NCBI GenBank assembly: GCA_965261135.1
Contig: OZ253443.1
Span: 2,192,521-2,256,520 of the forward strand
Origin: Acidimicrobiia bacterium
GTDB taxonomy: Bacteria; Actinomycetota; Acidimicrobiia; Spongiisociales; ZC4RG35
Reading direction: 5' to 3'
Length of the DNA stretch: 64,000 bases
Under the pieces are notes generated by a model. That model had not been told where the DNA came from. It saw only the letters and a list, made by a program, of their open reading frames with translations, and did no database searches. This document shows positions 1 to 64,000 of the stretch, one piece after another. How positions within the stretch are numbered: position 1 is the stretch's first letter; the number at the start of each line of letters is the position of its first letter. The translations under genes were made by a program, and so were the position numbers.

Positions 1-561
1 ATCTCCGATGAGGTGTACGACGCCATCACGTTCGGTAAGCCCGCTGTTTCAGCCTATCGAATCGACCCTGACCGGGTTGTCTCGGTTTTCAGTTTCTCCA
101 AGACCTACGCAATGACCGGCTGGCGGGTGGGATACACAGTTGCCAGGCCCGACATCGCCGCTCTACTCAGCAAGAGCCAGGAACCGACTACTTCATGTGT
201 CAACAGCTTATCCCAGATAGGAGCTTTGACCGCCCTGCGCGGTCCCCAGCACGAGGTCTGGGTGATGCGCGACGCCTACTGGGAACGCCGGGACCTGGTT
301 ATGGAGATGCTCGGGAAAGCGGACATCGCTTTCGCCCGACCCGAGGGCGCTTTCTATGTATGGGTTGACATCTCCCAGAGCCGCCTTCCAGACACAGAGT
401 TCGCCCGGCGGATGGTCATCGATCACCGGGTGGCCGTGGTGCCGGGCACCACCTTCGGCCCCGGGGGAGGAAGCCATGTCCGCATCTCCCTGGCCACCGA
501 CACCGAGCCGCTGCTGGAAGGCGTCTCTCGAATAATCAAGGCGATCCGCGCAGGCGGCTGA
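1..561 (+). CDS. PLP-dependent aminotransferase, class I/II (aspartate-aminotransferase fold), C-terminal part; 5' end lies outside the window
   Basis: Frame is open from nt 1 (ISDEVYDAITFG...). The SFSKTYAMTGWRVGY motif is the typical PLP-lysine region of class I aminotransferases. GC3-rich codon usage. Confidence 0.85.
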   Translation: MSDEVYDAITFGKPAVSAYRIDPDRVVSVFSFSKTYAMTGWRVGYTVARPDIAALLSKSQEPTTSCVNSLSQIGALTALRGPQHEVWVMRDAYWERRDLVMEMLGKADIAFARPEGAFYVWVDISQSRLPDTEFARRMVIDHRVAVVPGTTFGPGGGSHVRISLATDTEPLLEGVSRIIKAIRAGG

Positions 562-603
562 CCCGCACGTCCATAGCCTCCGTCGGGTAGCTGCAAAACT
601 CGG

Positions 604-1227
604 CTATTCCTGCGTCCTGCGCCGTTTAAAAAGCACCGATGCAATGCCGACAAGTATCACCAGCGCACCTACGGCCGGCAGGATCTGGACCAACGGCGAC
701 CCAACATCCCGAGAATCCGGTAACTCCAACGCCAGCGTCTCATCCGGAGGAAAACCTTCCCCGAAGACTTTTCGTAGTTCAGCGATAGTGACGGGAGACC
801 CGCACAGGTCCACTGAATAGAGACCCCCCGTAATGTCAAAGGCAGCAACACCAGCCACACGTTTCCCCCCGAAGTCGACGCCACAGGATGCCCCGCCCCT
901 ATTGGTGCGGAGCGCGATTTGAGAACCAACCCGGCCTTTGTATACCCGCTCCACCTCAAAGACCAAAGTAACCGGATCCATACTCGACCCAACTCCGTCG
1001 GGGCCCGGTTCCGGAAGGATTCGCTCGATTTGGCGTCCAGCGAAGGCTACGACCACATCATCGGCGTACTCGGACAGGGGACGGTCCACACAACTGCACG
1101 CGTGAGCGGTACGAGGAACAACTGCCAGAATGGCGCAAAAGACCGCGACTGCAAGCAAGAGTGCGCCGTACTTCCGCATTGCGTTGGAGCGTCGAACCAC
1201 CCTGCGCATCTCGGAGTCTTGATTCAT
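604..1227 (-). CDS. Secreted/membrane-anchored hypothetical protein (N-terminal signal peptide, C-terminal TM helix)
   Basis: Basic N-region then a hydrophobic stretch (MRKYGALLLAVAVFCAILAVV...AHA). C-terminal hydrophobic segment followed by KRRRTQE. Start could be M1, M7 or M17 (1179). Confidence 0.5.
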   Translation of the reverse strand: MNQDSEMRRVVRRSNAMRKYGALLLAVAVFCAILAVVPRTAHACSCVDRPLSEYADDVVVAFAGRQIERILPEPGPDGVGSSMDPVTLVFEVERVYKGRVGSQIALRTNRGGASCGVDFGGKRVAGVAAFDITGGLYSVDLCGSPVTIAELRKVFGEGFPPDETLALELPDSRDVGSPLVQILPAVGALVILVGIASVLFKRRRTQE

Positions 1228-1400
1228 CGGGAACCCCGGTTTCGGCGTCAGTCCAAGTGTAAGACCACGTCACAATATGCCCTCGAGCGGGGACCGGCGG
1301 CTCCCCTCCGAGTCATGCCCTCAGCCGCCAGATGTTCGGGGTTTGCCGCCGTTGCACGGGAGGCCTCCAGCCCTGAGACGGCCGGTCTCTCCAATCTTGG

Positions 1401-2207
1401 TCAGGCCCGTTTGACAGCCCTTTGGTAGCGGCGCACCGACAAGGGGCCGAAGATCATTACGATCAGCACCGCCCAGAGCAAAGCGTAGAGGACGGGGTTC
1501 TGAAGCGGCCAGGCGGTGGGTTCGGGCGCGCCGAAAGGGATGTTCCCGAATAACTCCCGTACCGCCTGGGCCACAGCCGAGATCGGGTTCCACTCGGCGA
1601 ACGCCCGCAGCACGGAAGGAAGGTTCTCCACCGGAACGAAGGTGTTGGCGACGAAGGTGAGGGGAAAGATCACGATGAAACCGGCATTGTTGATCACCTC
1701 GACGCTGGGTACCAGCAACCCGATGTAGGCCATGGTCCAAGAAAAGGCATAGGAGAATGCCAGCAGCAAACCGAATCCGGCCACGCCTCTCCAAAGACCG
1801 TTGTTGATGCGCCAACCCACCAACAGGCCGGTCAGGCCCATGATCAAGAGGGTCAAGACATTGTAAACAACGTCGCTGGCAGTACGGCCCACCAGAACCG
1901 CGGCCTGGGACATGGGCAGCGAGCGAAACCGATCGATGATCCCCTTTTGCATGTCGTCGGCGAGGCCAGCGCCGGTGAAAGTGGCGCCGAACATCACCGT
2001 CTGAGCGAAGATGCCAGCTATCAAATACTCCCGGTATGAACCGCCGGGGATGTCGATCGACCCGCCGAAAACGTATGCAAAAAGCAGTACGAACATAATC
2101 GGCGATATCAGCACGAACACCAGGACATCGGGCACTCTCTTGATCTTGATCAGGTTTCGCTTGGCGATGACTAACGAATCGGCGAACAGGTAGAACGCTC
2201 CTCTCAT
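1401..2207 (-). CDS. ABC-2 family transporter permease (DrrB-like)
   Basis: Six predicted TM segments, typical ABC-2 permease length (268 aa). 4-nt ATGA overlap with the upstream ATPase gene. Confidence 0.8.
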   Translation of the reverse strand: MRGAFYLFADSLVIAKRNLIKIKRVPDVLVFVLISPIMFVLLFAYVFGGSIDIPGGSYREYLIAGIFAQTVMFGATFTGAGLADDMQKGIIDRFRSLPMSQAAVLVGRTASDVVYNVLTLLIMGLTGLLVGWRINNGLWRGVAGFGLLLAFSYAFSWTMAYIGLLVPSVEVINNAGFIVIFPLTFVANTFVPVENLPSVLRAFAEWNPISAVAQAVRELFGNIPFGAPEPTAWPLQNPVLYALLWAVLIVMIFGPLSVRRYQRAVKRA

Positions 2208-3235
2208 GATCTCTTTGCCCCCTTGGTCTCCTGTCGGTCTCCCGCAAAGTTGTGATTCTCGCCCGCCTCGGCCGCGTGGCCGGTCAGGGTGAGGAACACA
2301 TCGTTGAGAGTGGGGCGCCGCAGACCTACATCGTGCAAGGCGACACCTGCCCGATCCAAGGCCCTAAGCGCCTCGGTGAGCACCGCGGCGCCTCCCGAGA
2401 CAGGAACCGTTACTTTGCGGTTCCGCTCATCGGAGACCAAATCACCTACCGCAAATCGCTCCATTAACTCCTGGGCCCTGGGAAGCTCATCGGAGGAGGA
2501 GACGGTAACTTCGATACGTTCGCCGCCCACCATTGTTTTTAGTTCGTCAGGGGTCCCCTGGGCAATCTCCTTACCCCGGTCGATAACCATGATCCGGTCC
2601 GCCAGATGGTCTGCTTCCTCCAGGTACTGGGTGGATAGCAACAGGGTCGAACCGCTTGCCACTAAGTCCCGGATAACCCCCCACAACTCAATACGACTGC
2701 GGGGGTCGAGGCCCGTGGTGGGCTCGTCCAAGAACAACACCGGCGGGGATGCCACCAGGGCGCCCGCCAGGTCAAGCCGCCGCCTCATTCCACCCGAGTA
2801 GGTCTTGACCGGCCGGTTGGCCGCCTCGGTCAAATCAAATATCTTCAAGAGCTCCCGAGCCCGGGTCCTCGACCGGGAACGGCCCAACCGGTAGAGCCGG
2901 CCGATCATGTCCAGGTTCTCGAATCCGGTCAGGTGCTCATCCAATGCCGCGTATTGGCCCGATAGTCCAATGCGTTTCCGCACCAGGCCGGGTTCCTTGA
3001 GCACATCGGCGCCAGCCACCCGCGCTGATCCCGAATCGGGAAGAATCAGGGTGGCCAGGATCGAGACCGCAGTGGTCTTTCCCGCTCCGTTGGGACCCAG
3101 AAGACCGTAGATGGACCCCTCTTCCACAGACAAGTCCAACCCGTCCAGAGCAACCACATCGCCATATCGCTTCACCAGACCCGATGTCTCAATCACATTG
3201 CCCATAGGCCTCCGTTCCGTCAACAGCGGGCACAC
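2204..3235 (-). CDS. ABC transporter ATP-binding protein (DrrA-like exporter ATPase)
   Basis: Walker A GPNGAGKTT, signature LSGGMRRR, Walker B LFLDEPTTGLD. Alternative start at M11 (3205). Confidence 0.9.
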   Translation of the reverse strand: MCPLLTERRPMGNVIETSGLVKRYGDVVALDGLDLSVEEGSIYGLLGPNGAGKTTAVSILATLILPDSGSARVAGADVLKEPGLVRKRIGLSGQYAALDEHLTGFENLDMIGRLYRLGRSRSRTRARELLKIFDLTEAANRPVKTYSGGMRRRLDLAGALVASPPVLFLDEPTTGLDPRSRIELWGVIRDLVASGSTLLLSTQYLEEADHLADRIMVIDRGKEIAQGTPDELKTMVGGERIEVTVSSSDELPRAQELMERFAVGDLVSDERNRKVTVPVSGGAAVLTEALRALDRAGVALHDVGLRRPTLNDVFLTLTGHAAEAGENHNFAGDRQETKGAKRS

Positions 3236-3408
3236 CCAGCCCTACCAAAAGCCGAAGGCTATACCACTCCCGCAATCTACCCCAAAACGCCACCACGCTG
3301 GCGAAATATCAAGAAAGAGGAAAGATACAATGCAGCACGGCCAACGACCCTGCTCACAGGCCTTCTGTTAAGAATCGGCTCGGCCAATTCTTGATTTGTA
3401 ACGCTTGG

Positions 3409-4131
3409 TCAGGACAAGCGGGATATCCGGACTTGCGCCTCGGCCATGTGAAGGGATGCGACCACCGGATCAATACAGAACGCATCGATCAGGTGAGCGA
3501 CCTCCCAGACCATACCTCCCCAGAGCGTGCACCCGAAGAAGACGGCCTCCACACGGTCCCGTTCGATCATGGCTCGGGCGGTCGGAACCCCCTCGGTGTG
3601 AAGCTGGCGGCGGAACTGCTCCTCGACGATTTCCGCGGTGACCTCGGTGTTGCCAACCAGTGACCCCTCGCCCTCCACGTGCATGGGCACGAACGCGACG
3701 GAACTGAAGGCTTCCGAAAGCCCGTAGGCTCGCAGCAAGCGATGAGTCACGTTGTTGATCCTGCGCCGGCCGTGTTCGTCGGGGGACAGCATTCCGACGT
3801 TGGCGCCCCGGGCGGCAGCCAATGCGACCGCGGCCTGTAGTGGACCGATCACCGGGATCTTGACGCATCGCTGCGCCTCCATCAACGCCGGATCCGCGCA
3901 GCATGCGATGATGGCGGCGTCGGCGCCTTCGCGTTCCGCCTGGAGAACCGCGCCGATCAATTCGTTCAAGTAGAGGGGCTCGAGGGGAAGCATGGGTCCG
4001 GCGAGTTCGGGGGGCAGTTCCAAGTGACGCACCTCGATGGACACACCGCTCGAGGCGTGGTTCTCGAGGACGGACAACATGCGTTTGGAGTGCAGGTCGC
4101 TCCCTACAGGTTCTATAAACCGAATTCTCAT
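3409..4131 (-). CDS. Asp/Glu/hydantoin racemase family protein (hydantoin racemase / arylmalonate decarboxylase-like)
   Basis: About 240 aa with conserved Cys-containing segments (IIACCAD..., FFGCTLW) and the two-lobed pattern of the PF01177 family. Confidence 0.65.
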   Translation of the reverse strand: MRIRFIEPVGSDLHSKRMLSVLENHASSGVSIEVRHLELPPELAGPMLPLEPLYLNELIGAVLQAEREGADAAIIACCADPALMEAQRCVKIPVIGPLQAAVALAAARGANVGMLSPDEHGRRRINNVTHRLLRAYGLSEAFSSVAFVPMHVEGEGSLVGNTEVTAEIVEEQFRRQLHTEGVPTARAMIERDRVEAVFFGCTLWGGMVWEVAHLIDAFCIDPVVASLHMAEAQVRISRLS

Positions 4132-4350
4132 ATGCTCCTCCTAGCCTCGGCACCCCGGAAGTCGTCGATATGCGACGCAGGGCCAACCAAGTATATAGTC
4201 GGCGCCTCCGGTGGCCTCTTAGGCGGCCGGTTTGCATGAGTGGAAATGCGCTCGGGAAAAGGGATCGAGGGGAGGAACTGATGGAGAATCTCTAGAGGAA
4301 AGTGACCCTCCTGACCAGGGCTTCCCGTGGCGTCGGGTCAGAGTCGACCC

Positions 4351-5139
4351 TCAGCGCAGGTGGGCGGGATACTCGCCGGGGGCAGATGCCTGTTGGGACG
4401 GCTGGGAAGAGGCTCGGATCAAAAGCATGGCCACCGTAGGTGTGCCGGTCTGGACTCCACCATGCCACACACCAGGGGGTCTATAGAAATATCCGTCCTT
4501 GGGAAACTCGGTGACCTCCATGCCATCCCGGCGGTGGGATGCCTGCCGCCAGATTCCGTCCAACACAAACACTTCAGCGGGATCCTGATCCACATACCAG
4601 CGGTCGAGATGCAGATCCACCGTGGCGGTCTGCCAGAATCGCCCACCCCGGAGAGACGGCGCCAGATCCCGTTGCCGGGAGTTGGGAGGAGCATTGGGCA
4701 TCTGTATCCACTCCCTCTCACCGGCCACCACCGGTTCCGGGCGGTCGGGGTCCTCGGGGCCTTCGTCAGCCACGAATCGCAAGGGGGCGCCTGAAAAGAG
4801 CAGCAAGGTGGCTCCCTCCGTACTCCCCAGCCCCTTCACCATCGTCTCTGCGCGGGCGCCCCACAGGGTATCGGCGCCAAGCAGATGGCCATCCGCCTCC
4901 ACCTGGCCGGAGAGCACGAACACCTCCACATCCCCGCTGAAAGACCCGCTCCGGGATGTCCCCCACCCCGGGGAAACCTCCAGGAGCCGGGTGGAAGGCC
5001 CCGATCCGTCCCGGCTCAGGATCCAGGTAGCGGGGCGACCATCCAGCCCGTGGATGGTCATCGGCCGGGATGGAAAACTCCTCGGGTCGGGGACGGTAAC
5101 CGGCTGGAAGCGCCGATCGGCTACGCCGGGATCGTCCAC
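4351..5139 (-). CDS. Cupin-fold protein (possible bicupin, ChrR-like); start uncertain
   Basis: Two repeated beta-rich segments with G..H motifs (DGYFYRPPGVWHG; GDVEVFVLSGQVEADGH). No other recognisable catalytic motif. A later Met (MTIHGLDG, about 5061) may be the true start. Confidence 0.4.
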   Translation of the reverse strand: MDDPGVADRRFQPVTVPDPRSFPSRPMTIHGLDGRPATWILSRDGSGPSTRLLEVSPGWGTSRSGSFSGDVEVFVLSGQVEADGHLLGADTLWGARAETMVKGLGSTEGATLLLFSGAPLRFVADEGPEDPDRPEPVVAGEREWIQMPNAPPNSRQRDLAPSLRGGRFWQTATVDLHLDRWYVDQDPAEVFVLDGIWRQASHRRDGMEVTEFPKDGYFYRPPGVWHGGVQTGTPTVAMLLIRASSQPSQQASAPGEYPAHLR

Positions 5140-5157
5140 TTCCTGGTGAGCCGTTGC

Positions 5158-6027
5158 CTAGGAGAAGTCGAACAGCCGCATGGCGTTCCCGCCCCGGATT
5201 GCATCTCGGTCGGCCGCCGAGAGGTCGGGCAGATAGTGATCCACCAGCGCCAGTTGTTCCGGATAGCCGGGCTCCACCACGATCCACGGGTAGTCGGAGG
5301 CCCACATCATCCGGTCGGCCCCGAAAATCCCATGGATCGCGTCCACAGTCGACTGAACATCGGGATGGGGATACGGCTCCTGGGTGAAGGCGTACTGCCC
5401 GGAGAGGTGGGCGTACACGTTTGGCCGGGCGGCGATCACCTCTATCGTCTTCAGCGATGCCGGCGGGAGGTCGAGAGTGAACCGGGGACGACCCCATTCG
5501 TCCGCTCTTATCTCATCCCAGATGCTCGGGCAGAATCCCAGATGGTTGATGACCACTGACAGGTCGGGAAGCAACTCCAGCACCCGATCCAACAAAAGCA
5601 CCTGCTCCTCGGTCGCGTAGAACCACAGCTTCACCCCGTCGGCGGCCATTTGCCGGAGGACGGGAAACATCTCGATCTGGTCGGCGGGCTGGGAGGGGTC
5701 GGGATCGAGGTTGAACAGCCGAAACCCCTGAAAGGGCGTTGCTTGGCGGCGCTCCCGGTAATTGGCGAGCTGATCAGGCGCGGAGACGTCCTGCACTCCC
5801 ACGATGGCAAACAGGTCAGGGCGGGTGGCCACCACCTCCCGCAGGTACTCGTCATGATGGGAGATACCCACGATCACCGCCTTGTCCACTCCCGCCCGCT
5901 TCATGTAGCCAAAGTATTCGTCCATCGGCGCCCGCCGCTCGGGTGGGGTCAAACCGGGAAACACATCGCGCGGGTATCGCTCGGAAATCGCCTCGAACAG
6001 ATGGAGGTGGGCATCGACTACCGTCAT
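5158..6027 (-). CDS. Amidohydrolase-2 family TIM-barrel metal-dependent hydrolase
   Basis: N-terminal VDAHLHLF metal-binding motif with later His/Asp ligands. About 290 aa, typical of the ACMSD/lactonase-like amidohydrolase_2 family. Confidence 0.75.
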   Translation of the reverse strand: MTVVDAHLHLFEAISERYPRDVFPGLTPPERRAPMDEYFGYMKRAGVDKAVIVGISHHDEYLREVVATRPDLFAIVGVQDVSAPDQLANYRERRQATPFQGFRLFNLDPDPSQPADQIEMFPVLRQMAADGVKLWFYATEEQVLLLDRVLELLPDLSVVINHLGFCPSIWDEIRADEWGRPRFTLDLPPASLKTIEVIAARPNVYAHLSGQYAFTQEPYPHPDVQSTVDAIHGIFGADRMMWASDYPWIVVEPGYPEQLALVDHYLPDLSAADRDAIRGGNAMRLFDFS

Positions 6028-6084
6028 TGGCAGCTCCTTTCAAAGATCGTTAGGGATATCGTAACCCCCCGGTGAAGCCACCCC

Positions 6085-6288
6085 CTACTGCGAAGGACCA
6101 GTCCTACTGAACCAAACAGCCTTCTTGGAGAAGCAGTAAGGGTTTCCCCTGGACTTCCAGCGTACGCACCACAGCGAGGCTTGGAGTTCCCGATTCGCAT
6201 TCAGGTAGCCACGGGTCCTCTCAAACCGCTTCTCTTTAGGCATCTTCGCGATTCGCTTTGAAAAAACCCTCCTTATCTTTACAGTCAT
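6085..6288 (-). CDS. Doubtful small basic ORF inside the low-GC patch (possible gene remnant)
   Basis: 67-aa Arg/Lys-rich ORF, no recognisable motif, no convincing RBS. Listed only because it sits at the island edge. Confidence 0.15.
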   Translation of the reverse strand: MTVKIRRVFSKRIAKMPKEKRFERTRGYLNANRELQASLWCVRWKSRGNPYCFSKKAVWFSRTGPSQ

Positions 6289-6396
6289 CTTGTGCTCTAT
6301 GTACCCTGCGGGGCTAACGAGAGCCTAGGACTGTCACATCCATGAAATAACATGGCTGTAAGTTACACTGCGTTCAAGCTGAAGGAGGTCTCAGGG

Positions 6397-6642
6397 ATGA
6401 CAACCACGATTTCACGCGATTGGCAATCTGAACGGCTCATGGATGAAGATCGGCTTCATCCTGATGAAGAGCGAATGTTGCGTGTGTTTGGCCAGCGCAA
6501 ACTAATACCCAATATGGGAGAGTTGCTGGAAGAACTCGGAGAACCTAAGATGAGTCATGCCGATGCCCATGTTGCCGTATGCAACCTAGCCATTAAGGGT
6601 CACGTCGCCTTCTCATTCGAAGGATATCGCCTTATCTCCTAA
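6397..6642 (+). CDS. Small acidic hypothetical protein (82 aa), translationally coupled to the downstream dGTPase-family gene
   Basis: Strong RBS aaggagg 8 nt upstream of the ATG at 6397. Stop TAA overlaps the next start (TAATG at 6640-6644). Low-GC codon usage matches the downstream gene. No TM segment and no known motif. The ORF track's longer 6352 start lacks an RBS. Confidence 0.55.
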   Translation: MTTTISRDWQSERLMDEDRLHPDEERMLRVFGQRKLIPNMGELLEELGEPKMSHADAHVAVCNLAIKGHVAFSFEGYRLIS

Positions 6643-7961
6643 TGCAGTCTGGCCAAGAGCGTTTAGACCCGATCGGCTCCATACCTGATTATCGCTCAGA
6701 GTTCCAACGTGATGTGGACAAGATCCTCTACTGTCCGGAGTTTCGCCGTCTCAGTGGAGTCACTCAGGTTGCTTCCGCCACGGAAGGCGACATCTTTCAC
6801 AACCGGTTGACCCACTCTCTGAAAGTCGCGCAGGTAGGGCGGCGACTTGCCGAACGCCTCATTGCTGATTTGGATCCCGACCAGAAGGGTGAAGTTACTC
6901 TTAATCCCGACGTTGTGGAAGCGGCTGGCCTTGCTCACGATTTAGGCCACCCACCGTTCGGACATGAAGGTGAGGAAGCAATTTGCGAGGCGATGCGTGA
7001 AGAGACTATCGGTGGAGTCGAGGGCGACCTGGAAGGATTTGAGGGAAACGCTCAGACCTTCCGGATAGTGACCAGGTTAGCTGCTCCTGAGACTCCCAGA
7101 GGCAGGGGCTTTGGCCTCAACTTGACCCGGAGCACTCTGAACGCGATTCTCAAATACCCATGGCTGAGTTGTGACCGCGGAGAGAGGAAAAAATGGGGGG
7201 CGTACCAGAGTGAAGAAGAAGTCTTTCGTCAAGTACGAAGACAGTTTTTCGAGGGGGAACAGTTGAGCTTGGAGGCCAAGCTGATGGACTGGGCGGATGA
7301 TGTTACCTATGCGGTACATGACCTGGATGACTTCTACCGAGCGGGCCTAATACCCCTCCATAGACTTCATACCGGAGGTATCTTCCAAGGTACCGCCACG
7401 AGGACCCCCGAGTTAGAGTTCTTCATGGCGGAGATCGACAATACCTCTGTTCCAGACGCAGAGGTTCTCGCCAGTTTGCTCCATAAGAGTTACTCTTTCC
7501 TAAATGCTCCCTACAGGGGATCCGGGCAACAGAGGGAAGCGCTGCGAGCAAGCACATCGTTATTGCTCACCAGTTTTATCAATGCTGTCACCCTCGAAGG
7601 CAATCCACCTGAGGTCGTGATATGCCCAGAAAGACACCGTGAAGTCGATCTCCTCAAGCAATTGACCATGTACTATGTCATAAGGCATCCTCGCGTGGTG
7701 GGAGTGCGCGAAGGTCAGCGGAGAATGCTCAAGAAGCTATTTGACATCTATGTTGAGGTGATCAGTAGATCCCAAGAGCGGTCCCAAGAACGACTTCAAG
7801 CCTTGTTACCTCAATCTACGATCGACCGTCTCCACAGCGGAGATACGGTGAAGCGGCTAGCTGCGGACCTGCTGGCTGGCATGACCGAACGGCAAGTCAT
7901 CCAGACTTACCACCGTCTTAACGGCATGGCGCCAGGTCCGCTAGCTCACTTTGACCTCTAA
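6642..7961 (+). CDS. dGTP triphosphohydrolase (Dgt) family HD-domain protein
   Basis: N-terminal DYRSEFQRDVDKILYCPEFRRLSGVTQV resembles Dgt R-x-x-F-Q-R-D-x-D-R-I-x-x-S-x-x-F-R-R-L. HD motif region HNRLTHSLKVAQVGRRLA ... LAHDLGHPPFGHEGE. 439 aa. GC about 53 % versus about 68 % in the flanks. Confidence 0.85.
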   Translation: MQSGQERLDPIGSIPDYRSEFQRDVDKILYCPEFRRLSGVTQVASATEGDIFHNRLTHSLKVAQVGRRLAERLIADLDPDQKGEVTLNPDVVEAAGLAHDLGHPPFGHEGEEAICEAMREETIGGVEGDLEGFEGNAQTFRIVTRLAAPETPRGRGFGLNLTRSTLNAILKYPWLSCDRGERKKWGAYQSEEEVFRQVRRQFFEGEQLSLEAKLMDWADDVTYAVHDLDDFYRAGLIPLHRLHTGGIFQGTATRTPELEFFMAEIDNTSVPDAEVLASLLHKSYSFLNAPYRGSGQQREALRASTSLLLTSFINAVTLEGNPPEVVICPERHREVDLLKQLTMYYVIRHPRVVGVREGQRRMLKKLFDIYVEVISRSQERSQERLQALLPQSTIDRLHSGDTVKRLAADLLAGMTERQVIQTYHRLNGMAPGPLAHFDL

Positions 7962-8316
7962 CAAGGCCCCTTTGTGGAGGTAGGGCCGCCGGAGGGAAGT
8001 GTGCGAAACAATGGAGAATGGCTAATCCATATCGTTGGGAAGCAGCATAATTTCCTGAGGAGGACGCAGCAAGTCACTGGAAGGAGACTCGGAAGCGGGC
8101 CCGCCAGAAAGCTCTGTTAGGGTGGGAGCCAGAGCCCAGCAAATGAGGGCCAACGGGGTGGTGCGATCCAGGTCTACATGGAGAACGTCGGCGGCACCAT
8201 GCCACTCTTTGTCGGCTAGGGAACCGCAGTAATAGCTACCGAGATCTACTGGCGTTATAACGGCCCGAGGATAGCCGTTCAGCCTCTATCCAGCCGAAAA
8301 GGTATCGACAATTGCG

Positions 8317-8676
8317 TTAGGAGCGGCGAAGCAGCAGAAACACGTAGGACAAGGCGATAAGAGGAATAACCGAGAAGACGAGCGGCAGCCACGGGTCGCC
8401 TTTGGTGAGACCCGTCCCGATTGCCAGATAGAGAAATACATCGGCGGCTATGTTGAGCGTCAGCAATGCGAGGCTGGCCTTGATCAGTTTCTTCGACCGG
8501 TTTCGGCCCATTACCAATATGACAAGTAGCACAGCCGCCGCCGGATGAACACCGACCAAGATCAGCCGTTCCCACCACTGGCCGCCATCCGCAAAGCTGC
8601 CGACCAAGGCCGTAAAAGCAACGATGAACATCTGCACCCAGGCGAGGATGCGGAGCAGGATCAGGAATCTAGTCAT
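8317..8676 (-). CDS. Small integral membrane protein (4 TM helices), hypothetical
   Basis: 119 aa, four hydrophobic segments, ends LLLRRS. Intermediate GC (about 55 %). Confidence 0.5.
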   Translation of the reverse strand: MTRFLILLRILAWVQMFIVAFTALVGSFADGGQWWERLILVGVHPAAAVLLVILVMGRNRSKKLIKASLALLTLNIAADVFLYLAIGTGLTKGDPWLPLVFSVIPLIALSYVFLLLRRS

Positions 8677-8732
8677 TTTTTCGTCCTATCAAATGGTAAC
8701 GATGGGCCCACAAAGGTTGTTCAGCATGCCCT

Positions 8733-9506
8733 TTAGCTCAGTTCGGCGGTGGCGAAAATTACGTGGAATGGTCTGCAATAGATGATGACGGTCACTTGCT
8801 CAGGGACTTGGTAGTCGGCGGGGAAATCGTAGTTCTGTGAGCCGATATTTCCTTTCAGCGGAGCCAACTCGATGTAACCGGCCGCCTGCAGGGCCTCGCG
8901 GTTGGTTATCCCATGGGCCGGAGCGACTATCACGCGGAGGTCGGGACCATTGGTTACCTCAATGTCTTCCAGTCGAAGTACATGGGAGCCATCTTCCAGG
9001 CGGTATACCGTCACCTGGCCTGAGCCTTTGTGGAAGTCGTCGGCATCCATCAGAGCGCCGGTGGCTACGGCCACCGGTCCCGTTGCCACGGGCTCTGGCG
9101 CCTGCGGTTCGGTGGTCTCGACAGCGTCCATAGCGGTAGTGGTTGTCTCGGCAGCCGCGGTTGTAGTTGCGGTGGCCTCGGGGTCAGCGGGAGTGGTAGA
9201 GGGCGGTTCCGCTTCGGACATGTCCGTAGCGGGCATATCCTCGTCGACCACCGCATCGATGGCCTCGGCCTCCATCATCACATCCTCGACTTCGGCCGGG
9301 GTCATGTCGTCGGGGATCACCGCCATCGCCGCTCTCGGGAAAGGTTCGTCCACCACCTTGTCTATGAACAGGGGTGAGATCAGCCACCATGCCAGAGCAA
9401 GGCCCAGAACGGCCACGACCACTGCAGTGATCCGAACTGATCTTCGCTTGTGGAAGGGGAGACGGTTGGTCATGTTCCTCCTTGATCTAACCCCAAATCT
9501 AGGCAA
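8733..9506 (-). CDS. DM13-domain protein with N-terminal TM anchor and acidic Thr/Ala/Glu-rich linker
   Basis: C-terminal roughly 110 aa (DADDFHKGSGQVTVYRLEDGSHVLRLEDIEVTNGPDLRVIVA...LKGNIGSQNYDFP) matches the DM13 beta-rich domain pattern. N-terminal hydrophobic helix. Low-complexity linker. Likely start at M11 (9476). Confidence 0.6.
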   Translation of the reverse strand: MPRFGVRSRRNMTNRLPFHKRRSVRITAVVVAVLGLALAWWLISPLFIDKVVDEPFPRAAMAVIPDDMTPAEVEDVMMEAEAIDAVVDEDMPATDMSEAEPPSTTPADPEATATTTAAAETTTTAMDAVETTEPQAPEPVATGPVAVATGALMDADDFHKGSGQVTVYRLEDGSHVLRLEDIEVTNGPDLRVIVAPAHGITNREALQAAGYIELAPLKGNIGSQNYDFPADYQVPEQVTVIIYCRPFHVIFATAELS

Positions 9507-9521
9507 AGGCCCGGTTCTATG

Positions 9522-10181
9522 CTAGGAGGTTTCGGTCGCTTCGGCTTCTCGGCGGGTGATCCAGGCCATGTTGATGGGCGCCAGGTAGTGGCGGAAGAAC
9601 TGAGCCATGTCCTCCAGTATGGAGGGGCGCAGTCCGGCCAGAGCCGCTCCCCGCTGGGTGGCGCCCGAGACGGTCATCAGCATCCGCTGGCCCGGGAGGT
9701 GGTCATGAGCGCTCTTGGCGGCAGCGTGGCCTTCGGTGTCGCCTCCTCCCGCCATGATGATGCGCATCGCCTTCTCCCCGCCGCTCATAAACTCGACCGA
9801 CATCTCCGGGGGAGAGATGAGTATGTGCACAGGCGCTCCGGCAGCGGCGCCTGCTCCTACCGATCCTCTGGCGCTCTCCCCGCAGGTGACCAATCCCAGA
9901 GGACCCCACAAGCCGGAGGCTTGGGCAACCATCACCCCCACGTCACGGGCGATCGAGCGGGGATCAGGTTCCCCATGGGAAAGGCCGTGGCCGGAGAGTT
10001 CCAGGCTGATCACCCGGAATCCCGACGCCGCCAGTCCCCCGGTGAGCGAACCCCACTGGTCGAGATCGGCCCCGAAGTCATGCACGAATAGGACGGGTGG
10101 TCCCGAGATCGGCCACTCCAATCCCGACAGCCTCACCTCGTCTTCCCCAACCACCTCCACCGGGATCGGAGTCTCGCTCAC
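9522..10181 (-). CDS. Alpha/beta-hydrolase fold protein
   Basis: PVLFVHDFGAD... followed by a nucleophile-elbow-like GLVTCGESARGS. 219 aa. 4-nt overlap with the upstream ABC ATPase gene. Confidence 0.6.
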   Translation of the reverse strand: MSETPIPVEVVGEDEVRLSGLEWPISGPPVLFVHDFGADLDQWGSLTGGLAASGFRVISLELSGHGLSHGEPDPRSIARDVGVMVAQASGLWGPLGLVTCGESARGSVGAGAAAGAPVHILISPPEMSVEFMSGGEKAMRIIMAGGGDTEGHAAAKSAHDHLPGQRMLMTVSGATQRGAALAGLRPSILEDMAQFFRHYLAPINMAWITRREAEATETS

Positions 10182-11158
10182 GCCGGAGTGAGGGTCTGGG
10201 GATTGAAGCAGCGGAGATCCCTCCCGTTGTCGGCCACCAACTCCGGGTGCTCTTCCCAGCAGCGGACCAGCGCCTGGGAACAGCGGGGACTGAACGGACA
10301 GCCTGGCGGGATGAACTGCGGCGGGGGAACCCGGCCGGGGATGGTGTGCAATGCGCCCCGCTGGTGACGGGTCTGGGGGACCGCCCGCAGGAGTCCTTGT
10401 GTGTAGGGATGCTGAGGGTCGGCGAAGAGCTGCTCTACGGTGGCCTGCTCCACTATCTCCCCCGAGTACATCACCGCCACCCGGTCCGCTACCGCCGCCA
10501 CCACACCCAGGTCGTGGGTGATCAGCAGCATCGACATACCCCGAAGGCGCTGCTGGCCTACCAGTCGATCGAGGATCTGGGCCTGCACGGTGACGTCCAA
10601 GGCGGTGGTGGGCTCGTCGGCGATGAGGATGTCCGGATCGAGCACTAGAGCCATGGCGATCATCACCCGCTGGCGCATCCCGCCCGACAACTGGTGGGGA
10701 TACTGTCCCATCCGGGTCTCGGGATCGGACAATTCCACCTCCACCAGCGCCTGAAGCGCCATGGACTCCGCCTCCGACCGGGAGACCGGTCGATGGCGGC
10801 GGATCACCTCGGTGAGAAGATGGCCGATGGAGAACATCGGGTCGAGGGAGGTGAGGGGATCCTGGAAGATCATGGAGATGTCGTCCCCCCGCACCTCCCG
10901 CATCTCCCGCTCGGAGAGACTCACCAGGTCCTTGTCACCGAAATGGACCGAACCGCCGGCGATCCGAGCCGCCGGGGAGGGAATCAGCCCCATAACGGAG
11001 AGGGCGGTCATGGTCTTCCCGCACCCCGACTCTCCCACCAGTCCCAGTATCTCATTGGGGTACAGGTCGAACGACACCCCCCTCACCACCTCGAACTCGA
11101 TCCCCTCGGTGCGGATGACGGTGGTGAGATCCCGAACGGAGAGGAGTGGAGTGGCCAT
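10178..11158 (-). CDS. Peptide/nickel ABC transporter ATP-binding protein (DppD/OppD type)
   Basis: Walker A GESGCGKT, signature LSGGMRQR, Walker B LIADEPTTALD. C-terminal oligopeptide-ABC extension with Cys cluster (CPFSPRC). Confidence 0.9.
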   Translation of the reverse strand: MATPLLSVRDLTTVIRTEGIEFEVVRGVSFDLYPNEILGLVGESGCGKTMTALSVMGLIPSPAARIAGGSVHFGDKDLVSLSEREMREVRGDDISMIFQDPLTSLDPMFSIGHLLTEVIRRHRPVSRSEAESMALQALVEVELSDPETRMGQYPHQLSGGMRQRVMIAMALVLDPDILIADEPTTALDVTVQAQILDRLVGQQRLRGMSMLLITHDLGVVAAVADRVAVMYSGEIVEQATVEQLFADPQHPYTQGLLRAVPQTRHQRGALHTIPGRVPPPQFIPPGCPFSPRCSQALVRCWEEHPELVADNGRDLRCFNPQTLTPA

Positions 11159-12075
11159 CAGACCTTCCGGAGGCGAGGGTTGGCTGCCAGATACCCCAGA
11201 TCGGCCAGCCAGTTGCCCAGAACCACCAGCACCACCAGCACCAGCGAGAAGAACTGCGCTACCGGGTAATCACGGCGGAGCACCGCGTTGACCAGCACCT
11301 GACCCAATCCCGGCCACCCGAAGATGACCTCCACGATCAGGGCATATCCCACGATCTGGCCAATGCGCAGACCCGCCAGGGAGATGATCGGGATCAGGGC
11401 GTTGCGAAACACGTGTTTGCCGACCACCCGACCCTCGGAGAGACCACCCGCCCGCAGGGTACGCACCCAGTCGGAATCGAGGTTCTCCAGCATGGCGGAG
11501 CGGGTCATCCGCACAGTAAGGGCGGTCCCCTCCGCCGCCAGTACGATCGCCGGAAGGATCAATTGTTTAGGTTCACAGCATCCCGCCGAAGGGAGCCAGC
11601 CCAGCACGCTGGCGAAGAGCCAGATGGTCAGCAACGCCAGCCAGAAATTGGGCATCGCCATCCCCGCCACCGAAAGACTCATGATCCCTTGGTCCAAGAA
11701 GGTGTTTCGTCTCACCGATGCCAGCATTCCCAATGGGACGCCCACCAGGAACACCAGTAGGAAGGCGGCGGCCCCCAGAATCAGGCTGTTGCGCCCGTGT
11801 TGGACCACCATCTTGGAGATCAGGGCATTGTTGGTGAGTGAGTTGCCCAGATCTCCGCTGAGCAACTTCCCCATGTAGGTGAAATACTGCTGGTAGATGG
11901 GGTCGTTGAGCCCCAGGACCTCTCGAAGAGTCTCCCGGTCGGCTTCGGTGGCCGAAGCGGGCAGGCGCGCGGCGGTGGCATCCCCGCCCGAGAGGCGGAT
12001 GGCATAGAAGACCGCCACCGAGGACAACGCCAGGATCACCAGCATGTAGACGGTGCGGTTGGCCAGAAACCTCAT
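11158..12075 (-). CDS. Peptide ABC transporter permease (DppB-like)
   Basis: 6-TM binding-protein-dependent permease, 305 aa. Overlapping start/stop with neighbouring genes. Confidence 0.85.
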   Translation of the reverse strand: MRFLANRTVYMLVILALSSVAVFYAIRLSGGDATAARLPASATEADRETLREVLGLNDPIYQQYFTYMGKLLSGDLGNSLTNNALISKMVVQHGRNSLILGAAAFLLVFLVGVPLGMLASVRRNTFLDQGIMSLSVAGMAMPNFWLALLTIWLFASVLGWLPSAGCCEPKQLILPAIVLAAEGTALTVRMTRSAMLENLDSDWVRTLRAGGLSEGRVVGKHVFRNALIPIISLAGLRIGQIVGYALIVEVIFGWPGLGQVLVNAVLRRDYPVAQFFSLVLVVLVVLGNWLADLGYLAANPRLRKV

Positions 12076-13013
12076 GCTGACTCCACCCCTTTGGCCTCAT
12101 GCCGGAGCCGGGGATCGAAAACATCCCGCAGCCCGTCTCCGATCAGGCTTACCGACAGCACCATCAACACCAGGGTGAGGCCGGGAACAGTGGTCTCCCA
12201 GTGATTCAAGTTCAGATAATTACGGCCCTCCGCCACCATCTGCCCCAGGCTGGGCAGTGGAGGCTGGGCGCCCAGCCCGATGAAGGAGAGCGCCGCCTCG
12301 GCGATGATGGCCACCGCTACGTAATAGGAAGCGAGCACCAAAGCGGGGGCCAGGATGTTGGGGAGGAGATGCCTTCGGATGATCCTCCAGTTGGAGAGTC
12401 CCCCCGCCCGGGCCGCCTCGATGAACTCCCGCTCGGAGAGCGACAGCACCTCACCCCGCACCACCCGGGCGATGGCGGCCATGTTCACCAATCCCACAGC
12501 CAGGATCACCGACAGCAACCCTTCGCCCAAGCCTCCTGCAAACAAGACCGCCACCAGGATAAGCGGAAATCCCCAAATGAAATCCATCACACCACTGAGC
12601 GATCGGTCGGTCCACCCGCCTCGGAAGCCGGCCAGCGTGCCGATGCCCAGACCGGCCAGCAAGGCCAACCCCGTTACCCCCATCGCCACCGCCAGGCTCA
12701 CCCGGATCCCAACGAATAGCCTGATCGCCGTGTCGCGGCCGAGATGATCGGTCCCCAACAGCGCCTCCTCGCTAAAGGGCGTGGCATGGATGTTGGAAAA
12801 GTTGATGTGCTCATAGTCGCCGCCGACGATGAGCGGACCCAGAATTCCGGCGCCCACCACCAACACCGCCAGGACTACCCCCGATAGAAGAAGCCGGTTG
12901 CGCGACAAGTTGCGCATCGTCTGCCGGAACAGCGAAATGTGCTGGCTCTCTTCGAAATCCAGCAGTCGCTGGTCCCACTCGGCGAGGTAGGACTCGGGAG
13001 TCGAAGCAGTCAT
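12072..13013 (-). CDS. Peptide ABC transporter permease (DppC-like, with N-terminal extension)
   Basis: 313 aa, TM pattern and EAA-like loop of DppC-type permeases. Confidence 0.85.
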   Translation of the reverse strand: MTASTPESYLAEWDQRLLDFEESQHISLFRQTMRNLSRNRLLLSGVVLAVLVVGAGILGPLIVGGDYEHINFSNIHATPFSEEALLGTDHLGRDTAIRLFVGIRVSLAVAMGVTGLALLAGLGIGTLAGFRGGWTDRSLSGVMDFIWGFPLILVAVLFAGGLGEGLLSVILAVGLVNMAAIARVVRGEVLSLSEREFIEAARAGGLSNWRIIRRHLLPNILAPALVLASYYVAVAIIAEAALSFIGLGAQPPLPSLGQMVAEGRNYLNLNHWETTVPGLTLVLMVLSVSLIGDGLRDVFDPRLRHEAKGVESA

Positions 13014-13066
13014 TACAGGGTCAGTGTAAAGGCTGAGGCAATAACGATGTGTTCATGGGAAACACG

Positions 13067-13090
13067 CCCGCTCCCGGCGCCGGGAGCGGG
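13067..13090 (-). promoter_or_regulatory. Perfect 24-nt palindrome in the 104-nt gap between the SBP gene and the first permease gene (intercistronic hairpin)
   Basis: cccgctcccggc|gccgggagcggg. 12-bp GC-rich arms, no U-tract. Usual position for a stabilising/attenuating hairpin downstream of a highly expressed SBP gene. Confidence 0.4.
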
Positions 13091-13117
13091 GAGTATTTCT
13101 CTTGGTCGGATCGGTCT

Positions 13118-14914
13118 TTAGGCCTCGATCCAGGTGTCGTTGTAGTACGGATAGAGAAGCCACACGAAAGGCGACCAGCCGCGCACGCGGTTGTTCTTCA
13201 CGAACGTGGAGTTCTGGTTGATGAAGGACATGTTGGGAAGCTGTTCCGCCCAGGCCACCTGAAAGTCGGACTGCGCCTTGGCCGCCGCCTCCTCGGTTCC
13301 CGCCGTCTGCCAATCGGCGATGGCCTGATCGATGCGAGGTTCGTTGGCATGGGACCAGTTCGGGACCGGTATGGTGAAACTGGCGCAGAACAGGGTCAAC
13401 ACGTCGATCGGGATGGGCCACAGCCACATGAAGAGGCCGGCGGCCACTTCGGGGCCTCCAGCCCTCTCGAACCAAACCGAGCGGTCCACCACATTGACGT
13501 CCGCTTGAGCGCCCACCTGTGCGAACTGAGCCGCGGCGGCGGTGGCGATGGCAGTCTGCAGAGACTCGTTCTCCACCATGAACTCGAACTGGAGCGGGAC
13601 CCCGTCGCGGGTTCTCACCCCGTCGCCGCCCATCGACCAGCCCGCGGCATCCAGAAGGCGGTTGCCCTCGGCCACATCGAAGTTGTTGAACCGCTCCACT
13701 GCCGGGTCGTAGTAGCGGTCGGTGGTGGGGAAGGGACCGTAGGTAGCCGCTCCGTTGCCGAACAGCAGCGCCTGCACCATTCCCTCGCGGTCGACGGCGT
13801 GGGAGAGACCGCGGCGGGTCTCCACATCACCGAAGATCTCCGGAAAGTTCTCCCGGTTCATGAACATGAAGTAGCCCGACCACTCGGCGTGGCGATAGAC
13901 GGTCAGGTCCGGGTTGGACTCCAGCCGTGCCAAGTCCTGGTGAGCGGGGTTCAACAAGGTGTCGATATCCCCGTTCTCCAACTGGGTGGCCCGCTGACCG
14001 GCCTCGGTGATCACCGTCCACCGGATGGCGTCGAGGTGAGCGGTTCCCTTGTTCTCGAAGTAGGGAACGTTGGAACCCGGGTAGTCATCCCAACGAATGA
14101 CCTGGGAGTGGCTGCCGGGCACCCACTCGTCGTGCTGGAACGGGCCGGTGGCGTCCACGATCTCCGTCCCGTAGACGGATGCCACGACACTCTCGCCAGC
14201 CAAGCCGGTCGCGTCGTCGTAGCTACCCACCTCTTTCCAGGTGTTGATGTTGGCCAAGCGCCAGTAGCCGGTGGCAAGCGGCCCCAGAGTGCCCACCCAG
14301 GCGTTCTTCATCTTGGCCAACACCTGGTTTCCGTCCACTTCGTAATGATCGATGGGGGAAGCGAGGCTGGCGATGAAGCTGAACTTCTGGATGCGGTAGA
14401 ACTCGGCCACATCAGCGGCGGTGATGGTGCCGCCGGAATGGGACTGGCGATCCTCCACCGTAAACCGGTACTCGAGGCCGTCGTCGGAGACGCTGAAATC
14501 GGTACAGAACTGAGGCACGATGTCACCGTCGGGGGAGACTGTCACGATCGCCTCATAGATGGCGAAGAAGGCCGGGTCGTACCAGTTGGTGGTGATCGGG
14601 TCAAGCTTGGATAGATCCCGGTTGTAGCCCTCGCGCAATGTCCCGCCCCGGGTTGGGCCCATCGCCTCAGCGGCGGTAGTGGCAGGCGCCGCAGTGGTGA
14701 CAGGCGCGGCGGTGGTGGCAGGCGCCGCAGTGGTGGCAGGCGCCGCGGTGGCGGCGGTCGGCTCATCATCTCCACCGCATGCGGCCAAGAGCGCGGCGGT
14801 TGCCGCAGCCCCTACTCCAGCCGCTCCTACTTTCTTGAGAAACTGGCGGCGACTCAGCTTCTTCTGCTGATACTCCTCCAAGATGTTCTGAATCTCGGGA
14901 CTGTTCTCTGTCAT
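13118..14914 (-). CDS. ABC transporter substrate-binding protein, family 5 (peptide/nickel); Tat-signal lipoprotein
   Basis: Twin-arginine motif SRRQFLKK, lipobox LAACGG, Thr/Ala/Pro-rich repeat linker (TAATAAPATTAAPATTAAPVTTAAPATTAA), then an SBP_bac_5-like body of about 520 aa. Confidence 0.85.
   Translation of the reverse strand: MTENSPEIQNILEEYQQKKLSRRQFLKKVGAAGVGAAATAALLAACGGDDEPTAATAAPATTAAPATTAAPVTTAAPATTAAEAMGPTRGGTLREGYNRDLSKLDPITTNWYDPAFFAIYEAIVTVSPDGDIVPQFCTDFSVSDDGLEYRFTVEDRQSHSGGTITAADVAEFYRIQKFSFIASLASPIDHYEVDGNQVLAKMKNAWVGTLGPLATGYWRLANINTWKEVGSYDDATGLAGESVVASVYGTEIVDATGPFQHDEWVPGSHSQVIRWDDYPGSNVPYFENKGTAHLDAIRWTVITEAGQRATQLENGDIDTLLNPAHQDLARLESNPDLTVYRHAEWSGYFMFMNRENFPEIFGDVETRRGLSHAVDREGMVQALLFGNGAATYGPFPTTDRYYDPAVERFNNFDVAEGNRLLDAAGWSMGGDGVRTRDGVPLQFEFMVENESLQTAIATAAAAQFAQVGAQADVNVVDRSVWFERAGGPEVAAGLFMWLWPIPIDVLTLFCASFTIPVPNWSHANEPRIDQAIADWQTAGTEEAAAKAQSDFQVAWAEQLPNMSFINQNSTFVKNNRVRGWSPFVWLLYPYYNDTWIEA
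14676..14760. repeat. Imperfect 24-27-nt tandem repeats inside the SBP gene (encode the TTAAPA linker)
   Basis: ggcaggcgccgcagtggtg/ggcaggcgccgcggtggcg units repeated 3-4 times. Confidence 0.6.
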
Positions 14915-15194
14915 GGCGCTAACTCCTTCGTGGCGGCTTTAATCTCCGCGGTTTGCAGAACTCGTCAGCAAACTTCAGATAAAAGGCTATACGTTTTCAG
15001 AAAAATGGCTCCGCTCGGACGCCCTACCTGCTCACATGGTAACCCATCCTCGGGGAGTCTGCCCGATTACGGCAGTTTGTATTCTGTCGGGTACTCGCCC
15101 TCAAACTGGAGACAGACTCGCTCAGGACCGACCTGCTGTCCTGGGTTTGCCGCCATCCGATATCATTGCAGACAACCAAGGAGGCTCTCTTCGA

Positions 15195-16001
15195 ATGTGC
15201 ACCACCGGCGCCCTGCGAACCGAGACCGGATACTTCCTGTTCAAGAACAAGGACTTCGGGCGGACCAGTTTCGAGGACCGCTTGGTGGTCGAAGAGGATG
15301 TGTTCGGCATAGCCGGGGTGGAGACCTGGGCAGGAACCGACCCGGACCTGGACCGGTTTTCGGGGTTTTCGCTGGGAGCCAACCGCCACGGGCTGCTGTG
15401 CTGTGACTCCAACGTTCGAACTGTTCCCGGCCTGAACTATGACAGGCTCACGGAAATCGCCCTACGGGAGGGAACCGATGTCCCAAGCGCGGTGGCGGCG
15501 GTGGAAAGGGCGATGAGTCGGGCCCCCTATGTCTGGGCGAACCTGGTAGTGATCGATCAATCCGAGCTGGCCACGGTGGAAGTGAGGGGACAGCAATTGA
15601 AAGCGACCTTTCACCCAAGCGATCGCATCGCCCGTTCCAATCACCATGTGGAACTGGGCGCCACCCCTGAAGACGACGACACCGTCACCACCGAACCCCG
15701 GCTCCGGTCAGCATCTCGTCGTATCCGCGGCGCTCAGCAACTGTCCGCCATCTTCGAGTTGCAGGAATCTCATGACGACGGCGGTAGCGGCATCTGCAAC
15801 CACACCTCATATGACACCGTCTACTCCTACGTGTTCGAACGCCGTGACGATTGCACCACACTGCACGTCACCCAGGGCAAGCCCTGCGAGAACCCCGAGC
15901 GGCTGGCTCTTCGGATTCCTATCGGATCGGAGTGGAGCCCCGAGGCAATCACCGCTCTCTTGGATACCTACCCGTCCCGGAGAGCCCCCGCTCTGGCCTG
16001 A
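15195..16001 (+). CDS. N-terminal-nucleophile (Ntn) hydrolase-superfamily protein with Cys2 nucleophile
   Basis: RBS aaggagg 8 nt upstream of the ATG at 15195. Protein begins MCTTGALRTETGYFLFKNKDFGR, the pattern of Cys-Ntn amidohydrolases (choloylglycine-hydrolase/C45/class-II GATase-like). The ORF track's longer 15036 start is rejected. Confidence 0.5.
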   Translation: MCTTGALRTETGYFLFKNKDFGRTSFEDRLVVEEDVFGIAGVETWAGTDPDLDRFSGFSLGANRHGLLCCDSNVRTVPGLNYDRLTEIALREGTDVPSAVAAVERAMSRAPYVWANLVVIDQSELATVEVRGQQLKATFHPSDRIARSNHHVELGATPEDDDTVTTEPRLRSASRRIRGAQQLSAIFELQESHDDGGSGICNHTSYDTVYSYVFERRDDCTTLHVTQGKPCENPERLALRIPIGSEWSPEAITALLDTYPSRRAPALA

Positions 16002-16015
16002 GAGGCAGGGCTTGC

Positions 16016-17470
16016 TCAGAGATAGATAGCCGATTCGACCAGATTGAGGAGGGGCTGGGGGAAAATGCCCATAACCAAGGTGAAGGTGGTCGCCACGCCC
16101 AGCGCCCAGAAGGTAGGCCGGTCACATAGCACCGGATCGTCGTTGGTGGGAGCCTGCATGTACATGATCACGATCACCCGCAGATAGAGATAGATGGCCA
16201 CCGCCGAGGCAAGCACCGCCACTACCACCAGCCATTCCAGGCCTCCCCTCCAAGCCTCGAGAAATACGCCCAGCTTGGCGACGAACCCGCTGGTGAGGGG
16301 GATGCCCGCCATCCCCAGGAGAGAGACCGACAAGACCAGCGCCAGGAAGGGCGAGCGACGGTAAAGCCCCCGATAATCGGAGAGATCCGACCCCGAGGAG
16401 ACCGCTCCTCCCAGCACCGAGATCACCGAGAACGCTGCCACCAACTGGACCGTGTAGACCGCCAGATAGAACCAGACCGAGGATGATCCCTGGGCGCCGG
16501 ATGCGAGACCGGCGAGAATGAACCCGGCGTGAGCCACCCCCGAATAGGCCAGCAGGCGACGGATATCCACCGAGATGATGGCCATCACCGCTCCCACCAC
16601 CATCGACAGGGCGGCGATTCCCGCCACGACCGGCGCCCAGTCCACCCGAAAGCTCTCGAAACCGGTTAGAAGCACTCTGGACAGCGCCGCGAATCCGCCC
16701 ACTTTGGCCACCGCCGCCATATAGCCCACTATTCCCGCCGGGGCGCCCTGGTAGACATCAGGCGCCCACACATGGAAGGGGGCGGCCGCCACCTTGAAGG
16801 AAAGCCCCGCTGTCAACAAGCCGATTCCCACCAGGAGAACCGCCGGAGAGACCAAGAGGTTCCGGCTGAGGAACGACCCGATAGCCACCAGGCCCAGCGA
16901 GCCCGTCCCCGCGAACACCAACGCCGCTCCGTAGATGAACACCGCCGATGCCACCGCTCCCAACAGCAGATATTTGAGGGCCGCCTCGTCGGAACGCACT
17001 CCGTCCCCAGCGATCCCAGCCAGGATATAGAGGGAGATCGATCCCATCTCAAGTCCCAGGAACATCATCACCAGATTCTGAGAAGCGGCCATCAGGATAA
17101 AGCCGGCCGAGGCCAACAGCACCAACGCCACTCCCTCCGCCGCCCGGTTCCCCAAGTGTGCAAACAGGCTGCGGCCGGCCGACATCGCCAGGATGGAGAC
17201 CACCAGCACCACCAGGCGGGCCAGCGCGGCCGGGCGGTCGAAGATGAGCATCGACCCAAAGATCGGCTCTGCTCCGGGCGTCGCAACGATCCACTGCCAG
17301 ACACCCAGGGCCAGCGCGACCAGGATGATTACCAGAGAGGATCCCCACAAAACCCGCACCCCTGGCCTCTTCTGCACATCCAACAGCAACAGCCCCACCG
17401 CCCCCAGCACCAGCACCAGTTCGGGGGCCAGCGCCGCCCAGGCGATCTCAGGAATGGCGTTGGAGATCAC
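16016..17470 (-). CDS. nuoN: NADH-quinone oxidoreductase subunit N
   Basis: 484-aa polytopic antiporter-like subunit. Last gene of the nuoH-N run. 4-nt overlap with nuoM. Confidence 0.9.
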   Translation of the reverse strand: MISNAIPEIAWAALAPELVLVLGAVGLLLLDVQKRPGVRVLWGSSLVIILVALALGVWQWIVATPGAEPIFGSMLIFDRPAALARLVVLVVSILAMSAGRSLFAHLGNRAAEGVALVLLASAGFILMAASQNLVMMFLGLEMGSISLYILAGIAGDGVRSDEAALKYLLLGAVASAVFIYGAALVFAGTGSLGLVAIGSFLSRNLLVSPAVLLVGIGLLTAGLSFKVAAAPFHVWAPDVYQGAPAGIVGYMAAVAKVGGFAALSRVLLTGFESFRVDWAPVVAGIAALSMVVGAVMAIISVDIRRLLAYSGVAHAGFILAGLASGAQGSSSVWFYLAVYTVQLVAAFSVISVLGGAVSSGSDLSDYRGLYRRSPFLALVLSVSLLGMAGIPLTSGFVAKLGVFLEAWRGGLEWLVVVAVLASAVAIYLYLRVIVIMYMQAPTNDDPVLCDRPTFWALGVATTFTLVMGIFPQPLLNLVESAIYL

Positions 17471-19014
17471 GACTCACCGTCCTGAGTCGCCGAGACGAAC
17501 ACATCCGCCAGCCGCCCCGGCGAGGGCGCCTGGTAGTCGGTGGTCTGCTCGATACGGTCGAGAATCGCTTCCACGGAGGGAGCGGTCCGGTCCAAGAGGA
17601 TGCCGGGATAGAGTCCCAGCAGCAGCACCAGAGCCGCCAAGGGCGCCAGCACCGCTATCTCTTTGGGAGAGAGGTCTACCAGCTTGCGGTTTTCGGCTCG
17701 CGTCAGGGGACCGGTGAACACCCGCTGGTAGGCCCACAACATATAGATGGCGGCCAGCACCACCCCGAAGGCGGCCACCACCGCCAAGGCCGGAAGGGAG
17801 GGGAAGCTCCCCACCAGCACCAGGAATTCTCCCACAAAGCCGTTGAGGCCGGGCAGGCCGATGGAAGCGAAGGCCATGAACAGGAAAAACCCGGCCATGA
17901 TCGGCGCCGGAGTGGCCAGGCCCCCGAAATCGCTGATCTGTTTGGTGTGGCGGCGGTCATAGAGCATCCCCACCAGCAAAAAGAGCGCCCCGGTGGTCAG
18001 ACCGTGGTTGACGTTCTGGATGACCGCGCCCTGCAGGCCGGCGGAGGTGAGGGCGAAAATCCCCAGCACCACGAACCCGAGATGGCTGACCGACGAGTAG
18101 GCAACCAGCTTCTTGAGGTCGGGCTGGACGATGGCCACTACCGCTCCGTAGATGATCCCCACCACCGCCAAGACGGCAAGGACCGGGACCAGGGAGACCG
18201 TAGCCTCGGGAAAGAGGGTGAGATTGAACCGCAGCAGTCCGTAGGTTCCCAGCTTCAGGAGCACCCCGGCCAGGAGCACCGAGCCGGCGGTGGGCGCTTC
18301 CACATGGGCGTCGGGAAGCCAGGTGTGGAAGGGAAACAGGGGCACCTTGATCGCAAACGCCAAAGCAAAGGCGCCGAATAGCCACATTTGGGCAGTGGGC
18401 GAAATATCCAGGGCCAACAGGGCCAGATAGTCGAAGCTGAGCGCTCCCTCCGGCGTCTGGGAGGCATGCATAACCGCCAGGGCGATGATCCCCGCCAGCA
18501 AAAGCGCAGAGCCGAAAGCGGTGTAGATGAAGAACTTGACCGCCGCGTACACCCGGCGCTCTCCTCCCCATACCCCGATGATGAGGTACATGGGAACCAG
18601 GATCACCTCGAAAAAGACGAAGAACAACAAGAGATCCAGGGCCAGGAAGCTCCCTATCAAACCCGTCTCCAAAAAGAGCATCGCCACCACGAACGCCTTG
18701 CGCCGGTGAGAGATGGAGTCGGAGACCGCCAGGCTGAGCGGGAACAGAATGGCAGTGAGCGCCACCATCCCCAGGGAGATCCCGTCCACGCCCAGTTGCC
18801 ATGACACTCCCCACGGCTCCCACCAGACCACCTTCTCCACCATTTGGAAGGAGGCCTCGCCCTTCTCGAAGGAGAAGAACACCGCGCCCGCCAACCCCAG
18901 CGGCGCCACCGAGAGGGCCATGCCCAACGGCAGGTGAAGCTCCCGGCGACGGGCCGGAATGAGAGAGATCACCAGCGCCCCCAGGAGCGGCGTCAGCACC
19001 AGTAGGGTCAGCAT
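17467..19014 (-). CDS. nuoM: NADH-quinone oxidoreductase subunit M
   Basis: 515 aa, Mrp-antiporter-like TM core. Position between nuoL and nuoN. Confidence 0.9.
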   Translation of the reverse strand: MLTLLVLTPLLGALVISLIPARRRELHLPLGMALSVAPLGLAGAVFFSFEKGEASFQMVEKVVWWEPWGVSWQLGVDGISLGMVALTAILFPLSLAVSDSISHRRKAFVVAMLFLETGLIGSFLALDLLLFFVFFEVILVPMYLIIGVWGGERRVYAAVKFFIYTAFGSALLLAGIIALAVMHASQTPEGALSFDYLALLALDISPTAQMWLFGAFALAFAIKVPLFPFHTWLPDAHVEAPTAGSVLLAGVLLKLGTYGLLRFNLTLFPEATVSLVPVLAVLAVVGIIYGAVVAIVQPDLKKLVAYSSVSHLGFVVLGIFALTSAGLQGAVIQNVNHGLTTGALFLLVGMLYDRRHTKQISDFGGLATPAPIMAGFFLFMAFASIGLPGLNGFVGEFLVLVGSFPSLPALAVVAAFGVVLAAIYMLWAYQRVFTGPLTRAENRKLVDLSPKEIAVLAPLAALVLLLGLYPGILLDRTAPSVEAILDRIEQTTDYQAPSPGRLADVFVSATQDGES

Positions 19015-19024
19015 CTGCGGTTAC

Positions 19025-20926
19025 TCACACTCCGCCCCTCACCAAAAGCCAGGCCAGCAGCGCCACCAGGCCCAACGCGAACCACAGCCCATACTGGCGG
19101 ATCAGCCCGCTTTGCGCAGGGCGGATCATGGTTCCCGTCGCCCTGACCAGCCGGGCCACGCCGTTAACCGCCCCGTCCACCACCTTCAAATCCAGCCGGA
19201 AGGCGGCCTGTTCGGCGAGACGACGGCCGGGAGCGACCAGCATCGCCCCATAGATGTCATCCACCCGATAGGCGTTCTCCCACCATTCCCACACTCTGCC
19301 GAATCCCGATTGGAAGCGACGCCAGGCCTCCGAGGGCCGGTGATAGGCGAAAAAGGCCATACCGGCCCCGACCGCGCCGGCCGCCACCGCCACGGCGGCC
19401 AACACCAGGACAAGGATCACCCCCTCGGGCGGATGACCGAGCGTCACTCCTTCGAAGGAAGGCTCCAGAAAGTGCTCGAGTCCCAGCCGGAAGGGAGTGT
19501 TGACCAAACCTCCAGCCACCGACAGCACGGCCAGGACGATCAGGGGAAAGGTCATGGAGCGGGGGGACTCGTGAGGGACAACCCCCTCGGGCCAGCGGGG
19601 CTTGCCCAGAAACACCATCACGAACTGACGCATCATGTAAAAGGCGGTGAGCAGGGCGGTTACCAGCCCCACGAGCCACAGCGCGGTGAACCATCCGCCC
19701 TGGTTGAACACAACGCCCAAGATTTCGTCCTTCGACCAGAATCCCGCCAGCGGAGGGAAACCGGCGATGGCCACCACCCCCACCCCCATGGTCACGAAGG
19801 TAACGGGCATGGCCTTCCGAAGACCCCCCATCTCCCCCATGTCCTGGCGGCCCCCCATGGCATGGATCACCGAACCGGCCCCGAGAAACAGGAGAGCCTT
19901 GAAAAAGGCGTGCGTCATCAGGTGGAACACGCCCGCCACATAGGCCGTCGCCCCCACCGCCAGGAACATGTAACCCAACTGGCTGATGGTGGAGTAGGCC
20001 AGCACCCGTTTTATATCGGACTGGGCAATGGCGATGGTCGCCGCCCACAAGGCGGTCAGGGCTCCCACCGCGGCCACCACCCCCGAGGCGACGGGCGCCA
20101 ACTCGAAGATCGGGGCGGAGCGGGCGATCACATACACCCCGGCGGTGACCATCGTGGCGGCGTGAATAAGCGCCGAGACCGGCGTAGGACCCTCCATGGC
20201 ATCGGGCAACCACACATAGAGAGGAATCTGCGCCGATTTCCCGATCGCCCCGGCCGCCAGCATCAGCCCGATTAGCGTGGGCGTCCACCCGGTCAATTCA
20301 TCGGCGGCCCGGTCGAACACGCCGGAGTAGGACAAAGTCCCGAAGGCGCTGAAAATCAGCATCAGGGCTATGAGAAACCCGAAATCGCCGATCCGGTTCA
20401 CCACGAACGCCTTCTTTCCCGCCGAGGCGGCGGAGGGACGGGTGAACCAAAACGAAATCAGGAGATAAGAGCAGAGGCCCACCAGTTCCCAGCCCACGAA
20501 CAACATGGCAAAGTTCCCGGCCAGCACCAGAGTGAGCATCGAGGCGGTGAACAGGTTGAGATAGGTGAAGAACCGGGAGAAACGGGGATCTCCTTGCATG
20601 TATCCCAGCGAATAGATGTGAATCAGCGAACCCACTCCGGTGACCACCAGGGTCATCAGGGCCGAGAGCGGATCCCAGGCGATCTCGAAGGATGCCCCCA
20701 CCGCCGGCATCCACTCCCACAGAATGGACTGGGAGGGATGGCCCGCCCCGGTGAAGAAGGGCACTGCGGCGACCGCCGCCACCGCAAACGCGGCCAGCGA
20801 AGCGGCGCAGGCCAGGTATCCGGCACGGGGCTCTCCCACCCACCGGCCCGCGAAGTGCAGCAGCACCGCCCCCCCGAGGGGAAGGGCGATCACCAGCCAC
20901 AGCGCCTCGGTCGGAAGCTCGATCAT
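19025..20926 (-). CDS. nuoL: NADH-quinone oxidoreductase subunit L
   Basis: 633 aa, antiporter-like core plus long C-terminal helix region. Order nuoK-L-M. Confidence 0.9.
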
Positions 20927-21234
20927 CCCCGGAGCGCCGCCAACTCATCGACCGAAGCGGTCTCTCGTCTCCTGAATATGGCGACGATGATCGCCAGTCC
21001 CACCACTACCTCGGCGGCGGCGACCACCAGTACGAAGAAGACCGCAACCTGCCCGTCAAGCACACCTGCCGCCCGACCGGCGGCCACGAAAGTGAGGTTG
21101 ACAGCGTTGAGCATCAACTCCACGCACATGAACATCACCAGGGCGTTGCGCCTGATCAGGACCCCGGTCATCCCCAGGACGAACAGGACGGCGGCCAGGG
21201 TCATATACCAGCCCGGGGTGACGGCCGGCATCAC
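20923..21234 (-). CDS. nuoK: NADH-quinone oxidoreductase subunit K
   Basis: 103 aa, 3 TM, conserved Glu residues in TM helices. Confidence 0.9.
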
Positions 21235-21764
21235 TCCTCCGCCGGCGTATCGCCGGACCGCCGATGAAATGCCAGAGCGATAGCCCCCACCGCGGCGATG
21301 GTCAGCAACAGGGCGGTCACTTCCACCCCCAGGACCCAGGTGGTGAAAAGCTCTTCTCCCAGCGCCTGGACCGTGCCGTTGGGGATCTCGGCCGCCCCCG
21401 TCGAGACGGGGGTCCAGGAGAAACGGCCCCGCGACACCAACGCCGCCGCGCCCAGGGCCACCGCGGTGGCCAGCCCGACCACCAGCTTGCGCTGGAAGGG
21501 AATGGTCTCGGAGGTGTCCTCGGTGCGGTCAACGCCGATGAACATGATCACAAAGAGAAACAGGGTCAACACCGCCCCGGCGTACACCACCACCTGCACC
21601 GCGGCTACCAGATGGGCCAGGTTGACCACGTAGATCACCGCCAGGGACACCAGGGCACCCAACAGCCCCAGGGCCGAGCGGACCGGGTTTCGAGCCAGCA
21701 CCACCGTGACGGCCCCGGCCAATGTCCCCGCCCCCATCAGCACGAAAATCACCAGTTCAACCAT
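21231..21764 (-). CDS. nuoJ: NADH-quinone oxidoreductase subunit J
   Basis: 177 aa, 5 TM, position between nuoI and nuoK. Confidence 0.85.
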
Positions 21765-22395
21765 CCGGCGAGTCCCTGGTCTCCTGATCCGGCTCGGGTG
21801 CCCAGGAAGCGGGGCCGGGAGTGGGCTGCCACATCATCTCGCCCTCATAGGCGGCCACCCCGCCCGGGGAAGTGGCTCGGAGCCACCCGTCGGCGGCGTC
21901 CAGTTCGGACAAGTCGGCGAAAGGATCCTCCCGGTATATATGGGGAACCGACCCGTCCTCTGCCATCAATAGCTCGTCCTTGGTATGGATGGCGTCGTTG
22001 CGGTTGGTCACCGACATCTCGAAAAGGTGGCTCATGGTGATGGCCTCGGTGGGACAGGCCTCCACGCACAGCCCGCAGAAGATGCAGCGCAGCATGTTGA
22101 TCTCATATACGTACCCGAAGCGCTCCCCGGGGCTCTGGGGATCATCGGGCGGGTTGTCGGCGCCTCGCACGTAGATGCAGCGGGCGGGACAGGCCCCGGC
22201 GCACAGCTCACACCCTATGCACTTCTCCATCCCGTCGGGATAGCGATTGAGAACGTGGCGGCCGTGGAACCGCACCGGCTTTTCCCGCATCTCGGAGGGA
22301 TAGCGGGTGGTGACGATGCCCCTTCCGAACAGGCCCCTCAGACCGATCGACCCGGTCACCTTGAAGCTTTTCCAGAATTCTCTCAGTATTCCCAT
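21757..22395 (-). CDS. nuoI: NADH-quinone oxidoreductase subunit I (2x[4Fe-4S] ferredoxin), with about 50-aa C-terminal extension
   Basis: Two CxxCxxCxxxCP motifs ([24 protein letters not shown]). Confidence 0.9.
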
Positions 22396-22402
22396 CTTTT
22401 CC

Positions 22403-23518
22403 TCACCCGCTGAACGGTAAACCGAAATGACGGAAGCCGATCACCACCGTGGAGATCACCAGCCACACCATCGACAAGGGAATCAGCCGCTTCCAACCCA
22501 GGGTCATCAACTGGTCGTAGCGCAACCGGGGAAGGGTGGCTCTCGTCCAGAAGAACACCACCACCAGCACGTAGCTTTTCGCCATCAGCCATACGACAGG
22601 AAGTATGGCCGAAACCCAGCCGGGCACAATCCCTTCCCAGACCGGGCCGTTCCATCCTCCCAAGAAGAGCGTGGCGGTAATAGCGCACATGGAGAAGATG
22701 TTGATGTACTCGGCCAAAAAGAACATGGCGAAGCGGATGCCCGAGTACTCGGTGTGGAATCCACCCACCAACTCCTGCTCGGCCTCCACCAAATCGAAGG
22801 GCGCCCGGTTGGTCTCCGCCAACGCCGCCAGGAAGAAGATCACAAAGGCCACGAATTGGGGAAAGATGTTCCAGCGGGGAATCAAGCTGATCACCGGGTC
22901 GAGGAAGGCGACAGATCCCGCCCAGGTTCCCGACTGTCTCTCCACGATCTCAGCCAGGGAGAGGGTTCCGCTCTCCGCGCCCGGCGCGGTGGCCGAGAAC
23001 ATCACCACCGCCACCATCGCCAAACCCATGGCCGCCTCATAAGAGATCGCCTGGGCGGTGGCCCGCACACCCCCCAGCAACGGGTATTTGGAACCCGACG
23101 ACCACCCGGCCAGCACCACCGCGTACACCGCCATGGACGACATGGCCAATATGAACAGGATCCCGATGTTGAGATCGGCCCCTTGGAGCGGCACCTGTCG
23201 GCCCGCAATCTCCAAGCCCGGACCGAGCGGGACCATCATGAAAATCAGGAAGGCGGGTATCACCGCCAGGAAAGGCGCCAGGAGATAGGCCCCCACATCC
23301 ACCCTCCGGGGAGTGATTTGCTCCTTGAAGAACAGCTTCATCCCATCAGCCAGGGTCTGGAGTATCCCCCACGGCCCCGCCCGGGCCGGGCCCACCCGGT
23401 TCTGCATATCCGCCAGAATTTTTCGCTCCAGCCAGATGTTGATAATGGTCAATACCAGCAACAGGGCGAACACCGCCACCACGCGGACGGCTATCAACAA
23501 CAGATCTACCCAGTCCAT
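22403..23518 (-). CDS. nuoH: NADH-quinone oxidoreductase subunit H
   Basis: 371 aa, 8-9 TM, NuoH/ND1 pattern. First gene of the cluster; no nuoA-G upstream. Confidence 0.9.
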
Positions 23519-23712
23519 CAGAGGGTTGTCACCAGGAAAAAGAGCGCTGACACGGCCTAAGGGAGAGATTAGAAACGCACAACCTTATAACAAAAACCTC
23601 TATCCGCCGAAGCCGTCCAGCTCCCACCCGATGTCCAATCAGGCCGGCGCCACCAGACAAAAACAGCTTTCCAACGCCAACATATCGACGTTCCGGCGGT
23701 AACATTTACTCC

Positions 23713-23734
23713 GAGCCGCCCGGGCGGCGTTTTG
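23713..23734 (+). promoter_or_regulatory. Palindromic hairpin followed by a U-tract in the fhs 5' leader (terminator/attenuator-like)
   Basis: gag-GCCGCCCGGGCGGC-GTTTTGCTTC, about 40 nt upstream of the fhs start, inside the 254-nt divergent nuoH/fhs intergenic region. No gene ends here on either strand. Confidence 0.4.
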
Positions 23735-23772
23735 CTTCATTCCACATCTCTTCAGCACCCAGGAGGCTTCCC

Positions 23773-25539
23773 TTGAATTCCGCCAGTATCCCCTCCGACC
23801 TGGATATTGCCCAAAGCGCCCAGGTCATCCCCATAACCGAGATAGCAGAACGGGTGGGGATCCAAACTGACGAACTGATCCCCTACGGCGCCGACAAGGC
23901 CAAGGTGCATCTCGACATTTTGAGCCGGATCCAGAACCGTCCCCGGGGTCGCTATGTGGACGTGACCGCCATCACCCCCACTCCCCTCGGCGAGGGCAAG
24001 ACCACCACCACCATCGGCCTTACCCAGGGCCTGGGAGCGAGGGGCCACAACGCCATGGCGTGCATTCGCCAGCCCAGCATGGGCCCTACCTTTGGCATCA
24101 AGGGCGGCGCGGCGGGGGGAGGCTACAGCCAGGTCATCCCCATGGAGGAGTTCAATCTCCATCTCACCGGGGATATACACGCCATCGGGGTTGCCCACAA
24201 TCTGGTGGCCGCCGCCATCGACGCCCGGTGGTATCACGAGGGGCGGCTCAGTGACGAACGCCTGGCCGAACGGGGGCTGAAACGCCTGGGGATCGACCAT
24301 GACCGCATCCTGTGGCGACGGGTGGTCGATGTGAACGACCGGGCGCTGCGCAATGTGGTGTTGGGGCTGGGCGGCCGGGCCGACGGGCGCCCGCGGGAGA
24401 GCGGATACGACATCACAGTGGCCAGCGAGTTGATGGCGATTCTCGCCCTGGTGGACGGGAAAGACTATGCCTCCGCCCTTCGAAACCTGCGCGAACGCTG
24501 CGGAAAGGTGGTGTTCGGCTCTTCACAGACCGGAGAGCCGCTCACCCTCGAAGACCTGGGAGCCGCGGGGGCGGTTACCGTGCTCTTGCGCGAAGCCCTC
24601 CACCCCACCCTGATGCAGACCCTGGAGGGACAGGGGGTATTCGTCCACACCGGCCCCTTCGCCAACATCGCCCACGGCAACTCGTCGGTGGTGGCCGACC
24701 GGATCGGTCTCCAACTCGCCGACTATGTGGTCACCGAGTCGGGATTCGGGGCCGACATGGGGATGGAAAAGTTCTTCAACATCAAGTGCCGGACCTCGGG
24801 ACTGATTCCGGACTGCGTTGTGCTGACCGCCACGGTGCGCGCGCTCAAAAACCAGGGAGGAGGCCCGCGGGTTACGCCGGGGAAGCCTCTTCATCCCTCC
24901 TATACCGAGGAGAACCTGCCGCTCCTGAGAGCGGGCGTGGCCAATCTCCAAGCCCACCTGGAAACCATTCGAGAGTTTGGAATTCCGGCGGTGGTGGCGG
25001 TCAACATCTTCCCCACCGATACCCAGCGGGAGATCGAATACATACAGTCGGCGGCCGTGGAAGCCGGCGCTCACTCCGCGGTCCCTGCCACTCACTGGGC
25101 GGAAGGCGGCGCCGGGGCAGGCCAACTGGCCGAGGTGGTGGAGGACGCCTGCGCCGTCTCCGGGAATTTTCGCTTCATCTACTCGCTGGAGCAACCCCTC
25201 AAAGAGAAAATCGCCCGGATCGCCCGCCAGGTGTACGGAGCGGAGGATGTCTCCTACTCCGCCCTCGCCGATCGCCAGCTCGCCCAGTACGAGCAGGCCG
25301 GCTTCGGAAACCTGCCGATCTGCATGGCCAAAACCCATCTCTCAATCAGTCACGACCCCAGCCTCCGGGGCGCTCCCCGGGGATATACCCTCCCCGTCCG
25401 GGAAGTACGGGCCTCGGTTGGCGCCGGGTTTATCTATCCGCTGGTCGGCGCGGTTCGGACCATGCCCGGGCTCTCGGTGACCCCCGCCTTCCTCAATGTG
25501 GACATCGACTCGGCGGGAGAGGTGGTGGGCCTCTTCTGA
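23773..25539 (+). CDS. fhs: Formate--tetrahydrofolate ligase
   Basis: 588 aa. N-terminal SDLDIAQSAQVIPITEIAERVGI...YGADKAKV and TPLGEGKTTTTIGL P-loop are characteristic of FTHFS. TTG start at 23773 with aggagg 7 nt upstream. Confidence 0.95.
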   Translation: MNSASIPSDLDIAQSAQVIPITEIAERVGIQTDELIPYGADKAKVHLDILSRIQNRPRGRYVDVTAITPTPLGEGKTTTTIGLTQGLGARGHNAMACIRQPSMGPTFGIKGGAAGGGYSQVIPMEEFNLHLTGDIHAIGVAHNLVAAAIDARWYHEGRLSDERLAERGLKRLGIDHDRILWRRVVDVNDRALRNVVLGLGGRADGRPRESGYDITVASELMAILALVDGKDYASALRNLRERCGKVVFGSSQTGEPLTLEDLGAAGAVTVLLREALHPTLMQTLEGQGVFVHTGPFANIAHGNSSVVADRIGLQLADYVVTESGFGADMGMEKFFNIKCRTSGLIPDCVVLTATVRALKNQGGGPRVTPGKPLHPSYTEENLPLLRAGVANLQAHLETIREFGIPAVVAVNIFPTDTQREIEYIQSAAVEAGAHSAVPATHWAEGGAGAGQLAEVVEDACAVSGNFRFIYSLEQPLKEKIARIARQVYGAEDVSYSALADRQLAQYEQAGFGNLPICMAKTHLSISHDPSLRGAPRGYTLPVREVRASVGAGFIYPLVGAVRTMPGLSVTPAFLNVDIDSAGEVVGLF

Positions 25540-25563
25540 ATTCGCTCGAGGGTTGGATCGGCA

Positions 25564-25901
25564 TCAGCCGGCGCCGGAGGTAGCCTCAACCACCTGCACC
25601 AGCCGGTAGTCCAGCGAACTGGCGTCGGCCGGCGGGTCCTCGATTTCCGTTATCTCCACATCAAGGACATAGGACACCCCTTCGATGTGGGTGAACCCTT
25701 CGATGCCGTCGTAGAAAAACTCCCAATCGGCGTTCTCGGACTCCTTGACCAGCAGGCATTTGCGGGGCCGACGCCCACGCAGTCAACCACATCCGGGCCG
25801 ATCCACATCCGGACAACCCGACTCGACGACGTACCCGTCGAACAGGCGCCAAGGGCGAGCGCCAGGACGACAAGCACTGTCGTGAGTACCCGGGCCGCCA
25901 A
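25564..25901 (-). pseudogene. DUF4377-like lipoprotein gene disrupted by an apparent 1-nt frameshift near 25750
   Basis: The N-terminal part (signal peptide + lipobox LALGAC ... VDCVGVGPANAC) is in one frame. The C-terminal part (LLVKESENADWEFFYDGIEGFTHIEGVSYVLDVEITEIEDPPADASSLDYRLVQVV) is in the -1 frame and ends at the stop 25564-25566. Together they give the CVGVGP...C...DWEFFYDGIEGF pattern of DUF4377 proteins. Confidence 0.5.
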
Positions 25902-26071
25902 AATGCGCTCCTCTCAGAAGTTATTCACGTGATTGCGACCAAATTTATCAACAATCGAATCCAAGCCCTCAACCCCAAAATCCCGGCCTTTTGTCACCAG
26001 TCCGTTTTACAGATTGCTAAAATATCGCCAACGGAACAAAGTTCGCCCGTACAACTCAAGGAGAGTCAACT

Positions 26072-27973
26072 ATGGGAAAAAAGACCCGGCTGACCCATCC
26101 GCTGGTGCGCCAGAACGGCGTACTTCGACAAGCCACGTGGGCCGAGGCTCTTGCCACTGCGGCCCGCGGCCTGGGTGAGGTGCGCGACGCGCACGGCGGA
26201 GAAGCGATAGGGCTGTTTTCCTGCTCCAAAGCCACCAACGAGACCAACTTCTTGGCACAGAAGTTCGCACGGGTGGTGCTGGGCACCAATAACGTAGATT
26301 CCTGTAACCGGACCTGACACGCTCCCAGCGTCGCCGGTCTGGCGGCTGTTTTCGGAGCGGGAGGGGGAACCAGTTCCTATCAGGAGATGGATGACGCCGA
26401 TGTGGTGATCCTGTGGGGGTCGAACGCCCGGGCCGCCCATCCCATCTTTTTTCACCGGGTCATCCGGGCGGTCCGCCGCGGCGCCCGCCTGTTCTGCGTG
26501 GATCCTCGCCGAAGCGAGTCGGCGGAGTGGGCCGACCTGTGGCTGGGTATCGATGTCGGATCCGATATCGCCCTGTCCAACGCGGTGGCCCGCGAGATCC
26601 TGGCATGCGGGTTGGAGAATCGGGAGTTCATCGAGCGCGCCACCCTCAATTTCGAGGAATACGCCCAGAGCGTGGAGGGGTGGACCCTGGAGCGGGGCGA
26701 GGAGATAACCGGAGTTCCCGCCCATGCCATCCGCTCTCTGGCCCATGCCTATGCCAAGGCCGACCGCGCCCAGTTGTGCTGGACGCTGGGGATAACCGAG
26801 CACCACAACGCCACCGACAATGTGCTGGCTCTGATCAACCTGGCGCTGCTCTGCGGACATGTGGGTCGCTACGGGTCGGGACTGGTGCCCCTCCGGGGCC
26901 AGAACAATGTACAGGGAGGCGGCGACATGGGAGCGATCCCCAACAAGCTTCCGGGTTTCCAAGATGTGGAGTCAGACGAACTCCGCACCCCGTTCGAAGC
27001 CACCTGGAAGGCCCCCGTCCCTCCCCGCAAGGGTCTTCACCTCACCCAGATGTTCGAGGCGATGGAAGATGGTACTCTGCGCGCCCTGTACGTGATCGGA
27101 GAGAATCCCGCCCAATCCGAGGCCGATGTCAAAAGGGCCCGCCACCTGATGGAAGGCCTGGAATTCATGGTGGTTCAGGACATTTTCCTTACCCGCACCG
27201 CCCAAATGGCCGACGTTGTGTTCCCTGCCGCCGCCGACTGGTGCGAGGCGGAGGGAACGGTGACCTCGAGCGAACGGCGGGTCCAGCGGGTGCGCCCCGC
27301 CCTCCAACCTCCCGGGGAGGCCCGCACCGACTCCTCCATCATCTCCTCCCTGGCGGCCAGCATGGGACATGGTTGGGGCATGCCTTCCGCCGAGGAGGTG
27401 TGGGACGAACTGCGCAGCCTCTCTCCCATGCACCGGGGTATGGCCTACCGTCGCCTGGAAGACCACGGCGGCTTACAATGGCCCTGCTTCGACGAAGACC
27501 ATCCCGGTGAACTCTTCCTCCACTCCCGCCTGTGGGCAGACCCCCCAGTCGGCCCCCTCGCTCCCTTCTTCCCTGTGGAGTGGTTCCCGCCGGTCGACCG
27601 GCTGACCGAGGATTATCCCACCCGGCTCACCACCGGCCGCCACCTCGACTCCTACAACACGGGAGTGCAGAGCGGCGCCACCGACTCCCCGCTCCGGATC
27701 GGGGGAACCCTCGACATCTCACCCGAGGACTCCTCTACCTGGGCGATTTTGGAGGGAGAAGAAGTGCGGGTCACCTCTCGGAGAGGGTCGATCACCGTCC
27801 CCGCCCGGGTGGACGAGAGCCTCCGCCCCGGTTTGGTCTTTATGTCCGTTCACTTTCCCGAGCAGGCCGACATCAACCAACTGACCATCGAGGCCTGGGA
27901 TCCGAAGAGTGGCACCGCGGAGTTCAAGGCGACTGCCGTGCGGGTGGAAAAAGCACCGGCGCCGGTCGGGTAG
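26072..27973 (+). CDS. fdhA: Formate dehydrogenase catalytic (molybdo/tungstopterin) subunit; selenoprotein with in-frame UGA = Sec at codon 83 (26318-26320); lacks the usual N-terminal 4Fe-4S domain
   Basis: RBS aaggagag before the ATG at 26072. ...[41 protein letters not shown] aligns with E. coli FdhF ...[29 protein letters not shown]. ORF 26387..27973 is in the same frame (315 nt = 105 codons downstream). GGUCUG loop 18 nt after the UGA, as in the fdhF SECIS. Confidence 0.9.
26321..26365 (+). ncRNA. SECIS-like stem-loop immediately 3' of the UGA (cis element within the fdhA mRNA)
   Basis: UGA CAC GCU CCC AGC GUC GCC GGUCUG GCG GCU G ... GGAGCG. The outer stem CGCUCC/GGAGCG encloses an apical GCC-GGUCU-GGC hairpin. 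The GGUCUG apical motif and its 18-nt spacing from the UGA are the same as in E. coli fdhF. Confidence 0.6.
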
Positions 27974-27996
27974 CGGCAAGCAAACGACACTGACAG

Positions 27997-29814
27997 ATGG
28001 ACCTTCGCTTTACAGAGTCCCAGCCCACCGCTGCTGAGCGGGAGGCAGTGGAGTCGGTCACCGGCCCAGGCGGCATCGAAAGCCACCGCCGGGTGCGGAC
28101 CGCCGCCAACCTGCGTATCTTCATGACCGGACGACAGAGCGTGGTGGATCGACGCCACCTCCTGCTGCCCGCCCTCGAGACCGTGCAATCCGAGATAGGG
28201 TGGGTCTCGGAAGGCGCCTTGATGCACATCTGTCGGGTTTTGTCCGTCCCTCCGGCCGAGGCGTGGGGGGTGGCTACCTTCTACTCCCTGATATCGGTCG
28301 ATCCCTCCCCGTCCGAGGTATGGCACATCTGCGACGATATTGTCTGCCGCCGCGCCGGCGCCCTGGAACTTATCGAGGGACTGGAAGCCGGGGGAGCGGA
28401 AGCTCCGAACGCCCGATGGGCGCGCTCGCCCTGTCTCGGACAATGCGACCTGGCGCCGGCGGCCTACATCCAGCGGGCCGGGGAAGACGACCTGGTAATG
28501 GTGGAAGTAGGCGCCTCCGAGCTGGGCGAATGGCCCAACAACACTTCTCTCTCGATGGCCAACGGCCGTTCGGCCAAACCCGCCATTCCCCAGTCCGGCC
28601 AACCCCATCTGCGGCTGCTGCGGCGGGTGGAGGTGGTGGATCCCGAATGCCTCGACTCCTACCTGGCCGCCGGTGGATACCAAGCCCTGGAAAAGGCGGT
28701 GGAGATGGGGCCGGAAGCGGTGAACGGAGAGATCAAGACCTCGGGCCTCCGGGGTCGGGGAGGAGCGGCGTTTCCCGCCTGGATCAAGTGGGAAGCAGTG
28801 GCCAACTCCCCCGAGCCGGTCCGCTATCTGATCTGCAACGCCGACGAGTCTGAGCCGGGCACCTTCAAGGACCGGGTTCTGATGGAGGACGATCCCTTCT
28901 CGGTAATTGAATCCATGACCCTCGCCGGATACGCGATCGGCGCCCGCCGAGGGTATCTCTACATCCGGGGGGAATATCCCCTGGCCACCGAACGGCTGCT
29001 GCGGGCGATGGACTCGGCGCGTCAGCGGGGCCTATTGGGAGACACCTCCGGAACCGGTGTCTCTTTCGATATCGAACTCCGCCGCGGCCAGGGCGCCTAC
29101 ATCTGCGGTGAGGAAACCGCCCTGATGAACTCCATCGAGGGTTTCCGGGGAGAGCCGCGCAACAAGCCCCCCTTCCCCACTGTCTCGGGGCTGTTCGGAA
29201 AGCCGACCGTCATCAACAACGTGGAGACCCTGTGCAATGTCCTCGACATCGTCACCGAGGGCGGAGAGGCCTTTGCCTCGATGGGAACCGCTCAGTCCAC
29301 CGGACCCAAACTATTCTGTCTATCGGGATCGGTCAACCGGCCAGGCGTCTACGAGGTGGAATTCGGCGCCACTCTCAGGGAGTTGATCGACCTGGCGGGA
29401 GGTTTGCCCGAGGGTCTGGAACCAAGGGCGATCCTGCTGGGCGGCGCGGCCGGTTCGTTCGTGCTCCCCGACCTCCTCGACATGCCACTCACTTTCGAGG
29501 CTGCCGTCGAGGCCGGGGTTTCGCTCGGATCGGGAGTGATAATGGTGTTCGACCAGCACACCGACTTCGGAGACATCCTCGCCCGCATCGCCGCCTTTTT
29601 TCGGGATGAGACCTGCGGGCAGTGCGTGCCCTGCCGGGTTGGTACTGTACGTATCGAAGAAGCGCTGGCGCGAATCCGCCGACGCCCCCGACCCGGAGAC
29701 CTGGAACTGATCACCGAAATCGACCTGGCCATGCGGGACGCATCTATCTGCGGCTTGGGACACACCGCCGCCATTGCCCTGCGATCCGCCCTCGACCTGG
29801 GACTGCTGAAATGA
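27997..29814 (+). CDS. NAD(P)-linked formate dehydrogenase diaphorase subunit: fused NuoE-like (2Fe-2S thioredoxin-fold) + NuoF-like (FMN/NADH-binding, 4Fe-4S) protein
   Basis: 605 aa. N-terminal NuoE-like Cys ligands (...CRVLSVP...). The NuoF-like domain has the GRGGAAFP glycine-rich FMN/NADH loop and a C-terminal CGQCVPCRVG 4Fe-4S motif. Confidence 0.85.
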   Translation: MDLRFTESQPTAAEREAVESVTGPGGIESHRRVRTAANLRIFMTGRQSVVDRRHLLLPALETVQSEIGWVSEGALMHICRVLSVPPAEAWGVATFYSLISVDPSPSEVWHICDDIVCRRAGALELIEGLEAGGAEAPNARWARSPCLGQCDLAPAAYIQRAGEDDLVMVEVGASELGEWPNNTSLSMANGRSAKPAIPQSGQPHLRLLRRVEVVDPECLDSYLAAGGYQALEKAVEMGPEAVNGEIKTSGLRGRGGAAFPAWIKWEAVANSPEPVRYLICNADESEPGTFKDRVLMEDDPFSVIESMTLAGYAIGARRGYLYIRGEYPLATERLLRAMDSARQRGLLGDTSGTGVSFDIELRRGQGAYICGEETALMNSIEGFRGEPRNKPPFPTVSGLFGKPTVINNVETLCNVLDIVTEGGEAFASMGTAQSTGPKLFCLSGSVNRPGVYEVEFGATLRELIDLAGGLPEGLEPRAILLGGAAGSFVLPDLLDMPLTFEAAVEAGVSLGSGVIMVFDQHTDFGDILARIAAFFRDETCGQCVPCRVGTVRIEEALARIRRRPRPGDLELITEIDLAMRDASICGLGHTAAIALRSALDLGLLK

Positions 29815-30809
29815 CCCGACCCAAAACAACCACCGCTCCTCACCAAACCGTCCAGTTGACCATTGACGGCGCACCGATGGAGGTCAAGGCGGACGCCACC
29901 CTTCTGGAAGCCTGTGAACAAATGGGGACCGCAATTCCCACCCTTTGTTATCTGGAGACCCTCACCCCGGTCAACGTGTGCCGGATCTGTGTGGTGGAGG
30001 TAGAACGGAGCCGCACACTGGTACCCGCCTGCTCGCGGATCGTCGAGGAGGGCATGGTGGTGAATACCGACTCGGAGCGGGTCCGGCACAGTCGGAAGAT
30101 GGTCCTGGAGTTCCTGGGCTCCTCGGTGGATCTTTCGCTGGCCGATGCCGAGGTCGGCGGGTGGATGGAAGAGTACGACGCCGACCCGACCCGCTACGGA
30201 GCCCCCGCCGAGCCCACCGCGGCCGGGGAACGGGACGGGAGGCATCCGGGGCATCATAATTCGGTCAGCGGTAAAACCGCTGAGGGAGTACACCAGCCCA
30301 CCAAGGTGGACAACACCCTCTATGTCCGCGACTATTCCCGCTGCATCCTCTGCTACAAGTGCGTGGAGGCGTGCGGGATCGATGCCCAGGGCACTTACGC
30401 CATAGCGGTGGCGGGCCGGGGCTTCGACGCCCGGATCTCCACCGAGATGGACCTTCCCCTGGGCGACGGCGCCTGTGTGTTCTGTGGCAACTGCATAGGA
30501 GTGTGCCCGACCGGCGCCCTTATGTTCCGCTCGGAATGGGAACTCCGGAAGGCGGATCTATGGGATCCCGAAGCGCAGTCTGTGACCCGGACGGTTTGCT
30601 CCTATTGCGGAGTCGGCTGCAACCTGGAGTTGCACACCCAGGACAACCGCATTGTCAAGGTCACCTCTCCCCAGGATCACGAGGTCACCAGCGGCCATCT
30701 GTGCATCAAGGGCCGGTTCGGCTACGACTACGTGCAGAGCCTGGGCGATGTGGACCAAAGCTCGATCGACGAGGTGCTGGCCGCCGCCCGCCGTCCCAAC
30801 CCCGAATAG
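29811..30809 (+). CDS. NuoG-N-terminal-like Fe-S subunit (2Fe-2S + 4Fe-4S clusters) carrying at its C-terminus the MopB-type 4Fe-4S domain that normally opens the FDH catalytic subunit
   Basis: ATG at 29811 overlaps the previous stop (ATGA). CRICVVEV... 2Fe-2S; CILCYKCVEACG and CVFCGNCIGVCP ferredoxin motifs; C-terminal CSYCGVGCNLELHTQDNRIVKV...GHLCIKGRFGYDY matches FdhF residues 8-55 (CPYCASGC...LCLKGYYGWDF). Confidence 0.8.
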   Translation: MTRPKTTTAPHQTVQLTIDGAPMEVKADATLLEACEQMGTAIPTLCYLETLTPVNVCRICVVEVERSRTLVPACSRIVEEGMVVNTDSERVRHSRKMVLEFLGSSVDLSLADAEVGGWMEEYDADPTRYGAPAEPTAAGERDGRHPGHHNSVSGKTAEGVHQPTKVDNTLYVRDYSRCILCYKCVEACGIDAQGTYAIAVAGRGFDARISTEMDLPLGDGACVFCGNCIGVCPTGALMFRSEWELRKADLWDPEAQSVTRTVCSYCGVGCNLELHTQDNRIVKVTSPQDHEVTSGHLCIKGRFGYDYVQSLGDVDQSSIDEVLAAARRPNPE

Positions 30810-30818
30810 CCGCGGCGC

Positions 30819-31661
30819 TCAGGCCGGAGCGGGGGCTTTTCGACGGAGGGAATCACGCAGCCGCGATCCTGTCAGGGCTACGAAGAACAGGGACACCGAG
30901 ATCAACACGATGGTGGCCGAGGCGGCCGTGGAAAAGCGATAGCTGATCACCAGACCACTGATCACCGAGAAGACCGCCAAAGCGGCAGAGACCGCCATCA
31001 CCAGCACCACCCGCCGAACCAGGATAATGGCCGTGGCCGGAGGCCCGATCAGCAGACCGAACACCAGGATAGCGCCTACTCCCTGAAACAGGACGACCAT
31101 CGTACCCGTGATGAGCGCCAACAGTGTCAGGTGAGCTATCCGAGGACGAAGGTCCATCATCTCGGCTTTGGCCTCATTGAAGGCGAGGGCCAGAAACGAC
31201 CGATACATCACAACCGATACCGCCATGGCAACCACCAGGCTCACCGCTTCCAACAGGATGCCGCCGCCGGTCACCCCCAGCAGGTCACCGAATAGAACCG
31301 CGGTGATCGAGACCGAAAAGCTGGAGGTCAGTGAAATCACCACCACTCCGAGGGACAGCATGCCCACGAACAGCAGCCCGATCCCGATGTCGGCGCTGAG
31401 CTTGGTGTGTTGGTGAACCTGATTGATCCCCCATACCATCACCACCCCAGCCACCAGCGCCCCCCACAGCGGATTGACTCCCGCCAGCAGGGCGATAGCG
31501 ACACCGGGAATAATCCCATGGGCAACCGCATCGCCCATGAAGGACATCCCCCGGATAACCACCCAGGTACCCACCACCGAGGTAAGTATCCCGGCCAGTA
31601 TCCCGGCCAGTAACGCCCGCTGCTGAAAAGCGAATTCAAACGGCTCCAACAGCCAGTCCAT
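30819..31661 (-). CDS. znuB: Metal (zinc/manganese) ABC transporter permease, ABC-3 family (ZnuB-like)
   Basis: 280 aa, 8-9 TM, ABC-3 permease pattern. Divergent from a Fur-family regulator gene across a Fur-type box. Confidence 0.8.
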   Translation of the reverse strand: MDWLLEPFEFAFQQRALLAGILAGILTSVVGTWVVIRGMSFMGDAVAHGIIPGVAIALLAGVNPLWGALVAGVVMVWGINQVHQHTKLSADIGIGLLFVGMLSLGVVVISLTSSFSVSITAVLFGDLLGVTGGGILLEAVSLVVAMAVSVVMYRSFLALAFNEAKAEMMDLRPRIAHLTLLALITGTMVVLFQGVGAILVFGLLIGPPATAIILVRRVVLVMAVSAALAVFSVISGLVISYRFSTAASATIVLISVSLFFVALTGSRLRDSLRRKAPAPA

Positions 31662-31702
31662 ACCATCTACTTTCTCGAATCGGATAAATATGCATCAGCG
31701 AT

Positions 31703-31717
31703 TGATAATCATTATCA
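31703..31717. promoter_or_regulatory. Fur-family (Zur) operator: perfect 7-1-7 palindrome TGATAATCATTATCA in the znuB / zur-znuC divergent promoter
   Basis: Read directly. Sits in the AT-rich 66-bp intergenic region between the znuB start (31661, minus) and the zur start (31728, plus). Matches the GATAAT-n-ATTATC Fur/Zur box architecture. Confidence 0.75.
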
Positions 31718-31727
31718 TATATGAACC

Positions 31728-32165
31728 ATGTTTGGACTCCACTCCAAAGTAGAAGAGAGTCTTCGCTCGCAGGGCATGCGCTATACCACCAACCGCAGGG
31801 CGCTCGTCGAGGCGCTGGACAACACCGCAGGCCCTCTCACCGTCGAAGAGCTCTACCAGGTTACGGAGGCGCGCATCCCTTTTTCCTCCATCTATAGGGA
31901 CGTTCGCGTGTTGACCGAATCGCAGGTGCTCGCCTCTCACCACAGCGCCGATCGGTCCAACCGCTTCGAATTGGCCGAATGGCTGACGGGACATCATCAC
32001 CACTTGGTGTGCATGCAGTGCATGGCCATCTCCGACATCTCCCTGACCCCTGAAACCGAGTACCGCCTCTCCCGGTTGGCGGAGAACGCAGCCACCGACA
32101 CCGGGTATCGGGTAGCCGGCCACACCCTGGAGATCGAGGGCCTGTGCCCGAACTGCCAGACATGA
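31728..32165 (+). CDS. zur: Fur-family transcriptional regulator (zinc uptake regulator, Zur-like)
   Basis: 145 aa. HHHHLVCMQC and CPNC metal-binding Cys pairs. N-terminal winged-helix DNA-binding region. Co-located with znuB/znuC and a Fur box. Confidence 0.8.
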   Translation: MFGLHSKVEESLRSQGMRYTTNRRALVEALDNTAGPLTVEELYQVTEARIPFSSIYRDVRVLTESQVLASHHSADRSNRFELAEWLTGHHHHLVCMQCMAISDISLTPETEYRLSRLAENAATDTGYRVAGHTLEIEGLCPNCQT

Positions 32166-32905
32166 GAGTACCCGAGCAGGCCATCGAGAACGCCATCGAA
32201 GCGGAAGGACTGGAGCTCCGCTACGGCTCGAACATAGTCTTGGAACCCTCATCTTTCACCGCGCCCATGGGAGCAATCACCGCCCTGATCGGGCCGAACG
32301 GTGCCGGAAAGTCCACCCTGCTTCACTCCCTGGTCGGCTTGATAAGCCCCTCTGGCGGACGGATCACCGTCTTGGGAACCTCCCCTCAAAGAGCCCGGAA
32401 ACAGGTTGCCTATGTCATCCAGTCCAAGCAGATCAACCAGTCTTTGCCGCTCACGGTGGCCCAGGTTGTGGCCATGGGCCGCTATCCGAACCGGGGAATG
32501 ATCCGACCATTGAGGATCGATGACCGCGCCCGGGTTCAAGAGGCCATGGAGAGGATGGAAATCACCGATTTGTCCAACCGCCACCTCACTGAGCTGTCGG
32601 GTGGACAACGACAGCGGGTTTTCATGGCTCAGGGAATCGCCCAGGATCATCTTGTGATGCTTCTGGACGAGCCACTCACCGGCCTCGATATCATCTCGGC
32701 GGAGGCAGTGGACAGAACCCTCCACCAAGAGAAGGCCCACGGCTGCGCGGTTTTGGTATCCACCCACGACCTGGGAGAAGCCGGCAGCGCCGATCATGTG
32801 CTGCTGCTGGGGGAGAGGAGAGTGATCAGCGGGCCCCCTCCGGAGGTGCTGACCACCGACAACCTCCTTTCGGCTTTCGGGGCCGGGCTGATGCACATCC
32901 ACTGA
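32144..32905 (+). CDS. znuC: Metal ABC transporter ATP-binding protein (ZnuC-like)
   Basis: Walker A GPNGAGKST, signature LSGGQRQRV, Walker B LLDEPLTGLD. More likely start is the ATG at 32162 forming an ATGA overlap with the zur stop. Confidence 0.85.
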   Translation: MPELPDMRVPEQAIENAIEAEGLELRYGSNIVLEPSSFTAPMGAITALIGPNGAGKSTLLHSLVGLISPSGGRITVLGTSPQRARKQVAYVIQSKQINQSLPLTVAQVVAMGRYPNRGMIRPLRIDDRARVQEAMERMEITDLSNRHLTELSGGQRQRVFMAQGIAQDHLVMLLDEPLTGLDIISAEAVDRTLHQEKAHGCAVLVSTHDLGEAGSADHVLLLGERRVISGPPPEVLTTDNLLSAFGAGLMHIH

Positions 32906-32957
32906 GGGCCGGGATCCAAGAGGGACCCGAAGAGACGGAACGGAGAGCCAATATCAC

Positions 32958-33425
32958 ATGAGTATCAAAAGCGAGTTGCGCACCGAGTTGGTGAAGGCCA
33001 TGAAGTCGGGGGACCGCCGCCGGAGGGACGCTATCCGTTCCGTCCAGGCAGAGATACAGACGCGAAGGACCGCCCGCGGTTTTTCCGGGACGGGCGAAGA
33101 TGACAACTTCTATGAGCAGATGATCGGGAGCTATGCGAAAAAGATGCGCAAGGCCGCCGCCGAATACGCCAACCTGGGAGAACGCGGGGAAGAGATGTCC
33201 CGAAAGCTCTCCTTTGAAGTGGAGTACCTCTCCCGATGGCTGCCCGCCCGCCTGGACGAGGAGCAGAGCCGACAACTGGTTCGAGAGACCATCGCCCACT
33301 TGGGGGTGGCGGGGCAACCCCGGGCGCAGGGCAGAGTGATGGGGCACATTATGAAGACCCGCCGCCAAGAGGTGGACGGCGGCCTGGTTTCCCGGCTGGC
33401 GGCCGAGGAACTGTCCAGCGGATAG
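32958..33425 (+). CDS. GatB/YqeY-domain protein
   Basis: 155 aa. N-terminal ELRTELVKAMKSGDRRRRDAIRSVQAEIQ matches the YqeY helical domain pattern. Confidence 0.65.
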   Translation: MSIKSELRTELVKAMKSGDRRRRDAIRSVQAEIQTRRTARGFSGTGEDDNFYEQMIGSYAKKMRKAAAEYANLGERGEEMSRKLSFEVEYLSRWLPARLDEEQSRQLVRETIAHLGVAGQPRAQGRVMGHIMKTRRQEVDGGLVSRLAAEELSSG

Positions 33426-33541
33426 ACACTCCCACCTCCCTTTTTGGAGTTGCGAACCGCCGGTCTACCGGAGAGGAGGCGTCCCGGCTTTTCGGGGCCC
33501 CAACGACCTGAGCACAAGAGACAAGTACAATTAGGAGTCTG

Positions 33542-34363
33542 ATGCGTCCCGTCTGGAAAGGCGCCATTTCTTTTGGCCTGGTGAACATCCCGGTGATCCT
33601 CTACTCGGCCACCGAAGACCGGCGGCCCAAGTTCAAGCAGTTGCGCCAAAGCGACCAGAGCCCCATCCGCTACAAGCGGGTGGCGGAGACCGATGGACAG
33701 GAGGTGCCCTGGAGCGAGATCGTCCGCGGCTATGAGGTGGAGCGCGGCGCCTATGTGGTGTTCAGCGACTCGGAGTTGTCCGCCGCCGGAATAGGGAAAA
33801 AGGGCCTGCCGCTGATCGAGGTGCTCAAGTTCGTGGAGTCAGAAGAGATCGACCCCGTCTACTACAAGTCCTCCTATTACCTGACGCCAGAGAAAACCGG
33901 TTTGCGCGCCTACCGGATCCTCTTGGAGGCGCTCCGCTCGGCAGGCAGGGTGGGAGTGGCCCGCTTCGCCATGCGGGGCAAGGAGCACCTCTCCACTCTC
34001 CGCTATCACCAGGAGAGCCTCGTATTGGAGACCATGTTCTGGCCCGACGAAATTCGCTCGGTCCCCGCCGACGACGCCGAAGAGGAAGTGGAGGTCCGCC
34101 CCGAAGAGGTGGAGATGGCCAAGCTCCTGATCGAGACGATGAGCGGACCCTTCGCAGGAGAGGAGTACAAGGACAAAACCAGGGGGAACATCGAGGAAGC
34201 CGCCCGGCTCAAGGTGGAGGGAAAAGAGATAGTCTCGGTCGCCGGGACACCCGAGCCCGGCCAGGTGATAGATCTGCTGGCCGCTCTCAAGGCCAGCGTG
34301 GAGGCGACCAAGCTGGCTACGGAGCGCCGCGACCCTCCCGACGCCCAAACAGCCGTCGGCTAG
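33542..34363 (+). CDS. ku: Non-homologous end-joining protein Ku
   Basis: Starts MRPVWKGAISFGLVNIPV..., the canonical bacterial Ku N-terminus. 273 aa with acidic C-terminal tail. Confidence 0.9.
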   Translation: MRPVWKGAISFGLVNIPVILYSATEDRRPKFKQLRQSDQSPIRYKRVAETDGQEVPWSEIVRGYEVERGAYVVFSDSELSAAGIGKKGLPLIEVLKFVESEEIDPVYYKSSYYLTPEKTGLRAYRILLEALRSAGRVGVARFAMRGKEHLSTLRYHQESLVLETMFWPDEIRSVPADDAEEEVEVRPEEVEMAKLLIETMSGPFAGEEYKDKTRGNIEEAARLKVEGKEIVSVAGTPEPGQVIDLLAALKASVEATKLATERRDPPDAQTAVG

Positions 34364-34390
34364 CTTTACTTCGGGACGGCTCCCCTCAAG

Positions 34391-35665
34391 TCAATCCATT
34401 TCCAGGCGGAACATGTCCTCGAACTCCTCGCGGCGCACCACCAAGCGCGATTGCCCGTCGGAGACGAAAACCACCGGGGGGCGGGGGACCTTTTGATAGT
34501 TGGATCCCATCGAGTGCCCATAGGCGCCAGTAACCGGGGTGGCGACAATGTCACCGACCTCGACATCCCCGGGAAGCCAGCCCTCCGAAACCAGTCTGTC
34601 CCCGCTTTCGCAGTGCTTCCCCACCACGGTTACTTCCCGCTCTCGCGGAGCGCCCACCGCCCTGGGGAGGAACACCTCATAACCGCTCCCGTACAGCACC
34701 GGCCGGGGATTGTCGCTCATCCCTCCATCCACCGCCAGGTAGGTACGCACCCCCTCCACCTCCTTGATGGTCCCCACTCGGTAGAGAGTTATAGCCGCAG
34801 CAGCAGCGATGACTCTTCCCGGCTCGGCCATGATCGGTCCCCTGACGCCCTCGGATCGACAGACCCCGACCAGCGCCTCCGCCCACTCTCCGATGGTCGG
34901 CGCCGACTCCCCCTCCACGTAGGGAACTCCCAATCCGCCTCCCAGCGACAACTCCTCCAAACCGAAAGGCTCCGCCATTCTCGCCACGATCCGGGCCGCT
35001 TCCCGAAAGGACTCCAGCCGGAAAACCTGGCTGCCGATGTGGGCATGGACACCCCGCGCTCTCATGGAAGGAGAATTCTTGGCCCGTCGCACCGCCCGGG
35101 CGGCCGCTCCCGAAGACACAGTGAAGCCGAACTTGGTGTCGTCGTGGCCGGTGGCCACGAACTCGTGGGTGTGGGCATCCACCCCCGGGGTGATACGGAT
35201 CAGGACATCCACCGGGGCGCCCCCTCTCAGGGAGTGAAGGTGGTCGATTCGATCCATCTCGTCGAAGGAATCCACCACCACTCTGCCCACTCCCCCCTCG
35301 ATCGCCATCCTCAACTCTTCCGAAGACTTGTTGTTGCCGTGAAATACCAGTCTCGAGGGCGGAAAGCCGGCCCGAAGAGCCATCGCCAACTCCCCTCCCG
35401 TGGCCACATCCATACCCAGGCCCTCGGATTCCACCAGCCTCGCCATAGCCACACACAGAAAGGCCTTGGCCGCATAGGACACTCCTCCTCCAAAAGCCTC
35501 CAATGCCTCCCGGCAACGGCGGCGCAGATGGAGTTCGTCGTAAACGAACAACGGGGTTCCGTACCGTTCCGCCATTTCAACGAGGTCGCATCCGCCCACC
35601 ATCAGACGTCCGGCCACCACTTCGGAGGTAAGGGGGAGAAGATGGAAGGGCAGAGGTCCGGCCAT
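34391..35665 (-). CDS. lysA: Diaminopimelate decarboxylase
   Basis: 424 aa fold-III PLP decarboxylase. YAAKAF (PLP-Lys), HIGSQ and GGGLGV motifs. Synteny with hom-thrC. Confidence 0.9.
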   Translation of the reverse strand: MAGPLPFHLLPLTSEVVAGRLMVGGCDLVEMAERYGTPLFVYDELHLRRRCREALEAFGGGVSYAAKAFLCVAMARLVESEGLGMDVATGGELAMALRAGFPPSRLVFHGNNKSSEELRMAIEGGVGRVVVDSFDEMDRIDHLHSLRGGAPVDVLIRITPGVDAHTHEFVATGHDDTKFGFTVSSGAAARAVRRAKNSPSMRARGVHAHIGSQVFRLESFREAARIVARMAEPFGLEELSLGGGLGVPYVEGESAPTIGEWAEALVGVCRSEGVRGPIMAEPGRVIAAAAAITLYRVGTIKEVEGVRTYLAVDGGMSDNPRPVLYGSGYEVFLPRAVGAPREREVTVVGKHCESGDRLVSEGWLPGDVEVGDIVATPVTGAYGHSMGSNYQKVPRPPVVFVSDGQSRLVVRREEFEDMFRLEMD

Positions 35666-35730
35666 GACCTTGGTCCTCGGGGACGATTACGTTTGCCGAA
35701 GGCTACCTTAATCCCTCTAGCATTCCGGCT

Positions 35731-37008
35731 ATGGAAATAGGCGTAGGCATCCTGGGAGGAGGCACGGTCGGCGGAGAACTGGCCAGACGCCTGCTCGAGG
35801 ACCGGGATGCGATACTGGCCAAGTCGGGGATCGACCTGCGATTGCGAGGGGTGGCGGTTCGGGAGTTGGACAAACCCCGGGCCTTTCCCTCCCGATATGT
35901 CGTGGACCGGACGGACCTGCTCGTTTCTCTCCCCGGAGTGGATCTGGTGGTGGAACTGATGGGAGGAGTGGATCCTGCCCGGGAGTTGGTTCTCTCCGCC
36001 CTGGATCTGGGCAAGCCGGTGATCACCGCCAACAAGGAACTCCTGTCACTGCACGGACCCGAACTATTCGCCCGGGCGGCCGCCAAAGGGGTCTCTCTTC
36101 TCTTCGAGGCGGCGGTGGGAGGAGGAATACCCCTGATACGTCCTCTCTCCGAATCCCTGGCGGGAGAGAAAATCGAGCGGGTGATGGGAATCGTCAACGG
36201 GACCACCAATTTCATCCTGACCGCGATGGATACCAGGGGGATTCCCTACCAGGAGGCTCTGGCCGAGGCACAGAGACTCGGATACGCCGAGGCCGATCCG
36301 ACCGCCGATGTGAGTGGAAGCGACGCTGCCGCCAAAGCCGCCATTCTGGCCGGACTGGCTTTCGGGCGATGGGTGGGCATAGACCGTGTCCACCGGGAGG
36401 GAATCACGGATCTCGCCATCCAGGATCTCGGGTTCGCCCGCCAACTGGGGTATCGCATCAAGCTGTTGGCGGTGGCCGACACCTCCCCCCACGGCCCGGC
36501 GGTGCGGGTTCACCCCGCCCTGGTGCCCAACGATCACCCCCTGGCGCTGATCCGCGGCGCCAACAACGGAGTCTTCCTGGAGGGACCCTCGATCGGAGAG
36601 CTTCTGTTCCTGGGGCCGGGTGCGGGAGGAAGACCCACCGCAACCGCGGTACTGGGAGATGTCATTCTCGCCTCCCGGGAGTTTCTGGCGGGTACCAAGG
36701 TCGCCCCTCGAGTGCGCTTCGGGGACGGGGCCTTGCAGGACTTCTCCGAAGTGGAAACCCAGTGGTACCTACGCCTGGAGGTCAAGGACGCTCCCGGGGT
36801 CCTGGCCCAGATCGCGACGGTGTTCGGAACCCATCAGGTATCGATCATGTCGGTCTGGCAGGAAGGACGAGGAGATCACGCCACCCTGCTACTGATCACC
36901 CACCATGCTCGGGAGACCAACCACCGGGCGTCCGTCCGTGACCTGGAAAGACTGGAAGTGGTGAGACAGGTGGCCGCCACCATTCGCGTAATCGGCGCCG
37001 GCCCCTGA
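35731..37008 (+). CDS. hom: Homoserine dehydrogenase
   Basis: GILGGGTVGGEL NAD(P) motif, central catalytic domain, C-terminal ACT domain. 425 aa. Confidence 0.9.
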   Translation: MEIGVGILGGGTVGGELARRLLEDRDAILAKSGIDLRLRGVAVRELDKPRAFPSRYVVDRTDLLVSLPGVDLVVELMGGVDPARELVLSALDLGKPVITANKELLSLHGPELFARAAAKGVSLLFEAAVGGGIPLIRPLSESLAGEKIERVMGIVNGTTNFILTAMDTRGIPYQEALAEAQRLGYAEADPTADVSGSDAAAKAAILAGLAFGRWVGIDRVHREGITDLAIQDLGFARQLGYRIKLLAVADTSPHGPAVRVHPALVPNDHPLALIRGANNGVFLEGPSIGELLFLGPGAGGRPTATAVLGDVILASREFLAGTKVAPRVRFGDGALQDFSEVETQWYLRLEVKDAPGVLAQIATVFGTHQVSIMSVWQEGRGDHATLLLITHHARETNHRASVRDLERLEVVRQVAATIRVIGAGP

Positions 37009-37042
37009 TGGATACCCCCGCCCTTGCTGCGGGGGGCCGGCT

Positions 37043-38410
37043 GTGAAATACGTTTCAACCCGGGGAGGAGCCGCGCCCGCCCCCTTCGACGAGATCCTGT
37101 TGGCCGGACCGGCGCCCGACGGGGGGTTATACGTTCCCACTCATTGGCCGACTGCTCCCAACCTGTCCTCGGGAGCTTCTTACCACGAGATGGTGGCTGC
37201 GGTCGCCGCTCCCTTTATGGAGGACAGCCTGTTGCTGGAACATCTGCCCCGGCTGGCCGCCGAAGCCTATGCCGGCTTCGGCCCACAAGGCCCGGCCCCC
37301 CTGCGGGAGGTGTCGGAGAACCGGTGGCTGTTGGATCTCACCTCCGGACCCACCCTTTCCTTCAAGGACTACGCCCTGCAGATGCTGGGAAGGCTGTTCA
37401 ATCAACTGCTGGAACTGCAGGGCAAGCGGATACTGGTGCTGGGCGCCACCTCCGGGGATACCGGCTCGGCCGCTATCGAGGCATGTCGGGACCAGGCCGG
37501 CATCGACATCGTGATTCTCTATCCGGAAGGCCGGGTCTCCGACATCCAACGCCGCCAGATGACCACCGTGGAGTCTTCCAATGTCCACACAGTAGCGGTG
37601 GAGGGAACTTTCGATGACTGCCAGGACCTGGTCAAGGCGGCTTTTAGCGACGCCGAGGTGCGACGCCGGCTGGCCCTGGCTGCCGTCAACTCCATCAACT
37701 GGGCGCGAATCGTCGCCCAAATCGCCTACTACCTGTGGGTGGGGCATCGGCTCGGGCGGGCGATCAGCTTCTCGGTTCCCACCGGCAATTTCGGCAACGT
37801 GCTGGCCGGATGGGCAGCGCGCCGGATGGGCGGGCCGGTGAAGCGGCTGGTGGTGGCCAACAACCACAACCGCGGACTGACCCGGCTCATCTCTGAAGGA
37901 CTCCTTTCCATAGAAGACGTGCGCCCCACCCTCGCCCCGGCCATGGATATCCAGATCCCTTCCAACCTGGAGAGATATCTGTTTGAGTTGGGCTCACGGC
38001 GAGGCGAGTGGATGTCCGAGGTGATGGACGACTACCGCCGCCGGGGCGAACTGCGTCTCGACTCCGAACTCCACTCCCGCCTCACGGACGACTTCGGAGC
38101 AGGATGGCTGGACGACCGGGCGATCATCGAAGTGATCGCCTCCGCTCATCGGGAGCACGGGTTGCTGCTCGACCCCCACAGCGCCTTGGGATGGGCTATG
38201 GCAGAGCGCCTGGGAGCGAGGGGCGAGGAAGTGGTCAGCATCGCCACCGCTCATCCCGCCAAGTTCCCCGAAGCGGTGGCCGAGGCGGTGGGTTTTGACC
38301 CTGATCCGCCCTCCCGCCTGGCCGACCTCTCCGAGCGCCCGGAGCGAACCACCGTGATCCCCGCCCGGCTGGACCGGTTGCTGTCGTTCCTGGAAAAGGC
38401 CCGCCGCTAA
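37043..38410 (+). CDS. thrC: Threonine synthase
   Basis: MKYVSTRGG..., PLP-lysine region FKDYALQ, 455 aa. Follows hom. Confidence 0.9.
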   Translation: MKYVSTRGGAAPAPFDEILLAGPAPDGGLYVPTHWPTAPNLSSGASYHEMVAAVAAPFMEDSLLLEHLPRLAAEAYAGFGPQGPAPLREVSENRWLLDLTSGPTLSFKDYALQMLGRLFNQLLELQGKRILVLGATSGDTGSAAIEACRDQAGIDIVILYPEGRVSDIQRRQMTTVESSNVHTVAVEGTFDDCQDLVKAAFSDAEVRRRLALAAVNSINWARIVAQIAYYLWVGHRLGRAISFSVPTGNFGNVLAGWAARRMGGPVKRLVVANNHNRGLTRLISEGLLSIEDVRPTLAPAMDIQIPSNLERYLFELGSRRGEWMSEVMDDYRRRGELRLDSELHSRLTDDFGAGWLDDRAIIEVIASAHREHGLLLDPHSALGWAMAERLGARGEEVVSIATAHPAKFPEAVAEAVGFDPDPPSRLADLSERPERTTVIPARLDRLLSFLEKARR

Positions 38411-38477
38411 CCAAACCGCTCCGACGGTATCGGGTTTGGCAGACAGCGGCTCGATCTGTTATAGTCAGGTCTGTCTG
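38411..38477 (+). terminator. Two consecutive GC-rich hairpins directly after the thrC stop, within the rho leader
   Basis: CCAAACCG-ctccgacggtat-CGGGTTTGG (38411-38439) and CAGACAG-...-CTGTCTG (38440-38477). No clear U-tract. Confidence 0.45.
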
Positions 38478-38615
38478 ATTCGTCCGCCCTCCGGCTCCGG
38501 CGGCGAACACCCCGAGAACTCTTCAAGACGGTCTTGCATAGAGCGTTACAGCCTTCACCTCCGCAGAGGAAAGTGAAAGGTAATTCGGAAACCCCGAGAA
38601 GATGAGGAATCCTAA

Positions 38616-40166
38616 ATGACTAGTGAATCCGAAAACGGACAACTTCTTACCAAATCGGTGGCTGACCTGCGACAAATCGCCTCGGCGATTGGCATCGACT
38701 CCGGCGGAATGGGCAAAGAGCAGTTGATTAGCGCCATTTCCGGCCGCGCCGCCGCGGACAACCCCGGTGGCGGAAAAGCTGCTCAGCAGCCCAGAGCACG
38801 CGGCGGTGGACGCCAGCAGGCGCCTCCGGCGCCCGTGCCTCCCTCCCCGGCGCCCAGAAGATCCTCCGGCGGATCCGCCGCGGACGGAGACAACCGGCAA
38901 TCGTCGGACGGCTCCTCGCCTGACTTCGAATTCCGCGCCGGCCACGGAACGGGCCCTTCGCACTCAGGCGGCCGCCGCCGCCGCGGACGGGGACGCAGGC
39001 CGTCACCTCACTCCAACATCCCCGAGGGCGAGATGGAGGTGCGGGAAGGGCTGTTGGACGTCCTCCCCGAGGGCTACGGGTTCCTCCGGGTGTCCGGCTA
39101 CGGACCCGGTGAACAGGACGTCTACGTCTCCGCCGGGCTAGTCCGCCGCATGAAGCTTCGCAAGGGCGACCTGGTGGGCGGGCCGATCAGGCCCCCCCGC
39201 TCACAAGAGAAATACCCGGGCATGGTGAGAGTGGAGCACGTCAACAAAGCGGACCCCGGCGAGGCGATGCGCCGACCGAAGTTCGGAAAACTGACCCCCC
39301 TCTTTCCCGACCAGCGGCTCCGCCTGGAACTGGAAGGTATGCCCAGGCGCACCCTGGCCCGCCTCATCGATCTCATCTCTCCCATCGGCAAGGGACAGCG
39401 GGGATTGATCGTCTCTCCCCCCAAAGCGGGAAAGACCACCGTGCTCAAAGAGATCGCCCAGTCGATCACGATCAACAATCCCGAATGTCATCTGATGGTG
39501 GTGCTGGTGGACGAGCGTCCCGAGGAGGTGACCGACATGCAGAGGTCGGTCAAGGGAGACGTGGTCTACTCCACCTTCGACCGGCCCGCCGAGCAGCACA
39601 CCCAAATCGCCGACCTGGCCTTGGAGCGCGCCAAGCGCATGGTGGAAACCGGAATGGACGTAGTGATTCTGCTCGACTCCATAACCCGGCTGGCCCGCGC
39701 CCACAACCTTGCCGCCCCGGCCTCGGGACGGATGCTCTCAGGAGGAATCGACGCCACCGCCCTCTACCCGCCCAAGCGGTTCTTCGGAGCGGCCCGCAAC
39801 ATAGAGGAAGGCGGCAGTCTGACCATCCTGGGCACCGCCCTGGTGGAGACCCGGTCCAAGATGGACGAGGTGATCTTCGAGGAGTTCAAGGGCACCGGCA
39901 ACATGGAGCTGCGGCTGGACCGCAAGCTGGCTGACAAGCGGATCTACCCGGCGGTCGACATCGAGTTGTCGGGCACCCGTCGCGAAGAACTGCTTTTCAC
40001 CATCGACGAGCTTCCTCAGGTCTGGAAGCTGCGACGGGTTCTCCTGTCGCTCGAGCCGAGCGCCGCCATCGAGTTGTTGATCGATAAACTCCAGCGTTCC
40101 CCTTCCAACAAGGTGTTCTTGGCCGAGGTGGCCAGAAACACCGGAGATCGAGTCAGATCGGTATGA
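38616..40166 (+). CDS. rho: Transcription termination factor Rho (actinobacterial type with Arg/Gly-rich N-terminal insertion)
   Basis: RNA-binding N-domain, about 150-aa RG-rich insert, ATPase core with P-loop PPKAGKTT and the Rho Q/R loops. 516 aa. Confidence 0.95.
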
Positions 40167-40522
40167 AAACACAGATACATCCCCCGTACGACCTGACCAC
40201 GGTCACCTGCTCCTGCGGCGCCAAATTCGTCACCAGGACCACCCGGCCTCCCGCCATGACCGTGGAGTTGTGCAACGAGTGTCATCCCTTCTACACCGGA
40301 GAGCAAAGGCTGGTCGACACCGGCGGAAGGGTGGAGCACTTTCAAAGGCGCTACGGAGAAGCCGCCGAAATCCGCTCCAAGCGGTACCGAAAAAAAGCTA
40401 CGGCTTCCAAAGAAGCGACTTCGTCCGCGCGAGAGCCTGACGCACAGGGGTCTTCGACACCCGCCGCCGGAGGCTCGTCTCCGGAATCAGGACCCGAGGT
40501 GCTGGAACCCGACGGCTCCTAG
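40163..40522 (+). CDS. rpmE: 50S ribosomal protein L31 (zinc-ribbon form) with about 50-aa low-complexity C-terminal tail
   Basis: MKTQIHP... with CSCG...CNECHPFYTG Cys4. Tail is KKATASKEATSSAREPDAQGSSTPAAGGSSPESGPEVLEPDGS. Confidence 0.85.
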   Translation: MKTQIHPPYDLTTVTCSCGAKFVTRTTRPPAMTVELCNECHPFYTGEQRLVDTGGRVEHFQRRYGEAAEIRSKRYRKKATASKEATSSAREPDAQGSSTPAAGGSSPESGPEVLEPDGS

Positions 40523-40537
40523 CCCACCCTGCTCGCG

Positions 40538-41521
40538 GTGAGCACCAGACCCCAACCAGAGGAATCCTCCAGCCTCGATCCATTGGCGGTGGGCGGACAG
40601 GCTCTGATCGAAGGGGTGATGATCCGGGCGCCGGAAGCCTGGGCGGTGGCGGCCCGCCGTATGGACGGGGTTATCGTGGCCGAACGCCGGACCCTTCCCC
40701 GCCTCTCCACCCGCACCTGGGCAGCCCGGATCCCGTTCCTGCGCGGCATCCTGGTGCTGATCGAATCTCTCAACCTGGGATTCCGGTCCCTGGCCTGGTC
40801 GGCAGAGGTCGCCGCCTGGGAACCCGGTGAAGACCCGGACGATCTCGGGGGTCCCCAGGAATCGCTCGGCTGGCAACTCTGGCTGTGGATGGGAGTGGCC
40901 CTGTCCCTTTTTGTCGCCTTTTTCATGGTGGTCCCCGCCACCATTGCCCGGTTGACCGCCGGCGAATCCGGACTGCTGTTCGGGTTTTTGGAAGCAGTGA
41001 TCCGCTTGGGCCTGTTTGTAGGCTACATATGGGGGATCGGACGGATCTCCGACATCAAGCGGGTATTCGCCTATCACGGGGCGGAGCATATGACCATTCA
41101 TGCTTACGAACAGGAGAAAACCCTTTCCGTGGAATCCGTTTTCAGGTACCCGCCCGAGCATCCCCGATGTGGAACCAACTTCCTCTTGATAGTGGTGATC
41201 CTCTCCATCGTGGCCTTCGCTCTGGTGGGTAACCCGGGATGGCTAACGCTGGTAATCAGCCGGGTGATCTTCATTCCCGTGATCGCCGCCATCGCTTATG
41301 AGCTTTTGAAATTCGCCGGCAGACATCAGTCACAAACCCTGGGCAGATGGCTGGCCGCCCCCGGAATGTGGCTGCAGAAGCTCACTACCAACCAGCCGAC
41401 GGCCGACCAGATCGAGGTGGCGATGACCAGTTTGCTCTCAGCGGTTGATGCTTCCGAGTCGGACCGGCTGGTATCCACCGGCGTCATACCTTCCTCGGTG
41501 ATGAACGCCCTCGCGTCATGA
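40538..41521 (+). CDS. DUF1385 (YqhQ-like) membrane-associated metal-dependent protein
   Basis: YHGAEH ... HPRCGT motifs with hydrophobic segments. Lies between rpmE and prfA, as is common in Gram-positives. Confidence 0.7.
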   Translation: MSTRPQPEESSSLDPLAVGGQALIEGVMIRAPEAWAVAARRMDGVIVAERRTLPRLSTRTWAARIPFLRGILVLIESLNLGFRSLAWSAEVAAWEPGEDPDDLGGPQESLGWQLWLWMGVALSLFVAFFMVVPATIARLTAGESGLLFGFLEAVIRLGLFVGYIWGIGRISDIKRVFAYHGAEHMTIHAYEQEKTLSVESVFRYPPEHPRCGTNFLLIVVILSIVAFALVGNPGWLTLVISRVIFIPVIAAIAYELLKFAGRHQSQTLGRWLAAPGMWLQKLTTNQPTADQIEVAMTSLLSAVDASESDRLVSTGVIPSSVMNALAS

Positions 41522-42615
41522 TCGCTCCGGTGTGGCGCGAGCGCATCCCTGAGTTGGAACGGCAACTGGCCGATGTGGAGAGGTCCATGGCCCAACCGGA
41601 TGTCATCGCCGACCACCGGCGGCTGGCCGAGGCGGGTCGGCGTCGGGCGGAGCTTTGGCCCATTGTGAAGACCGCCCGCAACTGGCTGGCGGCCGAGGCA
41701 GAGACTCAGGAAGCCGAGGAGTTGGCCGAGGCCGACCCAGAACTCCGCGACGAGTTGTTGGAGTTGGCCGATGAACGACGCCAAGACGCCAACCGACTCG
41801 TAGAGGAGTTGGAGGTCCTGATGGTTCCCCCCGACCCCGACGACCATCGGGATGTGATCATGGAAATCAGGGCGGCGGCCGGGGGCGATGAAGCCGCGAT
41901 CTGGGCTGGGGATCTGCTCCGCATGTACCAGAAGTTCGCTGACCGCCGCGGTCTGCGAACCGAGGAGATGGATGCCTCTCCCTCCGGAGTGGGCGGATAC
42001 AGCAAAATCTCCTTTGCGGTCAAAGGTCGCGGATCGTATGGAATGCTGCGCTATGAGGGCGGCGTTCACCGCGTACAGCGGGTGCCCAGGACCGAGTCGC
42101 AGGGTCGGGTCCACACTTCCACCGCCACCGTGGCGGTGCTGGCGGAAGCCGATGAAGTAGAGGTGGAGGTATCCGCCGATGAGGTGCGAGTGGATGTGTT
42201 CCGCTCGTCCGGTCCCGGCGGGCAGTCGGTCAACACCACCGATTCGGCGGTGCGCATCACCCATCTCCCCACCGGACTGGTCGTCAGTTGTCAGGATCAA
42301 AAAAGCCAATTCCAGAACAAGGAAAAAGCCTTCCGGGTGCTGCGCGCCCGGCTCTACCAGTTGGAGATCGAGCGGCGCCAGGCGGGAATCGCCGGCCAGC
42401 GCCGCTCCCAGGTGGGGGCAGGCGACCGGTCGGAGAAGATCCGCACCTACAACTTCCGGGAGAACCGGGTAACCGACCATCGGATCAGGCTCACCCTCAA
42501 GTCGCTCGACCGGGTGCTGGAGGGGGAGATCGACCAGATGACCAACGCGCTCGCCGCCCGGGAGCGGTCCGAGAGACTGGTCTCTTCACTGGTCGACCCT
42601 TCCCGTCCGGACTGA
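41518..42615 (+). CDS. prfA: Peptide chain release factor 1
   Basis: GGQ motif (SSGPGGQSVNTTDSAVRITHLPTG) and HRVQRVPRTESQGRVHTS (RF1 PxT-type tripeptide region). 4-nt overlap with the upstream gene. Confidence 0.9.
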   Translation: MIAPVWRERIPELERQLADVERSMAQPDVIADHRRLAEAGRRRAELWPIVKTARNWLAAEAETQEAEELAEADPELRDELLELADERRQDANRLVEELEVLMVPPDPDDHRDVIMEIRAAAGGDEAAIWAGDLLRMYQKFADRRGLRTEEMDASPSGVGGYSKISFAVKGRGSYGMLRYEGGVHRVQRVPRTESQGRVHTSTATVAVLAEADEVEVEVSADEVRVDVFRSSGPGGQSVNTTDSAVRITHLPTGLVVSCQDQKSQFQNKEKAFRVLRARLYQLEIERRQAGIAGQRRSQVGAGDRSEKIRTYNFRENRVTDHRIRLTLKSLDRVLEGEIDQMTNALAARERSERLVSSLVDPSRPD

Positions 42616-42633
42616 CCGCTCTCCCAGCCCAAA

Positions 42634-43464
42634 ATGGCCCCTGTCGCGCTCTCTCCTCTGCAAATCTCCCGCCGCAGCGGGCTTCCTTACCACGAGGTGC
42701 AGCGGCTGATCGCAACCCTCACCCAGGACAGTATCCACGCCGGCCTGCCCCTGCCGCCCCCGATCGCGGCGGCGACCGAGTCCCTGATAAGAAAGCGCCA
42801 AGCGGGAGTCCCCCTCCAATACCTGGAGGGGCACGTCGATTTTGGCCCGGTGCGCCTGGCAGTCGACCCTAGGGCGCTCATTCCCCGGCCCGAGACCGAA
42901 CAGCTCTGGGAACTGGTCACCCGGTTGGTCCCACCCTCTTTGCCGTCAGTGATAGCGGACATCGGAACCGGCTCGGGTGCACTCGCCCTGGCATTCGCTC
43001 ACTCCTATCCCCAAGCCGAAGTGGTAGCCACCGACACCTCCTCCAAAGCCTTGGATTTGGCCCGGGAGAACATCAGGGCAAACCGCTGGGAGGGTGGCCG
43101 GATCGACTTGCGAGAAGGCGACCTCTTTGAGGCGTTACCGTCCTCGTTGCGGGGGGAGGTGGACATATTGGTCTGCAATCCGCCCTACGTTGCAGAGTCA
43201 GAGTGGCCCAATCTTCCGGCCGACGTGAGAGCCGAGCCCTACCCCGCCCTGGTGGCGGGCCCCCGAGGCACCGAGATACTGGAGAGACTGATTGCCGGAG
43301 TGTCGGATTGGCTAAGACCATCCGGGACGGTGGCTGTTGAATTCGGGGAAACCCAGGCCACAGAGGTGAGAGAGGCCTTCCTGGCCGGAGGCATCGACGC
43401 CAGGATCCACCACGACCTGACCGGTCGTCCCAGGTTCGCATGGGGGGGACCGGTCGGATCGTGA
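42634..43464 (+). CDS. prmC: Release factor glutamine N5-methyltransferase
   Basis: NPPY motif (LVCNPPYV), SAM motif DIGTGSGALAL. Follows prfA. Confidence 0.85.
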   Translation: MAPVALSPLQISRRSGLPYHEVQRLIATLTQDSIHAGLPLPPPIAAATESLIRKRQAGVPLQYLEGHVDFGPVRLAVDPRALIPRPETEQLWELVTRLVPPSLPSVIADIGTGSGALALAFAHSYPQAEVVATDTSSKALDLARENIRANRWEGGRIDLREGDLFEALPSSLRGEVDILVCNPPYVAESEWPNLPADVRAEPYPALVAGPRGTEILERLIAGVSDWLRPSGTVAVEFGETQATEVREAFLAGGIDARIHHDLTGRPRFAWGGPVGS

Positions 43465-44012
43465 CCCCCCCACTGCTGGCCCGGGCCCGGGTTCTGCTCG
43501 CCGAGGGGAAAGTGGTGGGCGTACCAACCGATACGGTTTACGGGCTGGCCGCCCGGCGCTCGGCCACCGAGGCCCTGTTTCGACTCAAGGGCCGGCCGCC
43601 GGAAAAGGCCATTCCGGTGTTAGTGGGTTCCATCGCCCAAGCCCGGAGGCTGGCTGTCTTCACCTCTTCGGCCCAGCGACTGGCCGACGCCCACTGGCCG
43701 GGTCCCATCACCCTGGTTCTGGCCACCCAGCCCGGAGCGGGAACCGAGGCCCGCCAGACCATCGGCCTCCGCATGCCCAACCATCCCCTGACCGTGGAGT
43801 TGTTGACCATCGGCGGTCCACTCGCCGTCACTTCTGCAAACCCCTCGGGAGGCACCCCGGCGAGATCGGACCGGGAGGCCCGGGAGATGTTCGGCGACCA
43901 AATAGAGCTCTACCTGCCGGGAGTCTGCCCCGGAGGAGTTGCCTCCACGGTCATCGAAATACTGCCCGACCATGACCCAAAAGTGCTCCGACCGGGTCCC
44001 ATCACCCTCTGA
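43440..44012 (+). CDS. tsaC: L-threonylcarbamoyladenylate synthase (YrdC/Sua5 domain)
   Basis: GKVVGVPTDTVYGLAA ... LKGRPPEKAIPVLV, YrdC fold. GTG at 43461 (GTGA overlap with the prmC stop) is an alternative start. Confidence 0.8.
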   Translation: MGGTGRIVTPPLLARARVLLAEGKVVGVPTDTVYGLAARRSATEALFRLKGRPPEKAIPVLVGSIAQARRLAVFTSSAQRLADAHWPGPITLVLATQPGAGTEARQTIGLRMPNHPLTVELLTIGGPLAVTSANPSGGTPARSDREAREMFGDQIELYLPGVCPGGVASTVIEILPDHDPKVLRPGPITL

Positions 44013-44017
44013 GACCT

Positions 44018-44042
44018 GGCCCTTCCAGACATGAGAAGGGCC
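44018..44042 (+). terminator. Hairpin directly after the tsaC stop (terminator candidate)
   Basis: GGCCCTTC-cagacatga-GAAGGGCC, 8-bp GC-rich stem, 6 nt after the TGA. No U-tract, as is common in high-GC genomes. Confidence 0.4.
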
Positions 44043-44389
44043 GCCTTCATCAAGGGATAGGCCCGCCGCCACGGTACCACCTCTTTAATTCTTGGGTTTC
44101 CCTCCCGACCCGCCGCCTCCTGACCGGTCGAAAAAGTTGGACGGGCGCAGGCCTATCCAAACCCGATGATCATATTTCGTCGGCTATGCCGCTCGCCTGG
44201 GGAGAGCGTTGCCAGAGGTCGCTGCCCGCCGAAGACGAGGCCTGCTGATGATGGCGATCCGGACCGCACACATGTTTGTTCCTTCAGTGTGGAACGCCCG
44301 GTGGGACATTTTCAAGGAAATAGCTGCGATTCTCAGCGGTGTTTTTCGCGGGTTTTCAAACTGGTGTTTCCGGCAAAGGATAAATGGCT

Positions 44390-44710
44390 CTACGATGCTC
44401 GCAAGGCGCGGCGCATGATCTTGCCGGTGGTGGTACGAGGCAACTCTTTCAGGAAGGTCACGTGGCGCGGAGTTTCATGTGCCGCGAGCCGGGTGCGGAC
44501 ATGGTTCTGAAGCTCGACTGCCAGTTGTTCCGACGGTTCCGCGCCCGAGCACAGAACCACGAAGGCCGCAGGTACATGCCCCCGGATCTCGTCAAGAACG
44601 CCCACGACCTCCCTTGGGAGGGCCGGCGGTGCCGGAGGTGTAGATCAGATAGGCAGGGTCCTCCGCTCCGGTCTCGAGGGGCCGTTCCAAACCCGGACCG
44701 GAACAGAGAG
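44390..44710 (-). pseudogene. Decayed remnant of an AMP-binding (acyl-/acetyl-CoA synthetase family) gene
   Basis: Minus-strand translation shows the adenylation core motif ...AYLIYTSGTAGPPKG (about 44640-44700). After a frameshift it runs directly into the C-terminal block ...AAFVVL...LKELPRTTTGKIMRRALRA (44390-44605). The roughly 350 aa normally between these motifs are missing. Confidence 0.5.
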
Positions 44711-44742
44711 CATCGAACTCCGGGCCTACCCTCCTCCCGGAA

Positions 44743-45480
44743 TCACGACGGACGGTCGGCGTCGGGCAGACGAACGGCCCGCACCATCTTCACCGGAACC
44801 CCGTCCAGGCGCTCCTCCCCCGCCTGTTCGATCCGAAAACCCTCCTCTACCAGGAGGCACGACAGCCGATCGGTGTCTATCTCGTGAAAAAACCCGGGCT
44901 TGTCACGGCGGTCATGGTCGAAGGAATCGTAACGAGGATGGGTGGGGTCGCTGAACTGCTCATCCAAAAGCACCAGCCGGGCGTCCGGGCGGAGCGTCCG
45001 CCCGAATTCGGCGCAGGCGGCGCGATCGTCGACCCAGTGGTGGACGCAGTTGATGGACCACGCCGCGTCGATGGACCCTTCTTCGACGGGTATCTGCTCA
45101 GCCTTGCCTTTCAGGACGACGATCCGCTCCGTCGAGGAGGATCGGACCCCCCGTCGGACTTGCATGATCGCCCTCATCAGAGGGGAGGGCTCCACTGCGA
45201 AGACCCGCCCGTCACCGACCCGGCGGGAGGCGGCCAATACCGCCGGTCCCATCCCTGCTCCCACATCCAACACCCTCTCTCCCTCGGCAGGGCCTATCAA
45301 CTCCACCACCGCGACGTTGATGGGCGACTTCCACAACCGCGGGGCGTGTCTCAGATAGAAAAGCTGCCGCCACCAACCCTCATGATGATGACCGTGAGCA
45401 TGCTCTCCATGATCTTCATCAGAGTGGTGGTCGGAGGGATGATCGCCGGTCTGTCCGGGGGTGTCCTGGTGGTCTTCCAT
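44743..45480 (-). CDS. Class-I SAM-dependent methyltransferase with His-rich N-terminal tail
   Basis: Motif I VLDVGAGMG, post-I acidic D/E. N-terminus DHPSDHHSDEDHGEHAHGHHHEG. Start assigned to MEDHQD (45480) to avoid overlap with the downstream gene. The ORF-track start is 45570. Confidence 0.65.
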   Translation of the reverse strand: MEDHQDTPGQTGDHPSDHHSDEDHGEHAHGHHHEGWWRQLFYLRHAPRLWKSPINVAVVELIGPAEGERVLDVGAGMGPAVLAASRRVGDGRVFAVEPSPLMRAIMQVRRGVRSSSTERIVVLKGKAEQIPVEEGSIDAAWSINCVHHWVDDRAACAEFGRTLRPDARLVLLDEQFSDPTHPRYDSFDHDRRDKPGFFHEIDTDRLSCLLVEEGFRIEQAGEERLDGVPVKMVRAVRLPDADRPS

Positions 45481-45520
45481 CGTTCTGGTCTCGCTTTCTT
45501 CTATCTCCCCGCCCGATTTG

Positions 45521-46816
45521 TTAGAGATCGGCCAGCGCCTCGGCGGCGGCGGCCAGCGCCATCTCCACATCCTGGGTGGTGTGGGCCGCCGACAGGTACC
45601 AGAGACCCCTTCCGATCAGTCTTACTCCCCGCCGGTGCATCCCCGCCACGAAGCGTCCGTACTTGGCAGTGTCATAGGAAAGCGTATCCCGGTAGTCCCG
45701 GATCCTCTCGGCGGTGGTGAATCCGGCATGGAACATGGGGCCGGGACCCTCCACCCGCAGGGCATGTCCCGCCTCCGAAGAGACCCGACGCAGGCCTTCG
45801 GCGAGCTGGACCCCCAGCTCAAAGAGGCGGTCGTGGACCTGCTCTTTCTCCAGAATGGCCAGGGTGGCCGCCGCGGCCGCCACGGTGGGGGTCGAGGAAT
45901 TCATGGTCCCGGCGTGCAATGCCCTCCCCTCGGCCACGTGCGCCATCACCTCGGCCTTTCCCGCCAGGGCGCTGATCGGAAACCCGTTGGCCATGGCCTT
46001 GCCGAAGGTGGCCAGATCGGGAACCACCCCGAAGTACCCCTGGGCGCCTGCCATTCCCAGCCGGAACCCGGTTATCACCTCATCGAAGATCAGCACCGCC
46101 CCGTAGAAGGAACAGAGAGAACGCAAGCCCTCCAAGAAGCCCTCGGTGGGAAGGATGCAGCCGCTGTTGCACATCACCGGCTCGGTGATCACCGCCGCTA
46201 TTCCGTCGGGATCGGACGCCAACACCCTTTCCACCGCGTCGAGATCGTTCCAGCACGCCGTGGTCACTTCGGCGTCCGAGGAAAGCGGACGGCCTTGGGT
46301 CCAAGGGAGCGGCCGGGGCCGGAGCCGGGATCCGAGCGCGTCGGCCGAGGGTGCGGAGACACTCACCGCCACATTGTCGAACCAGCCGTGGTAATGACCC
46401 TCGAACTTGACGAACCGGGTTCTTCCGGTGTGCACCCGGGCGGCCCGCAGGGCGGCATGCACCGCCTCGGACCCGCTCAGGCTAAAACGCACCAGATCAG
46501 CACATGGGACCAGCCTCTGCATGGTCTCCGCCAGTTCCAGTTCGGCGAGATGCTGGCCGGCGAAGATCTGGCCGGAAGCGGTCGCCCGGGCCACCGCTTC
46601 CACCACCTCGGGCCGGGAATGGCCGAGGATGAGCGGGCCCTGGCTGAGGGTGAAGTCCAGGTAGGTGTTTCCATCCACGTCGGTGATCCGGCTCCCCCGG
46701 CCCGATTCGTAGAACAATGGGTGGGGGTGGTCGTACGACCGGAATTGGCTGGAGACCCCTCCGGCCAACACTTCCTGGGCCCGCTGGTACAGCTCCGCCG
46801 ATCGGTGATGCTTCAT
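45521..46816 (-). CDS. Class-III PLP aminotransferase (glutamate-1-semialdehyde 2,1-aminomutase-like)
   Basis: 431 aa. GGVSSQFRS...DVDGNTYLDF...GPLILGH N-terminal pattern and FDEVITGFR with PLP-Lys region TFGKAMANG. Confidence 0.8.
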   Translation of the reverse strand: MKHHRSAELYQRAQEVLAGGVSSQFRSYDHPHPLFYESGRGSRITDVDGNTYLDFTLSQGPLILGHSRPEVVEAVARATASGQIFAGQHLAELELAETMQRLVPCADLVRFSLSGSEAVHAALRAARVHTGRTRFVKFEGHYHGWFDNVAVSVSAPSADALGSRLRPRPLPWTQGRPLSSDAEVTTACWNDLDAVERVLASDPDGIAAVITEPVMCNSGCILPTEGFLEGLRSLCSFYGAVLIFDEVITGFRLGMAGAQGYFGVVPDLATFGKAMANGFPISALAGKAEVMAHVAEGRALHAGTMNSSTPTVAAAAATLAILEKEQVHDRLFELGVQLAEGLRRVSSEAGHALRVEGPGPMFHAGFTTAERIRDYRDTLSYDTAKYGRFVAGMHRRGVRLIGRGLWYLSAAHTTQDVEMALAAAAEALADL

Positions 46817-46859
46817 CTCCGCCCAATCTTACGACCCTCGCCGGACGGGCCTCCCCCAC

Positions 46860-48128
46860 TCATCCGCCCATCAACCACAGGTCTCCCACATTGACGCCGG
46901 TGGGCCCGGTGGTTACCAGATCACCGCAGGAAGCCAGATACGGGGAGGAGTCGTAGCAACAGAGATGGTCCCGCCAATCCAGGCCGGCGGCCTGGCCCCG
47001 CTCGATTGTCCCGGCATCCACCAAACCTCCCGCAGCTTCGCTCTGCCCATCTATCCCATCGGTGGCGAAACCCCCAAAAATTCCCCATCCGCGCTCGGCC
47101 AGCCGTCCGGCGGCGGCCAAGGCGGCGTGCTGGTTTCGACCGCCCCGACCTGGGGATGGGGCATCAATCCTCACAGTGGTCTCTCCCCAGTAGACATGCA
47201 CCAGGTCCGCAATGGATCTTCCCACCACCATCCGGGCGGCTTCTTCGGCCTCCCCGACCAACGGGGCGGCGACTACCTGCGCGGCGAGCCGGTGGGATTC
47301 CAGTGCGGCCCGGGCTGCCCGGGCCGCACCGACGCCATCAGCTATCACCTGGGAGGGGCGTAGGCCGAGCGCTGTCGTAAAGGGTCGGGACTCCTCAAGG
47401 TAATTCACGACCGAGAGGGGAACTCTCTCCTCCAGCCGGTAGTCGGCCAGCACCGCCCGGGCATCGGCCGGGGTTGTATCGTCGGCCAGCGTGGGACCGG
47501 AAGCGATCGCGGAAGCGGGGCCGTTTACCACATCGGAGATCAGCAGGGTGGCCAGGGGCCGCCCACCAGCCATCCGGGCGATCCCCCCGTTCTTCACCGC
47601 GGAAAGATGTCGGCGGACGATATTCATCTCCGAGATGGGGACCCCGCCGGTCACCAGCGCCCGGCCGGCCGCCGCCAGGTCTGCGAGGGTTACCCCCGGG
47701 GCGGGGACTTCCATCAGGGACGATCCCCCGCCCGACACCAGCGCCAGCAGCAGCTCATCGGGGTGCCCATCGGCTGCCAGCCCGAGCGCGGCCCGTCCCG
47801 CCGCCAGGCTGGCTTGGCCCGGGTACGGGTGATCACCGACCATCACCTTCACCCGGGGATGAGGGGAAGGCCGGTGCTGGTCGGAGATGATCAAACCGGC
47901 CACCAACCAGGACGACAGGGCCGCCACCGCGCCGCGAGCCATACCGTGAGCTGCCTTTCCCACCGCCAAGATCCGCACTCCCCGTTTGGGTTCCACCACC
48001 GCGCCTCCCACCTCCAGCCGCTCTCCCGACCCTGACAAGTGTTTCTCGGTGACAAGGCGGGCGTCCACAGACCGGAGCGCCGCCCGGTATGCGGCCAGAA
48101 AAGCTGGTCTGGTGGCGTCGTCCGCCAC
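46860..48128 (-). CDS. Glycerate kinase / hydroxypyruvate reductase-family (MOFRL) protein
   Basis: DUF4147-like N-domain and C-terminal MOFRL motif FGGFATDGIDGQSEAAG. Start placed at the GTG at 48128, 2 nt after the upstream gene's stop, giving 423 aa. The ORF-track start 48287 would overlap the upstream gene by 157 nt. Confidence 0.7.
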   Translation of the reverse strand: MADDATRPAFLAAYRAALRSVDARLVTEKHLSGSGERLEVGGAVVEPKRGVRILAVGKAAHGMARGAVAALSSWLVAGLIISDQHRPSPHPRVKVMVGDHPYPGQASLAAGRAALGLAADGHPDELLLALVSGGGSSLMEVPAPGVTLADLAAAGRALVTGGVPISEMNIVRRHLSAVKNGGIARMAGGRPLATLLISDVVNGPASAIASGPTLADDTTPADARAVLADYRLEERVPLSVVNYLEESRPFTTALGLRPSQVIADGVGAARAARAALESHRLAAQVVAAPLVGEAEEAARMVVGRSIADLVHVYWGETTVRIDAPSPGRGGRNQHAALAAAGRLAERGWGIFGGFATDGIDGQSEAAGGLVDAGTIERGQAAGLDWRDHLCCYDSSPYLASCGDLVTTGPTGVNVGDLWLMGG

Positions 48129-48130
48129 CC

Positions 48131-48859
48131 TCAAGGTGTGACTATCTTGAAAGCCTCCGCCGCGGCCAGACCGGCAGGCTTTCCCGCGTCGACGGCCCGC
48201 TGGGTGATCTTGGCCCTGAACCGCTTCCGGTGGGCAGCGGAAGCTTCCGCATCGTCCATCGTGGTTTCGGTCTGGCTGGAGTGGCACAGGAGGGCGGCGA
48301 CCTTCCGGTCGACAAATCCGGCGATGTCCTCCCGGTGGTCGGGCTGGTCGGTCGACCAGTAGAGCACCGCATCAGGTCGGTGCTTGCCCATCCCCTCGGT
48401 GAGCTGAGCCGGGAAAAAAAGATGGTCCCGGGCGGCGACCACTCCGTCGGTGACAGCCATTCCCGTCACCCGGTGGTCGGGATGCAGCATGTAGCGCCGC
48501 CATGGGTCGTGGGTGATCACCACGTTCGGACGCAGCCGTCTGATCCACCAGCACAGTATCTCCCGAAGCTTCATGGAGTACTCCAGTTCTCCATCCACCC
48601 GACCCAGCATCACCACCTCGCCGGTGATACCCAGCGCGGACGCCGAGCGGAGTTGCTCGACCCGGCGGGTCTCGACCAACTCGGCGGGATCAATGTGGGG
48701 ATCCCAACTCCCCTTCGACCCGTCGGTCATCACCAGCATCGACGCTTCGCACCCTTTCTCCGACCACTTGGAAAGCACGCCCCCCGCCCCGAACTCGGCG
48801 TCGTCGGGATGCGCGCCGATCGTCAGCGCCCGAACCGGAGTAGGCAACTGCTCATTCAC
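48131..48859 (-). CDS. PIG-L/LmbE-family N-acetylglucosaminyl deacetylase
   Basis: AHPDDAE metal-binding motif, HPDH later, 242 aa. Confidence 0.8.
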   Translation of the reverse strand: MNEQLPTPVRALTIGAHPDDAEFGAGGVLSKWSEKGCEASMLVMTDGSKGSWDPHIDPAELVETRRVEQLRSASALGITGEVVMLGRVDGELEYSMKLREILCWWIRRLRPNVVITHDPWRRYMLHPDHRVTGMAVTDGVVAARDHLFFPAQLTEGMGKHRPDAVLYWSTDQPDHREDIAGFVDRKVAALLCHSSQTETTMDDAEASAAHRKRFRAKITQRAVDAGKPAGLAAAEAFKIVTP

Positions 48860-49010
48860 CGCAAGCCTTCCTCGATTCTTAGCCGCCAGTCCCGCGTTCC
48901 CGGTCGTATTCGAGCATGGTTCTGAACCCGCCTCGCGTCAAATGTCTGTACAACCCAGCCATGCCTGATATGACGACCTGAGTCAGTCGCTCATCAGAGC
49001 TTACTTCTTC

Positions 49011-49679
49011 CTACCCGTCCGCGCCCTGCTTCATCTCAATCTCGCCTATCCAATCCGTCAGCCAGCGGCCCCGGGGATGGGACAGGGCCGCCGCCAGGTC
49101 AGAGGGGCGGTCGAGATCCAGCGCCAGACCGAGTCGATATACAACCTGCGGAGACCGCTGGCGGAGCCGGGACAGATGACGGTGGAAACTGCCCTCCCCG
49201 TAAGCGAAGTCAAAGTCGGGATCACCCGAGCCTCCGATCAGAGAAGTGCCCCCGTCCGAGGAGGGACCCAGCACCCACCCCCCCGAACTCACGGTGGCCA
49301 AGCCGGTTCTGAGATCAGCCGCCGATAAGAGGGGAAGGTCGGCGTGGACGATCATCCATCCCATGTTCAGCCGCGCCGCCATCTCCACCGCTCCGGCCGC
49401 GGCTTCGTTCAAAGACGGTGTCCGGTCGCGAATCGCCTCCCAGCCGCGCTCTCCGGCCCAATCCATCACCGGTTGGTCGGCAGCCAGCACCAACGGGCGG
49501 GCGCCCGCCTCCTCAATGGCAGCCACCACTCTGGCGGCCATCTCCAGGCTCAATCGCCGTCGGATCTGGGGAGAGAGGACCGTCGCCAGTCGGGCCTTGG
49601 GGAATATCGCCTGCCTTACGGGAACCGCCGCCAACACCTCCATCGCCGGAGAGCCGGGAACCGCCGCCAACACCTCCAT
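49011..49679 (-). CDS. cofC: 2-phospho-L-lactate guanylyltransferase-like (CofC/FbiD family, F420 biosynthesis) nucleotidyltransferase
   Basis: MEVLAAVPV..., ...VSSGGWVLGPSSDGGTSLIGG...FAYGEGSFHRH matches the CofC pattern. Start ambiguous because a 36-bp tandem duplication duplicates the Met codon (49641-43 and 49677-79). The ORF-track start is 49730. Confidence 0.6.
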   Translation of the reverse strand: MEVLAAVPGSPAMEVLAAVPVRQAIFPKARLATVLSPQIRRRLSLEMAARVVAAIEEAGARPLVLAADQPVMDWAGERGWEAIRDRTPSLNEAAAGAVEMAARLNMGWMIVHADLPLLSAADLRTGLATVSSGGWVLGPSSDGGTSLIGGSGDPDFDFAYGEGSFHRHLSRLRQRSPQVVYRLGLALDLDRPSDLAAALSHPRGRWLTDWIGEIEMKQGADG

Positions 49680-49691
49680 CGCCGGAGAGCT
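49620..49691. repeat. 36-bp tandem direct duplication (2 copies, one mismatch) spanning the cofC start region
   Basis: gggaaccgccgccaacacctccatcgccggagagc occurs at 49620-49655 and again at 49656-49691. Encodes the duplicated SPAMEVLAAVPG/SPAMEVLAAVPV. Confidence 0.9.
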
Positions 49692-50175
49692 AGGAGGCGT
49701 CGATGGAAAGCCCGGCCAGTACCTCTTCAAAGGTGTATCCGACCCAGACGTCCTCGGTCCACTGAGCGAGTTGGATTAGCACCCCGTTGGTGGTGCGTGG
49801 ATGCAAAAAGGCTTCGCTCCAATGCTCGCTGAAATGAAGGCCGGTAACCCGAAATCCTTTTTCTTCGGCAACGCGCGCCGCCTCTGAGAGGTCGTCCACC
49901 TCGAAGGTGAGATGATGCAAGCCTTCGCCCCGCTCCTCCAGGAACTTGCGGAGAAATGACTGGTTACCGAGCGGGGACATGACCTCCAGCTTCCCTTGAG
50001 GAAGGCGGAACTGCACCCATCGGAACGCGTTGCGAGGATTGTCGGCGCCTTGATAAAAACAGCCGCCCATCAACTCCACCAGGGGAAGGGCGCTTTTGAT
50101 GTCATGCACCGCCCAGGCCACGTGGTCAAACCGTTTCACCACCCCGCCCAGACCCAAAGACTCCTCGACGCTCAT
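49690..50175 (-). CDS. VOC-family (glyoxalase/bleomycin-resistance/dioxygenase fold) protein, methylmalonyl-CoA-epimerase-like
   Basis: FDHVAWAVHDIKSALPLVELMG ... HHLTFEVDDL, paired beta-alpha-beta-beta-beta modules, 161 aa. Confidence 0.65.
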   Translation of the reverse strand: MSVEESLGLGGVVKRFDHVAWAVHDIKSALPLVELMGGCFYQGADNPRNAFRWVQFRLPQGKLEVMSPLGNQSFLRKFLEERGEGLHHLTFEVDDLSEAARVAEEKGFRVTGLHFSEHWSEAFLHPRTTNGVLIQLAQWTEDVWVGYTFEEVLAGLSIDAS

Positions 50176-50239
50176 AGCCGGGGGAGGCTACCAGCCGCGC
50201 CGGTTTGTCGAGCGGGGTGGAAACCGCTCCATCCCTGTC

Positions 50240-51460
50240 TCACCCCCCGGCAGGTCCCCACCACTCGGACACGACCTTTCGGAAGGACCGGGTGGGCACC
50301 AGCACCTGGGCGCCAGAGGGCGCTTGGTAGTCCGCCACCGGGATGGTAAGCCGGGTCACCTGGGAGGGAGCAAGGTCTCGGTACCGCACTGCCCAGTCCA
50401 CCGCCTCGGTGATCGACCATCCTCTGTCCAGACGAAGGGTGTGGGAAAGGCTCTCCATGGTGTCGAGCAAACCGGCGGGAGAGTCGAGCTGCAACTGGCC
50501 CGAGAGGGTCAACAGCAAATCCTGTTGATGTCTCTGACGGGAGAAATCAGATGACCAGGCCCGCTGCCATTCCCCATCCACCAGTTGGCGAGCATTGCGA
50601 GACCGGGCATAGGCCAGAGAAGTCGCCCCATCCGCCATACGACATCCTGGCTCGGTGATGTCCAACTGGGCTTTCTCGTCGTAGGTGGGATAGTCGAAAC
50701 AAATTTCGATCCCTCCCAGGCCGTTCACCAACTCTACGAACCCGTCGAAGTCAACCCGCGCGAAGTGGTCCATGGCGACGCCCGTGAAGTCCTCAATGGC
50801 CAGGGCCAACAGTTCAGGCCCGTTGGCGTACCCGGTGCATCCTCCCAGATTGGCGTTCACCCGGCGAAAATCCTCGGAGCAGAAGTTGTAAAGATATAGA
50901 TCGCGAGGGATCGAAATCAGCGCCGGCCCCGAGCCGTCCTCGGGGAACAACGCCAGGATAATGGCATCGGCCAAAAAGCCGCTGGCGTCGGCGCCCATCA
51001 GCAGCACCGAGTCGAACATCCCATCAGGCAGCTTGGTCGAACTGCGGGCATGGTCAACAGGAGCAGGCGCGGGTGTCTCCTCCTCCTCTGGGGGATCCGG
51101 TGTCCCATCCCCCCCGGCATCCAGCGTCCCATCCCCCTCGGCATCCAGCGTCCCATCCTCCTCGGCATCCAGCGGCGAGACGACATCAGGGGTTTCCCCT
51201 TCTTCGGGAGGGTCGAAGTTCTCTTGCCCTTCTTGGGTCTCGATGTCCTGACGACCCTCTTCCACCTGCTCGGGAGTTCGCTCTTCCAGGGCGGCACTGG
51301 CTTCCGTCGGCGAAAAAGGCTCATCGGCAACCGCCTTGAAGTCACTGTATAGGCGCCATCCAACCAGCGTCAACCCCAACAGCACCGCCACCCCCACCCC
51401 TATCCAGATCCGCCGTTTCATCTTGCGACGTCTTATCCTGAGCGCAGCTCTAGTCGTCAA
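50240..51460 (-). CDS. LytR-CpsA-Psr (LCP) family cell-envelope phosphotransferase with N-terminal TM and acidic repeat linker
   Basis: TM helix IWIGVGVAVLLGLTLVGW; linker with DAEEDGTLDAEGDGTLDAGGDGT repeats; LCP core (...SIPRDLYLY...GGIEICFDYP...). Confidence 0.75.
   Translation of the reverse strand: MTTRAALRIRRRKMKRRIWIGVGVAVLLGLTLVGWRLYSDFKAVADEPFSPTEASAALEERTPEQVEEGRQDIETQEGQENFDPPEEGETPDVVSPLDAEEDGTLDAEGDGTLDAGGDGTPDPPEEEETPAPAPVDHARSSTKLPDGMFDSVLLMGADASGFLADAIILALFPEDGSGPALISIPRDLYLYNFCSEDFRRVNANLGGCTGYANGPELLALAIEDFTGVAMDHFARVDFDGFVELVNGLGGIEICFDYPTYDEKAQLDITEPGCRMADGATSLAYARSRNARQLVDGEWQRAWSSDFSRQRHQQDLLLTLSGQLQLDSPAGLLDTMESLSHTLRLDRGWSITEAVDWAVRYRDLAPSQVTRLTIPVADYQAPSGAQVLVPTRSFRKVVSEWWGPAGG
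51085..51185. repeat. Imperfect 27-nt tandem repeats inside the LCP gene (encode the DAEGDGTL acidic linker)
   Basis: cggcatccagcgtcccatcc(c/t)cctcgg repeated about 3 times. Confidence 0.6.
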
Positions 51461-51492
51461 CTCAGTAATCCTTACTCAGCAAAAACGGGGCA

Positions 51493-51876
51493 TCACCGCG
51501 CCCCGCCCGGAGAAGGGTACTCCCCCCGATGGAACACTGTTCCGGTGAACAGCCCGACGACCCGCCCGTCGCCTCGTTCCACAGTGATCCGGTAAGTGGC
51601 CACCGACCGCGACCGCGTAGCAGGCCGCGCGGTGGCGGTCAGCCGGTCTCCGGCTCGCGCGGAAGCGGGCTGCACCAGATGGGTGTCGAGGGCGACCGCC
51701 TCCACTTCGGCGTTGGAGATCAGGGAAAGGGCGAAATCGGCCAGGGAATACACCGCTCCGCCATGAACCAGCCCCATGAAGTTGGTATGCCGGGGCGCCA
51801 CTTCCAACTCCACCGCCAGCCGCTCAGGATCGGCGCCGACCAGCCTCGCTCCCAGGAGTTCGGCGTAAGGGTCGGA
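51493..51876 (-). CDS. Hotdog-fold thioesterase (PaaI/YbgC-like)
   Basis: GLVHGGAVYSLADFA motif. Start assigned at MERTSTR/MAASDPY (about 51876), about 127 aa. The ORF-track start 52101 gives an implausible Arg-rich N-terminus. Confidence 0.6.
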   Translation of the reverse strand, partial: SDPYAELLGARLVGADPERLAVELEVAPRHTNFMGLVHGGAVYSLADFALSLISNAEVEAVALDTHLVQPASARAGDRLTATARPATRSRSVATYRITVERGDGRVVGLFTGTVFHRGEYPSPGGAR

Positions 51877-51937
51877 AGCCGCCATCGCTCTCAGCCGGGT
51901 GGATGTTCTCTCCATCGGCTGAGATGGACCACAGGGT

Positions 51938-52630
51938 TCAGCCATCCAGTCCGGCAATCCAGGCGTCGAACAGTTGATGGGCGCCCTTGACCATCTCCCC
52001 TTCGGCCTCCTCCAACTCCGCTGCGAACTCTTCGGGGGTCTTTCCCGCTCTCTCCAACATACCCCGGGCACCGTGGTTCGCCCACTCGTTGGCCTCGGCA
52101 TTGTGAGTTTCGGGATGAAACTGGATCCCCAACGCCGAACCGGCAGTAAACGCCTGCGGGAAACGGTCGGAGTAGGCCAACAATTCGCTCCCGGGAGGCG
52201 GGTCGAACGTGTCCTGATGCATGGAGAACACCCGCCGGTCGGCGACTTTGGAGACTACCGGATGCCGGTAACCGGCCCCGGTCAGCTGGACGGAGACCGC
52301 CCCCACCTCGGGCTGGTCGGCCAGAAAAACGCGCCCGCCCAAAGCGGACGCCAAGAGTTGGGATCCCAAACAGATTCCCAGCACCGGGACTTTCGTCTCC
52401 ACCGCTTTGCGGGCCAGTGCCATCTCCTCGACCAGGAAGGGATTTTCTTCTGTTTCATAGGCACCCATTATCCCGCCCATTATCACCAGGGCTCCGATCT
52501 CCTCCAGCCGAGGGAGAGGCTCTCCCTCGGCGCTGTTGACCTCCTCCCACCCCACTCCGCAACGGTCCAGGCGCTCGGCCAATCTGCCCACCGATCCGCA
52601 GGAATGCTTGATGACCACCACTTTCCCCAT
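51938..52630 (-). CDS. Class-I glutamine amidotransferase-like protein
   Basis: VPVLGICLGSQLL catalytic Cys elbow and later HPE. 230 aa. Confidence 0.7.
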   Translation of the reverse strand: MGKVVVIKHSCGSVGRLAERLDRCGVGWEEVNSAEGEPLPRLEEIGALVIMGGIMGAYETEENPFLVEEMALARKAVETKVPVLGICLGSQLLASALGGRVFLADQPEVGAVSVQLTGAGYRHPVVSKVADRRVFSMHQDTFDPPPGSELLAYSDRFPQAFTAGSALGIQFHPETHNAEANEWANHGARGMLERAGKTPEEFAAELEEAEGEMVKGAHQLFDAWIAGLDG

Positions 52631-52826
52631 GCTTGGGCAGTTTACCTTTGGTCAAATCATCGTAAGGGAACGTGTCGACATCTCCAATGCCAAATCCATT
52701 TGGAGTGGTAGGGACAATTCTGACCTGTGGCCAGCCGCAGCCGTCTGGGAAACATTTCTACTGCCAAAGGGGTCAGAATCCTGTGAGGGACCTATACAGA
52801 ACGCCGATAGGGAGAGATCGCCACTT

Positions 52827-53939
52827 CTAGGGCCGGATCAGAGAGATGATTTCCTCTACCGAAAGGTTTTCGAGGCCCATGCGCTCCAGGGTGCGTCCGC
52901 CCGCGATGGCTTCTTCCAAACCGGCGGCGGCGGCCAGGTTCAGCAGCGCCGCGGCTACGGGAGTCGCCACTCCGGCCACTCTTGCCAACTCCACCAGAGG
53001 CAACAGGCCGTATCCGAAATCCTCGGTGTAGTAACGGTGGCCGAGAGAGTCGGGCGCCATGATCCGTGCGTTGGCGCTGCCTGTCGAGATCGCTCTCTGC
53101 AAATCGGTGGGATCGGCATCCTTCTCCACCGTGCCGATGGCCAACATCTCCTCCATCAGAGAATCCACGTGGTACCCGAAAGCGGCGGCCACCGCCCGGC
53201 GTTCGTCGTCCAAGCGGGACATCACCGATGCCACCGCCGAGGTCATCCCCTCCACATAGAAACGGAAGTCGCCGCTCGTGGCCTCCACCCAAGCCGCTCC
53301 CAAGATCGCTCCCGGAGGATGGAGCACCATATTTAACTCTGCCAACCCGACCGCCAGCACATCGGGTTGGCGAACCGCCCCCGGGTAAAGATCGAAGGCC
53401 AGAGCCATAGCGTCCTCGCCTCCCGGTAAACACCCCACCCACATCCGGGCCGCCGCGCCTGTTATGTTCACTATCCATTGAGAGTGGCCATTCGGGTGCT
53501 GCTCTTCACTCACTGCGGGGAGAGCGGTTCGAACCGTATAGGGAAGGTTGGAGCACTCAGCCAGGGGAGGCAGGCGCGCCGCGCCGGCGTCACGCATCAC
53601 TTTCGCCACTTCCAACGCCCCGCCCAGGTGACCAGGCGCCAGCACCACCGGTGCCTCGCACCCGACCCGCGCCAGATGTCGGGCAATATCACGGTGGGCG
53701 GTAGAGGGCAGGCACACCAGCACACCGGCCGCGCCTTGCACTGCCGCTGACAGGTCGTCGGTACACCTAACGGGCATACTCCCCTCACCCAGCACTCCCC
53801 GATACTCGAGCCGCAATCCCTGAAGAGCACCCTGGGGAACCGTGCGACGCCACCACACCACCTCGAATCCCCGCAGGGTCAAATCGACGGTCGCCGCCAT
53901 GCCTCCCGCACCGCCTCCCATCACCACTATCCGGGCCAT
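52827..53939 (-). CDS. NAD(P)-dependent opine dehydrogenase-family oxidoreductase
   Basis: N-terminal Rossmann IVVMGGGAGGMA. C-terminal helical domain with ...HRYYTEDFGYGLLPLVELARVAGV, typical of octopine/nopaline-dehydrogenase-like enzymes. Confidence 0.6.
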   Translation of the reverse strand: MARIVVMGGGAGGMAATVDLTLRGFEVVWWRRTVPQGALQGLRLEYRGVLGEGSMPVRCTDDLSAAVQGAAGVLVCLPSTAHRDIARHLARVGCEAPVVLAPGHLGGALEVAKVMRDAGAARLPPLAECSNLPYTVRTALPAVSEEQHPNGHSQWIVNITGAAARMWVGCLPGGEDAMALAFDLYPGAVRQPDVLAVGLAELNMVLHPPGAILGAAWVEATSGDFRFYVEGMTSAVASVMSRLDDERRAVAAAFGYHVDSLMEEMLAIGTVEKDADPTDLQRAISTGSANARIMAPDSLGHRYYTEDFGYGLLPLVELARVAGVATPVAAALLNLAAAAGLEEAIAGGRTLERMGLENLSVEEIISLIRP

Positions 53940-53949
53940 CGGCTGTGCC

Positions 53950-55140
53950 TCACTCGCCCCCGCCTAGATCCAGACGGACCGCCTCGACCACCGAGTACTT
54001 CTCCACCTTGGCCACATTGACCTCCACTCCCAGGCCGGGGCCCTCAGGAACCATTACCCGCCCATCTTCGAAGCCAAACGAGCCGGAGATCAAATCATCG
54101 GTGTAATAGATGCCGGCTATCTCCGGCCGGTCGCTCCCCTCGGAGCCCGAAACCGGACACACACTGGGCAGGATGGCGTTTTCCAGCGCCGCTCCCAGCG
54201 CCAGGTTGGCGGCGTTGCCCACTCCGGTCTCGATGGACCCGCCGATGTCGCACATCATTCCCAAACGCCGGGCTGTCTCGGCTTGCTGGCGGGCTCGAAA
54301 GAGACCTCCCGGTTTGGTGACGTAGCACGAGAAGTACTCGGCCGCTTCCAAGTGGGCCAACTCCCAGATATCCTCGACCGTCCATGCCGACTCGTCGGCC
54401 ATGATCGGCACGTCCACCTGCCGGGCCACCGCCGCCAGCCCCTCGGCGCCAGCCACCGGCTGCTCGCACAGCATGATGTCGTATTCCTCCTGGGCCCGGG
54501 TTACCTTCACCGCCTCCGACACATGGGAATACCCCTCATTTCCATCAACCCTGATCTTGATCTCCGGCCCCACCAACTCCCGCAGCCGGCGAACCAGTTC
54601 CACATCCCGGACCGGATCCAGCCCAGTCTTGCACTTGATGGTGAGCGCCCCCTCCGCCACCGCCTGTCGGGCTTCTTCCAGACAGCGTTCAATGGGCATG
54701 ATCCCCAGCGAGTGAGCCAACTCGAGTCCCCGACGGTGTGCACCCCCCAGGAGGGTGGAGACTCCCACGCCCATCGCCCGCCCGGCCAGGTCATAGCAGG
54801 CCATATCGATCATGGCTTTGGCATAGGGATGTCCCTTCACCGCCTTGTCCATCCGGGCGTGAATCACCGCGATATCACGAGGGTCGGAGCCGCCCACGGC
54901 GGGGAGCAGATAATCGGCCGCCACCACCCGGACTGTCTCTGGAGATTCGCCGTAATACCGCATCGCCGACCCGCCCCAGGTGATTCCGGCCGGCGCCTCT
55001 CCCCACCCCTCCAGTCCCTGGTCGGTGCTCAGCCGGAGGATGGCATGGCGTCCGATGGGCGCGGTCATCTTGGAAGCCCAGGTGTGCTCGCGCCGGGTGG
55101 GCAATGCCACTATGTAGATGGCCGCGGCGGTTATCTTCAC
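53950..55140 (-). CDS. Enolase-superfamily enzyme (mandelate racemase / muconate lactonizing enzyme family)
   Basis: KxK-like and metal-ligand pattern (...KIRVDGNEGY... DIMLCEQP ... MADESA...). 396 aa capping + TIM-barrel. Confidence 0.85.
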   Translation of the reverse strand: MKITAAAIYIVALPTRREHTWASKMTAPIGRHAILRLSTDQGLEGWGEAPAGITWGGSAMRYYGESPETVRVVAADYLLPAVGGSDPRDIAVIHARMDKAVKGHPYAKAMIDMACYDLAGRAMGVGVSTLLGGAHRRGLELAHSLGIMPIERCLEEARQAVAEGALTIKCKTGLDPVRDVELVRRLRELVGPEIKIRVDGNEGYSHVSEAVKVTRAQEEYDIMLCEQPVAGAEGLAAVARQVDVPIMADESAWTVEDIWELAHLEAAEYFSCYVTKPGGLFRARQQAETARRLGMMCDIGGSIETGVGNAANLALGAALENAILPSVCPVSGSEGSDRPEIAGIYYTDDLISGSFGFEDGRVMVPEGPGLGVEVNVAKVEKYSVVEAVRLDLGGGE

Positions 55141-56132
55141 GCTCCCTCCCTCTCGTAGAGTTCGATCTCGTTGCCATCCGGGTCGGCGACGTAGACGGTG
55201 AGACCGTAGGGGCCTGGTCCCAGGGGGCGAACGATCCGATAACCCGCCTCTGCCACCCGCCGCTCGAACCCCGCCACCCCCCGTACCTCGAAAGCCAGGT
55301 GATCCATCTGCCCGCCTCTCCCAGTACCCCCTTCGGTGAGCCCCAAACCCTGTTCGGTGCTGATAAACCGCCGCCCGTCACGAAAGGGCGCCCTGCTACG
55401 AACCCGAAATCCCAACAGATCAACGTAAAAGCGCTCGGCGGCGTCCAGGTCGGTGGCCTCCAACAGCACATGGGCTATTCCGCTGATCACCGGTCGACTG
55501 CCTTCCTCCAACCAATCGGCCACCTCCGAAGAGGTAGCCAGGGAAGCCAGGTAGTGCGCCCACACCTCTAGAGCCGAAGGTTCCCACTGGGGGCGGACCC
55601 CGGCGATGCCGTCCGTAACCGCCACCACGTCATAATCTCGCAGGTAGGCCTCCCGGAGAGTGGTCTCAACACAGGCGTTGAGGGTCACCCCCGTCACGAA
55701 CAGCGCTCTCACCCCCAACATCCGCAACAACGCCTCCAGCCGCGTCTCGTAGAAAGCTCCAAACCGATGCTTTTGGATCACCATGACCGGATCGTCGGCC
55801 AACTCGGCCAACTCGTCAATGATCGCCGCGTCCCAGCTTCCGGCCAGGGCTGCCACCCCCGAGCGGCGTTGGGTGTGGGAGGGGAGACGTTTTTGGTTCC
55901 TGGCTTGGTCAGGCTGCAAGTGAGCCTGCACCGTCCAGATCACCGGCATCTCCGCCGCCTTGAACAGCTCGGCCAGCCGCCGAATAGGCCCATAGACCTC
56001 CTGGGCCGGACCGACATCCACCCCCGAGACGCCCAAGGTCCCCTCCGGATGGCAGAAGGCGTTTTGCATATCCACCACCAACAGCGCCGCCGATCCCGGA
56101 TCGAGGACAGAGAGGTTCGCCGTTTGGCTCAT
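55137..56132 (-). CDS. Fusion protein: isochorismatase-like cysteine hydrolase (N) + VOC/glyoxalase domain (C)
   Basis: N-terminal ALLVVDMQNAF ... RFGAFYETRLEALLRMLGVRALFVTGVTLNACV (Asp-Lys-Cys triad pattern). C-terminal roughly 120 aa has the HVLLEATDLDAAERFYVDLLGF ... MDHLAFEV VOC module. Confidence 0.7.
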   Translation of the reverse strand: MSQTANLSVLDPGSAALLVVDMQNAFCHPEGTLGVSGVDVGPAQEVYGPIRRLAELFKAAEMPVIWTVQAHLQPDQARNQKRLPSHTQRRSGVAALAGSWDAAIIDELAELADDPVMVIQKHRFGAFYETRLEALLRMLGVRALFVTGVTLNACVETTLREAYLRDYDVVAVTDGIAGVRPQWEPSALEVWAHYLASLATSSEVADWLEEGSRPVISGIAHVLLEATDLDAAERFYVDLLGFRVRSRAPFRDGRRFISTEQGLGLTEGGTGRGGQMDHLAFEVRGVAGFERRVAEAGYRIVRPLGPGPYGLTVYVADPDGNEIELYEREGA

Positions 56133-56323
56133 ACGTCAGTTCGATCCGGCCCCAGCACTCCGGCCAACCCCCAGCTCTCCCGGGGAACGTCACGAATGAT
56201 CACATGCAGAGCATCAGGACGGGCGTCGACGTGTTCCACCATTGCCTCGGTGATGGCTCTCACCAGCCGACGCTTCTGCTCAGTGGTTCTTCCTTCCCAC
56301 ATCTCCACGGTCACAACCGGCAC
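56129..56323 (-). CDS. 4-oxalocrotonate tautomerase-family protein (GTG start placing Pro immediately after fMet)
   Basis: RBS aaaggag 7 nt upstream of GTG-CCG (M-P-VVTVEMWEGRTTEQKRRLVRAITEAMVEHV...). 64 aa. The catalytic Pro1 architecture only works with this start. The ORF-track start is 56377. Confidence 0.65.
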   Translation of the reverse strand: MPVVTVEMWEGRTTEQKRRLVRAITEAMVEHVDARPDALHVIIRDVPRESWGLAGVLGPDRTDV

Positions 56324-56456
56324 GGCGCTGCTCCTTTTTTCGCCTTCGGGTCTCAATTTAGGCGAAGGGCAGGCCACAGTCTCCGATAGCCTTCACAGCA
56401 TCATCGAACCAACCGACACCGGAGTTCCCGACCCGTCCTATCTCTGGGACATCGTA

Positions 56457-58193
56457 GTGCTGGGCGATCGCTTGGCGGCGCTGTCCCTGGCGTCGGAGGC
56501 GGCAGCAAGCGGTCTCCGACGAGTGCTGGTTCTCTCCCCTTCCAACCGGCTGGTCTATCCCGACCGGTTCGAGGCGCCGGGGATAACCATCCGTTATGAC
56601 ACAGTCGTCCGACAGATACGCCAGGCGCCCGGCCCCATTCTGGTGATAGAGACCTCCACCGGCACGCTGGCGGCACGGGTAGTGGCATCGGGATTGTCCT
56701 ATCCCCCACCCGAACGGCGCCCTCCTCGCCTCTCTGTTGATCCCGCGATCTCCCCGCGCGTCTACACCCACCCATCCCAGATGAAAGAGCCGGCCGGTGA
56801 TGTGGTGGTAATGGGCGAGGGGGACCAGCCGGTGGAATGGACCCTCGACTTCTTGGCAGCGGGAGCGAAGGTGGTGCTCTGCATTCATCACACTGAGTTC
56901 GGCCGGATGTCCTTTCTGGCCAGACGAACGGTGCGACGCCTGGAAGCCCAGAGGCTGATCACTATTTTCTGGAGATCACGGCCCATCCATATATACGAAC
57001 TGGGTGGTTACCCCATGGTGGCTTTCGACAATCGTCAGACACCGGACCTGCAGTTCGACCAGGTATTGGTCTCCGAACCCGACTCTTCCGCCGACCGGCT
57101 CTTGGAAAACTCTGGGATCGAGGTGGAGAAGGGTCCCCTGCCCGTATATCTGCTTCTGCGCCAATCCGACGGCGAGGAAGGCCCCGACGGAGTGGTGAGT
57201 CTGGCGGCTGACCAGGCTTGGGAACCCATCCGCTCACGCCATTTTCCATCCCTCCCACTCCAAGAGAGGTTTGCTCCGGTTCCGGCCGGTCAACGCTTCT
57301 CCAACCTGGCGGAGCGCTACTACAACGCCACCATCACCTGGTTTCGGAGGGTCAACTCCGACCTGTGGATCGTCAGGGTGCGACCCGATCAACGCGACTC
57401 GCCTCTGGTTCCAGGACAGTACGCCACCTTGGGGATCGGCTACTGGGAACCACGGGTGGATGGCGCTGCAGACCGCCGGGCAGGATCGGAGAAGCTGATC
57501 AGAAGGTCATATTCCATTTCTTCCCGCATCTTCGACCCCCGGGGCTTTCTCGCCGATCCATCCTATGAGGAGAGCCTCGAGTTTTATATCGTCCGGGTAT
57601 CGCCCACCGTGGACCAACTACCGGCGCTCACTCCCAGGCTCGCTCTCAAACAGGAGGGCGACCGGATGTATCTCGGCCCGCGCATGGCCGGCCGCTACAC
57701 CCTGTCCCCGGTGACCGACCCCTTCTCCGATGTCCTCTTCCTGGCCACTGGGACGGGGGAGGCGCCCCACAACGCCATGGTCGTGGAACTGTTTCGCAAG
57801 GGACATCAGGGTCGGGTGGTATCGGTGGTATCGGTCCGCTACGCCGCCGACCTGGCCTATGTGGCTCGCCACCGGGCCCTGGAAGAGCGCTTCCCCAACT
57901 ATCGCTATCTGCCTCTGGTCACCCGCCAAGAAGCCCACGGGGCGCTGCGGATGCGCATCCAGCAGCTAATTGCCGACGATCTGCTTGCCTCCGAGACCGG
58001 CCTGGATCTCGATCCCTCCCGCCTGCAAGTTTTCATGTGCGGCAACCCGGCCATGATCGGGGTGCCTCAATGGTCGAACGGCCAACCGATTTTTGGAGAA
58101 ACCCCCGGAGTAGCCAAACTCCTTGCCGAACGGGGGTTTACCCTCCCCCAACCCGGGGTAATGGGAAACATCCACTATGAAGAATACTGGTAG
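56457..58193 (+). CDS. Two-domain oxidoreductase: N-terminal dinucleotide-binding (pyridine-nucleotide-disulfide-oxidoreductase-like, degenerate GxGxxG) domain fused to C-terminal ferredoxin-NADP+ reductase-like domain; start uncertain
   Basis: C-terminal half has the FNR-family RSYSISS FAD motif and LFLATGTGEAP NAD(P) motif plus a terminal aromatic (EEYW). N-terminal half has two Rossmann-like beta-alpha-beta starts (DIVVLGDRLAALSLA; DVVVMGEGDQPVEW...GAKVVLC). Only the part downstream of the 4-OT gene is used, with the GTG at 56457 as the candidate start. Confidence 0.55.
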   Translation: MLGDRLAALSLASEAAASGLRRVLVLSPSNRLVYPDRFEAPGITIRYDTVVRQIRQAPGPILVIETSTGTLAARVVASGLSYPPPERRPPRLSVDPAISPRVYTHPSQMKEPAGDVVVMGEGDQPVEWTLDFLAAGAKVVLCIHHTEFGRMSFLARRTVRRLEAQRLITIFWRSRPIHIYELGGYPMVAFDNRQTPDLQFDQVLVSEPDSSADRLLENSGIEVEKGPLPVYLLLRQSDGEEGPDGVVSLAADQAWEPIRSRHFPSLPLQERFAPVPAGQRFSNLAERYYNATITWFRRVNSDLWIVRVRPDQRDSPLVPGQYATLGIGYWEPRVDGAADRRAGSEKLIRRSYSISSRIFDPRGFLADPSYEESLEFYIVRVSPTVDQLPALTPRLALKQEGDRMYLGPRMAGRYTLSPVTDPFSDVLFLATGTGEAPHNAMVVELFRKGHQGRVVSVVSVRYAADLAYVARHRALEERFPNYRYLPLVTRQEAHGALRMRIQQLIADDLLASETGLDLDPSRLQVFMCGNPAMIGVPQWSNGQPIFGETPGVAKLLAERGFTLPQPGVMGNIHYEEYW

Positions 58194-58202
58194 AGGTGTG
58201 AC

Positions 58203-59105
58203 ATGACTGTTCCCTGGAGCCAAAGAGTGATCGCGGTAGTGGGAGGAGACCGCCGAGAACAGGAAATTGCCCGTCAGGCCGCGGCGACGGGAGCGGTGGT
58301 GCGGGCCTACGGATTTCCCTGGCCCGAGGGGGGCATCACCGGAGTGCTGCCGTGTTCGGACCCCGGTGAGGCAGTGGAAGGCGCCAACTACGGTCTGCTG
58401 CCTATCCCCGGCATCGCCGAGGACGGCTCCCTCTATGCCCCCGACTCCCCGCGACCCATCATCGTCGGCCCGGAATTGCTGGAACGAATGGCTGCCGGGG
58501 CTCATCTCATTCTGGGCGCCGCCGATCATCGCCTCCGGGCGGCGGCGCAGGTCGCCGGGGTGAGCATCCGGGAGTATGAGAAAGACCGGGAGCTGATGCT
58601 GCGACGCGGCCCAACCATCGTGGAGGGCGCCCTCGGCAAGATCATCGAATTGACCGAGATCACCATCCACGGCTCGACAGTGGGCGTGGTCGGCCATGGG
58701 ACCCTCGGATCGCTTCTGACCCGCACCCTGGTGCTCATGGGGGCCAGGGTCCTGGTGGCGGCCCGCAACCCCGTCCAGCGGGTGGCGGCGGAGGTGACCG
58801 GAGCTTCGGCTGTGCCGCTCGACCAGCTACCCGGGCATGCTCACCGGCTGAATATGCTCTTGTCCACGGTGCCTGTCCAAGTGGTGGGGGATGATGTGCT
58901 GGAGGCACTGCCCGCCGGTTCCCTGGTAATGGATCTGGCAGCGCCGCCAGGAGGAGTCGACCTGGAACGAGCCGCCGAACTGGGGCACATCACCTGCTGG
59001 GCCAGGGGACTGGGCACCCGGGCGCCGGTCACAGCGGGCTCCTCACAGTGGGAAGGCATACGCAGGAGGATCGAACAGATCGAAGCGACGACGAATGAAA
59101 CCTGA
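58203..59105 (+). CDS. DpaA (dipicolinate synthase subunit A)-family NAD(P)-binding protein
   Basis: RVIAVVGGDRREQEIARQAAATGAVVRAYGF parallels DpaA KIAVIGGDARQLEIIRKL...VGF. Second Rossmann GSTVGVVGHGTLG. 300 aa. Confidence 0.6.
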   Translation: MTVPWSQRVIAVVGGDRREQEIARQAAATGAVVRAYGFPWPEGGITGVLPCSDPGEAVEGANYGLLPIPGIAEDGSLYAPDSPRPIIVGPELLERMAAGAHLILGAADHRLRAAAQVAGVSIREYEKDRELMLRRGPTIVEGALGKIIELTEITIHGSTVGVVGHGTLGSLLTRTLVLMGARVLVAARNPVQRVAAEVTGASAVPLDQLPGHAHRLNMLLSTVPVQVVGDDVLEALPAGSLVMDLAAPPGGVDLERAAELGHITCWARGLGTRAPVTAGSSQWEGIRRRIEQIEATTNET

Positions 59106-60441
59106 CCTCGTAATCAAGAACGCCCGGGTGGTCACCCATTCCGGAGAGTTCCGAGGAGGAGTGGCCATTCAGGGAGAACAGATCGCCTCGGTGGGCGATG
59201 ACGCGGAACTGGGAGATGCACGGCGGGTCATCGACGCCGGGGGGCTGGCGCTGATGCCAGGGTTGATCGACCCCCACTGCCATCTGGGAGTGAATTACCC
59301 CTACGACCAGGACATGGACACCGAGACGGCCGCCGCCGCCCGGGGTGGCATAACCACCGTCCTCCTGTACATACGCAACCTCGAACCCTCCTATCTGCCT
59401 TTCTACCGGGACCGCCGGCGACGAGGAGAGGCTGTGGCACACATCGACTTCGGGTTTCATTTCGGGATCCAGCGGGAAGAACACATCGCGGAGATACCCC
59501 GCATCGCCGCAGAAACCGGTGTGCAATCCTTCAAGTGCTACTTCGGCTATGAGCAGGAGAATCCGATCGGGATAGTGCCCGCCGACGACGGCTGGGTATA
59601 CACCGCCATGACCAAGATCCGCCACCTTCCACGGGGTGTGATCTCCGTTCATTGCGAGAACACCGAGATAGCGCGGTGGATAAAGCGCTCCATACAAGCT
59701 ACCGGACGCCAGGATCTGGGCGCCTACAGCGAATCGCGGCCTGCTTTCTGTGAGGAAGAAACCATTGCCCGCATGATCTTTCTGGCCGAGCTAACCGGAT
59801 GCCCGCTCTATGTGGTGCACACGAGTGTGGCGGCCGGACCCGGACTGGCCGCCCGGGCCCGCGCCCGGGGAGTGGACGTCACCATCGAGACCTGTCCTCA
59901 CTATCTGGTGCGCACCGCCTACGACCCGGATCTGGACATGCGGGCCAAGATCTCTCCTCCCCTGCGAGACGCCGAGCAGCAAGAGGGCTTGTGGGAGGGG
60001 ATATTCGCCGGCCAGGTGGGATCGATCGGATCGGATCACGTTCCCTTTTTTCCCAAGAAGGGCGAAGACCTGTGGGAGGAAAAGCCGGGAGTGGTCTCTT
60101 TTCCGTGGGAGTTGGCGCTGCTGATGGAACACGGCGTGCACCGGCGGGGGCTTCCTCTCTCACGACTGGTGCAATTGAACTCCTACGGACCCGCCCGCAG
60201 ATTCGGTCTCTACCCGCGCAAGGGCGCCATCGTTCCCGGCGCCGACGCCGACTTGGTGCTGGTCGATCCCGACCGGGTGGACACGGTTCGTCACACCGGC
60301 AACGGAACCTGCATCTATGAGGGGATGGAGTTGCGGGGATGGCCGGTGATGACCGTCAGCCGGGGCCGAGTGGTCTTCGAGAACGGAGAAGTCGATCCCG
60401 ACTCGCTGGGCCACGGCCAGTGCGTGACGCGGCCTGACTGA
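59095..60441 (+). CDS. Cyclic amidohydrolase (dihydropyrimidinase / hydantoinase / allantoinase family)
   Basis: PGLIDPHCHL metal motif, carboxylatable-Lys region FKCYFGY, HCEN, GSDHVPF. 448 aa. Confidence 0.8.
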   Translation: MKPDLVIKNARVVTHSGEFRGGVAIQGEQIASVGDDAELGDARRVIDAGGLALMPGLIDPHCHLGVNYPYDQDMDTETAAAARGGITTVLLYIRNLEPSYLPFYRDRRRRGEAVAHIDFGFHFGIQREEHIAEIPRIAAETGVQSFKCYFGYEQENPIGIVPADDGWVYTAMTKIRHLPRGVISVHCENTEIARWIKRSIQATGRQDLGAYSESRPAFCEEETIARMIFLAELTGCPLYVVHTSVAAGPGLAARARARGVDVTIETCPHYLVRTAYDPDLDMRAKISPPLRDAEQQEGLWEGIFAGQVGSIGSDHVPFFPKKGEDLWEEKPGVVSFPWELALLMEHGVHRRGLPLSRLVQLNSYGPARRFGLYPRKGAIVPGADADLVLVDPDRVDTVRHTGNGTCIYEGMELRGWPVMTVSRGRVVFENGEVDPDSLGHGQCVTRPD

Positions 60442-60512
60442 CCTGCGCCTTGGAACCGAAGACCTAGCATTCTTTCTTCGACAGTCCCAGCAGGCAAAAA
60501 AGGAGTTACCCG

Positions 60513-61109
60513 ATGAGAATCTTGGTGGTGTGGGCCCATCCTCTCTCGGACAGCTACTCGGCGGCCCTCAAAGACCGGGCGGTGGAAACTCTGGAGGCCT
60601 CCGGTCACAATGTCGGCCTCCTGGATCTCTACGCCGAGGACTTCGACCCGGTCCTCTCTGCCCAGGAGCGTCGGGACTATCACGAGATCGGACCCAACCA
60701 GGCCAATGTGGGGCCCTATGTGGAGCAACTGCGGGCTGCCGAGGGTCTGCTGCTCATCTTCCCCACCTGGAGCTTCGGCTACCCCGCCATCCTGACCGGA
60801 TGGCTACAGCGGGTGTGGATCCCCGGAGTGGCCTTCGGACTCCGAGAAGAAGGTGGACCCATCATCCCGGGGATACTGAGCATCCGCAGGGTGGCGGCCA
60901 TCACCACCACCGGATCTCCCTGGTGGTATGTGAAGGCGGTGGGCAACCCCGCCAGGAAGGTGCTGAAACGGGGCCATCGGGTCATGTTCGCCAAAGGCTG
61001 CCGAGTGAAATGGCTTGACCTGAACAACATGAACAAGGACTCCCCGAACAAGAGAAAGAGGTTCCTGGCCAAGGTGGAACGCGTACTCGCGGGCTTCTTT
61101 CATGGTTAG
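60513..61109 (+). CDS. Flavodoxin-like-fold NAD(P)H dehydrogenase (quinone) family protein
   Basis: MRILVVWAHP...SYS ... LLIFPTWSFGYPAILTGWLQRVW, typical of NQO1/MdaB-like FMN/FAD reductases. 198 aa. Confidence 0.7.
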   Translation: MRILVVWAHPLSDSYSAALKDRAVETLEASGHNVGLLDLYAEDFDPVLSAQERRDYHEIGPNQANVGPYVEQLRAAEGLLLIFPTWSFGYPAILTGWLQRVWIPGVAFGLREEGGPIIPGILSIRRVAAITTTGSPWWYVKAVGNPARKVLKRGHRVMFAKGCRVKWLDLNNMNKDSPNKRKRFLAKVERVLAGFFHG

Positions 61110-61200
61110 GGTTCGGCGACACAACACAACTCCCCCCATCATTTATAGAGATTTGTTCCGCTTATAGAAAAAATGCTATAAACCCCACAACTCCCTATAA

Positions 61201-62413
61201 ACCGCGAACGCTTCCTCCAATCTGACAAGGCCCAAGAATGGATCCCGGAAAGACCCATACAGCCCAGGGGCGGGCACCCGACCTCCAGCTCTGGTAGGAC
61301 GAGACCGAGAGTTGCATCAATTTCAGATCGCTACTCGGCGACTTAGCGCTGGTCTGTCCGACAGAAGCCTGCTCCTCACCGGACTCCGGGGCGTGGGAAA
61401 AACAGTCCTGCTCAATGAGTTTTGTAGTATCGCCCACCGGCATGAGTGGGCATACCAGCAGATCGAGGCCACCAGAGACCTTGCAGTTGCCGCGCATAAT
61501 GGCGGAGCGGATCCGCATCGTCCTGCTGCAACTATCCACCGGTAAGCGCCTTGCAAAGCGCGCCCGACAGGCTTTGGGAGTATTGAAGTCGTTCAGAGTG
61601 CGGTGGAATTTGCCGGAGGGAGGCGATATTGAACTGGGAATCGAACCCACGCTTGGACGAACGGACACGGGAATCCTTCAGGAAGACCTTGCCGATTTGT
61701 TCATTGAAGTGGGCGAATACGCTCGGACCAGGAAAGCAGGAGTCCTGCTCACCATCGACGAGGCCCAATATCTCAGGCGAGACCAACTACGACCCCTGAT
61801 TATGGGACTGCATAAAGTAAGCCAGAAGCAACTCCCATTCATGGTGGTCGGCGCAGGGTTGCCTTCGCTTCTCGCCTTGGTCGGCGAGGCCCGATCCGAT
61901 GCGGAGCGACTTTTTTCCTTTGTCAGCATCAACAGCCTTCGGCCGAACGACGCGACCACCGCCCTTACCACCCCAGCCGAAGAACGTGACGTGCAGTGGC
62001 AGCGCGATGCCTTGCACCGAATCGTGGAGGAAACAGCCGGATATCCCTATTTTCTCCAAGAATTCGGCAAACAGGCATGGAACTTGGCCGTCGGACCTCA
62101 TCGAATTACCTTGGAGGATGCGGACGGCTCCGTACCTATTGCACTCCGAGAGCTCGACAGCGGTTTCTTCAGCGTCCGATTCGACCGAACCACGGATGCA
62201 GAGCGTGCCTATCTGGCCGCTATGGCTTCCCTCGGACCAGGTCCTTACCAATCCGGTAGGGTGGCGGCTGCAATGAACAAGAACACTTCCCAAGTGAGCA
62301 CCCAACGCAACTCCCTGATTACTAAAGGCCTATGTCATTCTCCCAGCCATGGCCAGATTGCTTTCACGGTGCCGATGTTCCATGATTTTGTGCGTCGTCG
62401 CATGTCGTCATGA
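61201..62413 (+). pseudogene. AAA+ ATPase (AAA_16 / ORC-Cdc6-like with C-terminal winged helix) disrupted by at least one frameshift and lacking a canonical start
   Basis: Frame 3 from 61201: ...KDPYSPGAGTRPPALVGRDRELHQFQ...LLLTGLRGVGKTVLLNEF (Walker A). It shifts frame at about 61485-61500 into the 61415-62413 ORF (Walker B/sensor region VLLTIDEAQYL; C-terminal wHTH-like tail). No ATG/GTG/TTG start in the N-terminal frame before the TTG at 61312. AT-rich region upstream (61110-61200). Confidence 0.5.
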
Positions 62414-62437
62414 ACAACCTGATGGGCTTCTGGTCGT

Positions 62438-63553
62438 TTAGCCGACTGCAATGAGTTGACGGTTGTCGTTCACATCGGAGAGAAGCCTTGCTCCATGGGC
62501 GGCTACCTCCAACATGTCCTTGAGCTGCAGCCCGAAGCCGTGTCCGGTGTCATAGGCCAAGGGTTCCACACCGAACACCATCCCCTCTTCCAATGTCTGA
62601 TCCTGGCGAGCGCTGAGATAGGGATCCTCGTGCAGGGAAAGTCCGATCCCATGCCCGACGAAGGAAAAGAGCGGCAGGCCGAGGGGTGCAAACACCTCCT
62701 CGAAACGATCCCAGACCCAACGACTGGAGACTCCCGGGCGGATGGCGTCCAGCAGGACATCGCGGCATTCCACCAGCTTGGCCCAGATCTCCACCGCGGC
62801 GGTAGGCGGAGTCCCCACCACCGCGGTGCGGCACACCCCGGCGTGATACCCCTCCGCCACCGCAAAAATCTCCACCCGACAGACATCGCCGTCGCGAAGA
62901 ACCCGAGGGGTGGGCCCGACATTGGCCAGTTGGCTGCGGGGACCGGTGGCCACGATCATCAGTTCGAAGTCTTCCGCTCCACCCCGATAGATGCCATCGG
63001 TGAGAGCCGCGGCGATATCCATCTCGGTGTCCCCCGCGCTCACCGACCGGAGCGCCGAACCGATCGAGGCGTCGGCGACCTTAGACAATCTGGCCAGTAG
63101 TTCCAGCTCATCAGGAGTTTTGACCTGCCGCTGCATCCCGAGCCACCGGTCGGCGGGCGCCCACTCCACCCGGGGGGCCGCCGCTTGGAGGCGGGCGAAG
63201 TCCGCGGCCGGCAGATAGCCGAGCTCCACACCCAACCGGGCCTCCTCCAAGCCGAGCCGCCCCAGAAGCCCGGCCAGACAGACCATGGGATCGTCATCAA
63301 ACTCGTCCCACACCGCCCACTCGGACGCTTCCGTTCCCTGGCGGACCATCCCCTCCTCCACCCCGACGCACATCACCGCCGGGTCGCCGCCGACGGGCAG
63401 CACCACCGCCGCATGCCGCCAGCGCATCAGCGGATGGGATGGCACCACGAACCCGGCCAAATAGGCGAAGTTCTCCGGAGAAGAGAGCACCAAACCGTCC
63501 CATCCCTGCTCATCCAGGGCGGTGCGGAGACGGACGACGACTTGTTCTCTCAT
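62438..63553 (-). CDS. M24-family metallopeptidase (Xaa-Pro aminopeptidase / creatinase-like)
   Basis: Creatinase-type N-domain plus pita-bread C-domain with metal ligands (...DGDVCRVEIFA...HGIGLSLHEDP...EPLAY...). 371 aa. Confidence 0.8.
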   Translation of the reverse strand: MREQVVVRLRTALDEQGWDGLVLSSPENFAYLAGFVVPSHPLMRWRHAAVVLPVGGDPAVMCVGVEEGMVRQGTEASEWAVWDEFDDDPMVCLAGLLGRLGLEEARLGVELGYLPAADFARLQAAAPRVEWAPADRWLGMQRQVKTPDELELLARLSKVADASIGSALRSVSAGDTEMDIAAALTDGIYRGGAEDFELMIVATGPRSQLANVGPTPRVLRDGDVCRVEIFAVAEGYHAGVCRTAVVGTPPTAAVEIWAKLVECRDVLLDAIRPGVSSRWVWDRFEEVFAPLGLPLFSFVGHGIGLSLHEDPYLSARQDQTLEEGMVFGVEPLAYDTGHGFGLQLKDMLEVAAHGARLLSDVNDNRQLIAVG

Positions 63554-63669
63554 TTCACAACCCTTGTAGTAATCGACCGAAGAGTAATAACGGACACCAT
63601 CTGGACATCAGAGTGATCCGGTATCGTTGATCTCTCGGAATGGACGTCCGAAGGAGCAAGCAAAAAGAG

Positions 63670-64000
63670 AATGGAACAGTCTTCTCCCATCACGGTACGC
63701 GGACCGGCCCTTCCGTTCGAAACACTGTTCGATCCCGAAACCTCCGGCCCAGGGGAGGGAGTCGGTCTCCATCCCGACTTCGCATCCGTCTATGGCGGGC
63801 CACTGCGGCTTCGGCCGCCCACCAACGGGCTTCCGCTCCTGGCCATGAACTTCGTAGCCGCCCACGACGGTCGGGTGGCCTTCAATCATCCCGATCACCG
63901 AGGGGGAGGCCCGATCTCGGGATTCGACGACAACGACGTCTGGCTGATGGGACTGTTGCGCGCCCGCGCCGACGCGGTGGTGGTTGGAGAAGGGACACTC
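63670..64000 (+). CDS. RibD C-terminal-domain / dihydrofolate-reductase-like pyrimidine reductase family protein; 3' end outside the window
   Basis: ALPFETLFDP...YGGPLRLRPPTNGLPLLAMNFVAAHDGRVAFNHPD...DNDVWLMGLLRARADAVVVGEGTL matches the RibD_C pattern. ATG at 63670. Confidence 0.55.

What the first reader, a model, noticed from the sequence alone, without database searches (positions are those of the whole stretch)
6030..8320. Low-GC island carrying a translationally coupled small protein + dGTPase-family HD hydrolase pair: candidate two-gene dNTP-depletion defence module
From about 6030 to 8320 the composition drops to roughly 50-55 % GC (third codon positions full of A/T) against about 68 % in the flanking amidohydrolase and peptide-ABC genes. 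The patch holds an 82-aa acidic protein (6397-6642) with a strong RBS whose stop overlaps (TAATG) the start of a 439-aa protein with unmistakable Dgt-family motifs (R-x-EFQRD-x-DKI...FRRL; HD region). Stand-alone dGTPases are a published anti-phage mechanism (dGTP pool depletion). A dGTPase with an obligatorily co-translated small partner of no recognisable family, in a clearly foreign patch, is not a configuration I recognise as described. The partner could be a sensor, regulator or immunity/antitoxin-like component. No integrase or tRNA marks the borders; only a dubious 67-aa ORF and a 355-nt noncoding scar.
Basis: partly seen in the sequence, partly recalled or inferred. Interest (0 to 1): 0.72.

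Follow-up and report, generated by a model that had tools for sequence, protein, structure and literature searches.

The report
Winged-helix partner plus accessory dGTPase operon
A foreign-looking patch in this Acidimicrobiia genome carries a conserved, mobile two-gene operon: a small winged-helix protein coupled to a non-housekeeping dGTPase-family enzyme, probably a regulated nucleotide-depletion (anti-phage) module whose partner type I could not find described.

Summary
Window 6028-8316 is the lowest-GC 2.3 kb of the window (53.5% against 62.8%, z = -4). It carries an 81-aa ORF (6397-6642) whose stop overlaps (TAATG) the start of a 439-aa Dgt-family HD hydrolase (6642-7961).

The small ORF is a real gene. 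It is a stand-alone winged-helix protein with no Pfam, NCBIfam or PHROG family. Recognisable homologues lie directly upstream of a dGTPase in Acidimicrobiia, soil metagenomes, Sphingomonas sp. KC8 and IMG/VR prophage contigs.

In a tree of 87 Dgt proteins, every partnered enzyme falls in one clade (95% bootstrap for the wider clade). That clade is separate from the actinobacterial housekeeping dus-dgt-dnaG genes, none of which has the partner (20 of 21 against 0 of 62).

The pair is strain-variable, sometimes duplicated, IS-flanked or prophage-borne, and usually below host GC. Close relatives share a promoter/operator-like element, GTCACAY-N8-TAnnnT, found once in the 64-kb window.

A defence role is inferred, not shown. 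The PADLOC dGTPase model scores housekeeping enzymes higher, and the NCBIfam anti-phage model is not met.

Best reading: a regulated dNTP-depletion module restrained by its winged-helix partner, a new variant alongside single-gene dGTPases and Clover (CloA/CloB).

The parts
6028..6396 (+). Low-GC (52%) upstream region of the module. Its last ~270 nt travel with the pair in relatives.
   Evidence: Window 6130-6396 is 95% identical in same-species contigs L002/L003, even though the upstream neighbour there is a different gene (the PIN toxin). It is 72% identical in L005.
6333..6353 (+). Conserved promoter/operator-like element: GTCACAT (6333-6339), an 8-nt spacer, and the -10-like TAACAT (6348-6353). 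A second half-site-like GTTACAC lies at 6362-6368. An inverted repeat CCATG-N6-CATGG lies at 6340-6355.
   Evidence: GTCACAY-N8-TAnnnT occurs once on both strands of the whole 64-kb window. It occurs once per copy of the small gene in L001, L003 (two copies), L005, L006 and L011, always 47-68 nt before the small gene's ATG. L012 has the same spacing with TATAAG. L010 has only a degenerate version. Function as an operator is inferred.
6384..6388 (+). Shine-Dalgarno sequence GGAGG, 8 nt before the ATG of the small gene.
   Evidence: Sequence. It is conserved in the orthologues and the paralogue.
6397..6642 (+). Small partner gene: 81 aa, acidic, a stand-alone winged-helix domain with a disordered N-terminal 15-20 residues.
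   Evidence: AF2 model with pLDDT 80.6: H22-33, H40-47, H54-66 and a beta-hairpin at 70-79. Fold matches are to winged-helix domains. Homologues of 80-84 aa lie upstream of Dgt genes. The family alignment is A8. Profile-profile P = 4e-5 to the soil-metagenome group.
6642..7961 (+). Dgt-family dNTP triphosphohydrolase (439 aa) of the partnered, non-housekeeping clade. Its start codon overlaps the stop of the small gene (TAATG).
   Evidence: Pfam HD plus HD_assoc; TIGR01353 at 273.8 bits. Metal and catalytic residues are invariant. It is below the cutoffs of PRK03007 and antiphage_dGTPase.
7962..8316 (.). Non-coding scar downstream of the module, with a remnant of a YbjQ-like gene at about 8099-8230.
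   Evidence: blastn gives 70% identity to both YbjQ_1 genes of L005. The spacer is 99% identical in L002/L003. There is no long ORF and no Rfam hit.

Best explanation
Window 6333-7961 is a self-contained, horizontally mobile two-gene operon. An 81-aa winged-helix protein is translated first. A Dgt-family dNTP triphosphohydrolase is translated by coupling at the overlapping TAATG.

The enzyme belongs to a distinct accessory clade, not to the housekeeping dus-dgt-dnaG lineage. It has an intact HD active site, so it should hydrolyse dGTP, and possibly other dNTPs, to the deoxynucleoside plus triphosphate.

The most likely role is a regulated nucleotide-depletion module that limits replication of phages or other invading DNA. 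The winged-helix partner would keep the costly enzyme in check. I think it does so mainly as an autorepressor, binding the conserved GTCACAY element that sits 8 nt upstream of the -10-like hexamer. It may additionally contact the enzyme, as type II antitoxins do. Loss or titration of the partner during infection would release dNTPase expression or activity.

Shown here: the gene pair, its co-conservation, the clade separation, mobility and strain variability, the winged-helix fold, and the conserved cis element.

Inferred: DNA binding by the partner, negative regulation, dGTP specificity, and the anti-phage role.
For: Co-conservation:
- Orthologous pairs sit at the same slot in sister taxa (L005: small 89%, Dgt 79% identity; L001: 71% and 71%).
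- A paralogous pair in the same species has diverged in step (63% and 61%).
- More distant pairs sit in unrelated contexts: L006, L010, L011, L012, L013, soil contigs L015-L027 and L077, Sphingomonas sp. KC8 (L095), and IMG/VR contigs L100-L104 and L119.

Clade:
- All partnered enzymes are monophyletic, against 62 dus-dgt-dnaG type enzymes without a partner (Fisher p = 3e-18).

Accessory nature:
- The pair is 4-14 GC points below its flanks in 10 of the 11 loci examined; L013 is at flank level.
- It shows strain-level gain, loss and decay.
- IS elements, a Phd/PIN pair, a type I HsdR, a pAgo/SIR2-like gene and phage integrases are occasional neighbours.

Regulator:
- Winged-helix fold.
- JGI names some members HxlR-family regulators.
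- A unique conserved GTCACAY-N8-TAnnnT lies upstream of the small gene at fixed spacing in at least 7 lineages.

Precedent for the need for restraint:
- CloA dGTPase is toxic without CloB (PMC12265719).
- The dCTP deaminase AvcD is held by the labile antitoxin AvcI (PMC10511110).
- Single-gene dGTPases defend by dGTP depletion and respond to transcription shut-off (10.1101/2021.04.26.441389).
Against: - No experiment bears on this module.
- Defence neighbours are sparse. Most flanking genes are metabolic or transport genes.
- The PADLOC dGTPase hit is uninformative, because housekeeping Dgts score higher.
- The NCBIfam anti-phage model is not met (231 bits against a cutoff of 400).
- The partner family is mostly acidic (70% of members have pI below 7).
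- Its putative recognition helix is poor in basic residues.
- The conserved GTCACAY could be a promoter element rather than an operator.
- It is not seen in the more distant (group 2) loci.
- The pair has stayed at this slot across sister taxa, so it is not a very recent arrival here.
Confidence: 0.5

Rival explanations
1. Antitoxin-like protein inhibitor. The small winged-helix protein acts mainly by binding the dGTPase oligomer and blocking it, in the manner of the 10-kDa T7 protein Gp1.2 or of a type II antitoxin. It is proteolytically labile. Shut-off of host gene expression by a phage lets it decay and frees the enzyme. DNA binding is secondary or absent.
For: - The stop/start overlap is conserved in the Acidimicrobiia-type lineages.
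- The family is mostly acidic, and strongly so in the sphingomonad branch (pI 4.1-4.6).
- Conserved but disordered terminal tails are present. These are an acidic N-terminus in the window's group, and ...A[HND]AA-COOH or ...SAAR in others: 49 of 80 members, against a 1.3% background for a terminal AA.
- The tail has diverged in an orphan copy that has lost its dGTPase.
- An orphan small gene survives after deletion of the dGTPase in L002/L003.
- CloA alone is toxic (PMC12265719). Gp1.2 shows that a small protein can inhibit a Dgt through a terminal tail (PMC9478638).
Against: - In L007, seen in two samples, the small gene has been replaced by an IS up to 12 nt before the dGTPase ATG, while the enzyme is 100% intact. 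That should be lethal if the partner were an essential antitoxin, unless the promoter was lost as well.
- No natural fusion of the two proteins was found.
- Complex prediction was not possible with the tools at hand.
- The conserved upstream motif and the many DNA-binding winged-helix fold matches fit a regulator.
Confidence: 0.25
2. Not a defence system. The pair is an accessory dNTP-pool control enzyme with its own regulator, for example lowering dNTPs in non-replicating or starved cells or tuning mutation rate. It is simply carried on mobile DNA.
For: - Dgt enzymes have housekeeping roles in cell-cycle and genome-integrity control (PMC11071499; discussion in 10.1101/2021.04.26.441389).
- Most neighbours of the pair are metabolic or transport genes.
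- The pair is syntenic across sister taxa.
- Tal et al. found that dGTPase homologues distant from the tested defensive one are next to defence genes in only about 10% of cases.
Against: - Strain-level gain, duplication and decay.
- GC below the host's in 10 of 11 loci.
- Flanking IS elements and prophage or IMG/VR locations.
- Two copies on one 858-kb contig, one of them next to PIN and HsdR genes.
- A phylogeny separate from the housekeeping enzyme.
Confidence: 0.2
3. The small ORF is a chance ORF, or only a leader peptide, and only the dGTPase is a real gene.
For: It has no hit in any family library. Only 3 close homologues turned up in the first search.
Against: - Protein-level conservation at 63-99% identity, with length kept at 80-84 aa, through orthologues and a paralogue.
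- A confident winged-helix model.
- 80 family members found with a profile.
- A strong RBS.
- Presence upstream of 20 of 21 clade enzymes and 0 of 62 housekeeping ones.
Confidence: 0.02

Closest known systems
Single-gene anti-phage dGTPases (Sp-dGTPase type; Tal et al., 10.1101/2021.04.26.441389; PADLOC/DefenseFinder 'dGTPase')
   Same: Same enzyme superfamily (HD plus HD_assoc, TIGR01353). The expected chemistry is the same (dGTP to dG plus PPPi). Both are accessory, horizontally moving genes.
   Different: Those are stand-alone genes. The window's enzyme is below the NCBIfam antiphage_dGTPase cutoff (231 against 400). It belongs to another clade that nearly always has a winged-helix gene upstream.
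Clover (CloA dGTPase + CloB nucleotidyltransferase; PMC12265719)
   Same: A two-gene operon in which a partner restrains a potentially toxic defensive dGTPase. The PDB 'dNTP triphosphohydrolase' entries 9p8s-9p8v, which may be CloA (not verified), are distant homologues (E = 1e-32).
   Different: The Clover partner is a downstream Pol-beta-type enzyme that makes the inhibitor p3diT. Here the partner is an upstream 81-aa winged-helix protein with no catalytic motif, and there is no NTase in the island.
AvcID (dCTP deaminase toxin + sRNA antitoxin; PMC10511110) and type II toxin-antitoxin operons
   Same: A nucleotide-depleting effector held by a small, probably labile, co-encoded factor. The architecture is that of type II TA operons: a small upstream gene with a DNA-binding-type fold, overlapping the effector gene, with a conserved element in the promoter.
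   Different: AvcI is an RNA. No type II antitoxin family matches the small protein. One natural variant (L007) keeps the enzyme without the partner.
T7 Gp1.2, a 10-kDa protein inhibitor of E. coli Dgt (PMC9478638)
   Same: A protein of about 80-85 aa that could inhibit a Dgt oligomer through a flexible terminal segment.
   Different: Gp1.2 is phage-encoded and has a different fold (a three-stranded sheet plus two helices). It did not appear among the top fold matches.
Housekeeping actinobacterial Dgt (NCBIfam PRK03007; dus-dgt-dnaG locus)
   Same: The closest curated sequence model by score (257 bits). Same domain architecture.
   Different: The score is below the cutoff of 385. There is no dus or dnaG neighbour. 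The window's enzyme sits in a separate clade. Housekeeping enzymes never have the small partner.

Membership tests
Dgt / dNTP triphosphohydrolase family (TIGR01353; Pfam HD + HD_assoc) | HMM score above the curated cutoff, with an HD domain followed by HD_assoc | tested here: met
   TIGR01353 273.8 bits (cutoff 152.35). PF01966 50.4 bits and PF13286 49.5 bits, both above their cutoffs.
Dgt / dNTP triphosphohydrolase family (TIGR01353; Pfam HD + HD_assoc) | Metal-binding H...HD...D residues and conserved catalytic residues present | tested here: met
   H58, H99/D100 and D219/D220 are invariant in a 47-sequence alignment that includes the window protein.
Dgt / dNTP triphosphohydrolase family (TIGR01353; Pfam HD + HD_assoc) | dGTP (dNTP) triphosphohydrolase activity | not testable with these tools
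   Needs an enzyme assay.
Housekeeping actinobacterial Dgt (NCBIfam NF002829 / PRK03007) | Equivalog HMM score of at least 385 bits | tested here: not met
   The window protein scores 257.2. Control dus-dgt-dnaG enzymes score 535.8 and 585.1.
Housekeeping actinobacterial Dgt (NCBIfam NF002829 / PRK03007) | Conserved dus-dgt-dnaG neighbourhood | tested here: not met
   The window's neighbours are an amidohydrolase and a membrane/DM13 gene pair. The housekeeping clade has Dus upstream and DnaG downstream.
Anti-phage dGTPase (NCBIfam NF041026 / NF003701; Sp-dGTPase type) | HMM score of at least 400 (NF041026) or 383 (NF003701) | tested here: not met
   231.4 and 192.6 bits. Other members of the partnered clade score 230-241.
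Anti-phage dGTPase (NCBIfam NF041026 / NF003701; Sp-dGTPase type) | At least 45% identity to Sp-dGTPase, the band in which Tal et al. saw defence-island enrichment | not tested
PADLOC 'dGTPase' system | Match to PDLC02374 | tested here: met
   311 bits. The model is not discriminating, because housekeeping dus-dgt-dnaG enzymes score 367-381. Meeting it says nothing about defence.
Clover (CloA + CloB) | Adjacent Pol-beta-superfamily nucleotidyltransferase partner (CloB) | tested here: not met
   The only partner is the 81-aa winged-helix protein. No other gene lies in 6028-8316, and the flanking genes have other families.
Type II toxin-antitoxin module | Small upstream gene with a DNA-binding-type fold, overlapping or adjacent to the effector gene in one operon | tested here: met
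   TAATG overlap. Winged-helix model. Conserved element in the promoter region.
Type II toxin-antitoxin module | The effector is not tolerated without the partner; the partner is labile and binds the effector | tested here: inconclusive
   L007 keeps an intact enzyme after IS replacement of the small gene, which argues against. The promoter was removed too, so the case is not decisive. Binding and lability need experiments.
Named winged-helix regulator families (MarR, ArsR, HxlR, PadR, IclR, LexA N-terminal domains) | Sequence-profile membership | tested here: not met

The most novel reading that the evidence does not exclude
The winged-helix partner is a new kind of proteinaceous immunity or antitoxin factor for a defensive dNTPase. 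It would be a labile, co-translated protein that both represses the operon and plugs the Dgt oligomer through its conserved disordered tail (the acidic N-terminus here, ...AxAA-COOH in alphaproteobacteria). Its decay on phage-induced shut-off of host expression would be the long-sought trigger for dGTPase defence. That would make this a protein-based counterpart of AvcI and of CloB/p3diT.
Probability: 0.2. Interest if true: 0.75.

Novelty: new variant of a known kind. Interest (0 to 1): 0.62.

Why it matters
How bacteria keep nucleotide-depleting immune enzymes harmless until infection is a current question. Two answers are known so far: an sRNA antitoxin (AvcI) and a small-molecule inhibitor made by a partner enzyme (CloB).

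This module adds a third, previously unannotated partner type. It is a small winged-helix protein tied to a whole clade of dGTPases. The clade is found in Actinomycetota (Acidimicrobiia), in contigs some of whose members NCBI assigns to Thermoanaerobaculia, in Alphaproteobacteria and in prophages.

It also has practical consequences:
- Current defence-finder models for 'dGTPase' cannot tell this clade, or any defensive clade, from housekeeping Dgt.
- The presence of the small upstream gene is a simple genomic marker for the accessory clade.
- Sphingomonas sp. KC8 (CP016306) offers a cultured organism in which to test it.

Tried and rejected
- Sequence libraries gave nothing for the small protein: Pfam, NCBIfam, PADLOC and PHROGs.
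- A full HMMER scan of 1.84 billion representatives with the narrow profile A1 found only the close group, plus one spurious repeat protein, P0126. Iterating that profile on local ORFs did not reach the distant group. The link needed synteny plus a profile-profile comparison.
- The search for a natural fusion (Rosetta stone) failed. The 562-aa homologue P0091 has only a low-complexity N-terminal extension.
- Rfam found no RNA family in 5900-8800. The terminator scan found none.
- The sigma-70 scan found one weak promoter-like site, at 6258-6285, that is not conserved. I rejected it in favour of the conserved GTCACAY-N8-TAnnnT element.
- The ORF at 6085-6288(-) was rejected as a gene.
- The PADLOC hit was rejected as evidence for defence after the housekeeping control.
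- The neighbour survey hits to mad3, mad8, AriA and HEC-01A were counted 3-7 times each, much like the ABC transporter components among the same ORFs. I read them as generic ABC-type matches, not defence genes, without checking them member by member.
Full report
**1. Observation**

The composition drop is real.
- Window 6030-8320 has 53.5% GC against a window mean of 62.8%. It is the lowest of all 2.3-kb windows (z = -4.0).
- Codon third positions show the drop most clearly: 47.6% GC3 in the small gene and 57.3% in the dGTPase, against 73-84% in the flanking genes.

The gene content is as described.
- An 81-aa ORF runs 6397-6642, with GGAGG 8 nt before the ATG.
- Its TAA overlaps the ATG of a 439-aa ORF at 6642-7961.
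- The 439-aa protein matches Pfam HD plus HD_assoc and NCBIfam TIGR01353 (273.8 bits, cutoff 152).
- Its metal and catalytic residues are invariant among 47 relatives.
- There is no second Dgt in the 64-kb window.

The remaining features of the patch are not genes.
- The 67-aa ORF on the minus strand (6085-6288) is frameshifted in same-species contigs and absent in sister taxa.
- The 355-nt downstream spacer keeps a 70%-identical remnant of a YbjQ-like gene. That gene sits at this position in a sister genome.
- No Rfam family matches in 5900-8800.

**2. The small ORF is a gene, and it is a winged-helix protein**

No family library recognises it.

A word-indexed search of 5.8 billion proteins found three homologues at 71-99% identity, all 81 aa. 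A full HMMER scan added an 80-aa and an 84-aa relative.

AlphaFold2 gives a confident model (pLDDT 80.6). It has a disordered N-terminus followed by helix, helix, helix and a beta-hairpin. Foldseek matches are all winged-helix domains: the IclR, LexA and Fur DNA-binding domains and the cullin WHB domain.

**3. The pair is a conserved module**

Context look-ups starting from either gene keep returning the same arrangement.

*Same slot, between the amidohydrolase and the membrane/DM13 genes*
- Sister taxon L005, an Acidimicrobiia MAG (OZ242000.1), has the pair at 89% (small) and 79% (Dgt) identity.
- L001 has it at 71% and 71%, with an intact enzyme.
- Same-species contigs L002 and L003 (flanking genes 95-99.7% identical) have a second, paralogous pair (63% and 61% identity) plus a Phd/PIN toxin-antitoxin pair inserted.
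- In those contigs the copy of the window's dGTPase has an in-frame 1.1-kb deletion, while the small gene is intact.

*Unrelated contexts*
- dGTPases at 51-56% identity are each preceded by a 74-84-aa homologue of the small protein, mostly with a 4-nt overlap (L006/L008, L010, L011, L012).
- Two such pairs lie on one 858-kb contig. One of them is near a PIN gene and a type I HsdR.
- L011 is flanked by IS elements.

*More distant relatives*
- At 38-47% identity, soil-metagenome contigs carry an upstream ORF of 69-85 aa. Gene callers often miss it.
- These ORFs form a well-aligned second group.
- The first group's profile ranks second-group members as its best non-self hits among 7,509 local ORFs.
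- A profile-profile comparison aligns the two groups in register over 53 columns (P = 4e-5, probability 70%).
- A joint alignment shows one helix/strand pattern.

*Family search and reverse check*
- Searching with the joint profile returns 80 proteins of 68-129 aa. None has a Pfam domain. JGI names a few 'HxlR family regulator'. Some come from cultured Sphingomonas, Sphingopyxis and Blastomonas.
- Starting from three of these small proteins, two are followed by a dGTPase: Sphingomonas sp. KC8 CP016306 and a JGI contig.
- The third is an orphan inside a prophage, next to a recombinase fragment. It has no dGTPase remnant.
- Six IMG/VR viral contigs with dGTPases at 37-40% identity also have the small gene upstream.

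**4. The enzyme is not the housekeeping Dgt**

In a neighbour-joining tree of 87 Dgt proteins from the fetched loci, every enzyme with the partner falls in one clade.
- The wider clade has 95% bootstrap support. The inner clade has 58%.
- The other 62 enzymes have no small ORF upstream.
- Where the flanks were examined, those enzymes lie between a dihydrouridine synthase gene and dnaG (Pfam confirmation).
- Presence of the partner is 20 of 21 against 0 of 62 (Fisher p = 3e-18). That count includes L025, whose upstream winged-helix-like ORF I judged by eye.

Curated models agree.
- Housekeeping enzymes pass the PRK03007 equivalog with 536-585 bits.
- The window protein and three other partnered enzymes score 257-286, below the cutoff of 385. 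They also fail the anti-phage dGTPase model (231-241 against 400).

One control matters for interpretation. The PADLOC dGTPase model scores housekeeping enzymes higher (367-381 bits) than the partnered clade (304-322). A PADLOC call here is therefore no evidence of defence.

**5. Accessory and mobile character**

- The pair is 4-14 GC points below the rest of its locus in 10 of the 11 loci examined, including Sphingomonas.
- It shows strain-level insertion, duplication and decay.
- In L007 an IS has replaced the small gene up to 12 nt before the dGTPase start, while the enzyme is unchanged.
- A survey of 147 neighbouring ORFs from 22 loci found mostly metabolic and transport genes.
- The same survey also found a type II methyltransferase, NsnB-like, PD-Lambda-5_B-like and pAgo/SIR2-like proteins, and two phage integrases.

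The association with defence genes and mobile elements is real but modest.

**6. A conserved cis element**

In the Acidimicrobiia-type lineages the small gene is preceded, 47-68 nt before its ATG, by GTCACAY. Exactly 8 nt further on comes a -10-like TAnnnT hexamer.
- In the window these lie at 6333-6339 and 6348-6353.
- The composite pattern occurs once on both strands of the whole 64-kb window. It occurs once per copy of the small gene in the other loci.
- It is kept in the paralogue and in unrelated genomic contexts, while the surrounding DNA has diverged.
- Several loci have a second, similar half-site about 30 nt downstream (GTTACAC at 6362-6368 in the window).
- The window also has an inverted repeat, CCATG-N6-CATGG, across the spacer.

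A position between the expected -35 and the -10 is where repressors commonly bind. That is the main argument for autoregulation by the winged-helix protein. It could equally be an unusual promoter element. It is absent from the distant group.

**7. Mechanism**

*Shown*
- A two-gene operon with its own conserved promoter region.
- A catalytically intact Dgt-family enzyme of an accessory clade.
- A co-inherited winged-helix partner.

*Inferred*
- The enzyme depletes dGTP or dNTPs, and the partner restrains it.
- I favour transcriptional autorepression, on the strength of the fold and the cis element.

*The main rival: a direct, antitoxin-like inhibitor*
- 70% of family members have a pI below 7. 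The sphingomonad branch is at pI 4.1-4.6.
- The putative recognition helix is poor in basic residues.
- Subfamilies carry conserved but disordered terminal tails...A[HND]AA-COOH in 22 of 80 members and ...SAAR or ...AAAR in 27 of 80.
- An orphan copy that lost its enzyme has lost the tail motif.
- A terminal AA resembles the ssrA-type ClpXP signal. That resemblance is from my own knowledge and is untested here.
- Against an essential antitoxin stands L007, although the IS also removed the promoter there.

The two roles can coexist, as they do in type II antitoxins.

**8. Comparison with what is known**

- Single-gene dGTPases defend by dGTP depletion and appear to sense transcription shut-off (10.1101/2021.04.26.441389).
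- Clover pairs a dGTPase (CloA, toxic on its own) with an NTase that makes the inhibitor p3diT (PMC12265719).
- AvcD, a dCTP deaminase, is held in check by an sRNA antitoxin (PMC10511110).
- A 2026 survey lists domain fusions of dGTPases and octameric assemblies but does not discuss operon partners. The words 'operon', 'upstream' and 'HTH' do not occur in its main text (PMC13519002).
- T7 Gp1.2 shows that a 10-kDa protein can inhibit a Dgt (PMC9478638).
- Searches of the paper library for dGTPase together with 'winged helix' and 'defense system', or with 'two-gene', 'nucleotide depletion' and 'phage', returned nothing that describes this pair.

I therefore file the module as a new variant of a known kind: a nucleotide-depletion enzyme with a dedicated restraining partner. 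It is not a member of the Sp-dGTPase family, not Clover, and not the housekeeping Dgt.

**9. Verdict**

Confidence by claim:
- Conserved, mobile two-gene module: about 0.9.
- The partner is a negative regulator at some level: about 0.6-0.7.
- Anti-phage function: about 0.55.

Interest is moderate to high. The partner family is unannotated and phylogenetically broad. It bears on how dNTPase immunity is controlled, and it is testable in a cultured Sphingomonas. The enzyme class and the general logic are already known.

Noticed in passing
PADLOC model PDLC02374 against L052:4001-5191 and L088:4001-5194: The PADLOC 'dGTPase' HMM scores housekeeping dus-dgt-dnaG enzymes (367-381 bits) higher than the accessory clade (304-322 bits). 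Automated defence annotation with this model alone will call housekeeping genes.
   Followed up: yes
L002:5291-8461 and L003:4969-8139 (same species as the window): The slot is a strain-variable hotspot. These contigs have an extra paralogous winged-helix + dGTPase pair and a Phd/PIN toxin-antitoxin pair. Their copy of the window's dGTPase has an in-frame deletion of about 1.1 kb (roughly S59 to A435) at a CTC microhomology, while the small gene stays intact.
   Followed up: yes
window 8099-8230; L005:7424-7744 and 8365-8685: The downstream spacer holds a 70%-identical remnant of a YbjQ_1-family gene. That gene is present in two copies at this site in the sister genome.
   Followed up: partly
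Proteins P0127-P0203; L095:6001-6222: Subfamilies of the small partner end in conserved, predicted-disordered tails...A[H/N/D]AA-COOH (22 of 80) or ...SAAR/AAAR (27 of 80). A terminal AA resembles an ssrA-type ClpXP signal. The orphan copy P0149 has a diverged tail (YSRAQ).
   Followed up: partly
L096:6001-6219 and L097:2494-2712: An orphan family member sits inside a prophage (terminase, S24 repressor), next to a recombinase fragment and near EcoRII-N and SNF2-helicase genes. There is no dGTPase or remnant of one.
   Followed up: partly
L007:4283-6000: An IS (DDE_Tnp_1) and a rearranged upstream context replace the small gene up to 12 nt before the dGTPase ATG. The enzyme is 100% identical to that of L006. 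The contig was seen in two samples.
   Followed up: yes
L104:4329-6170 (-): A 613-aa protein with pAgo and SIR2-PNTD-type PADLOC hits lies convergent to the winged-helix + dGTPase pair on an IMG/VR contig.
   Followed up: partly
window 6085-6288 (-): The 67-aa basic ORF is frameshifted by a 1-nt indel in same-species contigs and has no match in sister taxa, so it is not a gene.
   Followed up: yes
window 3150-3450, 31001-32000, 61001-62000: Other stretches with GC below the window mean (0.55, 0.585, 0.56). They were not examined.
   Followed up: no
window 8317-8676 (-) and 8733-9506 (-): A 119-aa multi-pass membrane protein (weak DUF6320 match) and a DM13-domain protein with a proline- and threonine-rich linker are conserved neighbours in all related contigs. 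They diverge faster (64-67% identity) than the flanking enzymes (85-92%).
   Followed up: partly

Follow-up and report, generated by a model that had tools for sequence, protein, structure and literature searches.

The question raised by this locus is whether two open reading frames on the forward strand, 26072-26317 (81 aa) and 26387-27973 (528 aa), belong to one gene whose only internal TGA is read as selenocysteine (Sec), or whether that TGA ends a protein. The locus lies in a 64-kb stretch of DNA from an uncultured marine member of the Acidimicrobiia (hereafter, the window). Reading of the sequence confirmed the claim of the original prediction that the two ORFs share one frame with a single TGA between them, and re-translation gave the same protein across the junction. 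Two figures had to be amended: the TGA, placed at 26318, occupies 26315-26317 (3 nt; the listed ORF end counts the stop), and it is separated from the ATG at 26387 by 23 sense codons (26318-26386) rather than 22. Read through, the CDS covers 26072-27973 (+) and consists of 633 codons, including the predicted Sec82 codon, which is followed by a C, with a TAG stop at 27971-27973. A Shine-Dalgarno-like element read from the sequence, AAGGAGAG (26058-26065, +), stands 6 nt before the ATG at 26072, and the same start codon is chosen in the gene calls of relatives. The gene was also said to have been split by the ORF track, and indeed the public gene calls of relatives cut it identically into 81 aa and 528 aa; all public protein entries for the clade are truncated ORFs of 528-540 aa. 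TGA serves as the ordinary stop codon in 35 of 51 window genes, and thus the genetic code is not reassigned here; a scan of the 64-kb window for in-frame TGA codons flanked on either side by coding signal yielded, besides this gene, three ordinary gene junctions only. As argued below, the internal TGA is almost certainly a selenocysteine codon, and this formate dehydrogenase gene (26072-27973) is a real but ordinary selenoprotein gene, with recoding of a well-known type.

Homology identifies the read-through product as the catalytic subunit of a formate dehydrogenase, predicted to bind bisPGD with either Mo or W. Pfam placed the Molybdopterin domain at residues 6-428 and Molydop_binding at residues 518-621, and E. 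coli FdhH (residues 61-686) was 38% identical to the protein over 634 residues; the best matches among solved structures were likewise formate dehydrogenases. The match to TIGR01591 (Fdh-alpha) reached 650.9 bits over model positions 50-672, which is below the cutoff of 666.25, and the score against NF041513 (formate_DH_Act) was 168.8 bits versus a cutoff of 1400. The UGA had been assigned to the canonical Sec position of FdhF/FdhA, and this was borne out, as the codon aligned with Sec140 of E. coli FdhH. The adjoining His83 (E. coli His141) and Arg274 in PLRGQNNVQG (E. coli Arg333) were conserved in the same alignment. The FdhF/FdhA label itself holds for these aligned Sec, His, and Arg residues but not for the chain as a whole, which is not a canonical single chain and lacks the N-terminal Fe4S4 domain: Pfam detected no Molybdop_Fe4S4 domain on the catalytic subunit, leaving it short of the full single-chain domain set, and TIGR01591 positions 1-50 fall on another protein, at residues 261-310 of the product encoded at 29811-30809.

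Next, the codon was followed across relatives. TGA occupied the Sec82 position in the window and in all 82 Acidimicrobiia-type loci, and after a metagenome scan the collection comprised 156 TGA loci (130 distinct 51-mers), together with 13 loci that have Cys and one that has CGA. The TGA-type set as used here consists of 130 distinct sequences with protein identity down to about 61%; it contains no frameshifts, the frame is open on either side of the TGA, and the 81 codons before it were open in 148 of 150 loci. Identity to the window was 63% for the upstream part and 69% for the downstream part, and this similar conservation indicated purifying selection on both halves. The same site was occupied by Cys in cultured-actinomycete homologs, and among the matches listed, full-length actinomycete homologs had 95 Cys and 1 Arg at this position.

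These data bear directly on the reading that a nonsense mutation has struck a Cys-type formate dehydrogenase and that the two ORFs are relics of a pseudogene. Two ORFs do appear in the gene calls, Cys-type orthologs do exist, and the window holds no Sec machinery, all of which such a reading would accommodate; it is nevertheless effectively refuted by conservation, as the same TGA recurs across the 130 sequences with both halves conserved and the frame undisturbed. Two further results, given below, also speak against it: synonymous sites in the hairpin loop are frozen in TGA-type genes only, and a relative with the same TGA has SelA, SelB, and SelD. Hence we consider a pseudogene very improbable.

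A similarly small probability attaches to the possibility that the UGA is a true stop and that the 81-aa polypeptide and a 528-aa polypeptide started at the ATG at 26387 assemble as a split enzyme. One division of the chain is already accommodated in this enzyme family, whose Fe4S4 domain is encoded in trans, and an ATG does occur 23 codons past the TGA. However, the 23 intervening codons are conserved as coding sequence and contain the catalytic His (HAPSVAGL...). There is no conservation of the Met at 26387 (it is Ala in other lineages, and the starts set by gene callers differ), and an enzyme without residue 82 would have no protein ligand for its Mo/W atom, as is established for FdhH.

We then turned to the RNA element that would direct recoding. 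A bacterial SECIS hairpin was predicted at 26320-26359 (+) from its minimum free energy fold with comparative support, with a lower stem of 26320-26325 paired to 26354-26359, an upper stem of 26330-26335 paired to 26341-26346, and an apical loop, GGUCU, at 26336-26340. The GGTCTG motif (26336-26341) begins 18 nt after the TGA, and its reported match in motif and spacing to E. coli fdhF was confirmed to be in the same register. As for the proposed check by folding, the hairpin does form, but the window sequence alone does only weakly better than chance. A 48-nt fold gave z = −1.8, with 11 of 200 shuffles equal or better, while the 17-nt apical hairpin (26330-26346) gave z = −3.15, with 0 of 200 shuffles as good; overall, z values of about −1.1 to −1.8 for the window hairpin against shuffles are unconvincing in GC-rich coding sequence. 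At gathering scores Rfam reported no family in the window, and its SECIS models all scored below threshold on the hairpin. The best permissive match there, to SECIS_3 (16.1 bits, E = 0.42, gathering score 63), was discounted as evidence, being far below the cutoff.

Since single-sequence folding was unconvincing, we relied on comparative data. GGTCTG was found in 130 of 130 TGA-type sequences versus 2 of 10 Cys-type sequences (Fisher p = 1.5 × 10−11), while Gly at other positions of this alignment was encoded by all four synonymous codons. Invariance of the motif in TGA-type genes indicated that the apical loop is under nucleotide-level selection. The upper stem was 98.6% paired and showed compensatory GC-to-AU and CG-to-UA exchanges in both directions; among the 130 sequences, pair 18:30 was CG, GC, or UA, pair 19:29 was GC, AU, or GU, and pair 20:28 was CG, UG, or UA. 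Neither the covariation score nor the paired fraction of this stem was reached by any of 500 shuffles, and pairing was kept despite compensatory changes that alter the protein (an Ala-to-Thr change paired with an Ala-to-Val change). U17 was invariant, yet this base is also the middle position of a Val codon, and G/A31 is available to it as a pairing partner. The lower stem was weaker (87.8% paired, with pair 6:45 mostly unpaired). Judged from these alignments, the better-than-chance case for the putative hairpin is that TGA and hairpin are kept together in every TGA-type relative examined. Recent loss of Sec is suggested by the CGA variant (locus L092) and by the retention of GGTCTG in two Cys-type genes.

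Cys-type genes can also fold a hairpin at this site, and part of the pairing potential is therefore due to the coding sequence itself. This lends some weight to the view that the hairpin is a by-product of coding for SVAGLAAV or, given that a scan flags 26330-26346 followed by TGTTTTC, a terminator or attenuator, with the UGA read through by a near-cognate Cys or Trp tRNA without SelB. Against a terminator, the T-run is not conserved and is replaced by GGTCTTC or AGTGTTC in other loci. The view is further opposed by the freezing of GGT-CTG in TGA-type genes only, by the maintenance of the stem through compensatory changes that even alter amino acids, and by the co-localization of sel genes and tRNA-Sec with TGA-type fdh genes. 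We regard this view as highly unlikely.

To see where that machinery lies, we searched the window and its relatives. Among about 57 ORFs across the 64-kb window, Pfam detected no selA, selB, or selD, and ARAGORN found no tRNA in the window, tRNA-Sec included. Likewise, neither sel genes nor tRNA-Sec turned up in the 10 kb on either side of the gene at 80 genome loci from species representatives or in two close relatives from ENA, and no tRNA-Sec was present in the flanks of 82 Acidimicrobiia loci. When E. coli SelA, SelB, and SelD served as tblastn queries on the window and loci L001-L082, the matches were EF-Tu-like only, beside tRNA clusters, and were rejected as candidates. One of the loci (L010) belongs to the sponge MAG bin76 (MPNA01), whose formate dehydrogenase is 88% identical and has the same TGA; this MAG was scored as containing SelA=2, SelB=1, and SelD=1 COGs (Slaby et al. 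2017, Table S4). Absence of selA, selB, and selC, which the original prediction named as the sign of a pseudogene, is thus not what the published COG counts report for this close relative. In other loci the machinery stands next to TGA-type fdh itself: selD, tRNA-SeC(tca), and selB in L126, selB in L154 and L121, selD in L146, and selD with selA in L147. With these five loci and bin76, the Sec machinery accompanies the TGA-type fdh gene family.

A sequencing or assembly error masking a TGC or TGT codon has a negligible chance of being the explanation, for although a one-base change would give Cys and many of the related sequences are metagenome assemblies, the TGA is read alike in assemblies made independently by many studies on various sequencing platforms, and the linked GGTCTG signature splits TGA-type from Cys-type genes.

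The genes around the selenoprotein gene indicate with what it may work. A NuoE-NuoF fusion (27997-29814, +; 2Fe-2S thioredoxin-like, FMN/NADH-binding, and 4Fe-4S parts by Pfam, with NCBIfam nuoF_fam/NuoE) directly follows the catalytic gene, as it does in 80 of 80 genome loci, and is predicted from its domains to be the diaphorase subunit. Two genes downstream of the catalytic gene lies a NuoG-like iron-sulfur subunit (29811-30809, +; Pfam Fer2_4, Fer4_Nqo3, and Molybdop_Fe4S4), present in the same order in 74 of 80 genome loci. At the C-terminus of this protein is the Molybdop_Fe4S4 (FS0) domain that the catalytic subunit lacks, with the CxxCxxxC...C motif VCSYCGVGC...LCIKG. Upstream, fhs (23773-25539, +; formate-tetrahydrofolate ligase, Pfam FTHFS with E = 1.4 × 10−243, and NCBIfam) is a conserved neighbor, lying within the flanks of 49 of 80 genome loci, and links the formate dehydrogenase to tetrahydrofolate (THF)-bound C1 metabolism. 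No FdhD-NarQ domain was detected by Pfam among the window ORFs scanned. Docking of the enzyme on adjacent nuoH-N membrane-arm genes was considered and rejected as a general arrangement, as the adjacency was found in 9 of 80 genome loci, all of one close clade.

Starting from the observed gene structure, TGA conservation, Sec/Cys pairing, hairpin covariation, domain split, and operon order, we propose that the enzyme is a soluble formate dehydrogenase with Mo- or W-bisPGD that is probably linked to NAD(H). The GGUCU apical loop, 18 nt past the UGA, would bring SelB-GTP-Sec-tRNA(Sec) to the ribosome for insertion of selenocysteine at residue 82. There, Sec82 would ligate the Mo or W atom beside the catalytic His83, and the NuoG-like protein (29811-30809) would provide the proximal [4Fe-4S] domain in trans through its C-terminus. 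From the Fe-S clusters of the NuoG-like protein, electrons would move to the NuoE-NuoF fusion and on to an acceptor that is presumably NAD+. With fhs nearby, the enzyme would most likely complete C1 oxidation by oxidizing the formate that 10-formyl-THF releases, and the reverse direction may also be possible. To this explanation as a whole, namely a one-gene, NAD-linked Sec formate dehydrogenase with SECIS-directed read-through and its Fe4S4 domain in trans, we assign a probability of roughly 0.93.

Formate dehydrogenase alpha is the most widespread bacterial selenoprotein, known from 822 organisms (Peng et al. 2016), so the mechanism is textbook and the value of the finding is practical. Because the clade's entries are truncated, metabolic reconstructions of Acidimicrobiia, sponge symbionts included, carry a broken formate dehydrogenase and miss a selenium requirement. 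The alignment of 130 actinobacterial fdhF-type SECIS sequences could seed a covariance model for an element that the Rfam models miss. Among the environmental homologs recovered, 156 of 170 loci were TGA-type, which suggests that uncultured Actinomycetota use Sec in this enzyme far more often than the cultured Cys-type genomes imply. It is conceivable, although we would wager against it, that the Fe4S4-less TGA-type subunit, NuoEF, and the NuoG-like protein make up a distinct, biochemically uncharacterized class of selenium-dependent, NAD-linked formate dehydrogenase whose Mo/W-proximal cluster comes from a separate chain, and in which the Sec form is the rule in environmental Actinomycetota (marine and sponge Acidimicrobiia, soil lineages) and the Cys form of cultured actinomycetes the exception. 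If so, selenium availability would be an overlooked factor controlling C1 and formate oxidation in abundant uncultured groups, and a SelB-binding loop so nearly identical to the E. coli one would suggest that the fdhF-SECIS-SelB module is either ancient or shared horizontally.

Finally, we compared the locus with known systems. It resembles E. coli FdhH (FdhF, Sec140; PDB 1AA6/1FDO) in the aligned Sec, His, and Arg residues and in the UGA-C context. It also resembles the fdhF SECIS, in which GGUCUG occupies nt 22-27 counted from the U of UGA and encodes the same Gly-Leu; the window loop, however, is 5 nt long and closed by a C-G pair, and U17, with its pairing option, is bulged in E. coli. Unlike the window subunit, FdhH has its own N-terminal [4Fe-4S] domain and belongs to the formate hydrogenlyase complex, whereas the partners here are NuoE/F/G-like proteins. 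The closest solved sequence (E = 4.9 × 10−149) is the Sec-containing FdhF of the Thermoanaerobacter kivui hydrogen-dependent CO2 reductase (PDB 7QV7), like the window subunit a cytoplasmic FdhF-type catalytic subunit, but it is partnered with a hydrogenase filament instead of NuoEF-type proteins and still has an Fe4S4 domain of its own (the match begins at residue 62 of the chain). Within the Actinomycetota, mycobacteria with selABCD have a Sec formate dehydrogenase as their (sole) selenoprotein, which is of the respiratory FdoG/FdnG type, about 1064 aa long, and on another branch than the window protein (PMC13449736).

Cultured actinomycetes (among them Thermopolyspora flexuosa, Streptomyces, Nonomuraea, and Saccharopolyspora) have orthologous Cys-type operons, whose catalytic subunits are 62-65% identical, are Fe4S4-less as well, and are annotated as 'NAD-dependent formate dehydrogenase catalytic subunit' or 'molybdopterin oxidoreductase family protein'. 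The order catalytic-NuoEF-FeS is the same, as seen in Thermopolyspora; these operons differ in having TGT or TGC for TGA, in loss of the GGUCUG loop motif in 8 of 10, and in being followed by fdhD, which the window operon is not. Two NAD+-dependent Mo/W formate dehydrogenases, Rhodobacter capsulatus FdsABG (PDB 6TG9) and Methylobacterium extorquens FoDH1 (PDB 7VW6/7E5Z), match the catalytic part with E values of about 10−120, and both share with the window a diaphorase of the NuoE/NuoF type as well as a NuoG-like Fe-S module. Their active site contains Cys, and a single alpha chain of about 960-990 aa unites the NuoG-like part, the Fe4S4 domain, and the Mo domain. We take the NuoE-NuoF fusion of the window to resemble the FoDH1 beta subunit. 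Relative to these enzymes, the window operon has its alpha chain cut between the Fe4S4 and Mo domains, its genes in the order catalytic-NuoEF-FeS, and a predicted Sec in place of Cys as the ligand.

The 81-aa open reading frame (ORF; 26072-26317) and the 528-aa ORF (26387-27973) lie in one frame, and translation of 26072-27973 yielded 633 codons with one internal stop. As in the original prediction of a selenocysteine (Sec) formate dehydrogenase (FDH), this stop is an in-frame TGA separated from the second ORF by sense codons only, but it occupies 26315-26317 rather than 26318, because the stop is counted within the listed ORF, and 23 codons, not 22, separate it from the ATG at 26387. The expected GGTCTG hexamer 18 nt 3′ of the TGA was located at 26336-26341. 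A good ribosome-binding site (AAGGAGAG, 26058-26065, plus strand) precedes the ATG at 26072. The genetic code is standard, since TGA terminates 35 of 51 window genes.

Protein searches returned ORFs of 528 to 560 aa (72-99% identity) that begin just past the TGA position, as well as full-length proteins of 627 to 663 aa (62-65% identity) from Streptomyces, Nonomuraea, Saccharopolyspora, Thermopolyspora, and others; among the matches listed, the full-length homologs spanning the site carry Cys in 95 cases and Arg in 1. Scanning a single genome for each GTDB species identified 80 loci (66-96% identity); almost all carry the label of Acidimicrobiia MAGs, and many are marine or associated with sponges. 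TGA was present at exactly the aligned codon in all 80, in two close ENA relatives, and in the window. A further 80 loci came from metagenomes scanned with Cys-type proteins as seeds, and the pooled loci comprised 156 with TGA (130 distinct 51-mers), 13 with a Cys codon, and 1 with CGA. The 81 codons 5′ of the TGA are open in 148 of the 150 TGA loci with enough sequence, and both sides are about equally conserved (median identity to the window, 63% upstream vs 69% downstream). Neither a pseudogene nor a misassembly nor codon reassignment can account for this pattern.

The CGA (Arg) locus, a soil-metagenome homolog (L092:413-463, P0013, 69% identical), keeps a perfect GTCGTC-GGTCT-GACGAC hairpin. 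Either Sec gave way to Arg very recently or this 2.2-kb contig contains a sequencing error. Near-identical TGA-type operons also occur in genomes labelled Marinacidobacterales, Vicinamibacteria, or Gammaproteobacteria (loci L046, L050, L054, L058, L075, and L082); these MAGs may have been mis-binned or mislabelled, or the operon may have been transferred horizontally.

Folding of the window sequence (plus strand) gave a lower stem (26320-26325/26354-26359), an upper stem (26330-26335/26341-26346), and a GGUCU apical loop (26336-26340). Shuffling of the window sequence alone gave z = -1.8 for the 48-nt stretch and z = -3.15 for the 17-nt apical hairpin, and such single-sequence folding is weak evidence for a SECIS. 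Across 71 distinct aligned sequences of the TGA type, the upper stem was 98.6% paired, while the less secure lower stem was 87.8% paired. Compensatory changes occurred at pair 18:30 (alignment columns) and at pair 19:29, where GC became AU in 11 sequences, even replacing Ala by Thr and Ala by Val. None of 500 shuffles attained the covariation score or the paired fraction of the real alignment, and when the 3′ partner was shifted by 1 to 3 columns, pairing fell from 93% to 34-64%. Over 130 sequences, the pairs were CG (125), GC (4), and UA (1) at 18:30; GC (111), AU (11), and GU (6) at 19:29; CG (85), UG (38), and UA (7) at 20:28; and UG (83) and UA (46) at 17:31. The GGT-CTG (Gly-Leu) codons were unchanged in all 130 TGA-type sequences, with all four synonyms in use at other Gly codons of the same alignment. 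Of 10 Cys-type orthologs, only 2 retain the complete hexamer (Fisher p = 1.5e-11), the Gly codon being GGC, GGG, or GGT in this group. An identical hexamer stands at nt 22-27 of the E. coli fdhF SECIS (TGACACGGCCCATCGGTTGCAGGTCTGCACC). Rfam did not detect the element at gathering scores; its best sub-threshold match was SECIS_3 (26312-26370, 16.1 bits vs a gathering score of 63).

The Cys-type orthologs (TGT/TGC; L086-L091, position 6259 or 4603, and others) can still fold a strong hairpin in the corresponding place (-22 to -32 kcal/mol), but, apart from the two of ten with GGTCTG, they have lost the GGUCUG loop and read GGCCTT, GGCCTC, or GGGCTG instead, apparently a SECIS in decay after Cys took the place of Sec.

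The Sec-FDH interpretation is supported by the match of codon 82 to E. coli Sec140, by the TGA in 156 loci, and by hairpin covariation, and we estimate a probability of roughly 93% that the UGA at 26315-26317 encodes Sec.

No tRNA was found in the window, neither Pfam (about 57 ORFs) nor tblastn with the E. coli proteins revealed SelA, SelB, or SelD there, and the 10-kb flanks of the gene in Acidimicrobiia relatives likewise contained none of the Sec machinery. Beside other TGA-type fdh operons, sel genes were confirmed with TIGR00474/TIGR00475/TIGR00476: selD, tRNA-SeC (716-808, anticodon tca), and selB are directly upstream and divergently transcribed in one locus (L126:3-1897), selB upstream in two (L154 and L121), selD in another (L146), and selD with selA in a fifth (L147). 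An FDH with 88% identity to that of the window and the same TGA is encoded on contig MPNA01000002.1 (L010) of 'OM1 bin76', a member of the Acidimicrobiia living in symbiosis with the sponge Aplysina aerophoba; this bin was scored SelA=2, SelB=1, and SelD=1 (Slaby et al. 2017, Table S4). In Actinomarina, of another order of the same class as the window organism, selA, selB, selC, and selD are reported to be present in 84 of 84 complete genomes (2026 preprint). From these relatives, we infer that the window organism probably possesses the Sec machinery.

Pfam placed Molybdopterin (residues 6-428) and Molydop_binding (518-621) in the 26072-27973 protein and found no Molybdop_Fe4S4 domain in it. 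Against TIGR01591 (formate dehydrogenase alpha), this protein matched model positions 50-672 with 650.9 bits, narrowly missing the cutoff of 666.25, because the alpha chain is split and the first 50 positions are absent from this chain. These positions are matched by residues 261-310 of the NuoG/HoxU-like protein at 29811-30809 (plus strand; Fer2_4, Fer4_Nqo3; cluster motif VCSYCGVGC...LCIKG), so the alpha subunit of NAD-linked metal FDHs, usually one long chain, is here divided at the junction of the Fe4S4 and Mo domains. The missing Fe4S4 domain is thus a C-terminal fusion two genes downstream of the catalytic gene, with a NuoE-NuoF fusion (27997-29814, plus strand; Pfam, NCBIfam) in between. 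The split and the gene order recur in cultured actinomycetes (Thermopolyspora, with matches from Streptomyces, Nonomuraea, and others).

The order catalytic-NuoEF-FeS was found in 80 of 80 genome loci and in the Cys-type Thermopolyspora flexuosa operon, where fdhD follows. The formate-THF ligase gene fhs (23773-25539, plus strand) is nearby in 49 of the 80, and in the close relative L001 the fhs-fdh gap is 65 nt. On this gene content, the simplest reading is that the enzyme would be soluble and NAD(H)-linked and would oxidise formate released from 10-formyl-THF; the reverse role, CO2 reduction towards the THF pathway, is possible. The nuoH-I-J-K-L-M-N block (16016-23518, minus strand) adjoins fdh in only 9 of 80 loci and is a local accident of synteny; it starts at nuoH, with no nuoA-G upstream, their place being taken by fhs on the other strand, and therefore the Complex I genes are split in this clade.

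The 530-nt fhs-fdh spacer (25540-26071) has an AT-rich stretch at about 25905-26057 and a small minus-strand ORF, annotated in L002, the 99% relative, as a DUF4377 protein of 77 aa; no Rfam motif, the Moco riboswitch in particular, was found in it. Directly after the fdh operon lie genes for an ABC-3 permease, a FUR-family regulator, and an ABC ATPase (30819-32905), a Zn/Mn-type uptake system; this neighbourhood is conserved, as the Cys-type Thermopolyspora operon is likewise followed by genes for ZnuA, ABC_tran, and ABC-3. At 6001-8700, around an HD/HD_assoc (dGTPase-like) gene (6642-7961), GC dips to 0.53 vs about 0.63 elsewhere, and this DNA may have been acquired.

The closest solved structures to the window protein are all FDHs: Thermoanaerobacter kivui HDCR FdhF (7QV7), a methanogen Fdh (7BKB), E. 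coli FdhH (1AA6), M. extorquens FoDH1 (7VW6/7E5Z), and R. capsulatus FdsA (6TG9). E. coli FdhH shares 38% identity over 634 residues, its Sec140, His141, and Arg333 corresponding to window codon 82, His83, and Arg274 (PLRGQNNVQG), and the recoding resembles that of E. coli fdhF. The window enzyme belongs with the NAD-linked FdsA/FoDH1-type enzymes but differs in its split alpha chain. Among bacterial selenoproteins, FdhA is the most common (Peng et al. 2016), and Sec-FDHs of Actinomycetota have already been described, the mycobacterial ones being of the FdoG respiratory type (PMC13449736). The window FDH is a new instance, mis-called in public databases, of an already known kind of selenoprotein. 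Only two points are mildly unexpected, namely its split architecture and the predominance of the Sec form in homologs from the environment.

What the first reader, a model, noticed from the sequence alone, without database searches (positions are those of the whole stretch)
26072..30809. Domain-permuted, split formate dehydrogenase: the N-terminal [4Fe-4S] MopB domain is relocated to the C-terminus of a NuoG-N-like subunit encoded two genes downstream; NuoE and NuoF are fused
The catalytic subunit starts (with its own RBS) exactly where FdhF residue about 58 aligns (THPLVRQNGVLRQATWAEAL... versus TPMIRRQRGGKLEPVSWDEAL...). It therefore lacks the CxxCxxxC...C-x-K-G cluster domain. That domain (CSYCGVGCNLELHTQDNRIVKV...GHLCIKGRFGYDY) instead ends the 332-aa protein at 29811-30809, after 2Fe-2S and two ferredoxin-type clusters (the NuoG/HylA-like N-module). 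Between them lies a single 605-aa NuoE+NuoF fusion. Gene order is catalytic core -> EF fusion -> Fe-S wire + MopB cap, i.e. a circular permutation at operon level of the usual FdsG-B-A / NuoE-F-G arrangement. I do not know of this as a described architecture. It bears on how the electron wire is assembled non-covalently.
Basis: partly seen in the sequence, partly recalled or inferred. Interest (0 to 1): 0.6.

Follow-up and report, generated by a model that had tools for sequence, protein, structure and literature searches.

The report
Three-gene split selenocysteine formate dehydrogenase
This is a real, intact operon for a soluble NAD-linked formate dehydrogenase whose catalytic selenoprotein has lost its own iron-sulfur "cap" to a separately encoded electron-wire subunit, but the same layout is common in many bacteria and was already noted in an actinomycete in 2020, so it is a neglected enzyme type, not a new one.

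Summary
Three + strand genes encode:
- A (26072-27973), a 633-codon molybdopterin core with no Fe4S4 domain.
- B (27997-29814), a 605-aa NuoE+NuoF fusion.
- C (29811-30809), a 332-aa protein with one [2Fe-2S] site, two ferredoxin-type [4Fe-4S] sites and the MopB Fe4S4 cap at its C-terminus.

NCBIfam TIGR01591 is tiled exactly: profile positions 1-50 match C and 50-672 match A.

A has an in-frame TGA at codon 82, followed by a covarying SECIS hairpin, so it is a selenoprotein. C has lost the His-ligated [4Fe-4S] site.

"Domain-permuted" overstates the case. The cap follows the ferredoxin module just as it does in fused FdsA. The chain is simply cut after the cap, and the gene order is A-B-C.

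The layout is not rare:
- All 80 best genome loci, from at least 8 phyla, show it. Order A-B-C holds in all 61 loci with enough flank, and TGA is present in 63 of 63.
- Cys-type versions, followed by fdhD, were confirmed in Thermopolyspora and Streptomyces.
- Rohwerder et al. 2020 (PMC7176365, Suppl. Fig. S4) described the same three-subunit FDH3 (640/614/316 aa, U80) in Actinomycetospora chiangmaiensis, with proteomic and selenium-dependence evidence.

No structure, purified enzyme or dedicated family model was found. Verdict: new member of a known kind, modest interest.

The parts
26060..26065 (+). Shine-Dalgarno-like GGAGAG, 6 nt before the ATG of gene A
   Evidence: Read directly from the sequence.
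26072..27973 (+). Gene A: catalytic Mo/W-bis-MGD subunit, 633 codons including Sec82. It has Molybdopterin and Molydop_binding domains and no Fe-S domain. Active-site residues are U82, H83 and R275.
   Evidence: TIGR01591 profile positions 50-672 match A residues 3-625 (650.9 bits, cutoff 666.25). A contains 8 scattered Cys and no cluster motif.
26315..26317 (+). In-frame TGA that encodes selenocysteine 82
   Evidence: Motif [12 protein letters not shown]. TGA sits at this position in 63 of 63 related loci where it is covered.
26320..26359 (+). SECIS hairpin. The upper stem-loop is 26330-26346 (GUCGCC-GGUCU-GGCGGC).
   Evidence: Predicted fold. The loop is GGUCU in 62 of 64 sequences. Compensatory pairs are CG/GC (56/8) and GC/AU (61/3). 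The z-score of the single sequence alone is not significant (-0.54).
27997..29814 (+). Gene B: NuoE+NuoF fusion (605 aa). The NuoE-like [2Fe-2S] part is roughly nt 28147-28476. The NuoF-like FMN/NADH/[4Fe-4S] part is roughly nt 28618-29796.
   Evidence: Motifs: GRGGAAFP at 253, NADESEPG at 281, CGQCVPC at 540. Candidate NuoE-type Cys ligands are at 112, 117, 146 and 150.
29811..30809 (+). Gene C: Fe-S wire subunit (332 aa). Ligands: [2Fe-2S] C46/57/60/74; two ferredoxin-type [4Fe-4S] C178/181/184/188 and C222/225/228/232; cap cluster C263/266/270/298 plus K300.
   Evidence: All listed Cys and K300 are invariant in alignment A1. The ATGA overlap with the stop codon of B was read.
30579..30740 (+). 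MopB Fe4S4 cap domain, encoded at the 3' end of gene C (aa 257-310)
   Evidence: PF04879, 75.3 bits. TIGR01591 profile positions 1-50 match C residues 261-310, 58.6 bits.
30204..30281 (+). Cysteine-free insertion in C with invariant R141, D142, R144, G147, H148, H149. It lies in the cysteine-free segment that stands where the His-ligated [4Fe-4S] site lies in FdsA. It is present in the Sec-type clade and absent from Cys-type relatives.
23773..25539 (+). fhs (formate-tetrahydrofolate ligase), immediately upstream. A likely functional partner; co-transcription has not been shown.
   Evidence: PF01268, 809.6 bits. fhs lies next to the operon in 16 of 80 related loci.

Best explanation
Genes A, B and C encode a soluble, cytoplasmic, three-subunit, selenocysteine-containing formate dehydrogenase. 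It is most likely NAD+-linked and of the 'FDH3' type noted in Actinomycetospora chiangmaiensis.

Proposed mechanism:
1. Formate is oxidised at the Mo (or W) bis-MGD centre of A. The metal ligand is Sec82, with His83 and Arg275 as the usual catalytic partners.
2. The proximal [4Fe-4S] cluster and the Lys (K300) that normally relays electrons from the pterin are not in A. They sit in the C-terminal cap domain of C, so the first electron-transfer step must cross a subunit interface.
3. Electrons then run through the two ferredoxin-type [4Fe-4S] clusters and the [2Fe-2S] cluster of C.
4. They continue to the NuoF-type [4Fe-4S] cluster and FMN of B, and finally to NAD+. The NuoE-type [2Fe-2S] cluster of B is an off-path, N1a-like centre.
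5. The His-ligated [4Fe-4S] cluster of FdsA is absent. In R. capsulatus FDH that cluster lies off the main path, at the dimer interface.

Together with the adjacent fhs gene, the enzyme probably completes tetrahydrofolate-linked C1 oxidation: formyl-THF to formate to CO2, yielding ATP and NADH.

Evolutionarily, this is an FdsA-like alpha subunit cut cleanly after the cap domain, with the core gene placed first in the operon.

Shown here: gene structure, domains, ligands, UGA and SECIS, conservation and synteny. Inferred: complex formation, the electron path, NAD+ specificity and the physiological direction.
For: Domains and motifs:
- TIGR01591 is tiled 1-50 by C and 50-672 by A.
- C and A are collinear with R. 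capsulatus FdsA residues 21-304 and 308-937.
- All cluster ligands and K300 are invariant in the family.

Selenocysteine:
- TGA in 63 of 63 loci and a covarying SECIS hairpin.

Conservation:
- Gene order A-B-C holds in every one of the 61 loci (of the 80 best) with enough flank, across Actinomycetota, Chloroflexota, Acidobacteriota, Planctomycetota, Gemmatimonadota and others.
- Cys-type A-B-C-FdhD operons occur in cultured Thermopolyspora flexuosa and Streptomyces samsunensis.
- fdhD lies within the flank in 36 of 80 loci, and fhs in 16 of 80.

Literature:
- In RcFDH the His-ligated cluster A4 is off the bis-MGD-to-FMN pathway (PMC7171172).
- FDH3 of A. chiangmaiensis has subunits of 640 aa (U80), 614 aa (NuoE/F fusion) and 316 aa (separate FeS protein). 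It was detected in the proteome and rose 2-3 fold on 2-HIBA, and formate removal there depended on selenium (PMC7176365).

Non-bifurcating:
- B lacks the extra Fe-S domains of bifurcating HydB/HylB-type subunits. Only the NADH_4Fe-4S domain is found.
Against: - No enzyme of this family has been purified or solved. The PDB search found only fused FdsA-type chains for C.
- NAD+ versus NADP+ specificity and the physiological direction are not determined by sequence here.
- No fdhD, selA/B/D or tRNA-Sec gene was found in the 64-kb window, so maturation and Sec machinery must lie elsewhere in the genome.
- In several Chloroflexota loci, unrelated genes separate A from B-C, so co-transcription is not universal.
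Confidence: 0.85

Rival explanations
1. The complex is the same, but its physiological role is CO2 reduction. NAD(P)H-driven formate synthesis would feed Fhs, as in the reductive glycine pathway or the methyl branch of the Wood-Ljungdahl pathway.
For: fhs lies directly upstream on the same strand and is linked to the operon in 16 of 80 loci. FdsABG-type enzymes are reversible: RcFDH reduces CO2 with NADH (PMC7171172). From general knowledge, Sec/W-type FDHs are typical CO2 reductases in acetogens.
Against: The genomic context is an aerobic-type heterotroph: complex I membrane genes, a peptide ABC transporter and housekeeping genes. No other Wood-Ljungdahl or glycine-cleavage genes were seen next to the operon. 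The only physiological data for this enzyme type show formate removal during aerobic growth (PMC7176365). From general knowledge, NADH is thermodynamically a poor reductant for CO2.
Confidence: 0.1
2. The B-C module, which is NuoE/F/G-like, feeds formate electrons into a complex-I-like membrane arm. That arm would be encoded by the divergently placed nuoHIJKLMN cluster, which lacks nuoA-G locally. The assembly would be a formate:quinone oxidoreductase.
For: nuoH-N (16016-23518, minus strand) starts about 250 nt from fhs, with no nuoA-G upstream. B and C supply exactly the N-module-like parts.
Against: No NuoB, NuoC, NuoD or NuoA (the Q-module) is nearby. The nuoH adjacency is shared only with the closest relative, L001, and with none of the other 79 loci. 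The family occurs in many contexts without nuo genes. C ends with the MopB cap that must face A, not NuoI.
Confidence: 0.03
3. The split is an artefact or decay product. Either A is a pseudogene interrupted by a stop codon, or a misassembly separated the cap from the core.
For: A contains an in-frame TGA, and gene callers report only a 528-aa fragment.
Against: TGA sits at the catalytic Sec position, with a covarying SECIS hairpin, in 63 of 63 loci. The same cut point and gene order appear in independent assemblies, including complete genomes and isolates. The gene order A-B-C cannot be turned into a fused gene by any frameshift.
Confidence: 0.01

Closest known systems
FDH3 (FdhA3-FdhB3-FdhC3) of Actinomycetospora chiangmaiensis DSM 45062 (Rohwerder et al. 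2020, PMC7176365, Suppl. Fig. S4)
   Same: The composition is the same: a 640-aa alpha subunit with Sec at U80 and no FeS domain (here 633 aa, U82), a 614-aa NuoE+NuoF-fused beta subunit (here 605 aa), and a separate 316-aa FeS gamma subunit homologous to the N-terminus of the AM1 and H16 alpha subunits (here 332 aa). It is predicted to be cytoplasmic and NAD+-reducing.
   Different: The host class differs (Acidimicrobiia versus Pseudonocardiales). In the window, fhs is adjacent. The paper does not spell out that the MopB cap cluster itself lies on the gamma subunit, that the His-ligated cluster is lost, or how widespread the type is. Direct sequence comparison was not possible with these tools.
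FdsABG(D) NAD+-dependent FDH of Rhodobacter capsulatus and Cupriavidus necator (6tg9; PMC7171172)
   Same: The same cofactor chain and the same domains in the same N-to-C order. C aligns to FdsA 21-304 and A to FdsA 308-937. It has a NuoF-like and a NuoE-like diaphorase.
   Different: FdsA is one 958-aa chain with Cys386. Here the chain is cut after the cap, and the active-site residue is Sec. The His-ligated dimer-interface cluster A4 is absent here. NuoE and NuoF are fused here. Gene order is core, then EF fusion, then wire, instead of fdsGBA. No fdsD is present.
Tungsten FDH1 of Methylorubrum extorquens AM1 (7e5z, 7vw6)
   Same: The beta subunit is a NuoE-NuoF fusion. The NuoF part of B (219-593) aligns to 7e5z_B 190-550 of a 572-aa chain. 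The supplement of PMC7176365 reports 35% identity between the A. chiangmaiensis beta subunit FdhB3 and the AM1 beta subunit, over 93% cover.
   Different: The AM1 alpha subunit is a single fused chain (989-995 aa) with Cys, and the metal is W.
FdhF-type enzymes with separate NuoG/HydA-like partners (Thermoanaerobacter kivui HDCR FdhF, 7qv7; clostridial FdhF-HylABC)
   Same: A is most similar in sequence to this FdhF group (500.8 bits to 7qv7_S). The catalytic subunit and the Fe-S wire subunit are separate polypeptides.
   Different: In those systems the cut lies before the cap, so FdhF keeps its own CxxCxxxC...C-x-K cluster. A starts at residue 62 of 7qv7_S. Here the cut lies after the cap, so the proximal cluster and the relay Lys are supplied in trans. 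The statement about HylABC rests on general knowledge and was not tested here.
Formylmethanofuran dehydrogenase FwdB/FwdD
   Same: A precedent for fission of a MopB-family catalytic subunit into two genes. [quoted passage not shown]
   Different: That fission is at the C-terminal Molydop_binding domain, not at the N-terminal Fe4S4 cap. The reaction and partners also differ.

Membership tests
Mo/W-bis-MGD formate dehydrogenase alpha subunit (NCBIfam TIGR01591, FdhF/FdsA type) | Molybdopterin and Molydop_binding domains | tested here: met
   PF00384 at 220.5 bits and PF01568 at 85 bits in A.
Mo/W-bis-MGD formate dehydrogenase alpha subunit (NCBIfam TIGR01591, FdhF/FdsA type) | Active-site Sec/Cys-His dyad and the conserved Arg in RGQNNVQG | tested here: met
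   U82-H83 and R275. These align with the FdhF/FdhH active-site region.
Mo/W-bis-MGD formate dehydrogenase alpha subunit (NCBIfam TIGR01591, FdhF/FdsA type) | N-terminal CxxCxxxC...CxK [4Fe-4S] cap in the same polypeptide | tested here: not met
   A has no PF04879 hit and no Cys motif. The cap is residues 257-310 of C.
Mo/W-bis-MGD formate dehydrogenase alpha subunit (NCBIfam TIGR01591, FdhF/FdsA type) | Whole-protein score at or above the curated cutoff (666.25 bits) | tested here: not met
   A scores 650.9 bits over profile positions 50-672. C adds 58.6 bits over positions 1-50. Only the two pieces together would pass.
Complex-I-like NAD+-dependent FDH (FdsABG / FDH1 type) | NuoF-like subunit with FMN, NADH and [4Fe-4S] sites, plus a NuoE-like [2Fe-2S] site | tested here: met
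   PF01512, PF10589 and PF01257 in B, with the motifs GRGGAAFP, NADESEPG and CGQCVPC.
Complex-I-like NAD+-dependent FDH (FdsABG / FDH1 type) | NuoG-N-like Fe-S module covalently fused to the MopB catalytic core | tested here: not met
   The module and the core are separate genes, with B between them.
Complex-I-like NAD+-dependent FDH (FdsABG / FDH1 type) | His-ligated [4Fe-4S] cluster (HxxxCxxCxxxxxC; cluster A4 in RcFDH) | tested here: not met
   No PF10588 (NADH-G_4Fe-4S_3) hit. C has no Cys between residues 75 and 177 in any family member.
Complex-I-like NAD+-dependent FDH (FdsABG / FDH1 type) | Formate:NAD+ oxidoreductase activity | not testable with these tools
   Requires enzymology.
FDH3-type three-subunit split FDH (A. 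chiangmaiensis, PMC7176365) | Alpha subunit of about 640 aa without an FeS domain, with Sec near residue 80 | tested here: met
   A is 633 aa with U82, against 640 aa with U80 in the paper.
FDH3-type three-subunit split FDH (A. chiangmaiensis, PMC7176365) | Beta subunit of about 614 aa that is a NuoE+NuoF fusion, and a gamma subunit of about 316 aa that is a separate FeS protein homologous to the FdsA N-terminus | tested here: met
   B is 605 aa and C is 332 aa.
FDH3-type three-subunit split FDH (A. chiangmaiensis, PMC7176365) | Direct sequence homology to WP_084681743.1, WP_018332443.1 and WP_018332444.1 | not testable with these tools
   These accessions cannot be fetched here. Relatives from the same family, Pseudonocardiaceae (Saccharopolyspora, Kutzneria, Pseudonocardia), are 63-64% identical to A.
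Bacterial selenoprotein gene | In-frame UGA at a catalytic position, followed by a SECIS hairpin with a GGUC-type apical loop | tested here: met
   TGA in 63 of 63 loci. The hairpin starts 15 nt after the first base of the UGA. The loop is GGUCU in 62 of 64 sequences, and two stem pairs show compensatory changes.
Bacterial selenoprotein gene | selA, selB, selD and tRNA-Sec present in the genome | tested here: inconclusive
   No tRNA genes are in the window. The rest of the genome is not available.

The most novel reading that the evidence does not exclude
The cut after the cap could be functional rather than neutral. It would make the Sec/Mo-containing core a separately matured, detachable module that docks onto a pre-assembled flavin/Fe-S B-C module. 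A failed UGA read-through would then yield only an 81-aa peptide, instead of a cluster-loaded dead-end fragment.

Because gene callers break A at the UGA and name C only '2Fe-2S cluster-binding protein', this could also be a major, systematically under-counted formate-oxidising enzyme of aerobic soil and marine bacteria. It appears to have spread between phyla: cross-phylum identities of 62-71% in A and 60-72% in C equal or exceed within-phylum identities.
Probability: 0.25. Interest if true: 0.5.

Novelty: new member of a known kind. Interest (0 to 1): 0.3.

Why it matters
If the model is right, this is a natural case in which the first electron-transfer step of a MopB enzyme (pterin, then Lys, then the proximal [4Fe-4S] cluster) crosses a protein-protein interface. 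That is useful for understanding how these enzymes are assembled and matured, and for engineering modular, O2-exposed, Sec-containing FDHs for CO2/formate conversion.

There is also a practical point for annotation. The catalytic gene is routinely truncated at the Sec codon, and no NCBIfam equivalog model passes for any of the three subunits. Metagenomic surveys may therefore under-report this widespread formate dehydrogenase. For this window itself the finding is ordinary: an intact copy of a common, already noted operon.

Tried and rejected
- **AlphaFold2 model of C.** Built with the 17-sequence alignment A1, it gave mean pLDDT 49.6 and pTM 0.44. That is too poor for fold search or interface analysis, so it was not used.
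- **Multimer or fused C+A prediction.** Not attempted.
- **Rfam scan of the whole window.** No family reached the gathering score, so the SECIS evidence rests on my own covariation counts. The fold z-score of the single SECIS sequence is not significant (-0.54).
- **Promoter and terminator scan.** Nothing informative. The only notable 'terminator' is the SECIS hairpin.
- **50%-identity representative search with C.** Mostly metagenomic fragments. It showed only that fused relatives first appear at about 37-45% identity.
- **Literature searches.** Searches for split or permuted FDH terms, Molybdop_Fe4S4 and Streptomyces NAD-FDH returned nothing relevant. The precedent came from the search on NuoEF, selenocysteine and Actinobacteria.
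- **Upstream extension or frameshift.** Rejected, because of the TAA 17 codons upstream and the absence of any cap-like sequence elsewhere in the window.
- **Electron-bifurcating enzyme.** Considered unlikely, because B has no extra ferredoxin domains.
Full report
**1. Observation**

The region holds three co-oriented genes on the + strand.

Gene A runs from ATG 26072 to the stop at 27971-27973. GGAGAG lies 6 nt before the ATG, and an in-frame TAA lies 17 codons upstream. The ORF listing reports A as two pieces, 26072-26317 and 26387-27973. The reason is that codon 82 (26315-26317) is TGA, inside the motif [18 protein letters not shown], which is the catalytic selenocysteine site of formate dehydrogenases. 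Pfam finds only Molybdopterin (aa 6-428) and Molydop_binding (518-621) in A, and no Molybdop_Fe4S4. A has 8 scattered cysteines and no cluster motif.

Gene B (27997-29814, 605 aa) is a single ORF carrying 2Fe-2S_thioredx, Complex1_51K, SLBB and NADH_4Fe-4S. It is therefore a NuoE-NuoF fusion.

Gene C (29811-30809, 332 aa) starts at an ATG that overlaps the stop codon of B. It contains:
- Fer2_4, with C46/57/60/74.
- Two ferredoxin motifs, C178/181/184/188 and C222/225/228/232.
- Molybdop_Fe4S4 at the C-terminus, with C263/266/270/298 and K300 in the motif LCIKGRFG.

**2. The two halves fit together exactly**

- NCBIfam TIGR01591 (Fdh-alpha, 672 positions) is matched at positions 1-50 by C residues 261-310 (58.6 bits). 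Positions 50-672 are matched by A residues 3-625 (650.9 bits, just below the 666.25 cutoff).
- Against solved structures, C 7-309 aligns to R. capsulatus FdsA (6tg9_A) 21-304, and A 6-631 aligns to FdsA 308-937. A also aligns to E. coli FdhH from residue 61 and to T. kivui HDCR FdhF from residue 62.
- In fused relatives the sequence runs ...KGR[FY]GYDF..KDRLTTP[LM]I. This passes straight from the end of the C-type cap into the N-terminus of A (TRLTHPLV).

So nothing is permuted at the protein level. The cap follows the ferredoxin module just as it does in FdsA. An FdsA-like chain has been cut cleanly after the cap, and the core gene now lies first in the operon. By contrast, FdhF-type enzymes such as HDCR FdhF (7qv7) retain their own cap. 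From general knowledge, their Fe-S wire subunits are separate polypeptides, so there the cut lies before the cap.

**3.

*Selenocysteine.* In 63 of 63 related loci where the position is covered, the codon is TGA. Fifteen nucleotides after the first base of the UGA there is a hairpin, GUCGCC-GGUCU-GGCGGC (26330-26346).
- Its loop is GGUCU in 62 of 64 sequences.
- Its stem shows compensatory changes, CG/GC in 56/8 and GC/AU in 61/3 sequences. Some of these changes alter the encoded amino acids (VAGLA to VTGLV), yet the pairing is kept.

This is good evidence for a working SECIS. Gene callers miss it: in the protein database, the Sec-type homologues appear as 528-aa fragments starting at the internal Met106.

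*Loss of the His-ligated cluster.* C has no NADH-G_4Fe-4S_3 domain. The HxxxCxxCxxxxxC ligands of the His-coordinated [4Fe-4S] cluster are all replaced, and no family member has a cysteine between residues 75 and 177. In the R. capsulatus enzyme this cluster (A4; His117, Cys121/124/130) lies outside the bis-MGD-to-FMN pathway, at the FdsA-FdsA dimer interface (PMC7171172). Its loss therefore should not break the wire. It does suggest that the FdsA-type electronic link between protomers is absent.

Sec-type C proteins carry a roughly 24-aa cysteine-free insertion with invariant RDxR...GHH, within the cysteine-free segment that stands in this cluster's place. Cys-type relatives lack the insertion. 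Its role is unknown.

**4. Distribution**

- A search with C returned more than 120 homologues at 68-100% identity. All but one are 314-339 aa long (one is 392 aa), and all have the same domain set. They come mostly from Acidimicrobiia MAGs and carry only generic names such as '2Fe-2S iron-sulfur cluster-binding protein', 'HndD' or 'YjgC'.
- In one genome per species (GTDB), at least 577 stretches encode relatives. Only the best 80 were inspected. They come from Actinomycetota (Acidimicrobiia, Nitriliruptoria, Gaiellales, Thermoleophilia, Streptosporangiales), Chloroflexota, Acidobacteriota, Planctomycetota, Gemmatimonadota, Rokubacteria, Eisenbacteria and Binatia.
- In all 61 of those loci with enough flank, the order is A, then B, then C. 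A starts at the same position in each.
- In 79 of the 80 loci C stops 0-42 residues after the end of its alignment to window C. The exception is L075.
- Identities to the window proteins are 62-72% for A (91% in the near-identical L001) and 60-72% for C across phyla. The nearest fused relatives are only 27-41% identical in the A part and 34-37% in the C part. This points to one coherent clade and, by inference, a single fission event.
- A Cys-type branch occurs in cultured actinomycetes, including Streptomyces, Saccharopolyspora, Nonomuraea, Thermopolyspora, Kutzneria and Nocardiopsis. It accounts for 92 of the top 120 hits to A. These are 627-679 aa long, have the same truncated N-terminus, and some are named 'NAD-dependent formate dehydrogenase catalytic subunit'.
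- In Thermopolyspora flexuosa and Streptomyces samsunensis the called genes are A (641 and 649 aa), B (615 and 612 aa), C (292 and 290 aa, ending in Molybdop_Fe4S4) and FdhD.
- fdhD lies within the flank in 36 of the 80 loci, but not in this window.
- fhs is adjacent in 16 of 80 loci. It is on the same strand in Acidimicrobiia and divergent in other Actinomycetota.

**5. Literature**

Most searches found nothing. One paper describes this enzyme type: Rohwerder et al. 2020 (PMC7176365). For Actinomycetospora chiangmaiensis DSM 45062 it reports 'FDH3', made of:
- FdhA3, 640 aa, with Sec at U80. [quoted passage not shown]
- FdhB3, 614 aa, with N- and C-terminal domains resembling NuoE and NuoF, like the AM1 beta subunit.
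- FdhC3, 316 aa, 'a separate but homologous' protein that replaces the N-terminal iron-sulfur domain of those alpha subunits.

All three proteins were detected in the proteome and rose 2.2-3.1-fold on 2-HIBA. Formate removal by the strain depended on selenium, and the authors call FDH3 a cytoplasmic NAD+-dependent FDH.

Sizes, Sec position and domain descriptions match A, B and C. I could not fetch the accessions for a direct alignment, so membership is an inference, although a strong one.

The NuoE-NuoF fusion is also known from the Methylorubrum FDH1 beta subunit. B 219-593 aligns to 7e5z_B 190-550, and the supplement says the same.

No solved structure has the split. No NCBIfam equivalog model passes for A, B or C.

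**6. How it most likely works**

1. Formate is oxidised at the Mo/W-bis-MGD centre in A (U82, H83, R275).
2. Electrons pass across the A-C interface, via K300, to the cap [4Fe-4S] cluster of C.
3. They then run through the two ferredoxin-type clusters and the [2Fe-2S] cluster of C.
4. They reach the NuoF-type [4Fe-4S] cluster and FMN of B, and finally NAD+. The NuoE-type [2Fe-2S] cluster is an off-path centre.

This follows from the RcFDH pathway (bis-MGD to FMN, with A4 and G7 off-path; PMC7171172) and from the invariant ligands. Complex formation, nucleotide specificity and direction are all inferred.

With fhs next door, the likely role is the last step of tetrahydrofolate-linked C1 oxidation. 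The reverse role, CO2 reduction feeding Fhs, cannot be excluded (about 10%).

A link to the neighbouring nuoH-N cluster is unlikely. That adjacency is shared only with the closest relative.

An artefact or pseudogene is excluded by conservation.

**7. Verdict**

The window holds a new, Sec-type, Acidimicrobiia member of a known but barely studied and poorly annotated FDH type.

Still open:
- Whether the in-trans cap has a functional rationale.
- How the complex is matured.
- Why the operon is so similar across phyla.

Interest is about 0.3.

Noticed in passing
window 16016-23518 (- strand): A nuoH-I-J-K-L-M-N cluster begins at nuoH (22403-23518). There is no nuoA-G upstream. The DNA upstream of nuoH is the divergent fhs-FDH operon. 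This adjacency is shared only with the closest relative, L001, so it is probably a split nuo operon and not a functional link.
   Followed up: partly
window 23773-25539; loci L001, L003, L005, L007, L011-L013, L017, L018, L021, L027, L034, L038, L039, L050, L078: Formate-tetrahydrofolate ligase (fhs) lies next to the FDH operon in 16 of 80 related loci. It is on the same strand in Acidimicrobiia and divergent in other Actinomycetota. This suggests coupling to THF-linked C1 metabolism.
   Followed up: partly
window 30204-30281 (C residues ~132-157): Sec-type C proteins carry a cysteine-free insertion of about 24 aa with invariant R141, D142, R144, G147, H148 and H149. It lies in the segment that stands where the lost His-ligated [4Fe-4S] site would be. 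Cys-type relatives (Thermopolyspora, Streptomyces) lack it. Its function is unknown.
   Followed up: partly
window 30819-32905; L081 11752-13926: A Zn/Mn-type ABC transporter (ABC-3 permease and ATPase) with a Fur-family regulator sits directly downstream of the FDH operon in the window. A ZnuA / ABC_tran / ABC-3 set also follows the operon in Thermopolyspora flexuosa. This may be coincidence.
   Followed up: no
L015, L031, L033, L063, L069 (between A and B): In several Chloroflexota loci, 0.7-2.2 kb of apparently unrelated ORFs separates gene A from B-C, judged from their translations only. Examples are a methyltransferase-like ORF, a large protease-like ORF and a small conserved ORF. The three genes are therefore not always contiguous.
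   Followed up: partly
L075 7001-7975 and downstream: In this Dehalococcoidia MAG the ORF for C runs on for 256 more codons after the cap domain. It could be a fusion or a missed stop. I did not examine it.
   Followed up: no
loci L001-L080: Cross-phylum identities equal or exceed those to other Actinomycetota. For example, A is 67-69% identical in Acidobacteria, Anaerolineaceae and Dehalococcoidia MAGs, against 62-63% in Trebonia and other Actinomycetes. This hints at inter-phylum transfer of the operon. No tree was built, and MAG taxonomy labels may be imprecise.
   Followed up: no
window 6001-8000; ORF 6642-7961 (+): A stretch of lower G+C (0.53 versus about 0.63) holds a 439-aa ORF with an HD-domain, dGTPase-like motif (HNRLTHSLKV...HDLGHPPFGH). 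It may be horizontally acquired. No family search was run on it.
   Followed up: no
protein database hits P0271-P0282: Public gene calls for the Sec-type catalytic subunit are systematically truncated to 528 aa, starting at the internal Met106 after the UGA. The Sec-type enzyme is therefore fragmented in metagenome annotations.
   Followed up: yes
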